Source: Amphiscolops sp. MND2022
Taxonomy: Eukaryota
Assembly: GCA_964187785.1 (NCBI GenBank)
Contig: OZ076409.1
Location: 78,184,001 to 78,248,000 of the forward strand
Reading direction: 5' to 3'
Length of the DNA: 64,000 bases
Shown here: piece by piece, positions 1 through 64,000 of the stretch
Position numbering within the stretch: the first letter of the stretch is position 1
Layout of the letters: each line of letters begins with the position of its first letter
Notes under the pieces: model-generated
Told to the model about the DNA's origin: nothing
The model's database searches: none
Seen by the model: the letters and a program-made list of their open reading frames with translations, nothing else
Translations under genes and position numbers: made by a program

Positions 1-1828
1 CTGAAGCTGAATCATCGCCAATGTAATACCTACACCCATTTGGCGACTACTGTATCTCCCTTGTCGCGACTTGACGACATGGAGTTTATACAGAGGTACT
101 AGTATCTGAGTTTTGGGATGTAATTTCGTTTTTTCGATACACCTGAACTAGCTGCTACCGCGGCAGTGACTTCGCAGGGGCGAATTTGCCATACGTCGTC
201 GAAGGGCATGCCCACAGACTGTGGGCGTCGGAACGCTATGTGGCGTTGTACTAATGTGATATGGTAACGGATATGTGTATTGGTTGAAATAGTGGTGAGA
301 AGAACAAACGACTTCATCAATTTCAATGAAATATAAAAGTATTATACGGTTGTTTATTTAAAAGTCTAAATACGTGTTAAGATAGTTAATTTCGTCGGGA
401 GTGTGATCTTTCGATGACATTTATTTGGCAAACGCACCTTCACGTCATCTCTCAGAAGCGGACAGAATGAAGGCACTTAAAGACATGAAAAAACCAAAAA
501 ACAAAAGACTTGTGTGTAAATTCTATCATAACATCTCGAATACCCCTCGCCATATACACTAAGCGAACGCCACAAAAGGGACACCACGCATACATGTTCA
601 AAACATGCCTACTGTCCTTTCTGAACATTTTCGACGGCGTTATTGATATAAAAAGTATTAGTTTTACACTATTGTAGTCACATATCAAACTATTCTCAAA
701 TGATCATAACTCAACGTCAAGTTAAGATAAAGGAAAGTTTTAGACGTTATTTACCTCATCTAATAAGTGCATTCCGCAGTCATTCACTTGCTATCTTTGT
801 TATGTGGACGTTTCATCATTTTCGAAGACCGGAAAATTTTGAACAAAATTGTAAACGTTTTAAGTCATGCCTTTGTTCACTGGGTATTACAATCGAACGT
901 AATTCCGGCAAAAGAGTCGAATGGTTTTGTTCTGCAGAAATAGAAGCTGAAGTAAAAACTCATGTATGTACCAGAAACAATTTTAGTCCTTCTTCGCTTC
1001 AGGAGTTACATACAATGTTACAAAAGTTTGAAAGTTGGACGTATTTGGCTTTTCGAAAGTACATTCTCATCTCCCCCGATGGGGATATGGAATGTACTTA
1101 AGTGTTTCTTGTTATCTGATGATTAAGATTGGACATATAAGATTGGAGATTTCGATGAAACTAAGGTTCCATTTACGTATTATCACATCTGAACCTTTTA
1201 GGAAGCTCACATTCAAAACATCAAGTAAATTTATAATCGCTAATTAAAAATAAATGGACATGGTATTTATCTGGAATGATTCGCTTCTTATATGGAACAT
1301 GATTATTTATGGTATGGTTTTCTTGCCAATAAAGACTTTTTTTAAATTATTACTCAAACGATTGGCAGTACCTGGTTTGGTATACTCTGCGTTGATAGAA
1401 CGCCAAGAAACTGTGTTTTGGATGGTTTTTCGGGCATTTTAATAGTTTTTAGTTCTACTTTTTTGTGCTATTTAGCTTTATTTTTCATGGGTTTAAGATA
1501 TTTTTTAAACTGTTAAAAATGTTTTCTAAGTATGATTCCGATATACTATAATGCGGATAGAGTGGATCAGTATGTAATAGTTTTCTGTGCTACTAACATA
1601 CGGCAAATGGAGTCCTTCTGAATTTTATTAGAACAAGCTACGTTTTTTCAACCAAAAAAGTCGACTTTTTCAAATAATGTTCAAATAAGGTTCAAACTCG
1701 GATTTCTGAGGTCTAAGAAGCAGGGGTACGTGGATTCGAGTCTCGCAATGAACCAAAAAGTAGGGGAAGACCAAAGTTCCCTTTATATGATTCATTGCAA
1801 CTTTTTTCAGATTTCTTTTTTATTGGAT

Positions 1829-1962
1829 CAGATATCATGGATCTTCGTCATCAATAAAGTGCCATGTGTATCATCATGTTGGGGGGAGAGGACACACATC
1901 CGTGGTCTGCAATGAAAGTAGGGAACCCCATAGCAGCCACTATCCCAGTAGAAAAAAACCAA
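1829..1962 (-). mobile_element. 3' UTR fragment of the CRE-like non-LTR retrotransposon
   Basis: Reverse complement of the sequence that follows the CRE RLE stop codon at 12305-12427 and 26376-26510 (ggggttccctactttc...gatccatgatatctg). Confidence 0.75.
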
Positions 1963-2059
1963 TTTTCTCAAACCTAAACTCCCTCCCTCGGTTTTCACCA
2001 CAAACAGAGTTTTGCGAGCATAGAAGGTCACTTTTACTTTTTTCTGCACTATGTGACTT

Positions 2060-2545
2060 GCCGAAATAACAGCTAGCCCATCTTTATGGTCTAGCCGAAG
2101 TGCATAAACATGGCGTACCAATGAGACCAGTTCTGTCACTGCCAGGTAGCTGTTACTATAGCCTGACAAAGGAGTTATCACTGTTTGGAAAGATTCCCCA
2201 AGCTGGCATTGAAACATCTACTGGTGAAATTACAACGGGTGTGTCTACCATCACACTCCAAGAAGACAAGGTTTTAGTTTCATTAGATGTCGACAAGCTT
2301 ATAAACCAACGTCCCTTTAGAAAAATCTATGGAACTGGCTATTGAAACGCTGTACAATTCCGAGTATGCCCGTTTTTTGCAAAGACACGTTTAGGAAGTT
2401 GTTACGTATGCTTGTGTCTAATGTTGAACTCGTGTCAAATGGCGAAAGTTTTTTTTGCAGAGAGACGGTGTTGCCATGAGCTCGTCTCTCGCAGTGATCC
2501 TAGCTATCCTGTGGATGAAACAGTTTGAATACCGGTTGAGTAGTA
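2060..2545 (+). pseudogene. Penelope-like element reverse transcriptase fragment (frameshifted)
   Basis: Motifs HKHGVPMRPVLS, LVSLDV, NVPLE, QRDGVAMSSSLAVILA..WMKQFE are typical of PLE RTs; the frame is broken. Confidence 0.75.
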
Positions 2546-3326
2546 CTGTTGATCAGCAGGCCTTGGACAACCAAAGATGATTTTTGGGGAACTTACAGAT
2601 GTGATTTCGGCCGGCAGCAACTAAAACAAGACTCAATTCTGAGTCGCAGCAGAAAAGCGAGTTAGATCGACGACTGCGTTCCATTTGCACTAAATTAGAC
2701 GAAGGTAATGTTAAGGCCGGAATCAGAATGGCAGTAGGCGACGACAAGATTGCAGATTTCACAGTCGACAACTACGCTGCCCTTAAGCTGAAACATCCGC
2801 AGAGGGAAACTTGCTGTTCCGGACCCCACAGATAACGATTGTTTTTCAGCCTCGGAGTTTTTTGTCCACAAGGCTCTCATGTCCTTCCCCAACGGCTCTA
2901 GTGAGTTACCAGTCACTTGGCTTAATACCAATTGGCTTAATTTTTTCGTCGAGTCATTTGGCTTAAAAATTTTAAGCCAAGTGACCACAAAATTAAGCCA
3001 ACTCCATTGCAACTCAACGAATAAATGTCAACTCCCGGAAATATCATAATGTGGGGCATATGCGGTGTATGCACGCTGGCCCTCACCGTCACCCGGCGGG
3101 CCCTTGAGGCCGCTTATATTCCCATCTTGCTAAGCGAGGTCGAACAGGAGCGAAGACCTAGCGGGAACGGAGATCGCGAAGCGATCGTAGTGGGAGCTGG
3201 TCTTTGCGACGGTGAGGGCGAGCGTGCATACACCGCATATGCCCCACATTATATTTTCGCTTTCAGAACACATATTAGATCATAAATATGGGACAGTTTG
3301 CCGAAACCCATTTTGCCGAATTCGGC

Positions 3327-3367
3327 CTAAATCACAGCCTAATTGTTGTGATGAACTTATTAAATAG
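3327..3367 (+). other. Candidate spliced-leader-derived 5' end of LINE
   Basis: ctaaatcacagcctaattgttgtgatgaacttattaaatag; the last 30 nt are 27/30 identical to 12428-12457 at the 5' end of an unrelated LINE. Confidence 0.6.
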
Positions 3368-3379
3368 TTTCCGGTTGTG

Positions 3380-4192
3380 ATGCCTCCAAAAAGACAGACG
3401 AAGCAGACAAACAGCAAAAGTGCAACTACTGACCTCCTACCCTGTGCAAAAGAAACGTGTGGAAAATGTGATGTGGAGGTAGTTGACGGGGATTCAGCCC
3501 TGGCCTGTGAACAATGCCTCAGGTACTTCCACGGGGTCTGCTTGGGCGTAAACAATGCTGTGGTGACGGCAATGGGGAATCTCCCTGGGTGCTACTGGTT
3601 CTGTGAAGAGTGTGATGGACCTCAGCGGGCTCGTGTGGATCTGCCAAAGGAAACTGAAAAGCTAAGTAAAATGGTTTCTCATTTGAATACATTAGTAGCA
3701 AAGATTCCTCCTCTTGAGATACCAAAAACTCCTGATTCATCGACTGCTAAAATAATGAATGTAATGACTGAAGATTATAAATGTCAAGTACGTATCTCTG
3801 GCATTGAAGAAACTCCTGAAAACACTGCATCAAAACAGATGATTAAAGATCAAGTTCAAATTGAAGAAGTCCTTGAGAAAATTGACTGTTCCTTCCCGAT
3901 CAAAGGTGTAAGACGAATGGGCCGCTATTACCCAGGACGCAAACGGAAAGTTTTAATAACATTCCAATCACCATGGGAAGCACGGCTGGTCATTGCCAAA
4001 GCGATTGAAAATAACCTCTTCCAGGAACACAAAGTACTGATTACTCCTGGGCTTTCCAAAGAAGACGCATTGCGCGAGAAAACGCTCCTGCAAAAGAGAT
4101 ATGATATGATACAGAATGGCACTGATTCAAAAACTTTGAAAATTAGAAAACTTAAACTCTACCAAAATGGCAAGGAGGTTCAAATTGAATGA
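3380..4192 (+). CDS. LINE ORF1 protein (PHD finger + RRM-like domain)
   Basis: CGKC..CEQC..FHGVC..WFCEEC PHD motif; VRISGIEE..VRRMG..RKVLITF..ITPGLS pattern of CR1-type ORF1. ATG at 3380. Confidence 0.85.
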   Translation: MPPKRQTKQTNSKSATTDLLPCAKETCGKCDVEVVDGDSALACEQCLRYFHGVCLGVNNAVVTAMGNLPGCYWFCEECDGPQRARVDLPKETEKLSKMVSHLNTLVAKIPPLEIPKTPDSSTAKIMNVMTEDYKCQVRISGIEETPENTASKQMIKDQVQIEEVLEKIDCSFPIKGVRRMGRYYPGRKRKVLITFQSPWEARLVIAKAIENNLFQEHKVLITPGLSKEDALREKTLLQKRYDMIQNGTDSKTLKIRKLKLYQNGKEVQIE

Positions 4193-4201
4193 CTCACAAA
4201 G

Positions 4202-7012
4202 TTGGAAGAAAAAGTTTCTAAAATTCTCTACTTGAATGTGCAAGGTCTCTTATCGTTCCAAAAATGTATTGATTTACAAAAGCTTTATCTGACTGGTTCA
4301 TATGATTTGATGCTGTTATGCGAAACCTGGTTTGACGAAAATGTTGAATCGATTATATTTCCTAATGACATCCCAACAGTCCTGAATCGAGCGGATCGGA
4401 AGGATGGTTCACATGGTGGTGTGGTGATATGTTCGAATACTTTGGATACATCTCCGGTCAAAACAAATTTCGACTTCGGTTGCGCTGTTATTTTCCAGAA
4501 CTGCTTGGTGATAGTTATTTATAATCCTCCCCTGACCAGCAAATACCGGATAATGGATAAACATCTCCTCAATTTTATTAAATCGGTTATTTGCAAAGCT
4601 TTTTGGTCGGTCGAGAAAAATATCTTAGTGTTAGGCGATTTCAATATCCCTTCGATTAATTGGGCACTCTTTCCCGCTCAAATTCCCGAGGAGTACTCCG
4701 AAGTTTTCAATTTCTTCATTCACAATGGCTTTGATCAATTAATTCATCAAACGACCCATGACGGAGGCAATATTCTAGACCTTTGTTTTGCAAACTTTGA
4801 CATTCAATCAATCTCTGTGTCGGGAAAAAATTTCCAGTCTGACCACTTCGGAATAACTATTATTTTAGAAACTTTTCATCTTAAAAAGTGGGAAATGCCT
4901 CAATCCAACTCAACCTTCTCCCTTACTCCAGATGCGGTGGAAAACATAAAGCTTGACCTATCTGACAATATATTTTCAATGGTACAGCCAAATTCCGAAT
5001 CTACTTATAGCCAGAATTGGTTCGATAATTTCGACGAAATTCTGAAGAAACACATGAGAAAGAAACGTCAAAAACGTTTGAATCTACCGTTCTATTACAC
5101 TTCGCATTCGATTCACCTTTATAATCAATTGAAAACCCTTGCGTCTTCAACGAAAAATTACAACATATCAAAATTTATGTCAGTGAAAAAAGACCTCTTG
5201 GAGTCTATTGAGTTGGATATCCATTGTTTTGTTAACCATTTTGTTAGTAACAACACGAGAATGCATGACTGTTATAATCTAGTCAGATCTTTCAAAAATT
5301 CTTCGTCCTATCCCTCAAAAATGACATGGGAGAAAAAGAATTTCTCTGGTAAACCTGATATTGCCAATGCTTTCAACGACTTTTTCTTTTGCCAATATCA
5401 AGAATGTTCAACTATCAAAAATTTCAACAACTTCGATGAATTAGAATTGAATGATGTTGAAATCACTCTAGATGAAGTGTACTCAGTTCTAAACTGTTGC
5501 ACGAATGGAACTGGACCGGATGGTCTTTCTGGGTTTCTACTGCGACAGATTTCCAACGAATTTAGCATTCATTTTCTTAAATTGGCAGAACACATTCTCA
5601 GTACATCAATTTTCCCTGCAAACTGGAAAACAACTTTCATTAGACCAATGCACAAAAAGAAATGTAAAACGGTAATCGAAAATTACAGACCTGTAGCATC
5701 TTTATCCCGTCTTTCAATTTGTTTTGAACGGCTCCTTTTTAAAAAACTTTATCCCCACTGCTCAAAAAAGATATCCCATTTACAGCATGGGTTCATGAAA
5801 AGCAAATCGATACAATCCCAATTGTTAATTCACTTAGATTACATATACAACAACCTCGACAGAGGAGATGAAGTTTTCACAGTTTATCTTGATTTCAGCA
5901 AAGCGTTTGATCGTGTTGATCATGAGATTTTATTGAAAAAGGTTGCCAGTTTTGGGATTGGTGGCAATATACTCAAACTCTTGAAAAGTTATCTCGAAGA
6001 TCGTGAACAACGAGTTAAAATTGACGACTGTCTCTCAACTGCCCTTCCAATCAAAAGTGGTGTCCCCCAGGGCTCGGTTATTGGACCTTTATTATTTTTA
6101 ATCTTCATTAATGATTTGCCTGGTGTTTGTGTCGACTCAATAATGTTACTCTTTGCAGACGATTCGAAAATCTCAAATGCTGATCCCATTGAACTCCAGA
6201 ATGATCTTATAAGGATTTATAACTGGGCGAAAGCAAATAAAATGGAATTCAATAACACGAAAACTGAACTACTATGGTTTACTCTTCATCGCTATAAAAT
6301 TTCTGATAGACGTGTATTGGTCTTTGATTCTAAAGATATTGAGTTTTCTACGGTCCCTATTAAAGATTTGGGTATCAATTTTACGTCTGATTTGAAATGG
6401 TCAGCCCACATCGATGTTCGTATTAGAAAAGCTTTTTCACGATTCATGATGTTAAAGCGGTCCTTACCGACTACCTTACCGGCTAATGTAAAATCACAAG
6501 TTTACAAACTTTATATCCTACCAATAATCACCTATGGATCAGTCCTATGGTTTCCCAACAAGACTGATTTATCGAAATTAGAAGTCTTTCAAAATAAAGT
6601 TATTCGTTGGTTTGGACTTATAGATGATTATAAGGATCGGTTATTAGCCCTAAATTTGCTTCCCTTTTCTCTGCTGTTTCAGTTGAACGACCTCCTATTC
6701 CTACATCAATGTATTGTGAACGATTCTCCGATATGTTCAGGACTGCTCTACAAAGAATCTCTCCGCCATTATGACACCCGATTTTCATCACGAAAACTTC
6801 TCTTTAAAAAGAAAACAAGACTGAAGTCCACTGACAGCTTTTTCATAAACAGAGTTGTTAATCTAGCTAATTTCGTATCATCGAAATTCGAGATTGACTT
6901 CTTTGACACGACCTCATTTAAGCCTAAACTGAAAAATATTTTCCGAAACTACCTTAAATATGGCTATGATAAATCGGATTGTAGAAGGTTTTTGAAGTGC
7001 TATTGCTGTTGA
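4202..7012 (+). CDS. LINE ORF2: apurinic-like endonuclease + reverse transcriptase
   Basis: 936-aa open frame. APE motifs LNVQGL, CETW, GDFN, LDL, SDH; RT motifs NYRPVA, QHGF, LDFSKAFD, GVPQGS, FADD. In frame with ORF1 behind a single TGA. Confidence 0.93.
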   Translation: MEEKVSKILYLNVQGLLSFQKCIDLQKLYLTGSYDLMLLCETWFDENVESIIFPNDIPTVLNRADRKDGSHGGVVICSNTLDTSPVKTNFDFGCAVIFQNCLVIVIYNPPLTSKYRIMDKHLLNFIKSVICKAFWSVEKNILVLGDFNIPSINWALFPAQIPEEYSEVFNFFIHNGFDQLIHQTTHDGGNILDLCFANFDIQSISVSGKNFQSDHFGITIILETFHLKKWEMPQSNSTFSLTPDAVENIKLDLSDNIFSMVQPNSESTYSQNWFDNFDEILKKHMRKKRQKRLNLPFYYTSHSIHLYNQLKTLASSTKNYNISKFMSVKKDLLESIELDIHCFVNHFVSNNTRMHDCYNLVRSFKNSSSYPSKMTWEKKNFSGKPDIANAFNDFFFCQYQECSTIKNFNNFDELELNDVEITLDEVYSVLNCCTNGTGPDGLSGFLLRQISNEFSIHFLKLAEHILSTSIFPANWKTTFIRPMHKKKCKTVIENYRPVASLSRLSICFERLLFKKLYPHCSKKISHLQHGFMKSKSIQSQLLIHLDYIYNNLDRGDEVFTVYLDFSKAFDRVDHEILLKKVASFGIGGNILKLLKSYLEDREQRVKIDDCLSTALPIKSGVPQGSVIGPLLFLIFINDLPGVCVDSIMLLFADDSKISNADPIELQNDLIRIYNWAKANKMEFNNTKTELLWFTLHRYKISDRRVLVFDSKDIEFSTVPIKDLGINFTSDLKWSAHIDVRIRKAFSRFMMLKRSLPTTLPANVKSQVYKLYILPIITYGSVLWFPNKTDLSKLEVFQNKVIRWFGLIDDYKDRLLALNLLPFSLLFQLNDLLFLHQCIVNDSPICSGLLYKESLRHYDTRFSSRKLLFKKKTRLKSTDSFFINRVVNLANFVSSKFEIDFFDTTSFKPKLKNIFRNYLKYGYDKSDCRRFLKCYCC

Positions 7013-9816
7013 TTTTTGTTTCTTATATTTTCAATCATAAATAATCAGGCTGTTTAATATCTACAGAAAAGTAGAATTTAAGTCTTTTACTACTACGGCA
7101 AAGTGTCCCTACCTTGCCCATTTTGCCGAATTTTTTCGGCAAAGTGGGCATCGGAATTCGGCAAAGTGGGCATCGAAATTCGGAAAAGTGGGCAAGGCAG
7201 TTGTCTAACAGACTTTTTGAGAGCGAAAATATAATGTGGGCAGATCCGATGTATGCACGCTTGCCCTCACCGTCGCAAAGACCAACTCCCACTACGATCG
7301 CTTCGCGATCTCCGTTCCCGCTAGGTCTTTGCTTCTGTTCGACCTCGCTCAGCAAGATGGGAGCATAAGCGGCCCAAGGGGCCGCTGGGCACTAGAGGAA
7401 ATGGGGTTATATCCGAGACAGGTTTTATACTTTGAATCACTTGATAGCTTTAAAAGTCTGTTTTTGCAGAAGTAGACAACTGCCTTGCCCACTTTGCCAA
7501 ATTCCGGTGCCCACTTTGCAGAAAATAATTCGGCAAAATGTCCCATGCTTTCGGCAAAGTGAGATTCGGCAAAAAGTGCATATACCTAGATCATAAAGGG
7601 GTTAAACATACGAATTTTAGATTAAATTAGATCCATTAGACCCAAGCAATTAGATCACGGAGGCGTACACTCCAATACGCTGACTACACTATGAGATAAA
7701 TTCGACAAAATCTGCCACGTGTTTTCAACTAGGTGGTTTTAAGTCAAATGATTTTAAGCCAAGTGACCAACACCCGAGACACTTAGCTTAAAAAAATTAA
7801 ACCAAGTGACCAATTGTATTAAGCCAAATGACTTTAAGCCAAATGGCATTAAGCCAAGTGACCATTTACCCTCTAGTGCAGGGTTGGATTGCATTTCGCC
7901 CCAAATTTTGAAAGATTTGACTGCCAAGTCGAACGGGCAAACTGGACTGAATTTTCTCAGAGCCTTAACAAATCTTGTGAATGTGGTTCTCGGAGGAAAA
8001 GAACCTTTCGAACTTCAGGCGGAATTCTTTGGTGCGAAATTAATTCCGTTAAAAAAAGCCCGATGGAGGACTTCGTCCTATCGCTATAGGCAATACTTTC
8101 CGCCGATTGTCCGCAAAATGTGCCGGATACCATGTCTTCGAATCACGTCAAGCAAGATATGGAAGTCGACAAGAAAAAAACCGAAACGCGACAGAAAACA
8201 GCAGCAGAAAAGCGAGTTAGATCGACGACTATGTTCCATTTGCACTAAATTAGACGAAGGTAATGTTAAGGCCGGTATCAGAATGGCAGTAGGCGACAAC
8301 AAGGTTGCAGATTTCACGGTCGACAACTACGCTGCCCTCAAGCTGAAACATCCGCAGAGGGAAACTTGCTCTGTTCCGCACCCCACAGATATCGATTGTT
8401 TTTCAAATTCGGAGTTATTCGTCCACAATGTTCTCATTTCCGTCCCCAACGGCTCTAGTGCAGGGTTGGATGGCATTTCGCCCAAAAGTTTGAAAGATTT
8501 GACTACCAAGTCGAACGGGCAAACGGGACTGAACTTTTTCAGAGCCTTAACAAATCTTGTGAATGTGAATCTGGAAGGAAAAAAAACCTTTCGAACTTCG
8601 GCCGTACTTTTTTGGTGCGAAACTAATTGCGCTAAAAAAGCCTGATGAAGGACTTTGCTGTGTGCAATACTTTCCGCCGATTGTCTGCAGAATATGCCCT
8701 ATACCGTGTATTTGAATCACGTCCGTCAAGCAATATATGGAAATTGACAAGTAGGTGCAGGCACCAAAAGGGGCGCTGAATTTGTCTCATATGTTTTCCG
8801 TTGTTTGATACAAAGCCTCGAGCCCAAAGAACACGTAATTTTGAAAATTGACTCTCAAACGCTTTTAATTCGATAAACCGACAATCCATGCTAGAGAAAA
8901 CTTTTGAAATACACCCTGAAGTTTATAACTACTCATACTCGGCGTACAGCTAGCCAAGATTTATTTTTTTACGATGATTCAGTAATCAAATCTTGTGAAG
9001 GGACCCGGTTGGGTTGGGTCTTCAGCTTTATTTTTGGATTCCATTCAGGATCTGATTGATAGTTTGGAGTGGAAAATAAACTTATGTACCTTGACGATAG
9101 AAATTTAGGCGATGATTACAGAACCGTTTTGAAAGATCTCAAAAAAATTGTTGAAGCGGAAAGAACGCTGGGAATGCGGAACTTTTTTGCTTGTTGACAT
9201 CATAGAAAAACACCGATCGACAATTTTAGCAACTTTCCAAAAGCTTTGCGCAGAGATCAAAATACCAAAAAATGATGAACTTATCAGTCTTGGTTCACCG
9301 CTAGGCCCGAAATCACAAGCAGACTTTTCAGAAAAATTTTTTGAACTGGAGTATTTGAAATTTGCACTATGATTTTTTAATGTTGAAAAAATGCTCCAGT
9401 CTGCCAAAGTTGTTCTATTTACCGAGAACCAGTACATATTTTAATCGTCCAGCTCTCTTGGAAAAGTATGATAAAACCCTATGCAATGGGCTTTCCAAAG
9501 TATGTAAGGTAAGTTTCGACGATATTTCGACTACTCAGCTGGCTCTGCCTGCTAAAGAGGGTGGTTTTAGGGTTTCATCCGCATCATAATTAGCACTTCA
9601 TGCCTTTTTGGCCTCAACTTTTGGTGCGAGTGACTTTCTCACGACGATTTTTTCGGAAATTTTTGAAGATGTTTAGTTTACAAAAGCGTTTGAGAAATCG
9701 TTGAGTTTGACGAATGAACAAGAATGTCCTGTCGATGGAACCCAGAAAAAATGGACAAAACGTGTCTACGTCAAAACCGACAAAGATTCGATTTCTAGAA
9801 TGGATGACAAACGTTC

Positions 9817-11480
9817 TACTACTGCTACTACTACTACTAATGAAAGACTTAATTCCCTTTGTATTAAAAAGCATGGTCTAAAAGGCGGTATAAACGACTT
9901 TTACACGGTAAAAAGAAAATTTCAAGCACGACAGATGTTCCAAGAGCACTTAATAAACCAAGTGCAAGTACGATTTATTTCGAAGAAAGACACTCGATTA
10001 TGAAGGTAAATAGAAAGGTCCTTTCTGAAGCAGTTGAAGTTATCGAATACAGAAATTTTGATTGCTGATAGGTAGTTAGAGCAGCAGCAGATTCTCTGGA
10101 AGTAAGATTCCTGGGTTTTGAATTTGTGACAGGGTTTTACTGGGGAAAGATGGAGGGATTTGGAGCTTCTCAGATCATTAGCAGGATGGCTAAAACATAT
10201 TAAGTCTTTAATTTTTAGGTCATATTTGCCATGAATGGTCCTATTAAGGAAAAGCATGTCTTGGCAAACAAGATAGAACAAAATTGGAAGTGTGTGTTGC
10301 AGCAAGTTGTTGAAGATAGTTTGATAATCCAGTAACCCCGTAACTGTTGAACGATTTTTCAAAAATCATGTTGTTGGTCACAAATCAATGGTCGTGTTTG
10401 AGGATAAATGAAACGAAACATATTTTTTGCACGAATTAAGGATAATTGAGGCAAATTGCTAATTGGACGATATTTTTCCACGTTTTCGGGGTTATCGAAT
10501 TTGAGAATTGGCTTTTTTTAAACATTTCCAGAAATCAGGCCACTGTTTTGATTTGATAATGGTAATAAAAAGCTGGGTGACCAGAAGTTATAGTAGCCCA
10601 AGACAGGAGTTAAAGACGAACGTGGGAATGGGATCAGAGCTCAAATAATTTAAGGATGCAATGGAAAGTAATTCTTCAAACCACGAAATTTCAATTGTCA
10701 TATCCTGCAAAAACACTTGTGGACTTTTAGCTATTGGTAAGAATGTTGCGTTGCTTGTTTGGTATACCGAGCAGAAGTAGGAATTGAAGAGGTTAGCGAT
10801 ATGAATATTGGTGCTAGCTTTGATATGTTTCCAATTCATCTGGTTGGGTAAATGATTAAAAGAGAATGAGCGAGAGAATGTACTTGAAGCAAGAGCGAGT
10901 CGTATTGGGTAATAGACTGTCAATTAAGATAGTTTTGTCCGGTTCAATAAAATTTTGTATGTCGTCCTTCAACTTCTTTTGATATGTTGGTTCATAATTG
11001 TTTTTGCCAGCTGTGCGGAGCTTATTAATCATATGTACAGAGTGGGAGGAATAGAAATATGGAAACTCAAGTCTCCTCTTAGTTTTGCGATGACATGATG
11101 CACTGATTGCATTCATAAGCACTTGATACCAGAAGGCAACATAATAATCAAAAGAGAATTGAAGAAAACTGAAGTTAGGGAAGCTCAGAAGATCATAGTA
11201 GCGAGAAGACAGATTTTGATTGAAGCAGTGAGTGGAGAAAGGAGAATTTGAAAATTTTGATGTTGTTTGAGAACTTTGGTTGGACAAAGGCTTAGGTAAG
11301 GAAAACCATGCAATAACAGCAAAAAGATCCGAGTAAAGACTATCATCCACACAAACCGTAAAAATTCTGGAGTTGAGGTCAAAATGATATCGAGTAAGCT
11401 TCCGGAATTGTAAGTAGGTTCGAAAACAAGTGACAGGAGAATTAAATTTTCGACTTTTTCCAATACTGCAAGTTTTTAAC
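9817..11480 (-). mobile_element. Deleted/decayed CR1/L2-group LINE fragment inserted in the CRE element
   Basis: Minus-strand ORFs similar to ORF2 at 4202 (KRRLEFPYFYSSHSVH vs KRLNLPFYYTSHSIH; IANLFNSYF). Trinucleotide tail at 9817-9840. The CRE reading (RMDDKRS|KVFNAH) resumes after it. Confidence 0.8.
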
Positions 11481-12427
11481 GAAAGTTCGAAAGTTTTTAA
11501 CGCTCATGAAGGCAAATTCGGTTCTCAATGGCTGAACGTCGTCCCTTGCAAGAACCGAGGCCTAAAACTTGATGATCAGCAGCTTCGGATTTCAATTGGT
11601 TTACGTCTCGGAACCAACATTCGTGTTGCGCATACGTGCCACTGTGGTAAAAGAGTTGAGCGTGACGGTTTACACGGTCTCTCTTGCACCAACAGTGCTG
11701 GTCGCTCCTCACGTCATGCTACTCTCGATTCTCTCATAAAGCAGACGTAAGCATCTCTCGAATTGCCTTCAATGCTCGAACCGCGTGGACTGTACCGAAC
11801 TGATGGCAAACGCCCAGAAGGTGTTACCATGATTCCTTGGGAATGGGTAAACAGCTGGTGTGGGATGTCACGGTTGTGGATGCTCCTGAATCAGGCTCTT
11901 TATGCAACCCGGGAACAACCGCCACCGAGGCTGAAGCGCCTAAAGTTGAGAAGTATCGCGAAAGAAACAATGGATACATTTCTCAACCAATGGTTTTGGA
12001 AGAACAGGGTTATTTAGGCGAAAGCAGTGAAAATCTCATCACGCGTCTCTGTAAAGTGCTCTGTCGTTCGCACGACGATCAACATGCTGGCAGTTTTTTG
12101 AAGCAACGAATTTCAATGGCTCTTCAGACTGGCAATGCGGCCTGTGTTCTAGGAACTGTGAGCGACAGCGATGCTTCCAAATTAATTTATTACATATAGC
12201 TTATTTGTTTAAAACCTCTATATCATTGCAGTTTTTTAAAAAAATTTTCTACCGGTCGATTGGGATAGTGGCTGGTATGAGTTGTTTGTTGGTTGTTTTT
12301 TTTGTTACTGGTCTACTGGTATAGTGGATCGTATGGGGTTCCCTACTTTCGTTGCAGACCACGGATGTGTGTCTTCTCCCTCCATCATGTTGTTACACAT
12401 GGCACTTAATTGATGACCAAAATCCAT

Positions 12428-12457
12428 CCTAGTTGTTGTGATACACTTATTAAATAG
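12428..12457 (+). other. Candidate spliced-leader-derived 5' end, directly followed by ATG
   Basis: cctagttgttgtgatacacttattaaatag|ATG; matches 3338-3367. Confidence 0.6.
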
Positions 12458-15400
12458 ATGCGATATGGTGATGAGCCGACAAGAAGAAGCCCTAGGGGAT
12501 TTCAGAGATCGGACGAAGATAACGGGGGGAATCACAATGCAGAATGTACACCAAACGACGAGGCATGTCAAAGCATTTGCAAGAAGTGTGATGTGCAGGT
12601 CCTAAATGGTCAATTAGCAATAATGTGTGACATGTGCTCTATATGGTTTCATGAAGAATGTTCGAGTTTGTCCAAGAAGCAATTAAAAGTCATCGGAGAG
12701 ATCGACGCCCGAAAGTGGTTCTGTGGTTGGTGTGTGGACAATGTGGATGGTCGTCTCAAGTGTGTGTCTAACAATCTAGAAATGAAGAAGGACAACGAAG
12801 ATATAAAAAGATTAGTAACCTCGTTTACTATCAATAAAACATCTTATGCATCCAAAGTTTCGGAAAAACTAATGTTAAAGAAACTTGCACTGATAATCGT
12901 AAATATCCTGATGAGCAAACACTATAAATATCTGGCACAATAGATGATGATTTTCTTTCTTCTAGTGTATTACAAAAACGGAGGTTGTAGATTATTTTCC
13001 CCGGTAACAAACTGGATTTCATATTTACCAACAAGCTCGGGAAGATTGTTCTATTATTTAACAACAATGACTGTTGCACTAGAGTGAAAAGCAAGTGGCG
13101 TTCGAATCTTCTCGGGACAGATACTAGAGTTTTTTCACCGAATGAAAGCAGATGACATAGGGGTATAATCCAAGATGTGCCGATTGAAATTTCCACTGAT
13201 GACATTAAGAATGCTTTAGCTGGCGAAAAAGAGGAAGAACTTCAAGTGATCCGATATTTCAAAGGCAGAAAGGCCATTCCATTAGTGGAACTAGTTTTCA
13301 AGAAAGAATGCACTTTTAACAAAAATCTTCCAAATGGATTTACGCTAGAGTATATGTACTTCAAGATGGACCCAAAACGTACCACCCAACGAATTATTCA
13401 ATGTTTCAACTGTCAACAATGGGGTAGCCAGGTATCCAAAATTTGTAAAAATCATTCGTGGTGTGCTATCTGTGGCTACGAGCACCCAACAAACCGTCAT
13501 AAAGAATATGTATGCCATTAAAAACATGAACATGCAAAAGATAGTATCCCATCAAATGAAATCTACTGTGTGAATTGCGGCAAGGAAAACACATCATTTG
13601 ATAAAAACTGCGAAATGTACAAGGAAATATGGAAAACGTTGAACAGAGTCAACTCGTGATGAAGCAATTTCTCTTAGCTATGACTATAAATTTTGCTGGT
13701 CCCTCCGCTCACTCGTGTATTGCTGTGAATAAATATATAAACGACAACAACATAAAAGTTATTACGGCTCTGAACGTCATGGAAAATTTCAGGGTTTTGG
13801 TAACTACGATACCTAACGCGCTCGATCAAACAAACTTGTTTGCTCCTTGCTCATACTCAAACAATTAATTCCTATGAAGTGAAAATAACACCCAGAGAAG
13901 GCGTTGATTGCTGTTTTGCAGCAATCTCTTTTGAAAAGAGGAAATTTTTGCTGGGATCAAAACACGTACATTTAGGAAACACTGAGAACGTCAAATGCGC
14001 CACAGATGTTCTGGCTGAAGCGTATACGTTATGCAAAAATGAAAATGAAACCGGACCAATATTCTTCGGCGGTTGGAATTCGAGGCATCCGCAATGGGGT
14101 GATGAATTAGAAAATGAATAAGGTAAATTACTCGCCGACTACTGTGCCGACAATAGTCTTTCTATAGTAAGCCCTCACCAGCCCAATTTTATCTCAGCAA
14201 GCAAAAAAGGTAGCAGCATAATCGATTTTTGCATCACTGAACAAAGTTGCTCTGATCTAGTATGCAAATCACGTGTGATCGAAGATATCTAATTCTTCTC
14301 TGGTGCTTCAGAGCAAAGTCATTGGCTTGTTCTCTTTGATATAGATATTCCTGTGAAAAATGATAAACCAAAACGGTGTGTGCTAAACTACAAAATGGCA
14401 AATTGGGAAGAAATAAGTATACAACTGGAAAATAATATGGTGGAAAACATGGATACCATAATAACGGAAGCACCTACGAAAGCTCTCCTAACATTTATGG
14501 GCCTAGTGAGAGGTGCTTGTGAAAATTTGATTCCACGGAAAACATTTTGTAAACATTCCAAACCATACTGGAACTATAAATTGACTCACTTATCAAAAAT
14601 TGAAAGAACCACGCAACAACTATAGACTCCAATGTAACCCGAAAAACAAAAACAATGTTGAAATGGCAAAAATTGAATTCAAGAAGGAAATGAAAAAGAA
14701 TAATACCCGTTGGACGCAAAATGGCATCATACAAATGAATGAGGGAAACTCACAAACATTTTTCGGTACTATCCGCAAATTCAATGGTTCAATGGACTTT
14801 AATAACATAGGAGTACTTCGTCACAAGGGTAAGACACTGGAAAAAGATTGCCCTAAAGCTGCGCTCTTTCAACGTAATTTCTCCGATGGCGCACACCTTA
14901 CTGGTAAACTATATAACGACGCTTTTTATGAAAAAAACAAAAAGAGAAGTGAAACAAAAGTTGGCTCACGCCGTTGGGAAATATTACAAGGGGGATGCCA
15001 GAATGATCTGAACATGCCGATTACAATGAATGAATTTAAACAAGCCATGAAGAAAGTGAAGACAAACAACAAGAGCGTGGATCCTTATGGCTTTCACCCT
15101 AAACAATAAAAGGAATTCAACTTTAACACCATTAGCACATGTTTGCTTTTGATAAACAGTGCATTCTTCATGGGGATTTGGCCGTTTGATGAAACCATAG
15201 TCAAATTCTTGAAAAAATCTGGCAAAACTGATTATTCTAATCCATCTTCATGGAGATCTATTTCACTTACATCCCAATCAGGAAAAGTAGTTGAACGAGT
15301 ATTAGATAGAAGACTGATATCATCAGATATCCTCGACATTGATGAACAACAATTAGGTTTTCAGCCAGGCAAGTCCACTTTGCACTACTAATACAAATTA

Positions 15401-15994
15401 TATCATGATATCTTAGCAAAGAAAAAATTACCAACAGGTTATGATCTAGAGAAAGTTTTTGATTCCGTAGAGCAAACTTTATTGCTAAGCAAGCTAATAA
15501 ACTGTGGTTTAAATGCTCTAATGTTAGCTACTTCAAAATCGTTTTTATATCGAAATCAGTATTCAAGTCAATGATTATATCGATGTCACTGTCCCTCTTA
15601 TTGGTTCACCTCAGGGGGTTGTACTGTCACCACTTTTGTTTATATTCTATATGAAGGGCTTCCTCCAAGATGCGGACTTAACATTTAAGTATGCAGATGA
15701 CAGTACTGCTCTTTCAAGCAAAGAAACCCTAAGAACATCTTTAGAAAAGGCGGAAAGTTATACATACAAATGGAGGCAGGTGCTGATTAAGGACAAAACT
15801 GAACATATAAATTTCCCAAAAGAAGTATTTCAGTCCGACTATAAATTTGTTCAGGGAAGTAAAATACTTGGCTTATGGTTTGAACGAGATTTGAGTTTCA
15901 AAACACATGCTGCCATTATCTCTGCCTCAATATTTAATTTCTGGAAAAAAACTATATTGCTGAGCAAAAATATGCGCTTAAATATCAAATAACA

Positions 15995-16490
15995 GATTTA
16001 AGTATAATAAAACACAACAATGTCGATAAATTGAGTGTAATAGCTCGTCGGTCCACCTCTTTTTTGGATACATTGCATAATTCGTCTTGGCATGTAATCA
16101 ATAAGCTTTTTTTATTAAACTTTGTGGGTAGGTTAGCCAAAGATAGTTTAGCACGTCCTTAAGCTTGGTTGTATTTCTGGGCAATGGTTCCGTTTTTCGC
16201 AAGGATTGTTGAAGTTGATCACATCTCGAACTGATCCGGTTGATAAATAGCGCTGCCAAGTGTTCTTAACTGTTCGTTTTTGACATCCGTATTTGGCAGA
16301 AACTTGGTCAAATTTGCACCGAACTTAATTGCACGGATCAGTTCGCTTCTTTTTTCACACAAAAATCTGACCATGTTTCCTGACTGCAACTTCAAAACGT
16401 GATAAAGTTTTTGAATTGTATTCAAAATCTTCATGGTGGCGTGAAAAGTTTAGTTTTTCAGCTTCCTGTTTTAGCCTTCTCAAAATTTTG
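15995..16490 (-). mobile_element. Internally deleted Tc1/mariner remnant inside the LINE RT
   Basis: N-terminal HTH-like MVRFLCEKRSE..RYLSTGSVRD and the typical Tc1 C-terminus LIDYMPRRIMQCIQKRGGPTSY (read from the duplicate copy). Boundaries approximate. Confidence 0.7.
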
Positions 16491-17463
16491 CTTCAAGCGA
16501 ATATTTATGCTCAACAGTGTAGTATACTTATAACGCAAGGGTTAAATCCATTTTATGCTGTACGTATCTTTGATTCATATGTGAAACCACGTGTCACGTA
16601 CTGCATGACTATTTGGTTTCATCAAAGTATGACATCTCTGGACAAGATGTGGTGGAGTATTCATAAATCTATCTTTGGGATAAGAAACTACCAAGTATCG
16701 AAACACGTAGTTAGTGTTTTAAGTAATATTTGGCCTCCTTCTCCACTCTACACTAATCAAGTATTAATGTTTCTACATTCAACTGCCAGAAGTGCAGATA
16801 TTCTAAACCCTGTTAATTTAGCAATCAAACGCCAACATATTATTATGGTGAGATTATTTTGGGAAACAAACTTTCAATTGTAAATCGTGATCCTGATCAA
16901 ATAAAGGCAATATACATACAATATGCTAGACAATCCTCAGTCAGTACGTTTAAGAAGGAGGTGGATGAGTATTGCAACGAGAAATAAAGCAAGGTCTTAT
17001 GTACTCAAACTACTTGAAACAGCATCATGAAAATGCTAACACCAAATCCTAGGAAAAAATCTGTCAACACGCCACGTGTTATAATGAATGATCTTGAAGT
17101 ACGCGAAGTATTATTCAGATGTATCAAGAGCATAACCGATATTTGTCCCTATTGTAGAGTTGTCGATAATACTGCACAATTCTTCTTTCCCTGTGTCTCA
17201 TACCAAGAACAGAGAAGGAGTTTCATTAAGTAGCTTAAAAATCAAAAAATTTACGAAACGCTAGTTAGTTTGCTGAATTGCGAAAACAAGCATGTTATAA
17301 GCGCTTTGGCTGGCTTAATTGCAAGCATCGATTAATTCCTATAACCCTGCAATCCTCTCTTGCCTTTCTTCTGTTGAATTCTATTATACTATTTTCTTTG
17401 TTCTGGAATCAATGATAGAAAGTCATTTGTACTGCCACATCCTGCAGGTTAATTGATCTCTTC

Positions 17464-18303
17464 GGGAAAGGGTCTTTTCGGCAAAGACGTTTCGGCAAAA
17501 AAAAGTTCGAGACGTTTCGGCAAATTTTTCATGCCGAAACGTCCCGTATCATCTTGGTTTTGTTTTCGGTTTTCTACAAACTGGACCTAACCAGTTTGTA
17601 GAAAACCAAAAACAAAACCAAGATTATATACCAGTTTCTAGAATTCTGGAATTGAAGAAAAACCATAAGACCATTAATGTAGGAACGATGCAAAGCACAA
17701 AGCGTGCCTCGGATATGTCCTTATTTCCTCTAGTGCCCCGCGGCCCATTGGGGCGCTTATATACCCATCTTGCTAAGCGAGGTGGAACAGGAGCAAAGAC
17801 CTAGCGGGAACGGAGATCGCGAAGCGATCGTAGTGGGAGCTGGTCTTGGCGACGGTGAGGGCGAGCGTGCATACACTGGATATGCCCCACATGGGTGGCT
17901 GTAAATAGGTCGAATTTTTCTGGTCGAAAGGAGAGGTCGAACCTTTTGATCGAATTGCAGGGATCGAATGGAATGCGGTCGAATTTTATCGTATTTGTTG
18001 TATGACTCGGTCGCTTCGCTCCTGCATTCAGGGCACTAGGGGTATGTGAACATATCTGACTACGTTATGAAAATTTCGACCCGAGTTGATTCGATCTCAT
18101 TCAAAAATTTGGTATGTCGACCTGAGGACTAACTCTGATCTTCGATCCCGTTCCTTCGACCTACTTCCGCCCACCCGTCCCACATATCATACGAAACTTT
18201 TCGGCAAATGTTTTCAGCCTGGGACGTTTCGGCATAATTTTTTGCCGAAAAGTCTGCCGCCATGTTTTTGCAGAAACGTCTTTTGCCGAAACGTCCGGAA
18301 TCC
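17464..18303. mobile_element. TIR element of type B (TTCGGCAAA repeats), 8-bp TSD, with nested insertions
   Basis: ATCTCTTC (17456-17463) / ATCTCTAC (18304-18311); GG...CC ends; contains the same GC-rich core as 3100-3250. Confidence 0.75.
17893..18176. mobile_element. TIR element type C (GGGTGGC..TAGGTCGAA ends), 9-bp TSD, internally deleted
   Basis: GCCCCACAT / GTCCCACAT flanks; inverted termini; same family as 25315-25664. Confidence 0.8.
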
Positions 18304-18312
18304 ATCTCTACT

Positions 18313-19297
18313 TCCATGGTATCTTTTTTTTAGACCTATATATCGTTGCAGCTTAAAACAAAGTACCGGTCGACTGGGATAGCGGCTGTTATGATTAGTT
18401 TGTTGGTTGTTTTTTTGATACTGCGAACATGGCTGGTATGGGTTTCCCTACTTTCGTCGTGTCTTCTCCCCACAGGACGGTTTACACGGTCTTTCTTGCA
18501 CCAAGAGTGCTGGTCGCTTCTCACGTCATGCTACTCTCAATTCTCTCATAAAGCAGATGTTGGGATCTCTCGACTTGCCTTCAATGCTCGAACCGCGTGG
18601 ACTGTACCGAACTGATGACAAACGATCAGACGGTGTTACGATGATTCCTTGGGAAATGGGTAAGGTACAATTGGTCACTTCGCTTAATTTTTTTAAAGCT
18701 AAGTGTCTCGGGTATTGGTCACTTGGCTTAAAGTCATTTGACTTGAAACCACTTAGTTGAAAACACGCGGCAGATTTTGTCGAATTTATCTTTATAACGT
18801 AGTCAGCGTATTATCATAACATGTCATATCAAGTACCCCTCGGATATGTCCCCATTTCCTCTAATGCCCTGCGGCCCCTTGGGACCGCTTATATTCCCAT
18901 CTTGCTAAGCGAGGTCGAACAGGAGCAAAGACCTACCGGGAACGACGATCAACGAGCTGGCAGCTTTTTGAAGCAACGAATTTCAATGGCTCTTCAGACT
19001 GGCAATGCGGCCTGTGTTCTAGGAACTGTGAGCGACAGCGATGCTTCCAAATTAATTTATTACATATAGCTTATTTGTTTAAAACCTCTATATCATTGCA
19101 GTTTTTTAAAAAATTTTACTACCGGTCGATTGGGATAGTGGCTGGTATGAGTTGTTTGTTGGTTGTTTTTTTTGTTACTGGTCTACTGGTATAGTGGCTC
19201 GTATGGGGTTCCCTACTTTCGTTGCAGACCACGGATGTGTGTCTTCTCCCTCCATCATGATGTTACACATGGCACTTAATTGATGACCAAAATCCAT
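18313..19297 (+). mobile_element. Cluster of CRE 3' fragments plus a truncated type-A element
   Basis: CRE 3' UTR (18330-18470), then RLE-coding piece [22 protein letters not shown], then a TTGGCTTAA array (18664-18810), then CRE C-terminus and 3' UTR. Confidence 0.7.
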
Positions 19298-22200
19298 CCT
19301 AGTTGTTGTGATACACTTATTAAATAGATGCGATATGGTGATGAGCCGACAAGAAGAAGCCCTAGGGGATTTCAGAGATCGGACGAAGATAACGGGGGGA
19401 ATCACAATGCAGAATGTACACCAAACGACGAGGCATGGCAAAGCATTTGCAAGAAGTGTGATGTGCAGGTCCTAAATGGTCAATTAGCAATAATGTGTGA
19501 CATGTGCTCTATATGGTTTCATGAAGAATGTTCGAGTTTGTCCAAGAAGCAATTAAAAGTCATCGGAGGGATCGACGCCTGAAAGTGGTTCTGTGGTTTG
19601 GTGTGTGGACAATGTGGATGGTCGTCTCAAGTGTGTGTCTAACAATCTAGAAATGAAGAAGGACAACGAATATATAAAAAGATTAGTAACCTCGTTTACT
19701 ATCAATAAACCATCTTAAGCATCCAAAGTTTCGGAAAAACTAATGTTAAAGAAACTTGCACTGATAATCGTAAATATCCTGATGAGCAAACACTATACAT
19801 ATCTGGCACAATAGATGATGATTTTCTTTCTTCTAGTGTATTACAAAAACGGAGGTTGTAGAGATTCTTTTCCCCGGTAACAAACTGGATTTCATATTTA
19901 CCAACAAGCTCGGGAAGATTGTTCTATTATTTAACAACAATGACTGTTGCACTAGAGTGAAAAGCAAGTGGTGTTCGAATCTTCTCGGGACAGATACTAG
20001 AGTTTTTTCACCGAATGAAAGCAGATGACATAGGGGTATAATCCAAGATGTGCCGATTGAAATTTCCACTGATGACATCAAGAACGCTTTAGCTGGCGAA
20101 AAAGAGGAAGAACTTCAAGTGATCCGATATAACAAAGGCAGAAAGGCCATTCCATTAGTGGAACTAGTTTTCAAGAAAGAATGCACTTTTAACAAAAATC
20201 TTCCAAATGGATTTACGCTAGAGTATATGTACTTCAAGATGGACCCAAAACGTACCACCCAACGAATTATTCAATGTTTCAACTGTCAACAATGGGGTAG
20301 CCAGGTATCCAAAATTTGTAAAAATCATTCGTGGTGTGCTATCTGTGGCTACGAGTACCCAACAAACCGTCATAAAGAATATGTATGCCATTAAAAACAT
20401 GAACATGCAAAAGATAGTATCCCATCAAATGAAATCTACTGTGTGAATTGCGGCAAGGAAAACACATCATTTGATAAAAACTGCGAAATGTACAAGGAAA
20501 TATGGAAAACGTTGAACAGAGTCAACTCGTGATGAAGCAATTTCTCTTAGCTATGACTATAAATTTTGCTGGTCCCTCCGCTCACTCGTGTATTGCTGTG
20601 GATAAATATATAAACGACAGCAACATAAAAATTATTACGGCTCTGAACGTCATGGAAAATTTCAGGGTTTTGGTAACTACGATATCTAACGCGCTCGCTC
20701 AAACAAACTTGTTTGCTCCTTGCTCATACTCAAACAATTAATTCCTATGAAGTGAAAATAACACCCAGAGAAGGCGTTGATTGCTGTTTTGCAGCAATCT
20801 CTTTTGAAAAGAGGAAATTTTTGCTGGGATCAAAACACGTACATTTAGGAAACACTGAGAACGTCAAATGCGCCACAGATGTTCTGGCTGAAGCGTATAC
20901 GTTATGCAAAAATGAAAATGAAACCGGACCAATATTCTTCGGCGGTTGGAATTCGAGGCATCCGCAATGGGGTGATGAATTAGAAAATGAATAAGGTAAA
21001 TTACTCGCCGACTACTGTGCCGACAATAGTCTTTCTATAGTAAGCCCTCACCAGCCCACTTTTATCTCAGGAAGCAAAAAAAGTAGCAGCATAATCGATT
21101 TTTGCATCACTGAACAAAGTTGCTCTGATCTAGTATGCAAATCACGTGTGATCGAAGAAATCCAATTCTTCTCTGGTGCTTCAGAGCAAAGTCATTGGCT
21201 TGTTCTCTTTGATATAGATATTCCTGTGAAAAATGATAAACCAAAACGGTGTGTGCTAAACTACAAAATGGCAAATTGGGAAGAAATAAGTATACAACTG
21301 GAAAATAATATGGTGGAAAACATGGATACCATAATAACGGAAGCACCTACGAAAGCTCTCCTAACATTTATGGGCCTAGTGAGAGGTGCTTGTGAAAATT
21401 TGATTCCACGGAAAACATTTTGTAAACATTCCAAACCATACTGGAACTATAAATTGACTCACTTATCAAAAATTGAAAGAAGCACGCAACAACTATAGAC
21501 TCCAATGTAACCCGAAAAACAAAAACAATGTTGAAATGGCAAAAATTGAATTCAAGAAGGAAATGAAAAAGAATAATACCCGTTGGACGCAAAATGGCAT
21601 CATACAAATGAATGAGGGAAACTCACAAACATTTTTCGGTACTATCCGCAAATTCAATGGTTCAATGGACTTTAATAACATAGGAGTACTTCGTCACAAG
21701 GGTAAGACACTGGAAAAAGATTGCCCTAAAGCTGCGCTCTTTCAACGTAATTTCTCCGATGGCGCACACCTTACTGGTAAACTATTTAACGACGCTTTTT
21801 ATGAAAAAACAAAAAGAGAAGTGAAACAAAAGTTGGCTCACGCCGTTGGGAAATATTACAAGGGGGATGCCAGAATGATCTGAACATGCCGATTACAATG
21901 AATGAATTTAAACAAGCCATGAAGAAAGTGAAGACAAACAACAAGAGCGTGGATCCTTATGGCTTTCACCCTAAACAATAAAAGGAATTCAACTTTAACA
22001 CCATTAGCACATGTTTGCTTTTGATAAACAGTGCATTCTTCATGGGGATTTGGCCGTTTGATGAAACCATAGTCAAATTCTTGAAAAAATCTGGCAAAAC
22101 TGATTATTCTAATCCATCTTCATGGAGATCTATTTCACTTACATCCCAATCAGGAAAGGTAGTTGAACGAGTATTAGATAGAAGACTGATATCATCAGAT

Positions 22201-25159
22201 ATCCTCGACATTGATGAACAACAATTTGGTTTTCAGCCAGGCAAGTCCACTTTGCACTACTAATACAAATTATATCATGATATCTTAGCAAAGGAAAAAT
22301 TACCAACAGTTTATGATCTAGAGAAAGTTTTTGATTCCGTAGAGCAAACTTTATTGCTAAGCAAGCTAATAAACTGTGGTTTAAATGCTCTAATGTTAGC
22401 TACTTCAAAATCGTTTTTATATCGAAATCAGTATTCAAGTCAATGATTATATCGATGTCACTGTCCCTCTTATTGGTTCACCTCAGGGGGTTGTACTGTC
22501 ACCACTTTTGTTTATATTCTATATGAAGGGCTTCCTCCAAGATGCGGACTTAACATTTAAGTATGCAGATGACAGTACTGCTCTTTCAAGCAAAGAAACC
22601 CTAAGAACATCTTTAGAAAAGGCGGAAAGTTATACATACAAATGGAGGCAGGTGCTGATTAAGGACAAAACTGAACATATAAATTTCCCAAAAGAAGTAT
22701 TTCAGTCCGACTATAAATTTGTTCAGGGAAGTAAAATACTTGGCTTATGGTTTGAACGAGATTTGAGTTTCAAAACACATGCTGCCATTATCTCTGCCTC
22801 AATATTTAATTTCTGGAAAAAAACTATATTGCTGAGCAAAAATATGCGCTTAAATATCAAATAACAGATTTAAGTATAATAAAACACAACAATGTCGATA
22901 AATTGAGTGTAATAGCTCGTCGGTCCACCTCTTTTTTGGATACATTGCATAATTCGTCTTGGCATGTAATCAATAAGCTTTTTTATTAAACTTTGTGGGT
23001 AGGTTAGCCAAAGATAGTTTAGCACGTCCTTAAGCTTGGTTGTATTTCTGGGCAATGGTTCCGTTTTTCGCAAGGATTGTTGAAGTTGATCACATCTCGA
23101 ACTGATCCGGTTGATAAATAGCGCTGCCAAGTGTTCTTAACTGTTCGTTTTTGACATCCGTTTTTGGCAGAAACTTGGTCAAAAGTTGCACCGAACTTAA
23201 TTGCACGGATCATTTCGCTTCTTTTTTCACACAAAAATCTGACCATGTTTCCTGACTGCAACTTCAAAACGTGATAAAGTTTTTGAATTGTATTCAAAAT
23301 CTTCATGGTGGCGTTAAAAGTTTAGTTTTTCAGCTTCCTGTTTTAGCCTTCTCAAAATTTTGCTTCAAGGGAATATTTATGCTCAACAGTGTAGTATACT
23401 TATAACGCAAGGGTTAAATCCATTTTATGCTGTACGTATCTTTGATTCATATGTGAAACCACGTGTCACGTACTGCATGACTATTTGGTTTCATCAAAGT
23501 ATGACATCTCTGGACAAGATGTGGTGGAGTAATCATAAATCTATCTTTGGGATAAGAAACTACCAAGTATCGAAACACGTAGTTAGTGTTTTAAGTAATT
23601 TTTGGCCTCCTTCTCTACTCTACACTAATCAAGTAATAATGTTTCTACGTTCAACTGCCAGAAGTGCAGATATTCTAAACCCTGTTAATTTAGCAATCAA
23701 ACGCCAACATATTATTATGGTGAGAATATTTTGGGACACAAACTTTCAATTTTAAATCGTGATCCTGATCAAATAAAGGCAATATACATACAATATGCTA
23801 GACAATCCTCAGTCAGTACTTTTAAGAAGGAGGTGGATGAGTATTGCAACGAGAAATAAAGCAAGGTCTTATGTACTCAAACTACTTGAAACAGCATCAT
23901 GAAAATGCTAACACCATATCCTAGGAAAAAATCTGTCAACACGCCACGTGTTATAATGAATGATCTTGAAGTACGCGAAGTATTATTCAGATGTATCAAG
24001 AGCATAACCGATATTTGTCCCTATTGTAGAGTTGTCGATAATACTGCACAATTCTTCTTTCCCTGTGTCTCATACCAAGAACAGAGAAGGAGTTTCATTA
24101 AGTAGCTTAAAAATCAAAAAATTTACGAAACGCTAGTTAGTTTGCTGAATTGCGAAAACAAGCATGTTATAAGCGCTTTGGCTGGCTTAATTGCAAGCAT
24201 CGAATAATTCCTATAACCCTGCAATCCTCTCTTGCCTTTCTTCTGTTGAATTCTATTATACTATTTTCTTTGTTCTGGAATCAATGATAGAAAGTCATTT
24301 GTACTGCCACATCCTGCAGGTTAATTGATCTCTTCGGGAAAGGGTCTTTTCGGCAAAGACGTTTCGGCAAAAAAAAGTTCGAGACGTTTCGGCAAATTTT
24401 TCATGCCGAAACGTCCCGTATCATCTTGGTTTTGTTTTCGGTTTTCTACAAACTGGACCTAACCAGTTTGTAGAAAACCAAAAACAAAACCAAGATTATA
24501 TACCAGTTTCTAGAATTCTGGAATTGAAGAAAAACCATAAGACCATTAATGTAGGAACGATGCAAAGCACAAAGCGTGCCTCGGATATGTCCTTATTTCC
24601 TCTAGTGCCCCGCGGCCCATTGGGGCGCTTATATACCCATCTTGCTAAGCGAGGTGGAACAGTAGCAAAGACCTAGCGGGAACGGAGATCGCGAAGCGAT
24701 CGTAGTGGGAGCTGGTCTTGGCGACGGTGAGGGCGAGCGTGCATACACTGGATATGCCCCACATGGGTGGCTGTAAATAGGTCGAATTTTTCTGGTCGAA
24801 AGGAGAGGACGAACCTTTTGATCGAATTGCAGGGATCGAATGGAATGCGGTCGAATTTTATCGTATTTGTTGTATGACTCGGTCGCTTCGCTCCTGCATT
24901 CAGGGCACTAGGGGTATGTGAACATATCTGACTACGTTATGAAAATTTCGACCCGAGTTGATGTCGACCTGAGGACTAACTCTGATCTTCGATCCCGTTC
25001 CTTCGACCTACTTCCGCCCACCCGTCCCACATATCATACGAAACTTTTCGGCAAATGTTTTCAGCCTGGGACGTTTCGGCATAATTTTTTGCCGAAAAGT
25101 CTGCCGCCATGTTTTTGCAGAAACGTCTTTTGCCGAAACGTCCGGAATCCATCTCTACT
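19298..25159 (+). mobile_element. Duplicate of the decayed I/Jockey-like LINE (SL-like start 19298-19327; Tc1 remnant ~22867-23365; type B 24336-25150; type C 24765-25023)
   Basis: Near-identical to 12428-18312. Confidence 0.85.
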
Positions 25160-25314
25160 TCCATGGTATCTTTTTTTTAGACCTATATATCGTTGCAGCT
25201 TAAAACAAAGTACCGGTCGACTGGGATAGCGGCTGTTATGATTAGTTTGTTGGTTGTTTTTTTGATACTGCGATAATGGATGGTATGGGTTTCCCTACTT
25301 TCGTCGTGTCTTCT

Positions 25315-25664
25315 GGGTGGGCGGAAATAGGTCGAAGGAACGGGATCGAAAATCAGAGTTAGTCCTCAGGTCGACAATACCAAATTTTTGAATGGGATCG
25401 AAACAACTCGGATCGAAATTTTTATAACGTAGTCAGATATGTTCACATACCCCTAGTGCCCTGAATGCAGGAGCGAAGCGAAGCGGAGCGACGTGCCATA
25501 TGGCCTTGCCTCAATGTTGCTACTTGGCGAAGGGAGCGAAGCGACCGAGCCATACAACAAATACGATAAAATTCGACCGCATTCCATTCGATCCCTGTAA
25601 TTCGATCAAAAGGTTCGACCTCAGTCCTTTCGACCAGAAAAATTCGACCTATTTACAGCCACCC
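25315..25664. mobile_element. 350-bp non-autonomous TIR element type C (MULE/Merlin-like by TSD length), recent insertion
   Basis: Perfect 9-bp TSD GTGTCTTCT (25306-25314, 25665-25673); TIR gggtggc.g.aa(a)taggtcgaa; the paralogous site at ~18459-18467 is empty. Confidence 0.9.
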
Positions 25665-26146
25665 GTGTCTTCTCCCCACAGGACGGTTTACACGGTCTTT
25701 CTTGCACCAAGAGTGCTGGTCGCTTCTCACGTCATGCTACTCTCAATTCTCTCATAAAGCAGATGTTGGGATCTCTCGACTTGCCTTCAATGCTCGAACC
25801 GCGTGGACTGTACCGAACTGATGACAAACGATCAGACGGTGTTACGATGATTCCTTGGGAAATGGGTAAGGTACAATTGGTCACTTGGCTTAATTTTTTT
25901 AAGCTAAGTGTCTCGGGTATTGGTCACTTGGCTTAAAGTTATTTGACTTGAAACCACTTAGTTGAAAACACGCGGCAGATTTTGTCGAATTTATCTTTAT
26001 AACGTAGTCAGCGTATTATCATAACATGTCATATCAAGTACCCCTCGGATATGTCCCCATTTCCTCTAATGCCCTGCGGCCCCTTGGGACCGCTTATATT
26101 CCCATCTTGCTAAGCGAGGTCGAACAGGAGCAAAGACCTACCGGGA

Positions 26147-26510
26147 ACGACGATCAACGAGCTGGCAGCTTTTTGAAGCAACGGATTTCAATGGCTCTTC
26201 AGATCGGCAATGCGGCCTGTGTTGTAGGAACTGTGAGCGACAGAGATGCGTTCGATGAAATTTATTACATATAGCCTAAATTTTTTACCTTTATATCATA
26301 GCAGCCTCAAAAAAAATTCTACCGGTCCACTGCATAGTGGCTGGTTTGAGTAGTTTGTTGGTTGTTTTTTTTTTGTTACTGATCTACTGGTATAGTGGCT
26401 GGTATGGGGTTCCCTACTTTCGTTGCAGACCACGGGTGTGTGTCTTCTCCCCCCAATATGGTGATACACATGGCACTTGATTGATGACGAAGATCCATGA
26501 TATCTGATAG
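26147..26510 (+). mobile_element. CRE C-terminal coding fragment and complete 3' UTR
   Basis: DDQRAGSFLKQRISMALQIGNAACVVGT..IYYI* followed by the 3' UTR ending gatccatgatatctgat. Confidence 0.75.
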
Positions 26511-26518
26511 AGAAGAAA

Positions 26519-27143
26519 AACAAGCCGGGACCGGCCCAGGTCGGCGCCATATCCAAGGCTCAAAAATAGCAAAAAGACTTCCAAGTGTCAAGTATTCTCT
26601 TTTACAGTACTCGAAAATGGAAAATTTTCGAAAAAATTACATACTCAAAAAAAGGACCGAGTGGCGCGCTAAAGTCTCACAATGCCGAAAAACTGAAAGG
26701 GGGGACCCTTTGAGGTTTTTCAATATCCATTCTGTCGCAAAACATGAAAAAATTGAAGAAAACAAAAATTTTCATTTTCGGGAAAAAATCTCACAATGCC
26801 GAAAAAAACTGAAAGGGGGGACCCTTTGGGATTTTTCAACATCCATTCTGTCGCAAAACATCAAAAAAAATGCAGGGGGGCCCTTTGGGGAAAAAATTTT
26901 CGAAAAAAGTCTCGCAGTGCCGAAAAAAATGAAAGGGGAGACTCTTTGGTCTCGCCCGGTATGGTATGTTACGCAGGAAAACAGGAAAAACTTTTTTGGT
27001 TCAGTTCGCTAGGCCAAATAGTGCAATTTGGTGCAATAATATTTTGTAGAACTTTTAAGAACTATTTTGGTCAGTTCGTGTGGATAGAAAAAAAAGAGTC
27101 ACTATAATAGTCGCGTTTCACTTCATGAAGCACCGACTAAAAA
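26519..27143 (+). mobile_element. Helentron-associated (HINE/DINE-1-like) non-autonomous element
   Basis: Starts AACAAG; subterminal inverted motif gtcggcgc / gcaccgact; internal ~110-120-bp tandem units; sits in an A/T run with no TSD. Further copies at 35.3, 49.3 and 55.5 kb. Confidence 0.6.
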
Positions 27144-27219
27144 TAGTGGAAAAGAAAAGTAAAAATCTGATTTCTCCAATTAATTCCGTGGCAGTGTTTT
27201 TCAGATTCTAACAGTACTG

Positions 27220-30200
27220 ATGCGATCTAAAACTCATCATACACCCATCAAGTTTTCATTCTATGAACTACGAGATGTGAAAAAAATATGCTTGAAAATT
27301 TTGAACGACTGCAAAGTTGCTGAAGAACTATCTCGGGCTGCCAAATTAAAACCGAGAAAAATTGACGAGCCCTCCTCAATTTTGGAGAATGCCATCGAAG
27401 TTGACGCTGATTTGTCGATGATTAAAAATTGCGATGGGTATCACATTGACCAAACCCTCCCTTCGATAGCTGGAAATCATTTTCTCGAAAAATGGTGTCA
27501 GGAAATTGTTGCTTTGCAAGTCAGTCTCGCCGATGATGACAACGCCGCCTCTGCTGACTCTACCAGTGATTATTATTCCAGTATATCTGAATCCAAAACC
27601 AGCCTCGACAAAGCAGTCTCAAACGCAGATTTGCGAGCAACTTCAGTTATCAATGCAGCAATTAAATTTGTTCCTTGTGGCTCCACCCGCATTTCTAACA
27701 TCACTTGCAGCACCACCAACTGTTGTTGTTTTCATCTGAACAATGATGTTAACTCAGAAGATTCTTCAAAACCTTTCTCCATGATACCATTGCAAGGTTT
27801 GTCATTTTATCGTAATCAGGTGTGTAATCCATTTCATTGTGCGTTCTTACTTTTCAGTTCCTACTTAATCCTGGAATTTGTATACTTCTTTTTCATTGAA
27901 TTAAAACATTTCTCTAATTTCGCCAGAAAATTTCCTGTCGTTTTCTCCGTGTCTGATGGAAATCACTCTTTGTGATTTGTAGCAAAAATATAATGTGCAG
28001 TGGTAAAGATTGGTTAATTCGAGTACCATCTTATTTGGCTATAATAACTCGTCTTTTTTCCAGGATGCAACGAAGAAATATTCAGGCGCTATTTTTTGGA
28101 CAATGATTATATTGACAGTGTTGCCAAAGATGATCAAATAGGAATTGTTTTTGCCACCATGAAACTGGAGCTGCCAAATTCTACAGAAATCAGGTGGGAT
28201 AGTGAAGAAGGACTATCGAGAGTATACAGAGCTGACGTTGAAATGACGGAAAACGAAGCTATGGGTAACGAAAGGGTTTCAATAGACGAATCAAATGAAA
28301 TGGTGACGGCGACAATAAACGTGGAATCTAGATCGAGTACTAAATCGACCTGTTTATGCTGCCAATGTATGGGGAAGCTACATAGACGGACATCTTCAAA
28401 GCAGCAGCGTCCCTTCACACAAGACCAGATGGCTCGGCTAAGAATTTTAATCAGAACCGAAGTCGGTCTGTACCACGTGCTTGTGCCAATTCTCGTCAAC
28501 TCTGAGACCAAGATTAATCTCAAATTCTTCAGTGAGTATCCATGTTCCGTTTACAGTAAAACCTCGATATTGTTACCACTTCCGTCAAGACGAAAAACAA
28601 ATTGGAGGTGAAACTACATGCGGTTACATACGGTTTTAAAATCAAGTAAACAATTTCGCGATTTTTTTCAATTTAATGAGAAACTTGAATTCGTGGGAAA
28701 TTATTGGAATTTGCGGGAAGAAACGTTTTCTGTTCTCGCTTTATATATACTTTACATGTTAGGATACGATGCCTCATTAATTTTTCAAGACAATTGATAA
28801 CAGTTGTATTCTGAATTCTTTCTGAATTCAATTCATATCCCTAAGTTGACACGAACGTCAAAAGGCTTCGCCGAAATCGTATTAATAGTTCTGTGTTGTT
28901 TAGATAACCCGATTCTAATTCAAGATGTGTTAACGTACGTGAGTAAAGAATTGTGTCTAAGTGACAGGCTAGTTGCCATCCGTGTACCACCCTGTAGTTT
29001 CATGGAGATTGACCACCACTTCATCAAATCTTCTATCAAAATTGGCGTTTTGTATGTCAAAGAAGGCCAAACCCACGAAGACGAAATGTTCTCAAATCAA
29101 AGTCACAGCCGACAGTTTGAAAAGTTCTTACAAGTTCTTGGAGACAAGGCTAGTCAAAAGTCATTTACTGTTTTGACTTTTTTGTATGCTGTTGAAACTC
29201 CCAAGACACCCGAAATGAGGAAACGTGAATGTGTTTGCATTGAATACAAAATGAATGATCTGATTTTTTGAAGTCTTAAAAATCTTGAATGAAAATTCGA
29301 AATGGATTGTAACATAGAAGTATTGAATGTTTTTGTAGAAATCGTGAACCTCTTGAACTTTTCAGCTAATCTTACACGGTGATATTTTTATAGCGATGCT
29401 TCTTGGCATTGCATTTCGGTACAAATTCAATTTTTTCTCGCATGTCCAATGGGTGCTTAGAAATTATCCTATAATTAGGTAATAATTATTTTGAATGAAA
29501 GTTTATCTATTCAATTTTCTGTTTCAGGTCATTTTGAAGGGCTTTCAAAAGTACAACGGGGGGTTGGACACACAACATGGTCAATGTGGAGAGGAGTCAG
29601 TTTTCACAGAGTGGAGAGACCTTCAAATCATGTTTCACGTGTCAACACTTCTACCCTATGACGAAAACGACCCGCAGAAGGTCCAACGTAAACGTCATCT
29701 TGGTTGGTGATCTTTGAAACTCGTTCGAGAAGTAATAAATAGAAGCTTATCTTTGGATTTGTAGCAGCTATTGGAATCAGTGTTTGACTTTTGCTTTTAT
29801 TTGCTTTCCGCGACAAGATTTTATGTCACTTCTTCAATAATTGCCTTTTTTACGAGGGTATATGCTAAACATGCTTAATAGTGTTGGCCGGTAACTGATA
29901 CTGGTATAAAATTATACTGTACTACTAGTCACTAAAATTTCGGTAACTAGTATCGAGTATTTTACTGCTATTTCGCACTATTTTATTACCAATGTGATCA
30001 AGGTTGAATATTTTGAAACACTTGAAACTCTGAAATTAATTACTTTCTGAGAATGTTTGTTTTATTTGTTCAGAAATGAAAAACACACAAGATCTTCGTC
30101 AAGATGTTAATCGCTCTTGTAAAGAACTTTTCGAAACTGAATTTTGAAATTCCAATTTATTTGTTAAATTAAAACGCTTTTTGAGAACCAAAATCGTGAC

Positions 30201-33200
30201 ATTTAGATCCTAGTATAACTTCTGAAGATACTGGTAACTGTCAACACTATGCTTAATGAGTTGAGTGTCTCTTTGAGACATGGTTTTATGTCTTTTTTTA
30301 GGTAACGACACAGTCTGTGTGGTGTTCTTGGACGGTCCTGGTGCTCAGTTTAATCCTACGAGTATAAGAAGTCAGTTTCTTCATTCGTTCATAGTTGTTA
30401 CATGTAGATCATCTGACGTAGACGCCGCGCCCTCTTCAACTTTTGAGGATGGTAATTCGTACCATTACAAAGTGGGCGTTGTCTCTAGAGCGGCAGTTCC
30501 GGCCTACGAGCCCCAGTTGCCGACCAACAACAACTTCGCAGCGGACGATCCTCAGTTCAGAGAGTGGATTCTAGCAAAGTGCGTCAATGGCGACAGAGCT
30601 AGCTACACCGTGCCAAAGTTAATCACTGTCCACTCTCGCACTAGAACACATTTCCACGAGAAGCTTTACAAGTCCATCACCGCCTCGTCCGAGGGCAAAG
30701 GGCCAAATCAGTCTTCGCTGTCATCTTCTTGCTCATCATCGCCCAAGTAAGCGCTGTTGCTCGCAATCTGTCATTCATTATAGTCAACATTGAGATTGAG
30801 GAAATCAACCTTCGGTGTCTATGGATTGCGATGTTTCTTTTGTGTCTCAAAATGTAAACGAGCTGAATTTGACTCTTGATTAGGAAGAATTATTTCCGGT
30901 AATGCCGTTTTCTGGCACATTGCCCGAAATGCAATTTTTCTATAATTGTCATTAATAATTGCTGCACTAAAAGATACATACTTCAAAAAATATTCGGTCG
31001 AATTCCGATGACTACCTGCCAAACGTATAGAAATTGCTGACATGCATCGGCAAATTTTTTAGGTCGCTTCAAAAAATTGTGGAAGTTATCGGGTAATTTT
31101 TGGAGCAAAAACTTTTTCGACCATCTTGCTCAATTTTCTATGTTTGCATTGATATTTTATTGCTTTTCAGAAGTTTTCAAGCATCTCGGAAATCATGAAT
31201 TTAATACCGAAATTTAGCACGCAATTACAGACCAATTTCTCTTTTGGGTAGTCTATCAAATCTGTTATTCATAGAAAACTGATTTAAAAAATTCTCAATT
31301 CTGTCTGAAAATCAAAATGGATTCAACAAAAGAGACTCTATACAAGCAGCAACATTACTCTGAGAAAATACAAGCGAACTGGCTACCCAAAATGGAAACG
31401 AAATGCACTTTTGTTGATTTCGGAAAAGTGTTGATCTTAATATTCTATTAAAGTTGTATTATGTCGGTGTCCGAGATATTGCTTTTAAACTTAAACTCTT
31501 GAATTATGTTAGATAGGTCTCAGCTTATGAAAATTGAAGACTTATGTTTGAAATTGAAATTAAAAAGCGTGGGGTCCCGCAGGGATCATTACTAAACCAC
31601 TTTTGTTTCTTGTTTGCATTAACGATCTCAGTGCGAAGTAGCAGGGCGACAATACTCTATGCTGATGACACAGCTCTAATTGGAAATCGCAACTCATGAC
31701 GAGGGTATAAATTCTTATAAAGTTGGATGAAGTTGAATAGTGTTGATTGTAACTCCACGAAAACTAAATGTATCGTTTCCAAGAAAAGATTCACAAATCA
31801 ATCAAACTTGGCATTTGGAGACGATGAAATTCTTTGAGAGTTTGAGCTTGTATTTTCACGAAAAATTCAATTTTGAGATACACAATAACAAGGTCGTTGC
31901 AAAACTAGCAAGTGATAATGGTATGCTTTACAAATTGAGAGTAACTTCAAACAAAAGTCAATTAGGACAATGTATTCGATCTTGTGTTTCTACGGCTTTT
32001 TTCGGCACTGTGCGACTTAGCGAATTTTTTTAAACACAATTTGTAGTTTTTTGAGAGTTTCTGTTGAGGAGTCTTAAGGCCACTGACCTCTTTGGTTAAT
32101 GTTTTGTAGTCACCAGACGTTCGCTGCTTCGGTTGTTTGATGTTATCACAGTTTATAAGACCTCTTTTTGAGCCTAAAAGGTGTTTTGCGAGCACACCTT
32201 TGGGTGATTTCAGCTCTGTGAGTTTTTTCGAACAAATGTTTTTTTTCGGAAAACAACACAATTACGCGTTTTGTGATCTTTTCAGTTGAAGTCTTTTCTT
32301 TGCCTTGAAAGCTCCATCTTGGATTTTTTTCTGTTGTTACAGTATACGAAAAAATATTGCAGTTGTTGCGCCTCTTGTTTCGTTTTAAAACGAGTTACTG
32401 TATAAACTTGTGTACCTCAGTATCAATAGAAAAACACTATTTATTGAGTTCAAACTTTCCAAATTGATTCTCGGTTTTTAGCAGACTTAATTTTGCTTTT
32501 TTATAGTGGCTTTTTCTTTTCAATTCTTTCAGTGACCATAAAAGTTCTACAAAATGCCAAAGTCATCCAAAGGGTTTTTCCTTTCTTTTGTTAACTAATT
32601 CGACTCATGTGGGTTCATTTTCGGAATTGTACAGCTTTTTCTCAAATTTTGAAATTTCACTGAAAAGCCTTTTCCCGTTCTTAAAAGGTTTTTTTGTCTC
32701 CCTTTCGGTTTCATCGGCACTGCGATTTTTTAATCAACTTTATCTCCCGAAAAGGTACTGAATAGTTTTGTTCGTCATTGAAGTCACCGGATATTGTAAC
32801 CGGAAACGTTTAGAAACTACAAAATGCATCAATTTTCAAAACTGAAAATTTTCGGTTTATTTGTGCGGTCATTTTGAAGCTTTTCAAAATTACGTTTAAA
32901 GTTACGTTTTTAAGAAAGCAGACTAATTTTACATGTTCCGAGCATATTGAAAAAAGCAAGCGAAGTCTTTTACACCAACTTTATTAGAGATGGTTTTTCA
33001 GCCCAATATTGCGGGTAAGAGTACATAGATACACAAACGTGTACGGATTTCGTGGTGTTATTACTGAATCTCCTGTTTCTTGGCAATACTAACTATTTTC
33101 TCATGAGTCCACTTGCAGTTGATGGGATTATTTGCAATCTCTTGAACACAACAATTATTTATTTGATTGAAATTAAATGCAAAACTGTTTTCATCATGAT

Positions 33201-34391
33201 TCCTTTTGGGGTCTAAATTGTTACACCTGCTCGAAAACCATATTTCATTGTGTATTAGCCGCTTTTGCCCCCTTGTTGAAGCATATTGTTTGCAACTTAA
33301 CACCGCGGTTTATACTTGAAATATGGTAATTAGGTCAATATGTGGACAAATTTAGTTTGTTGTTTAGGTTTGGAGTTGGAAATTTCCTCACGAAGCGTGG
33401 CGGAGGACTCAGAAATGTGTTGGGAGGTGGAAGCACATCCTGCAACAAAGAAGACGTGAGACGGACTCTTAGTAATTCTGCCTCCAACCCAGACACAGCA
33501 TCTTCATCCGTCTCGGATCTATCCAAGTTCAGCCCCGTGGCAAGTACACCCTCCACGGGCAACAAGTTCTCGCTATCTCTGCGCTCAGGTGCTTCTAAGT
33601 TGTTCCGCAACAAAAGTGCTGTGGCCAGCAAGTTTGTTGGTCAGGGCAAGAAACACAGTTCTGTCTGCAATAGAGCCAACACTCTCAACTTGTGCAGTGA
33701 TACCTCCTACAGAAAATCATCAGCTGGGTCCTTAGACATCACTCTTACTAAGTCTTCTGAATGGCCCGCTTCAAGTCCGGGGTCAGAAAGTCAACAAATC
33801 AATATGTCAGTTTCCACTGGAAGTGTGTGTCATTTGAATCAGCGCGAAAGTCCCGGTTGTTCCAGTGGCAAGCCCGTATCTTTCACTATAGAGGGCGAGT
33901 CAATACACAACAGGTCAGAACAGCAACTTTTGGGGTCGTGTTCACAGTGTCCACTGACAGCCCATGCTTCGGGTTCTGCTGCTGCAACCACTACTACATC
34001 AACGAAATTGCCATTAACCCAGATATCTTCAGTTTCTTCTACCAGCACCAATTCTTTTTCTATCTACCAGTGGAGTTCTACCAGTGGCCATGTCTCTTTA
34101 GCTGAAGAAGACTCTAATATGATTCATCACAGCGATCAGTTGGCACAGAGTTCATCAACACGTTTCCGTGATACCGCGTTTCCTGAAATATTTTCGGACG
34201 ACGCCGCTATTATCAGAGGATCAAGTTTTTCTATACCTGAAACCTTGTACACGCAGTCTTCTTCGCAACCACACCAGAGTCAAGTGGCTTCTTCTCAGTC
34301 AAGCAGCTCGTCGAAAAACAACGGCAATGGCAGTAGTCACATTCTACTGCACACTGCTGACTCCTTCACTGAAGACTCGGCTGCTACGTGA
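27220..34391 (+). CDS. RAP1GAP: Rap1 GTPase-activating protein (Rap1GAP family); exons 27220-27796, 28064-28531, 28904-29148, 29528-29702, 30302-30746, 33368-34391 (~977 aa; upstream exons possible)
   Basis: Rap-GAP motifs IKIGVLYVKEGQTHEDEMFSN, FLQVLGDK|VILKGFQKYNGGLD, IMFHVSTLLPY, QRKRHLG|ND (Asn thumb) and SQFLHSFIVV. Splice phases are consistent (2934 nt). Ser-rich C-terminal exon. Confidence 0.85.
29879..30249. mobile_element. Intronic MITE, probably hAT-derived
   Basis: TIR tagtgttg.c / g.caacacta flanked by duplicated (a)tgcttaa(t). Confidence 0.65.
31490..31960 (+). pseudogene. LINE RT fragment in intron
   Basis: ggggtcccgcagggatca (GVPQGS) and tatgctgatgacaca (YADDT) remnants. Confidence 0.65.
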
Positions 34392-34640
34392 CGTCATTCA
34401 TCTTCATCCCTCCTTATCCCCGTTGGCTGGCCCCACCTCCTTCTTTATCTATCTATTTCCTTTTCTCCTCTTTATATAAAATATGAGTATTATTATCTAA
34501 TAGTTTTTTGTTTTTGTTGTTTACGACTGGTAAATTCATAATTTCTGCAATGATCTGTAGTGTGTAAAACTCTAACCTTTCCAAACTTTTGTTTCCACTA
34601 TCAGCCAGTGTAATATAGAGTAGAAAAGAAGCAATATCTC

Positions 34641-34668
34641 ATTTGATTTGATTTGATTTGATTTGATT
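34641..34668. repeat. (ATTTG)n microsatellite in the probable 3' UTR
   Basis: atttg repeated 5 times plus. Confidence 0.9.
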
Positions 34669-35810
34669 TTATATACATATGAGTGTAGAAAGCGGTTTCT
34701 GTGAAATCGTTTATAGCTTTAATTCGTGTCACACCGTATGATACACATTCAGCCGCGCGCCCGACCCCTACGAAGTAAACCCATCCAATTTACCAATGCC
34801 CTACCCATCCCAACAAGCGCTAATACAAAGCCCCCTCCCTTAAATCCTACAAATTGCCCTCAGTAGTGGTCAAAGCTGGCTCTAATATGAGGATAGAATA
34901 TCAGTGAAAAAATGGTAGCAACTTGCAATTAGATACTTTTCGGGCCTTCCTAAATGACTACAATTCCACTGCTTCGCATTGGCCGCCGCCACTCCTTATC
35001 CTTCTATTCATCCATCCGTCTTAATTGCATATTCTGTCTTTCTACCAGTAGAGCAATTTATCCATTAGAATCCTCAACCAAAACTTGTGACAATCTTAAG
35101 TGTTTTAGACGTAAATCTTTATTTTCATTCAGTAATGAATAAATGTTTATGCAAAGCTTCTAGTTTCATGTTCTGCAGTTCAAAATTGCGGTTCGAGTCA
35201 AGTAGTCACTGTATGTGAATATGGATGGAACGGAAAATTTTTCGAAGCCATTGTCAAGTTTTTTTGTGGGAAATAACCCAGTTTTTAGTCGGCGCTTCAT
35301 GAAGTGAAACACGACTATTATAGTGACATTTTAAATCCGAACTGACCAAAATAGTTCTACAAAATTTAATGGTGTCAAATATCGCCTAGAGAACTGAACC
35401 AAATAGATTTTTCCTTTTTTCCGCGTAACATAAAATACCGGGCGAGACTAAATGGTTTTCAGTTTTTTTCGGCATTGAGACTTTTTCGAGAAAAACAATT
35501 TTCTCGAAGGGTCCTCCTTTCAATTTTTTAAATGTTTTGCGACAGAATGGATGTTTAAAAATCCCAAAGGGTCCCCTTTTTAGTTTTTTTCGGCATTGAG
35601 ACTTCGAAAGTTTTTCAAAAGGGTCCCCCTTCAATTTTGTTGATGTTTTGCGACAGAAAATTTGAAAAATACCAAAGCGATCCCCTTTTAGCCCACCAGT
35701 GGCCCGTGGTACCGGGTCCCGACGCCAAAATTTGGCCCAACTTTTGAGTTTTTCGGGTACTGTAAAAAATACATGACACTTTGAAGTACCTTTGCTGTTT
35801 TTGAGCCTTA

Positions 35811-37159
35811 CTCAGGTTGTCACGCCATGGCCCGTCATCCATGATTCATGGCTCGCCATGGCATGGCCCATGACATGGACAATGTATGGAAATCCATGAA
35901 TCATGGATGGAATTCCATGTGCCATGGCTGAAAAACTTTGAAACGGGCCGTTCCGATAGCCAAAACTGCCTTCAAAAAAGGATATGGTCCTATTTTTGAC
36001 CACTCTCCATTACTTGAGCTGAAACAAAATGAATTTAGAAGCATAATGTCGGATATTCAGTTCAACTGAAAGCAAAGCATTCAGTCAGTGAAAAATGTCC
36101 TTATTCTGGGTTGGAGGCTCTCTGCTAGTGTGGTATATTATAGATATACCACACGTGACAGGACTCACGACGAGAACGTGGCCTCCGAAAAGTCCCAAAA
36201 AATTAACATCTCAATTGATCTGAAAAAACATGAATTCAACAAAACTACAGTACGATTCATAGGTATTAGATCATATAATTGTAGAATTCAGGTCGAAATC
36301 GGTCAAGGCATTGATCTAGATAAAAACTAGAATATTTCTACATCTTCTGTAAATTTGATCTGAAAAGACGCGTTTTTCCGCAATTCCGTCGAAAACCATC
36401 AAAAGCCCACCCAATGCTTACTAAAATCTTACCTATCTCGCGGCTTCAGGATACGCGGTGCTTAAAAGCGTCCTCAATGCTACCCGGGCCATTAAGGTAA
36501 CCCTCAGAACAGAGATTTGACGGTAATCGCTAATAGCGCCGCTTTAGCGTTAGCGATGGATTACATTAGCGGAAATAAGTTAGCGTAATACATATGTTTT
36601 AGCGACCGCTTAGCGATGGAGTTTTCCTATCGGTCACTTTTCTAAAACAAAGCTCTATTTTACATCAAACATTACATATATATTATAATTTTCTCTACAT
36701 TCCTGATTCCTCACAAGAACTGTTATATAACTCCAAAACGATCTCGACTTTTTAGTGAAATGTTATCAAAATTGCTCATTATTAAATATGTGAATTAAAC
36801 TTTTCACTATGGATTAAATTAGCGTTAGCGATTAGCGACTGTCAATTAGCGAAGGTTAGCGATTAGCGATGTGTAATCAGCGTTAGTTAACGATTAGCGA
36901 AAAAAATAGCGAGTCAAATCTCTGGCTCAGAATAAATAGAAAGAACAAGAGACAAAAACTGACACGGTAGGAGAAATTTTTCGCCTTTGAACGAAATTTC
37001 AACATGGATCAATCATGGGTCAAAATCATGGATGATGATCCATGGGGCCATGCCCTGCCATGGGCCATCCATGATTTTCCATGAAAGTAGAAGTAATGCG
37101 TCGAAAAATCCATGATCATGGATGATTTTCCATGAACGATCCATGACAGACAACCTGGG
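35811..37159. mobile_element. Non-autonomous DNA transposon with TA TSD and CCATG-rich subterminal repeats
   Basis: ta|ctcaggttgtc ... gacaacctggg|ta; removing it restores gagccttagatatgg as seen at 49770. Confidence 0.8.
36510..36924. mobile_element. hAT-type MITE (TTAGCG repeats)
   Basis: 12-bp TIR cagagatttgac; 8-bp TSD CCTCAGAA/GCTCAGAA. Confidence 0.8.
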
Positions 37160-39096
37160 TAGATATGGCGGCGTCTTATGCCGTTCCCGGCTTATTTGAA
37201 ACTGAATAATAGGCAGCACGTTACATTTTGGTCTAAATTCTTGTAAAGTAATGTAAATCTGTCCAAACCATGCCACCGTTTGACTTCAATAAGATTCCTC
37301 GGCTATTTTTACACAGTTGAAACCATCGCTTCATTTGGCACTGAAACACCGTTACATAGTCCACTTTAAAATGACATGTAGCAATTTGATTAAATCTCGC
37401 AATGCTCTTAGCTAGATTTGTTTGTTTGCGACAGCGGTTGTTTTGCCCGGTCAATTATTGAATGTTGTTAAACCTCCCGTTGCTTCGCGAGTGGGTTGCT
37501 TCGACTCAGTTTCGGTCATGACCTGCTGAGAGAATAACAATGCTATATCTCAAGTCAACTAACACGTTAAGTAATTATAACTTGAAGGTCAGCTCAACCA
37601 ACCGAGCTATTCCAGTCATGTCGTTGAATTAAGAGCTTAGTTGTTATCTGATCTATATATGACTTTAATAGGACCTACTTATCACATGGTTGTCTGGGGG
37701 TACTTATTAATTCTTGCAGACAACATACCGTTATGATAGAAAGCTTCATGCTCATTCACCTTAAAACAGACTAATTTAACGTGTTCCAAAATTTCGCACT
37801 CGAAAAGACTTTTCTGGCTTCTTAATAATATAGCTATCGCGTTTTTAGTAATTACGAAATTCTTCAAGAAGTACCGCACTATATGAACTACTTCTCATCT
37901 AGTATGATAGGTAACACACTTCATGATATTGGCTAGGAGCTCATATTTCGTAACAAAATATGAAAGATGCCGAAACTCATTTTCTCAAAGTGACTTAACT
38001 GCTCAAAGCATGTTAACTGCTCAAAGCATTCTGTTCTACATATATTTCGATTTGCGGCGTTTACGCCGTAGTCACGAAAATTGAAAATCATGCTGATTCT
38101 GTGATTTTCAATGCTACCGTTTTTGATATTTCTGTGTAAGCTGGAATGTTAATGAAACGCGATTTTTTTCGGACCAGATTATTTTTTACGAAATGAACAT
38201 TTTGTTCACTTATCTAACTTTTAGCAGCTAGAAGAGACTTTTATTGACATGAAACTAACGAGTATACATTAATTATTCGTTGGTTGAGAGCTTCCCCTGT
38301 ATTCAAATAAGAATGGAATGTAAATGATCATTAGCATTTCTTACAGGGCTTATAGTCCGCGTTCTAGTCAAAATTACTTGGTTTTCACTGTCGCAAAATT
38401 CATAAATTGAAATTCATTTAATGAATCTTTGAATTAGAATTTTTGACTTCCCTATTTTTTTGGAATTGATTACATCCCGAAAACTGACGTCGAAATGACA
38501 GGTGAAGTTGTTGAAACTTATTTGAAATTTTCTGCTGTTGCAGAGATGTTAGTGAGCCCCGACGAGGTGATTTTATATTTCTTATATCGGGAGCCGTGCA
38601 TTTGGATGACCGCTCGGTAAGACGACTGTGCAATTGATTGATTTTGCATGTATTCCTATTTCAGTTCCTCAACTGCTAATTACGTAATCGAATTGTTTCA
38701 CCGAATCTGATTCAACCAATGATAATTTAGAAATATCTAATAATCTTCCAATTGATCAGTCGGGTAGTTGAGTTGTCGTCCAATTGAGCTAGATTCATTG
38801 ATTTCTTTGCATGTTATATAGCTTAGACCAAAAAGTGGCAGTTGTCGTTGAAATTGTCTCTTCGAAACACGTTAATAACTTTCAGGCAATTGATTTTACA
38901 GTTTCGGTCAAAAGACAAATTTGAAAGGTCAGACAATGACCTGCCCGAAGATGAAATTTTGAATCAATTGCTACCTGTCAATTGAATTAATTATCAACTC
39001 AAAACACTCCAACCATTTACGAAAATGAGTTTTCAAGCGAGATCGACTTGAAACTTCCCCCGGAAAGTAACCAAAGAACGAGAAAAAATCTTTCTT

Positions 39097-39860
39097 TTGT
39101 CAGACATGCCCAAACGAACATTTGAGAGGTGTTTTGGAATTTTGAAAAGTGGTGGATCGCTATCTAGGAAGAAAGTGCCAGACTGTGTAAATTTTCAGGT
39201 TCAGACCGCCGACGATTGGCCGGCACAGCTCTTGAGAAGTCAAACTGCGCATCGGTTTCAAGAGAAAACGCCGTCTGATGAGCAAGAGTTCAGCTTACCG
39301 AAACCTTCTTCAATCAAGAATAAGGACGCTTTTGCCGAAAATACCACTTTTGACACCCGCGCACCTCAAAATGACAATTTCGTTTGCCAGATATTGGAAA
39401 TCTTACGGATTCAAGGATGTTTTTCTGACCGACGAGTCATTGTTTCAACTGTACCGAAACACTGTCAGAGTTTGGAGCTCTCGACGTGGAAGGGTACCAT
39501 GTACCGTGGAAACGCCGTGAAACCAACACCAAAATTTGGACTCAAAATCATGGTTTGGGGCGCTCTATCTTTCCGCGGTTTTTACCTCGAGATTAGTGAT
39601 GGACCAGGCTTGAAAGTATTGCACCATGGTCGAGTTTTTAACGTATGCAAACTGTCTATCGCTGTTGGATATTAGAGCAGGACGGGGCAACACCCCACAC
39701 TTCCAAGAAGTGGGTACCACACAACTCAAACTTGTTGAACAAGGCGAGACCGTCCAAAATTGGCGCCCCGGTTACGGCGCGAAAAGTCTTTTAATAATGT
39801 GCTCAGGGATGGCTCGGAAAAATTTTCTGGAACAACTCATACTGCGGAAATGATATGAAT
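39097..39860 (+). pseudogene. Tc1/mariner transposase remnant
   Basis: PLLTPAH, VFLTDESLFQL and IMVWGALSFRG motifs in shifted frames. Confidence 0.75.
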
Positions 39861-40765
39861 GGCCCTTCACTCTCGAAAATCTGTCTTACTTAGTGCTGTG
39901 AGAAAAAGTAACAAAGTCCATCACACCCTATGTGGACCATTTAGGCTCGAAAAATGGTTTTTACTAATTTAAAACATCAAAATTCAAGGAGAATTTTTTT
40001 ATAAATTAAAAAAATCGCACAGCTGTGCTAGCAGCTTGTTAAAACAATCGAACGAGACTACATCACGGTAATGTTTCAACTTTGTGTTCCGTAACGTTTT
40101 TTTTCGCCAATTTAGTTATTTTTCGACGCTGTAAGACATTTCTGTCAATTTCTAAGTTGTATATCGAAACGATGTAGCTTCGAAAATCTCTCAGGTTATT
40201 ACTAAAGTATTGGCTTTCTTAAAAAGTTGACACTTGAACAGATCCTTGATGCACCGCGGTTTAATCTCTCATTTGTTGAAAATGTATGAAAATCAGACAC
40301 GGAAATTACCTATTAAGTTTCGAAAAAAAACTTATTTAATCCGAATAAGTAAGTGAAAAAGGATTGGAGACCCTTCCCGACTAATTGGCCAATATGAAGA
40401 ATTTATGTAATTTTTTGGATTTTGGAATTCGACATTAAAATGGGTAACTCCTACCGGATTGGAAAAAAATTACGACGAAAAGTCTCCATAATAGTTGTGT
40501 TTTATTTTATGAGGCGCCGACTAAAAACCGAACTTGTGTATTTTCAGATATTGATGAACTTCATCAAATTCTCTATTCTAAAAGCAGTTGATCTCTATCA
40601 AACTCTTGCGTCATACACCTGTGATGTAGCTCCTCGTAGCATTGTCAGTGAGAGCAGTTGTTTTTCCCCGAAGCATCAATGCGGGTCATGTATTCCCAGT
40701 GCATGAAACACATCAGATTGTTTACTAGACGTTGCTGTGGACCCAACGGTTATCTCACTATCAAG

Positions 40766-43700
40766 ATGACTGACGCCTCCTCCTTGTTTCCCTCTGACAT
40801 CCTCAACCTCCTCGCCCGATATTCCATGTCTGTTTGGAAAATGTTAGGTGAGAGATCATTGAGGAAAACACGAAAAAAAAGGAAAATTCAATAACTTTGG
40901 TTCCGTAGTTTTGATGTTATTTTTGGAAAAATGGAAGTGTCAACGAAGTTCATGAGAATTAGTTTCAAAATGTCAAAAACCCTGGTTTCAAACATTTTTT
41001 CAACGTTTCTGGCGTGAGTCATCCACGTGAAAAACTTGAACTTTCGCCTCTAAAAACTTTCGTCGGTATGTGAACTTTTTTAAACTTAAGGCTCAACCGT
41101 AGATATCAGGAATCTGGAACTTTTTCCCGTGAAAAATATGTGTTGAGTTTATAAATTAGGTCTCACTGCGATGAGGTCAGTTATCTGGAAAAAAAAATCA
41201 TTAGTCTCATCTAGCCACCTCTGAGAATTTGTTTAAGCTCGACATGGGAAACATTGAATTCCTGATAGGTTACCGTATACAGATTAGTGTCAATGAGAGT
41301 TTAATGTGACTTTCAGCATTGACAAGTTGAACTTAGGCCTTTTCAACAATGGTTGAAACAGAACCGTTTTCTGATGTTTCAGCATATTCAATTCTGCCTT
41401 TGTTGTTGATTTTCTACGAATTCTACGGAGCATATCTCTTCTTCTTTGTCATCGTATCTCTTGCCGGAGTCATTTACTTCGCACAGGATATTCTCCTGTA
41501 CAACAACGACACTCCTGCCAACTCGAGACTCTTCGTGCAGGTTCGTGTATTCATGTCCAATTGTCGCTGAAACATTTTGTGATTTTTTTGTATATCCCAA
41601 GTTTTTGACCAATTTTGTTCAGCGCAAGTAAAGTTGAATGAAAACAGAAACCATTGATTGCGACTGCCTCATTTTAACACACTAATACGTATCTGGGGAA
41701 ACCTTAGAGCTCAAATTTTGTCACTTTTTTTGTCCTCAAAAATTTAGCTATAATAGCGAATGTTGCAAATTGTTAATTTCAAATTATTGGATACTATATT
41801 GTCGCTTGCTTTTATGCTTTGATTCGGTTTTGAATCTCTTCTGAAAAACCCGTATACTTTGTTTTTCAGGGTCTGGAAAGTGTTTCAAAAGTGCCTCCTG
41901 GAGGATTGCAATCAGTGACATTTGTTACAGAAGATCTGGTTGTTCTGCATGGCTATCTCCTCAAAGCAGAGAACAGTATAGTTGCCAAAATCCCTACCGT
42001 AGGTGGGTCATCGTTTGTTAAGGGACTAAATTTCCTACAAACACTGATGTTTCCTCTTTCAATCATGATCTCCGTTCTTTTAGTTTACTTTCATGGCAAT
42101 GCAGGCAACATCGGCCATCGGATCCCGAACGCAGTCGAGATGGTGACTAAACTGGAGTGCAATGTCTTGTTGGTGGAGTACAGAGGATTCGGAAAGAGCA
42201 CAGGAACGCCCTCTGAGAGTGGTCTCTACCTCGATGCCAAAGCCGCCATCAATTTTGTTAGAGGTAGAATTCACTTCACTCCGCTCTCAATTTTTTGCAG
42301 CTGAAATTATAGTTAGATGATTCTCAAAGCTCTGTTTTCTTAGAATGTTAATTTGGCATGCGCGACAAAACAGCCGATTTTAAATGAGACAAAAGAGGCT
42401 GATTTTTGAAACGAGACAGAATGGCCGATTTCAATCATAGGACAAAACCGCTGATTATTATTTTTATTTTTATTATGGATTTACAGGCAAATGATGTAAA
42501 ATATAGACAATACAAAATTAGAGAAACTAAAACCGCAATGACTCATCATCATAGTTCAAGATCAGTAAATCTTAAGGGATCACTCCCCAACTCAAAATCC
42601 CCATGGAATGACGTAGGAATCCTGACCGTCATCAGCATCACTAGCTTAGGGCAACGTGTACTTCTGTACTCGCTTGAGTCCATCGAGGCTGGCAAACCAA
42701 CAAAGTGAACCAGAGCTTGAAATCGGAAGAACCATTGTTTGATTTACATTCTTTTTGCACCCTAGTGTTATACCGCAGTTCCGCCTAATCATCATTAGGA
42801 CTAAGAAGGCCATGTGACATTTCTGAGCAATGTGTTCATGCCTTTTTAAAGAATCTTCCACAATGAGACCAATGAGATCTTCAGGTTTTGCGACGATTTT
42901 CAGCTTTTCGCTGGTAAGGAAATATTTGCGAAACTTTCCCATTGGAAGGTGGGTGTGTTTATCGGCGTTGAAGAACATATTGTTGTCAAAACACCAGAGC
43001 GATATTGTCAATATCCAGCTGCATGACTGATGGTTCGTTCCCTATGTGAACCAATTTTGCATCGCCTGCAAAGAGGAAACAGGCGGTAAACTCACAGCTG
43101 TCTGCAAAGTCGTTGGTTGATTAGCACCAAGAATAATAGAGGCACAAAGAGCGATCCTTGAGGGACATCACTTGTTACCAGACGGGGAGTCGAGAGGGAA
43201 TTACCTACGTTTGTTTTAAATATGCATTCCGATAAATAGGTCTCCAAAAGCCGTAACAGTTTACCACGAACACCCAGTCTGAAGAGTTTGGACAGAAGTA
43301 TAACATGATCTACTTTATTGAGAAGCTGATTGCAATGTACGGAACGTACTTTTGATACTAAGATACACTCCTCTTAATACCATGTGATATAACTTGTCAA
43401 ATTTATGTTCGACTTCGAAACAAGTTACTTCGTAATTTAGATCAAAATTTCAGACCACTCTAAAATGAATATATTAAAAGATATTGGGCTTTGAAAATTT
43501 TTGTTAGTCAAATTGAGTGTCTAGCTTTTTGGTACCCTAGCGTATGTTGCAGAAAATACCGACCTGAATCCCAGCAAGATTATCCTTTTTGGACGGTCGT
43601 TGGGTGGTGCTGTTGCAATTCATTCAGCCTCCATGAAGGGGCTCTCAGACGAGGACAAGGGCTCATTCGACAACATCCCCACCCCTGCAACAGGAGTGGA

Positions 43701-45781
43701 CCCCATGTCTTTCACGACCCCCCATCCTTTGGGTGTGGTGATGCTAATAGTGGAGAACACGTTCACACATATCGCAGACGTGGCTGAAGTCATGTTCCAA
43801 ATTCCTGGATTCAACTATATTCCTCGGTTAGTGATTCATATTTCATTCATTCATAGAAACTATTTTCTTTTATTTGATACTGAGAAACGTTGCTGAATCA
43901 TATAAATTATTCTATAATCATGAAATGATATGAGTTGTATGATTTTTGTTCAAATTGAAAGTGGAAAATGCATCTTCCCGTGCCGTATCAATTAATGTTT
44001 AAATTGATTCTCCGTAAATCATCATACATTTATGAAATTATTATGCAGTTGAATCCGCTCAAGTCGAATCGCTTGGGACCGAATAAAATAATACAAATAA
44101 TGAGCAATACGAATTATTCGGATGGTATTACCTTGTTCGTCACGAAATGGGGGTCTCATACATACGAATTAAACGAAGATCCGAATTAACCGAAGTTGAA
44201 TGTATATATTTACTGTTTCACCCCCAAACTTTAAATTTTTTTCCGATTGAATGATGCTCCAATCAATGTGGATACAAAATACTTCAGTAACCTGGTTGAT
44301 GTTGGTTTTCAGCGTGTTCTACAAGAACAAGTTTGCGAGTTGTGAGAAGATTGGTCAGGTGCACATGCCCTCGCTGTTCATCAGTGGACAAGCAGACCAA
44401 CTTGTGCCACCTCACATGATGGCCTCTCTCTTCAGCAAGTGTCCAGCCAGCAAGAAACGCCTCCTGAAAGTAAGTTACTAAGAGCATGGCTGAACAGAGT
44501 GCTGCTGGTGCAATGTTCTTTCAGCTCCTCAAGCAATACATGTGAACTTTTTGTGATTCAAAGTGATTCTGTTAAGATCTTGTTTCTGTTTCAAGTGGTT
44601 GACAACTAGCAAAAACTTTTTCAGTTAGTCTAATTCTTACTAATGAAAAAGTTGGTTATAGCGAATCTCGGTTACAGTGCAATAATTACGACGAACCGGC
44701 CGAATGCATTAGAATTGGTTTTTTAACGAATGGACCAAGTTGAAAATTGGTCAATAGTAGTCATCTAACATCAATAATGGCCATCTGGCCGGGCAATGAA
44801 CACTTTCAGCCCATTGCAACTTCGAAACTATTTTATTATTCAATACAGTGAACAAATTCGTTGTTCATATGTAATTTTTGTGACATGTTCGAGTAATCGA
44901 CTGTAATCTATTTTTGGAGTTGGAATATAATTGAAGTGATGATTGCGAATTTCTGAGCTTTTGAGCATCCAATGGGCCAAGGTTGTCATTAATTGTTTAG
45001 TGAGTGTGCAAAGTAGAAAGTTTAGCTTCAAATAATTTTTGCTAGAAAGATCTCATTCAAACATTTACAATTTTCTCGAGAACTTTCGAATGCTTATTGC
45101 TGTTAGCTCTTTTCTGCCCCCCCCCCCACCATCAAAATTTTTTGAGGGAAATTTACAGAAAAATTTCAAACTGGTTGAATTCGAAGTCTTTTTCCCATAA
45201 CAGGAAGTTAACTTCTATTGGAATAATTTCTCGTTTGAACAAAACATTTTTCACACATTTTGACTGTGAGTATGTTGAAAATTAACTTTTTAGTGACTCA
45301 AAACAGGAAACTTGAGTTTTCAACAAAAATGTGTGACTCCATAAGGAAAAAAGCGTGAACAAAGTTTCTATCTGAATTCTAAACTGTCATCCTGAGAATA
45401 AATATAGAAGTAAAGTTTCTGATTTAGTCCCAAGTCTTTATTTTAATATTTTCACAGTATTTTTCAAAAAAATTTTGGTGGTGGGGGGGGTTGGTTGTTG
45501 AAACAGAAAAGAACCTTGCTGTTTTCTAATTTCAGGTTCGAGGCGGCACCCACAATGAAACTTGGATGACAAGTGGCTATTACGAATCGGTGAAAAAGTT
45601 CATAGATGAAGTTTTCGGTGGAGAAAGTGGCTCTGCTGCAACTGTAAACGCAGATCAGCAGAATGCATCAACTGCTTCACATATCATAAACTCGCCCCTT
45701 CGAAGCTTTCCCTCCACTGTGATCAGAAAAGAGGACAAGAGTGGCAACGAACAGAATGAATCCAATGTCAGGCGTGTCTAA
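40766..45781 (+). CDS. ABHD13: Alpha/beta hydrolase domain-containing protein 13; exons 40766-40847, 41383-41540, 41870-42002, 42084-42263, 43553-43826, 44313-44469, 45536-45781 (~409 aa)
   Basis: N-terminal TM segment with QDILLY..SRLFV, then [37 protein letters not shown] (Ser), [24 protein letters not shown] (Asp) and GTHNETW (His). GT-AG introns with consistent phases (1230 nt). The start ATG is uncertain because in-frame ATGs exist upstream. Confidence 0.9.
42480..43330 (-). pseudogene. LINE RT 3' fragment in ABHD13 intron 4
   Basis: Reverse-strand [25 protein letters not shown] motifs. Confidence 0.7.
45105..45515. mobile_element. MITE with 8-bp TSD in the last ABHD13 intron
   Basis: TTGCTGTT on both flanks; ends agctcttttctg / cagaaaagaacc; same family as 61133-61370. 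Confidence 0.75.
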
Positions 45782-47519
45782 CTCTTTCTTTTGTGATGCT
45801 TTGTAAATTGATATTATCAGCACAGTCAATTTTGTGTTACTCACACTATGCTATAGACACAGTGCATCAATATTTTTCTTCGAATTATTTAATTCAAACA
45901 TCAATGGGAACAAGTTTTACGGGGAGAGCCTTGCATGAAATACTTGGGGCATTCAACGATTCCGAGTTCCCGTGTTGGTTTTCTAGCTTTCATTTCAACT
46001 TTTATTGGAGGTATGCATATGCACAAAAGTTTCAGTAACCAATTTTCAACCGAGAACACTGCGAGGCAATTAGAACCACAGATTTTCTAAATACAGGGCG
46101 CTGGTTTCTGTCTGTATTTGTCTAACAGAAGCTTCTTGAATTGAGATGCTCTCCAAAATTTTAGCTGCGCTAGGTAATCTATTGCCTTAAAATTCGATAA
46201 TCTTAAAATTCGATTTGCTTCATTATCAATGTAGGAAAAGACTCAAACGTGTGAACGCATGCTCCCTTAGCAAAAGTCTCGATTCAAAGAAAACTAGGAA
46301 TGATCTTGTTTTTGTTAGTTTTTTCTTGAAATTAAGGTTGAAAATTTGAAACGAAAAACTTTTTAAAGGAGGAGCTCGAAGGTGAGATAAGATATAGTAT
46401 TTCGACTTCCTCATGGGTTACCAACACCAGATACAAACTGCAGTAAAAACGTGAAACAACGAATGAACAATTGTCGATTTTTATTACCGGGTCAAATCAA
46501 AACGCAAAGCGCGTTGACGCTTGTTTCTGCACTTTTTTCGGCAAACAATTCAGATATCAAAAGCTTAATTTTTGGCATTTCCCCAGACGGAGCTACGATA
46601 CAGACCAGCTACACTTCGGGATTCCAGTTGCAAGTGGTTGCGGATGATAGTTTAATGTATATTGTGCTACCCTCCTGTACACAGCAAGCACCACAGAATT
46701 ATTGACTGATCCATTATTGTCCTGTTTTCCCATGCATTGCTATTCAGTTCGTTTCTTTAGTCTACAAGTAGAATATCAATTCACCGATGACTTTTAACAG
46801 AATGAAGAAAATACTATATCAATGATGAAATTTCAAACTTACCACCATTATGGCATTTTTTGTTGAGTAATTCATTTTTTTGAGCCACTTCGAAAGCTTT
46901 TCCATTCTCCCTAATCGCAACTTCTGGTTGGTTTTAAAATGGATCGATAATCGAAAATTTAATTTCCTGTCAAAAATAAATTGGCTTTCAAAATAAAGGT
47001 CACAAATAACTAGCATTCTCACTTCGGTTGATTTTTCAAGTAGTTAGTTCACGTCTGCAGCTAAAATACCGGTAAAACAAGAGGCACAGTAGAACTGCGA
47101 TATTTTTTTATAGTGTTAATCGAAGCCGTTAAAAATCGTGCTGGATATAACTCAAAAATTAGATAGTTTCAAAAATCAGTCTTTTGAAGAAGCACAAAAT
47201 CTTGAGAAAACTCATCAACATGACAGTACCAAAAATAACCGAAGTGAGCCAATTCAAAGAAGTAGGATGCATCTTTAGAAAAAATTCGTTGAAAAGGCGC
47301 AGTGCCAAAAAATCCAAAGGTGGTCATTTAGGTTCACAAAACGCTTGAAAATTTTTGAGACCCCTGCAGCATCGGAACTGATGATACTGCTTGCAATAAT
47401 TTTGGTACGTGATGAAACCTTTTACTGACGAGATCCGCTGAGATTTTCCGTTTCCGCTTAGGACAAGACGTGTTTCGAGCTTAAAGGGTTACCCAATAGA
47501 ATTTTGGCACTGACTTCTT

Positions 47520-50500
47520 GAAGGGTTTTTCACAATAGCGATTGCGTCGTCCTTGTAATTGGCAAAATTGGCAATTAACATGTTCTCCGATTTTCTGTGA
47601 GATAATTTCAACTTTTACTCAAGTTTCTTTGATTTAGTTTTGATTTCCAGTTGGTTTGTTGAGTGGCTTTGACCCATGTTCACTCGATAGCTTGTTTGCT
47701 TTTGCTCATGTGAATTGAATGGTTGTGCGTTGACATCTTTTGTATACTCGCCTCAAGTTTATTCATTTTCGGCCTCTGATTGGTCCGCTGAATTCTTTCG
47801 CTAAACCGCTATTTACATTATTCCCATGATTCACTGTGAACCAGTTGTTCCATAATTCATCTGCTTTAAACTTTCTCCTATTTGACAAATTGTCTGCAAT
47901 ACCGATTGTTCTTCGGGCGCGTGAAAAATTTCAAAATCAAACGGTAGTAAGCGATCTACCTAGCTGGTTAATCTCGAATGTTCTGTTGCTTTTTTTCCTT
48001 TTAATACAGTTGCTAGCGCTTTTTGGTCTGACACAATTTGAAATTTTATTCCATAGAAGTAGTTTTTGGAGTGTTCCACTGCCCAAACTACTGCAAGTAG
48101 TTCCAATTCATTGATCGAGAATGTATCATCTGATGGTGTTAAAAATCTGGATCATGCCATACTATTATGAAACGTCATTCAATCAATATTTTCATGAGAC
48201 AAGGAAAATATATTAGATATAAAAAATCGACGTACTTTGGAAACTTTGAAAAAACGAGTATTTGTGTAATATAACATTCATTTTGCATGATCATTATTGG
48301 AAAGGCAGAACCCAAATTAAATCAATTTTATGTCGAAGGAAATTGTTTTGATTGACACGAAAAATTCCAAAGTACGAATAGAGATACTCCTGACTGATAC
48401 CAAAATCGCAGCAGATTGGCAGATTGTGATGATCTGGCAGTTTGTTCAAAACTGGTACTATTTTCGAAAAAGACGAATATTTGTGTAATATTGGTGTGTT
48501 AGTCCTAATCATTTTGAATTAATTTACGAAAAGTAGTGCATAAAATTTTATGTTTGTGCAGTCTTCCACTTGAATTTAATTCAAGAAGAGTTGCCGCGTA
48601 TCGCGTCAAGCAAAAAGTCGTTGAATCCAGGAAATTTACGATTTCTGCAATCTGATTGGTTCGATTTGCAAAACTTACGTTTTTGTGGAATCCGGGACAG
48701 CGGCATGCCGACAGTGCGTACAGCTAAGCATTTGTTACTGGAATTCATGACAAAATCCGTGGAATCCGGGACTTTTGACGTAATTTGCCAATTTTGCAAG
48801 GTTAAAGGTATGGTCGTGGAATCCGAAGTATTGAAAGCACAAAATAGTGCTTTGAGCAAATTAAGCTTGCCTATGCACTCCAATGATGCGAAATGAATTG
48901 GTATCCATCCAGTTTCGTCTTGCTCTTGTAATACATCTCCTGAGCCTGCCTTACTTGCGCCACAATGTATTCGTATTTGACTGCTTTTTTTAATTTGTCC
49001 CACTTGTTTGTTTATTTCCTCGAAGGCTTTATCGTTACTTTCCTCCCTTTTCCATGGTTGGTCTTTTTCAAAAGTGGTCGCAGTTTATGACATAGTTGAG
49101 CAAGGTTGGGGATGATTCTATTCATCTGATTTACTGCTCCTAAATATGACATCCGAGGCATCCAATTTCACTTTGTGAAAATTACATTTTTCCCATTTTA
49201 TCCTAATTTTTGGTTTCTTCAATTTTTCTAACACTTGTTTTACGGCTTCGTAGTGGTTTTTTAGTCGGTGCTTTTCGAAGAAAAACGCAGACTATAGTAG
49301 TGACTTCTTTTTTAAGACCAACGAACTGACAGATTTTATAAAGAGTTATAAATAGCTGAGCTGACTTCATCTGCACTTACAGTAACTGCAATGCTAGCTA
49401 TCACTGCTGGCACTTGGCATAGATGTTAATTAAGCTTTTTGAGGTCTGCCAAGCAGAAGGACGTGGGTTCGAGTCCCGTCCTTGATCAAATTTTTTTTGT
49501 GCAGGTTTTTTCGGCTTTGTGAGACTTTTCTCGCAAATTTTTTTAATGTCTCCAAAGGGTCCACACTTCATTTTTTCTATTTTGCATAAGAATGGATGTT
49601 CAAAACCTCCTAAAGGGCCCCTTTTACAATTTTTCGGCACTATGCGACTCACTGGAGACCAAAAAATTTCGAAAAAAATTCAAAAAAAATCGGATTTTTT
49701 TAAATTTTTCCTCACGCGGGTACTGTAGAAGAGAATACTTGACACTTTGAAGTCCTTTTGCTATTTTTGAGCCTTAGATATGGCGCCGACTTGGGCCGTT
49801 CCCGGCTTGTTTAAGTTTCGTTAGTCACTAGTAATATGCCATGAAGGAATACGTACGTATTCGGAAAATCAGATAATTCTGTATCCATTGCCTTTTGAAC
49901 TTGTTGTTGGCATTCATGGTAGTCCATACAACCCCGTGATCAATATATATGTTCCTGTTGACTTTCCTCCTTCTATTTGATTGCATTGTTTAGCTGTTTC
50001 TTTGTCTAATGGTACCTGTCAATATGCATAACCCATATCCAATGATGTGTACCAGACTACCCATCCATTTTGGTTATCAAGTTGTTTTGCCACCATATCA
50101 ACTAAATGCTCTAAATTCGGCATTTGGTATTTGTCTTTAACTAGTTCGTTATTAGTGCATGACCTTGCGTCAAGTCAAATTTTAACTTTTATCTCTTTAT
50201 TGTTATCACTACTGGTTGTATGAATTCTTTATCAGTCCTTTCGGTTACACTTTCTATATGTCCTTCTTTCACCATTTTTTCTATTTGTTCCTTTACTGCC
50301 TCTTGCAACTGTGTTGTTACTCTTTAACATTTTGTTGGTTTACTTTTGCATTTGTTATAAACTTTTGCATTTGTTACTTCATAGTCTGTTAACCGTCCTT
50401 GTCTGGTAAACAAATCTTGGAATTGTTCTTTCAAATAAATTTGTTCGTTGGCATCATTTTCAGTGTCCACTTTACTTTTTTTGCCACTTCACTTGGTTTG

Positions 50501-51790
50501 CCTAATTTTTTTTTGGTTGCGTGTAATTTGGACTATTTCTATATATAGCATGATTAGCTTCTTTCTGATTGGGTGAGAAAATTTTGTAATTGAAGGCCTT
50601 GAGCCAATCTCGTCCAGTCAGCTGTTTTACTGCTTTCTTTGCAACCAAAATTCCTCCCTTCTAAAGTTTGCTTTCACCTACTTCCAATTGGCAGAACATG
50701 TATCCCATTAAGTTGAGGTTTCGTCTGTTGAAAGCAACATATTCTTGGTCTTTTGGCAGTTCTCGAATGGATAATGTTCTTCGTTTCATTATCTCTTTTA
50801 TTTTCATCGATTTCAAATATTGTCACTGGTAATACTGAATCCACCATTGTTTTAAATGAGTTTCCGTTTGTTTTCCCGGACATTGTGAATTGCCCATTTT
50901 CACATCCTTTAATCGTCATCACTATTTTATCTTCATCGACCACTGATTCATCATCATTACTGCTTTCATCCCACTCGTCAATTATTTGGAATTCTCTGCG
51001 GTGGCTTGGCGACTTTTTGCAGTTTCCTGCTCCTCTAGTCTGGAAACATTTCGCAAAATGTCCCTTTCATGCTTGTTATTCCCATGGCGCTACATTCCTT
51101 TAGAGATGGAGTAAATATTCCTTCACTTCGGAAACATTTCTTGGTTGGGGCCCATCTTTTGGCTCCTTGATAAATGTTATTTCGTTTACTTCTGTCTTGA
51201 TATTGGGCTTCTCCATCTTCTCAAATGACTGTTGTCTAATTGCGCCTTCTTCATATACCATGGCCAATTGTATTGTTTTGGCTACTGTTCCCATTGGTTC
51301 AATACTAATTTTATGTTGGACTTCTTCGTTGACCGTATTCATCATTCAACTGATTCCAGAATTGGCGTAGATTTTCTCCTTTCTGTTTACGGCTAAGAAA
51401 TTTAAATCTGTCCAATGTTTCATTCTTTGGCTTCTCGAAACTATGTTTGCTGTTTTTCAATAAGTCTTAGACCTATCCTTGCATTATTTGTTGTTGGGAA
51501 TTTATCTGCGATGGCTTTTCGGGCTGCTGTTCTAAATGCCAGGTACGATACACTGATTGCTTTTTGCGTTGCTGGCATTTCATCCATATCTTCCATTAAA
51601 CTCTTTTCTTTAGTTCTCGTATTTTTGGGAAACTCGGATATTGAAATATTGTTCTTTGCCATAAAAGCGACCTCGAAAAGATCGATCCTTTTTTTCCCAC
51701 TCGAGTTGTGGTGGTTTTGATGGGTAGACTGGGTAGACCCTTAATTGCTGACTGTGATCTCCCCGTAGGTTCGGTACGCAGCGCCATGTT
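47520..51790 (-). mobile_element. Decayed Ty3/Gypsy LTR retrotransposon internal region
   Basis: Minus-strand order is gag-like, knuckle remnant (KGHFAKC), protease (FKTMVDS..VTIF), RT (YQMPNLEHL), then RNase H (LQEQDETGWIPIHFAS..INELELLAVVWAVEH). No LTRs identified. Confidence 0.75.
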
Positions 51791-54700
51791 AAAGTATAAC
51801 TGTTCTTTTGAATACCATTTAAATAACTGTTCTATCTGTTTTAGGAATGAAGGAAGAGCGAAGCAAGAATCTGTTTTCTATGAGACCATGTGGTGAAACT
51901 TGGTCACCTTCAAGCACGATTGTTTATGATGTTACTGGTACGAATTGTTGCATATGGTACAACATCAATAAACAATAATGAACAAAACACTAAACGATTA
52001 ATGTCAGTTATTTGTCAGTTTGTTTAGTTAAATTACGTCTTATTTTGCTTAGTATTGTTTTCTATTTGCAGCCCTGCTACACTCTAGGCTCGCAAAACGC
52101 TTGAAAATTTTTGAGACCCCTGCAGCATCAAAATTCATGATACTGGTTACCATAAGTCTGGTACATTATGACGAGATCCGCTGAGGTTCTCCGTTTCCGC
52201 TTAGGACAAGACTGGTTTCGAGCATAAAGGGTCAGCCAATAGGTTTTGGCACTGACTTTTCAAAAAGGTCTCTAAAAATTGATTTTCGCAAATTTGTGCT
52301 TCAGCTTGGAGAAAGTTTTTCCGAATCTCAAGGGCGACCTAGTTTTTTTGGCATTGTGAGATTGACGTTAGTTTTCTCTGTTTTTCCTTGAGCATATTTT
52401 AAAAGACTGTAAAAAAGCAACTAAACTTTTTGGATAGACTTGTCTGTCGTAAAGGGATAAATTATGCAACCGTCATGAAACCTGGAAAACGTGAATCGAA
52501 AGTATGTCTTTGGATGACTCATCTTGCAACCACATTCTGATTATGATTCGTAACTTTCGGGACACGAAAAGAATAAGTGGAATGTTTTTTCCTCAATCCT
52601 ACAAAAGTAAAACCTTTCAGTTCGAAGTAATTATTTCATTATATTCAGTCTAATCTTTTCAGTAGGTGAGATTGCTGACATATGCATTTTCTGACGTTTA
52701 TGCATTTGTTGTAAAATAGTACTATGAAATGCAGAATAAAACGATAAACATTTTTGTCTGGAATTGAAGTGGGAAGAGGAAAAAATTCCAAGTAAATCTT
52801 CATCTTTTCCAAAGTTACAGACTCTGTTATGAACGATTTCTCGTTAGTATTCTCGTTAGTATATATAGTTCCATCATGGAAATTTGGAAGTATTTACTTA
52901 AAAAAGCGCGCGACAAAAAAGATAAAATGAAGTATTCGCAGTTTATAGCCATTATGCTGTGTAAACTCTAGAAAAGCGCTTAAAAAACAGCGGCAAGTAC
53001 AATTAAAAGTCAAAGAAAGAAGACTTGAAGGAAGATTTTTATTGTTTGCGTTTTTTATTACGACCCTGGTGTGCGAGATAATGTATAATTTGTTTGCAAA
53101 ATGATGGCAGATTGAATAACCCTTACTTAACTTCCCTAGTTGAGACTGCTAGGATTTGTTACATACTGCAGACATGCATACAGGGTATTCTAATAGAACA
53201 GATAATTCAGTGAGATCCGGTGATAGCATTCCACTGCTGCAATTAACTTTGAAAATACATGTAATTCCCACTTCGTTACCGACACGACACAAGCACGCTT
53301 TCACACTTCATTTTCTCAACAGATGTAATCTCGTCAGCTGTAAACTCGTCAGCTGTAAACTCGTCAGCTGTAATCACCACCTCTCAAATTGCACTCTGAA
53401 TTTGACGCTAGTTAGCAGTTTATTACGTGACTCGAAGTTATTTTGCACTTAAAAGGCGGCAAAATTGATATCTCAGCTGCATTAAAAAAAGAACTGATGG
53501 ATTATGAATCCTGCAAAATTTCACAACCTGAAATCACCGCCAAATTTTGAACGAATCTCCCAAGCAGCTTGGTAAATATCGATTGCCACAGGGAATTTTG
53601 AACGCAATAAAGCTTCCGTAAGAATTTTAAGAAATCATTTCACAGTTGAAGGTATTTTTGAAGAATGGGACCATGTGTTCAATCCCTCCAGGTACACCTT
53701 GTTGCGAATCCTCCCAACACGAAAGCACATTTTGCTCTTGAATAAAGAATAATTCACTAATAAGATGATTTTATATGAATGTAAATACTTGAAGGATTGT
53801 CGCTACACCCTTTTGACACTTTAGTCAAAAACATGACCCTAATTTTTGATATTATTGTCCAAAAGAACAGAAATTCACGCTTGGAACAAACTGAAATTGT
53901 TTTAAAAAGGCCCCTATTTCAACGCCAATTTTCTCCGTGATAAAATCTAATGAGCAACTTTTAACTGGCGGCTATTCATTGAGTCGAAATTAAACAAAAG
54001 TATTCAGAACGTCGAAATTAAAGTTAGCTATTCATCGCGTCGAAAAACTACATATCAGCGATTATTTTAAGGTTATTATTTGAAGAGGTTAGCATATTTG
54101 TTGTATGGCTCGGTCGCTTCGCTCCCTTCGCCAAGTAGCAACATTCAGGCATGGCCATATGGCACGACGCTCCGCTTCGCTTCGCTCCTGCATTTAGGGC
54201 ACTAGGAGTATGTGAACAATTTGGTCTGACACAATTTGAAATTTTATTCCATAGAAGTAGTTTTTGGAGTGTTCCACTGCCCAAACTACTGCAAGTAGTT
54301 CCAATTCATTGATCGAGAATGTATCATCTGATGGTGTTAAAAATCTGGATCATGCCATACTATTATGAAACGTCATTCAATCAATATTTTCATGAGACAA
54401 GGAAAATATATTAGATATAAAAAATCGACGTACTTTGGAAACTTTGAAAAAACGAGTATTTGTGTAATATAACATTCATTTTGCATGATCATTATTGGAA
54501 AGGCAGAACCCAAATTAAATCAATTTTATGTCGAAGGAAATTGTTTTGATTGACACGAAAAATTCCAAAGTACGAATAGAGATACTCCTGACTGATACCA
54601 AAATCGCAGCAGATTGGCAGATTGTGATGATCTGGCAGTTTGTTCAAAACTGGTACTATTTTCGAAAAAGACGAATATTTGTGTAATATTGGTGTGTTAG

Positions 54701-57700
54701 TCCTAATCATTTTGAATTAATTTACGAAAAGTAGTGCATAAAATTTTATGTTTGTGCAGTCTTCCACTTGAATTTAATTCAAGAAGAGTTGCCGCGTATC
54801 GCGTCAAGCAAAAAGTCGTTGAATCCAGGAAATTTACGATTTCTGCAATCTGATTGGTTCGATTTGCAAAACTTACGTTTTTGTGGAATCCGGGACAGCG
54901 GCATGCCGACAGTGCGTACAGCTAAGCATTTGTTACTGGAATTCATGACAAAATCCGTGGAATCCGGGACTTTTGACGTAATTTGCCAATTTTGCAAGGT
55001 TAAAGGTATGGTCGTGGAATCCGAAGTATTGAAAGCACAAAATAGTGCTTTGAGCAAATTAAGCTTGCCTATGCACTCCAATGATGCGAAATGAATTGGT
55101 ATCCATCCAGTTTCGTCTTGCTCTTGTAATACATCTCCTGAGCCTGCCTTACTTGCGCCACAATGTATTCGTATTTGACTGCTTTTTTTAATTTGTCCCA
55201 CTTGTTTGTTTATTTCCTTGAAGGCTTTATCGTTACTTTCCTCCCTTTTCCATGGTTGGTCTTTTTCAAAAGTGGTCGCAGTTTATGACATAGTTGAGCA
55301 AGGTTGGGGATGATTCTATTCATCTGATTTACTGCTCCTAAATATGACATCCGAGGCATCCAATTTCACTTTGTGAAAATTACATTTTTCCCATTTTATC
55401 CTAATTTTTGGTTTCTTCAATTTTTCTAACACTTGTTTTACGGCTTCGTAGTGGTTTTTTAGTCGGTGCTTTTCGAAGAAAAACGCAGACTATAGTAGTG
55501 ACTTCTTTTTTTAAGACCAACGAACTGACAGATTTTATAAAGAGTTATAAATAGCTGAGCTGACTTCACTGCACTTACAGTAACTGCAATGCTAGCTATC
55601 ACTGCTGGCACTTGGCATAGATGTTAATTAAGCTTTTTGAGGTCTGCCAAGCAGAAGGACGTGGGTTCGAGTCCCGTCCTTGATCAAATTTTTTTGTGCA
55701 GGTTTTTTCGGCTTTGTGAGACTTTTCTCGCAATTTTTTTTAATGTCTCCAAAGGGTCCACACTTCATTTTTTCTATTTTGCATAAGAATGGATGTTCAA
55801 AACCTCCCAAAGGGCCCCTTTTACAATTTTTCGGCACTATGCGACTCACTGGAGACCAAAAAATTTCGAAAAAAATTCAAAAAAAATCGGATTTTTTTAA
55901 ATTTTTCCTCACGCGGTTACTGTAGAAGAGAATACTTGACACTTTGAAGTCCTTTTGCTATTTTTGAGCCTTAGATATGGCGCCGACTTGGGCCGTTCCC
56001 GGCTTGTTTAAGTTTCGTTAGTCACTAGTAATATGCCATGAAGGAATACGTACGTATTCGGAAAATCAGATAATTCTGTATCCATTGCCTTTTGAACTTG
56101 TTGTTGGCATTCATGGTAGTCCATACAACCCCGTGATCAATATATATGTTCCTGTTGACTTTCCTCCTTCTATTTGATTGCATTGTTTAGCTGTTTCTTT
56201 GTCTAATGGTACCTGTCAATATGCATAACCCATATCCAATGATGTGTACCAGACTACCCATCCATTTTGGTTATCAAGTTGTTTTGCCACCATATCAACT
56301 AAATGCTCTAAATTCGGCATTTGGTATTTGTCTTTAACTAGTTCGATATTAGTGCATGACCTTGCGTCAAGTCAAATTTTAACTTTTATCTCTTTATTGT
56401 TATCACTACTGGTTGTATGAATTCTTTATCAGTCCTTTCGGTTACACTTTCTATATGTCCTTCTTTCACCATTTTTTCTATTTGTTCCTTTACTGCCTCT
56501 TGCAACTGTGTTGTTACTCTTTAACAATTTGTTGGTTTACTTTTGCATTTGTTATAAACTTTTGCATTTGTTACTTCATAGTCTGTTAACCGTCCTTGTC
56601 TGGTAAACAAATCTTGGAATTGTTCTTTCAAATAAATTTGTTCGTTGGCATCATTTTCAGTGTCCACTTTACTTTTTTTGCCACTTCACTTGGTTTGCCT
56701 AATTTTTTTTGGTTGCGTGTAATTTGGACTATTTCTATATATAGCATGATTAGCTTCTTTCTGATTGGGTGAGAAAATTTTGTAATTGAAGGCCTTGAGC
56801 CAATCTCGTCCAGTCAGCTGTTTTACTGCTTTCTTTGCAACCAAAATTCCTCCCTTCTAAAGTTTGCTTTCACCTACTTCCAATTGGCAGAACATGTATC
56901 CCATTAAGTTGAGGTTTCGTCTGTTGAAAGCAACATATTCTTGGTCTTTTGGCAGTTCTCGAATGGATAATGTTCTTCGTTTCATTATCTCTTTTATTTT
57001 CATCGATTTCAAATATTGTCACTGGTAATACTGAATCCACCATTGTTTTAAATGAGTTTCCGTTTGTTTTCCCGGACATTGTGAATTGCCCATTTTCACA
57101 TCCTTTAATCGTCATCACTATTTTATCTTCATCGACCACTGATTCATCATCATTACTGCTTTCATCCCACTCGTCAATTATTTGGAATTCTCTGCGGTGG
57201 CTTGGCGACTTTTTGCAGTTTCCTGCTCCTCTAGTCTGGAAACATTTCGCAAAATGTCCCTTTCATGCTTGTTATTCCCATGGCGCTACATTCCTTTAGA
57301 GATGGAGTAAATATTCCTTCACATCGGAAACATTTCTTGGTTGGGGCCCATCTTTTGGCTCCTTGATAAATGTTATTTCGTTTACTTCTGTCTTGATATT
57401 GGGCTTCTCCATCTTCTCAAATGACTGTTGTCTAATTGCGCCTTCTTCATATACCATGGCCAATTGTATTGTTTTGGCTACTGTTCCCATTGGTTCAATA
57501 CTAATTTTCTGTTGGACTTCTTCGTTGACCGTATTCATCATTCAACTGATTCCAGAATTGGCGTAGATTTTCTCCTTTCTGTTTACGGCTAAGAAATTTA
57601 AATCTGTCCAATGTTTCATTCTTTGGCTTCTCGAAACTATGTTTGCTGTTTTTCAATAAGTCTTAGACCTATCCTTGCAATATTTGTTGTTGGGAATTTA

Positions 57701-60414
57701 TCTGCGATGGTTTTTCGGGCTGCTGTTCTAAATGCCAGGTACGATACACTGATTGCTTTTTGCGTTGCTGGCATTTCATCCATATCTTCCATTAAACTCT
57801 TTTCTTTAGTTCTCGTATTTTTGGGAAACTCGGATATTGAAATATTGTTCTTTGCCATAAAAGCGACCTCGAAAAGATCGATCCTTTTTTTCCCACTCGA
57901 GTTGTGGTGGTTTTGATGGGTAGACTGGGTAGACCCTTAATTGCTGACTGTGATCTCCCCGTAGGTTCGGTACGCAGCGCCATGTTAAAGTATAACTGTT
58001 CTTTTGAATACCATTTAAATAACTGTTCTATCTGTTTTAGGAATGAAGGAAGAGCGAAGCAAGAATCTGTTTTCTATGAGACCATGTGGTGAAACTTGGT
58101 CACCTTCAAGCACGATTGTTTATGATGTTACTGGTACGAATTGTTGCATATGGTACAACATCAATAAACAATAATGAACAAAACACTAAACGATTAATGT
58201 CAGTTATTTGTCAGTTTGTTTAGTTAAATTACGTCTTATTTTGCTTAGTATTGTTTTCTATTTGCAGCCCTGCTACACTCTAGGCTCGCAAAACGCTTGA
58301 AAATTTTTGAGACCCCTGCAGCATCGAAATTCATGATACTGGTTACCATAAGTCTGGTACATTATGACGAGATCCGCTGAGGTTCTCCGTTTCCGCTTAG
58401 GACAAGACTGGTTTCGAGCATAAAGGGTCAGCCAATAGGTTTTGGCACTGACTTTTCAAAAAGGTCTCTAAAAATTGATTTTCGCAAATTTGTGCTTCAG
58501 CTTGGAGAAAGTTTTTCCGAATCTCAAGGGCGACCTAGTTTTTTTGGCATTGTGAGATTGACGTTAGTTTTCTCTGTTTTTCCTTGAGCATATTTTAAAA
58601 GACTGTAAAAAAGCAACTAAACTTTTTGGATAGACTTGTCTGTCGTAAAGGGATAAATTATGTAACCGTCATGAAACCTGGAAAACGTGAATCGAAAGTA
58701 TGTCTTTGGATGACTCATCTTGCAACCACATTCTGATTATGATTCGTAACTTTCGGGACACGAAAAGAATAAGTGGAATGTTTTTTCCTCAATCCTACAA
58801 AAGTAAAACCTTTCAGTTCGAAGTAATTATTTCATTATATTCAGTCTAATCTTTTCAGTAGGTGAGATTGCTGACATATGCATTTTCTGACGTTTATGCA
58901 TTTGTTGTAAAATAGTACTATGAAATGCAGAATAAAACGATAAACATTTTTGTCTGGAATTGAAGTGGGAAGAGGAAAAAATTCCAAGTAAATCTTCATC
59001 TTTTCCAAAGTTACAGACTCTGTTATGAACGATTTCTCGTTAGTATTCTCGTTAGTATATATAGTTCCATCATGGAAATTTGGAAGTATTTACTTAAAAA
59101 AGCGCGCGACAAAAAAGATAAAATGAAGTATTCGCAGTTTATAGCCATTATGCTGTGTAAACTCTAGAAAAGCGCTTAAAAAACAGCGGCAAGTACAATT
59201 AAAAGTCAAAGAAAGAAGACTTGAAGGAAGATTTTTATTGTTTGCGTTTTTTATTACGACCCTGGTGTGCGAGATAATGTATAATTTGTTTGCAAAATGA
59301 TGGCAGATTGAATAACCCTTACTTAACTTCCCTAGTTGAGACTGCTAGGATTTGTTACATACTGCAGACATGCATACAGGGTATTCTAATAGAACAGATA
59401 ATTCAGTGAGATCCGGTGATAGCATTCCACTGCTGCAATTAACTTTGAAAATACATGTAATTCCCACTTCGTTACCGACACGACACAAGCACGCTTTCAC
59501 ACTTCATTTTCTCAACAGATGTAATCTCGTCAGCTGTAAACTCGTCAGCTGTAAACTCGTCAGCTGTAATCACCACCTCTCAAATTGCACTCTGAATTTG
59601 ACGCTAGTTAGCAGTTTATTACGTGACTCGAAGTTATTTTGCACTTAAAAGGCGGCAAAATTGATATCTCAGCTGCATTAAAAAAAGAACTGATGGATTA
59701 TGAATCCTGCAAAATTTCACAACCTGAAATCACCGCCAAATTTTGAACGAATCTCCCAAGCAGCTTGGTAAATATCGATTGCCACAGGGAATTTTGAACG
59801 CAATAAAGCTTCCGTAAGAATTTTAAGAAATCATTTCACAGTTGAAGGTATTTTTGAAGAATGGGACCATGTGTTCAATCCCTCCAGGTACACCTTGTTG
59901 CGAATCCTCCCAACACGAAAGCACATTTTGCTCTTGAATAAAGAATAATTCACTAATAAGATGATTTTATGTGAATGTAAATACTTGAAGGATTGTCGCT
60001 ACACCCTTTTGACACTTTAGTCAAAAACATGACCCTAATTTTTGATATTATTGTCCAAAAGAACAGAAATTCACGCTTGGAACAAACTGAAATTGTTTTA
60101 AAAAGGCCCCTATTTCAACGCCAATTTTCTCCGTGATAAAATCTAATGAGCAACTTTTAACTGGCGGCTATTCATTGAGTCGAAATTAAACAAAAGTATT
60201 CAGAACGTCGAAATTAAAGTTAGCTATTCATCGCGTCGAAAAACTACATATCAGCGATTATTTTAAGGTTATTATTTGAAGAGGTTAGCATATTTGTTGT
60301 ATGGCTCGGTCGCTTCGCTCCCTTCGCCAAGTAGCAACATTCAGGCATGGCCATATGGCACGACGCTCCGCTTCGCTTCGCTCCTGCATTTAGGGCACTA
60401 GGAGTATGTGAACA
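48022..60414. repeat. Tandem duplication: 48022-54218 and 54220-60414
   Basis: Near-identical sequence at offset 6196-6198; junction ...tgtgaaca|a|tttggtctgac. Confidence 0.95.
49257..49812 (-). mobile_element. HINE-like element inserted in the Gypsy RT (duplicate at 55455-56008)
   Basis: Ends ttttagtcggtgc... and ...ggcgccgacttgggccgttcccggcttgtt; located in a T run. Confidence 0.65.
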
Positions 60415-60590
60415 TAGCTGACTACGTTATCGTAATTAGTTCGATGCTGTGTAGCACACAAATTCAACAAATTTAATTCTTTCCTATTTCAATTTTCAAC
60501 CAATCAGAAGCGTTCAATAATTATTTTTCGGCGCAATGAATAGCTCCAAAATTTCGACGCTTTGAATATTCGACGCTTTGGGAATCCGCC
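60163..60590. mobile_element. Non-autonomous TIR element with type-C core and different termini; 9-bp TSD
   Basis: CTTTTAACT at 60154-60162 and 60591-60599; GGCGG..GTCGAA inverted ends; a truncated copy lies at ~53967-54218. Confidence 0.85.
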
Positions 60591-61132
60591 CTTTTAACTG
60601 ACAGGCAATGTAATGGATAGGATTATGTCGACATCAATTATTTTATTCAACAAAATTTCAACGCAAACGATGTCGACAGAATGGTATTTGAACCTTGTTT
60701 CTTATTTTCCCCCTGCTGCTGCTTGGGGGGAGAATTGAAGACATGGTCCGAAGAATGTATAAAGTTCAAAGAAATTCAACAAAGGTTAGATTTTGAATCA
60801 GAGCATACGGTTCTCATCCACATCGAGGAACGAAGAATTTACGTTTTAGAGACTTTTTTTAATCAAATGATTATTTGAAGACTTTGAAATTTTTGTTAGC
60901 GAATTCGAGTGTCTAGTTTTTGGTTCCCCAATTGTGTACCACATTATAAACGTTTCGTCAAACAAACTTGTAACAGTCCAAGTCAACACCCCTCTTATAG
61001 CTCAAATTGAGCAAAATTTTTCAAATAATGTTCAGGAATTAGTTTTTGAAAATTTTCATAAGCCCATTCTTTCTGACAAGCAATCAACGTGGGACCTTTC
61101 AAGCTCCGTGCAAGTTTTAAACACTTAGCCAA

Positions 61133-61370
61133 GGTTCTTTTCTGCCCCCCACCACCACCGTTCAAAACGGGAAGCTGTTGATTTCTTCTTCAAAAATGCG
61201 TGACTACATAGGGAAAAAATGTGAACAACAATCATTTCTCAATTCTAAACTGTCACCCTGAAAATAAATTTAAAATTGAAGCTTTCTGGTTTGTATTGAA
61301 GTATTTTTCTAGGATATTTTCACCAATTTTCCAAAAAAAATGGTGGTGGGAGGGAAAACAGAGAAGAACC
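61133..61370. mobile_element. MITE, GG termini, 8-bp TSD
   Basis: TTAGCCAA flanks; TIR ggttctt.tctg. Confidence 0.8.
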
Positions 61371-62949
61371 TTAGCCAATAATAAAAAGACCAAAAATTAA
61401 ATCTTTGGTGGGATGAAACGTAGAAGAATAAATAGCAAGATAGGCACAAGACTTCATTTTTTTTCCAAACAGGGCAATAAAATTTTCGTACGTTTCATCC
61501 ACCTGATTGGCACAAAAAAATCAATCTAACGCTTTGAATAAAGGAAAAGTATCATACTAAATTTGGACTAACAAACTTCGCTTTGGAAATCACGACAGGT
61601 ACAAAAACTGAAACAAAGCAGCTCGAATTGTTAGAGATGCGAAGTGCGAAGAAAAGTGACAATTACAACGAGACGGGTGTCGCAGGCTGCTACCTGTGAT
61701 CTTATTATATTTTATGTTCCTTTGCCTGTCGTCTCGGACAGCCAGTCCGGTTGAATTTAGACCAATCATATTGCAGTATTAGTATGAGTGCTCTGACTTA
61801 GTGGTTTTAATTAATGGACACGATGGCCGTTCACCGCTTGTCAACTAATAAACCAGTACGTTTGCGGCAGTCGGACATTGAGTCCTAAATTTAACAAAAA
61901 GTGTTATTTAAGGTGCTCTGACCTAATTATTGGGGCTAATTGACAGTGAAATCGCTTTGATTGGTAAAAGGCATTGTACTAGCTGTCCCTCCTGTATTTG
62001 AAGCACTATAGTGAAATACCCGGATGCTAACATTTGCTAAATTTCATGTAAATTGTATTTAAATATGGAAATACATGAAATGTTATGTAATCATGTCGCC
62101 CCGGACGCGCTGTCCAAATTCATTCTCAGCCAATCGGGTACTTCTATTTGGATCAGTGCTAATATTTAAAAGCCACCAAGGCTACTCGCCTTACGTCATC
62201 ATTTAATTATGACGAGTTGACTTTTAGTCCCAATTTAGATTTTAAGTGCTGTTTACTTCCATTAAATGGCCAATCACGGCTGTCCACCTGAATAATTCAC
62301 AGCTGTCTCACTTATGGCTAGTGGACACGTAGTCCCACATTAGGATTGGCATATAATTGAATTCAAGTGCAGTGCTAAGACTGGATAAATTGTCCTTCCC
62401 CCTTTTTGGTATCGCCTTATAGGTGAAATGACCAATATTGAGTGTAAAGTTAATCACTGTCATGGCAAATACGAATATATTTTGTTGCCCTTATGGCCCA
62501 GTGTTATGATGATACATGAAAAGTGCATGTATTGTTTCATTATCTAGAGTTACATGTAGTCACGTTACGGTTAGTAATATTACGTTGATGTAGACCGTGA
62601 GGCTGCATAAACAATTTGTGCCGACAAGGCTTTGATGCTATTATTAGGACGACGAATTACGTCACCAGATATTTGTAGTGACACGTTGTACCATTTATTA
62701 CCATTTTTACATATTGTGTTCTAAAAATAGTTTCATGACTTCCATATTTTGTATGTCATGCATATGTTAGTATAAATACTTGGGACTCCTAGTCCCGGGG
62801 ACACAATTTTAATTTGTATCTCTATTGATGAGACCTTTTGTCAAACTCACTTCTTTTTACCATAAAAGAAGTAATTGACTTCTTTCCCTGCAAACACTTT
62901 CTGCAACAAGAAGACAATATACTGAACTAGACATTCTAGAGAAATAGAC

Positions 62950-63549
62950 ATGAGGTCCAATGATAACAACAGGGACATGATGCTTGGTGGAAACAATTCA
63001 AATTCTACAGAAAGGAAATTCGAGATCGTAATGAATCATTCTCTTGGCCAAGGTGACACCGAGGCCATTCTTACTTACAAAATTCCTAAACAGCAAAATG
63101 AGAATAGAAACATCCGCTGTAGAATTGAGACCACTAGGTCAGATAGACACTTAGAGTCCATGGGAATGTTTTCAGTGGAATTGAATCTCAGGTTGTCCCA
63201 AGTGACGGATTCACTTATGAACATCCTACAAGTCCAGATAACTAGAGCAATCAATTCTGCCATCAGTGATAGAGTGATCCCAGAGATTCCAAATGCTATG
63301 GATACGCTGTCTTCAGGACAAAGAGACACTAAGTTCAGTTCGTCACCAAATAATCAAGAAGATCAAGAAGGATCAAACGGGCTCAAAGCTAAAATTACAA
63401 AAAAGGACTCAAGGTCCGCCTTTGATTTGAGAGACACAGAGGGCCAGAGTCCTTACATGGTGGCAGGAGTTAACGACACCCAGCGACCAATTCCTGAATT
63501 CCTGACTGGACGTTTCCACTCGCACCCGAACCTTGAAAAACAGGAATAG
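62950..63549 (+). CDS. Intronless ORF of unknown function, possibly a retroelement gag-like fragment
   Basis: 199-aa ATG-started ORF with a helical/coiled-coil-like segment; its 3' part enters the tandem array. No diagnostic motif. Confidence 0.3.
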   Translation: MRSNDNNRDMMLGGNNSNSTERKFEIVMNHSLGQGDTEAILTYKIPKQQNENRNIRCRIETTRSDRHLESMGMFSVELNLRLSQVTDSLMNILQVQITRAINSAISDRVIPEIPNAMDTLSSGQRDTKFSSSPNNQEDQEGSNGLKAKITKKDSRSAFDLRDTEGQSPYMVAGVNDTQRPIPEFLTGRFHSHPNLEKQE

Positions 63550-64000
63550 GTCCATAATGTCTCAATGGACACAACGCTACCCATACCAGAAACTGCTATG
63601 CCTGGTTTTCTCAAAACTTGCTCAGTTCGTCAACAAATAGTCAGGAAGATCAAGAAGAATCAAACGGGCTCAAAACTAAAATTACAAAACAGGACTCAAG
63701 GTCCGCCTTTGATTTGAGAGACACAGAGGGCCAGAGTCCTTACATGGTGGCAGGAGTTAACGACACCCAGCGACCAATTCCTGAATTCCTGACTGGACGT
63801 TTCCACTCGCACCCGAACCTTGAAAAACAGGAATCGGTCCATTATGTCTCAATGGACACAACGCTACCCATACCAGAAACTGCTATGCCTGGTTTTCTCA
63901 AAACTTGCTCAGTTCGTCACCAAATAATCAGGAAGATCAAGAAGGATCAAACGGGCTCAAAACTAAAATTACAAAAAAGGACTCAAGGTCCGCCTTTGAT
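63335..64000. repeat. 287-bp tandem repeat (at least 2.3 copies, runs off the window)
   Basis: ggtccgcctttgat at 63413, 63700 and 63987. Confidence 0.92.

Follow-up and report, generated by a model that had tools for sequence, protein, structure and literature searches.

The host spliced-leader exon as a probable self-renewed 5' end of many LINE families in the acoel Amphiscolops sp.

In the genome of Amphiscolops sp. MND2022, the 32-nt exon of the host spliced-leader (SL) RNA stands at the head of many unrelated LINE families. Scars in the DNA show that the AG which ends the genomic copy of this exon has been used as a splice acceptor, and a fresh leader is likely gained at each round of retrotransposition. 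We assign to this reading a probability of about 0.78. It developed from an earlier prediction, made on the window, i.e. the whole 64-kb stretch of DNA analysed, that LINE RNAs had been trans-spliced and then retrotransposed.

The shared leader and its source in the host

The window contains an intact LINE (LINE A) and a decayed one (LINE B), whose features are listed by position and strand.

3336..3367, + strand: SL exon copy that opens LINE A, matching the exon of the SL RNA gene at 31/32 positions, with a private A18G
3323..3335, + strand: 13-nt stretch between a repeated 16-mer and the leader, absent from siblings
3368..3373, + strand: TTTC(A/C)G motif directly 3' of the leader, kept across deep LINE lineages (47/70 sites)
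3380..4192, + strand: LINE A ORF1, 270 aa, PHD finger (E 6e-5, just under the Pfam cut-off)
4310..7012, + strand: LINE A ORF2, intact, 900 aa from the first ATG, APE endonuclease and reverse transcriptase (RT)
7088..7096, + strand: LINE A 3' tail of TAC repeats, common to siblings
12428..12457, + strand: SL exon copy without its first 2 nt at the 5' end of LINE B, 28/30 against the SL gene exon
12458..17400, + strand: LINE B body in decayed form, diverging by about 10% from siblings, 3' end approximate
19298..19327, + strand: second copy of the LINE B leader, within a 6.87-kb tandem duplication and not an independent insertion

In pairwise comparison, the leaders at 3338-3367 and 12428-12457 (duplicated at 19298-19327) are identical at 27 of 30 positions, as the original prediction had counted, and no other stretch of the 64-kb window, on either strand, comes within 10 mismatches of the leader 30-mers. 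Alignment bore out the abrupt loss of similarity past the terminal AG, and the distance from leader to ATG had been given correctly as 12 nt in LINE A and 0 nt in LINE B. The two elements had also rightly been called unrelated, their bodies lacking DNA similarity and matching only in a 55-aa RT piece at 33%. The length of the leader, proposed as about 30 or 41 nt, had to be corrected, since the alignment of copies sets it at 32 nt (3336-3367). All three differences between the window leaders are private departures from the SL-gene exon, A18G in LINE A and A7G and A19C in LINE B. The LINE A leader contains a branch-point-like CTAAT, 25 nt ahead of the terminal AG. In a separate contig set, uninformative on expression, which was compared with window positions 2000-18900, the match of one contig begins at 3336, next to a foreign flank.

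LINE A is an intact APE-type LINE, with ORF1, an ORF2 containing endonuclease and RT, and a short-repeat 3' tail. LINE B retains part of a PHD ORF1 (12458-12943), Cys/His knuckle-like parts near 13400-13500 and an endonuclease-RT frame which is broken, yet recognizable by tblastn; its nearest relative is a locus encoding PHD and zf-CCHC domains (L073). The window also includes two large tandem duplications, 98-100% identical, at 12072-25800 (period about 6.87 kb) and 48000-60400 (about 6.2 kb), and an exon of a host Rap-GAP gene (PF02145) at 30280-30750.

The 5' boundary of the elements had been defined by a target duplication, a view that could not be retained: the 16-nt repeat (3307-3322 = 7117-7132) abuts neither element end, its first unit stopping 13 nt ahead of the leader and its second beginning 20 nt past the TAC tail. 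Around the ends of full-length LINE A siblings (n=9) only flank matches of 4-7 nt, at chance level, were seen, and among 40 loci matches of at least 10 nt occurred in 8, versus 4 in the control; target duplication was rejected as a boundary marker, neither the siblings nor the 40-locus search showing one that abuts both LINE ends. Short or absent target duplications are common in CR1/L2-type elements. The 5' boundary of the LINEs was fixed by the divergence of flanks among copies. The 13-nt stretch at 3323..3335 is likely a junction insert, from which the proposed 41-nt hairpin originated; this hairpin turned out to be private to the window copy and not a feature of the family. Immediately 5' of the leader, inverted fragments of the SL are as frequent in sites as in controls (10/140 each), and the hairpin was discarded as a family trait.

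The genome contains the leader core 1,920 times, against 0 occurrences of its reversed-sequence control. An array on contig C1, from 16.23 Mb, contains the SL exon and, behind it, a GTAAGT donor, two hairpins and AATTTTTGA, an Sm-like site when judged by the Sm-binding-site consensus. GTAA(G/C)T follows the exon in every array copy read, and 25 of 29 gene-like places, with overlapping loci counted twice, are exact. The SL gene transcript (112 nt folded) has a predicted energy of -27.9 kcal/mol, z -3.0, with the donor in a stem-loop and no clear third hairpin. Each gene sits in a 904-bp tandem unit which also holds 5S rRNA (RF00001, 113-117 bits); an Rfam search of this SL/5S unit returned no SL RNA family match. 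An SL RNA gene of the kind the original prediction had suggested looking for, with the motif followed by GT and an Sm-binding site, was thus found in a 5S-linked array, a location of SL genes covered in the available text of a review (PMC4233971).

An identical SL sequence, rebuilt from unmapped transcript 5' ends, is given in the available text of the Symsagittifera roscoffensis genome paper, which reports 30.2% of the genes of this species as trans-spliced (PMC9911081). In these published transcripts, from S. roscoffensis, the motif stands at 5' ends, as the original prediction would require of ordinary host mRNAs (PMC9911081). In the present genome, two host exons with AG acceptors are preserved behind an SL. 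Judged by sequence, the motif shared by the window LINEs is the host 32-nt SL exon.

The SL/5S array (L012-L030, C1 16.23-16.30 Mb) is heavily invaded by site-specific retroelements, with at least 5 different 5' ends. Each insertion comes with a duplication of 18 (or 12-14) nt from the start of the SL exon, and the RT pieces match RVT_1 and, by their motifs, are presumably L1/Tx1-like. By analogy with NeSL/CRE, these elements are a separate SL-gene-targeting system. The intron of one SL RNA gene contains a 113-nt insertion repeating the donor region (L019:1541-1653). As to sequence variants, the SL change T25A recurs across three families (L134, L143, L151, L156, L192, L235) and could stem from a minor variant among SL genes or from a mutational hot spot; A7C is present in a single SL gene copy, L013, as well as in a chimera on C12.

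SL-headed LINEs across the genome

At 427 dispersed sites the 30-mer is exact but its next base is not G, so that the donor is lacking. The set inspected comprises the first 70 of the 100 matches listed among them, all with an exact SL, two tandem pairs being included. At these 70 sites the common sequence begins at SL nt 1-2 (AG in 61, G in 68), the flanks differ, and the six bases 3' of the leader are TTTCCG in 27 and TTTCAG in 20. The sites fall into 34 clusters. An RT on the same strand was found in 37 of the 40 sites traced for 6 kb; of the remaining three, one is a family-A copy with a deletion, one is related to an RT-bearing family and one is a short non-coding repeat. When 33 RT pieces were placed in a tree, with no reference members and with six short pieces omitted, LINE B among them, they separated into 14-15 lineages at 70-90% identity, with identities down to 24%, and exact leaders span lineages at 24-35% RT identity. 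Representatives carry ORF1s with PHD, with PHD and zinc knuckle, with GDSL esterase or with no match, and 5' UTRs are often just 8-13 nt long.

Three SL-headed LINEs (L070, L073, L099) have three long frames up to and including the RT frame, the first being esterase-like by eye; the second frame of L073 corresponds to PHD and zinc knuckle. At another locus (L092, C2:68985326, minus strand), the SL precedes a non-coding repeat of about 440 nt, resembling one abundant in the window (about 12072-12427, 26147-26500). It is possibly an SL-headed non-autonomous element.

LINE copies were also sampled independently of the leader. All of the 30 best body matches of family A start in the SL: 22 are exact and in register, 6 are clipped or changed at the 5' end, one is the window copy with A18G and one is joined 10 nt downstream. 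The SL is present in 29/30 best body matches both for family B, window copies and tandem duplicates included, and for a third family. Two loci (L144, L183) are without a full SL, but their flanks are unique, and no outron-bearing copy occurs among the 90 body-picked loci of the three families. Decay per copy in family B (22 copies) is 7.3% for the leader and 5.0% for the body. In the three families the SL agrees with the present SL gene at every position from 10 to 32; variant sites shared within families number 0, 1 and 0, versus 0.03, 0.75 and 0.26 expected, a comparison without power to separate inherited from regenerated leaders.

A further 20 loci, hand-picked from 30 long-frame matches while avoiding likely duplicates, were chosen by their long endonuclease-RT frame. 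The SL lies 1.1-2.5 kb upstream in 11 of them, and in 0/20 on the reverse strand. Among the nine loci without an SL, the match at L247 is antisense to a family-C copy, whose SL is L171, seven have no ORF1-sized frame and are likely 5'-truncated, and the start of L250 may lie beyond the stretch read. The top 30 PF14529 matches belong to two families already known with SL, their 1.5-kb flanks stopping short of the 5' ends. Direct SL fragments are found within the 30 nt before the leader in 19/140 sites, versus 3/140 controls, which would fit re-priming of RT at the physical end of its template.

Splice-shaped junctions and the proposed cycle

Five independent copies carry the SL joined at a second AG. 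In the third family, where 27 of 30 copies use the first junction, the SL is joined directly after TTTTCAG, 27 nt downstream, in L181, L182 and the tandem pair L050/L051. In the L099 family, of which five odd-span places of 40 were inspected, it is joined directly after TTTCAG, 6 nt downstream, in L254 and L258. No 6-nt gap was seen in the top 40 copies of the L041 family, in which ranking by score would cut such copies. In two family-A copies (L085, L108) the SL junction is shifted downstream by 7 and 10 nt and follows GG and TG instead of AG. Some shifted junctions may be microhomology deletions, and the AG-to-AG deletions also share a 2-nt repeat.

Two independent chimeras are composed of the SL, a host exon and a LINE body resuming at the first base past the AG of the SL. 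The 65-nt piece of chimera 1 (L138/L139/L143) occurs at one other genome place (L164, C13), between TTTCAG and GTGAGT, and the 77-nt piece of chimera 2 (L255) likewise at one (L259, C10), between a T-run AG and GTGAGT. Their arrangement is read as the product of two splicing events, SL trans-splicing onto the host exon and splicing of this exon to the AG of the LINE's DNA leader. A parent LINE of the right family for chimera 1 was found neither within 60 kb nor among the 40 scored of 164 candidates; for chimera 2, the 2.9 kb behind the exon hold an SL-LINE of another family, and the 40 scored of 556 candidates include no C10 match. The parents were lost or missed, or the splice occurred in trans. 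In chimera 1 the start of the intron resembles that of the LINE (7/9 nt), and an RT template switch is possible; not so in chimera 2, which is without microhomology. Near the exon source of chimera 2, a young L095-family SL-LINE (L259:455-500, C10 about 36190250, minus strand) lies about 170 nt behind the host-exon donor, on the same strand.

Since some copies have the SL joined at a second AG, and in both chimeras a host exon bounded by AG and GT is attached precisely behind the AG of the SL, the genomic SL copy acts as a splice acceptor; the renewed use of the terminal AG had been part of the original prediction and is backed by these two kinds of junction. Each new LINE RNA therefore likely gains a fresh trans-spliced leader before being copied into DNA. 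Trans-splicing of LINE RNAs followed by retrotransposition, as originally proposed, is supported by the SL gene, the published SL and the splice-shaped scars taken together.

The cycle would start with the leader, supplied by the SL RNA genes of the array. A LINE RNA, deriving from read-through or from an upstream start, would be trans-spliced at the AG which ends the DNA leader, the CTAAT within the leader acting as branch point. The TTTC(A/C)G motif behind the leader would bind U2AF, strengthening a weak site at which the first AG is usually chosen; its CCG, CCT and CAT variants would remove the second AG, so preventing loss of the motif. The upstream flank and the old leader would be discarded and a new capped leader added, making the daughter equal to the parent. 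Reverse transcription finally reaches the first base of the leader, as the boundaries of the copies and the direct SL fragments at junctions show. Full tandem leaders were seen at none of the inspected SL-headed sites, as would follow from exchange of the old leader at its own AG. The LINE RNA may be promoter-independent and of read-through origin, and the SL could help start transcription as well.

Alternative explanations and known systems

There is a minor, yet real, chance that each lineage captured the SL a single time and has since passed it on in cis, where together with TTTC(A/C)G it serves as an internal promoter, with transcription starting at SL nt 1 and trans-splicing being incidental. 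An internal SL promoter element exists in Ascaris. Both the conservation across lineages of the motif behind the SL and the frequent 8-13 nt 5' UTRs would suit a promoter, a role which the available text on dinoflagellate retrogenes proposes for their retroposed SL (PMC6050394). However, the SL identity at positions 10-32 in three families and the exact leaders across lineages exceed usual promoter needs, and the second-AG junctions and exon chimeras would be left unexplained. An inherited promoter can coexist with renewal of the leader by trans-splicing.

It is unlikely that behind each family stands a hidden master, equipped with a promoter, an outron and an acceptor of its own, and that the SL-headed copies are dead-end products. 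Such is the ordinary layout of a trans-spliced gene, and the body searches scored only 40 candidates each; nevertheless, the 90 body-picked loci included no outron-bearing copy, and retrotransposition would erase the outron, leaving no self-renewal over the depth of the tree. It is very improbable that the leader is acquired while the RNA is being reverse-transcribed, through a template jump to SL RNA or to SL-capped mRNA, or else through RNA ligation. U6-L1 chimeras provide a precedent, the scrambled direct SL fragments at junctions show RT re-priming on SL, and one chimera has microhomology; against this, almost every copy has its junction at the last base of the exon and carries no SL intron, shifted junctions mostly follow AG, and chimera 2 is without microhomology. 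Hardly any credit is due to insertion of the LINEs into SL RNA genes, in the manner of NeSL, CRE and SLACS, with transcription from the SL promoter, which is refuted for the C1 array examined: the site-specific retroelements that this array does contain carry just 12-18 nt of SL as target duplication, no site with a 32-nt SL and a non-G base lies in it among the matches listed, and the SL-headed copies are dispersed with unique flanks, 0/10 of the family-A 3' flanks read being SL intron.

NeSL, CRE, SLACS and CZAR are non-LTR elements which insert into SL genes by means of a restriction-like endonuclease. The LINEs described here share with them the LINE-type nature and the tie to the SL sequence, but are dispersed, with unique flanks, belong to the APE type and carry the whole exon as the 5' end of their RNA. 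In parasitic flatworms, SL sequence beside LTR/LINE elements was suggested to represent integrated trans-spliced retrotransposon RNAs, with 597 SL-bearing retroelement loci in 24 species and six elements in Schistosoma mansoni (PMC12582326, PMC5832876). In the available text of these papers this is a passing remark on mostly partial leaders, which were discarded from analysis, with chimeric assembly as an alternative (PMC12582326, PMC5832876). The acoel leader, unlike that of flatworms, is full length, begins almost every full-length copy in many families and shows reuse as acceptor.

According to the parts available of the papers cited, a DNA-fixed trans-spliced leader also tags the RNA origin of dinoflagellate and Perkinsus retrogenes (PMC6050394, citing Slamovits and Keeling 2008); the retrogenes concern host genes, in which relic leaders often follow a new SL in tandem (PMC6050394), whereas here 37/40 sites are LINEs. 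Transposable element RNAs use the host SL machinery in Hydra, where about 30% of their Iso-Seq reads do so (PMC12220107), and Cer1 RNA does in C. elegans, although full-length Cer1 RNA is not trans-spliced (PMC3315495); the likeness is limited to RNA, the available text reporting no genomic leader at element 5' ends (PMC12220107, PMC3315495). Trypanosome Pr77 is likewise a short 5' module found across several LINE families, but as an element-encoded internal promoter of unspliced RNA (PMC1874656), whereas the acoel module is a host snRNA exon. The open-access literature, to which the search was confined, yielded no description of acoel LINEs headed by the SL, nor any of acceptor reuse, and SL-bearing LINEs are not mentioned in the available text of the S. 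roscoffensis genome paper (PMC9911081). SL-bearing retroelements are not a new idea; what appears novel is how widespread they are in one animal, together with the DNA evidence that the AG is reused.

At every cycle, LINEs must regenerate both their 5' end and their transcription, and do so either by internal promoters or by co-transcription with rDNA and ribozyme cleavage. The SL, as cap-bearing leader and next acceptor, would be a third answer, in at least a dozen lineages of one animal. We are evenly divided on a wider proposition, by which acoel LINE lineages mostly gave up their own promoters, the SL exon became a self-renewing 5' module turning read-through into capped unit-length RNA, mobility depends on trans-splicing and the past of the host SL is recorded in the 5' ends of LINEs. 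Reuse of the SL would explain the very short 5' UTRs and give elements a way to capture first exons of the host; under it, LINE activity is predicted to track host read-through and SL supply. Such LINEs can inflate counts of SL genes and of trans-spliced genes, which calls for caution; they would also offer a way to read and date SL sequences from DNA only, in animals without RNA data.
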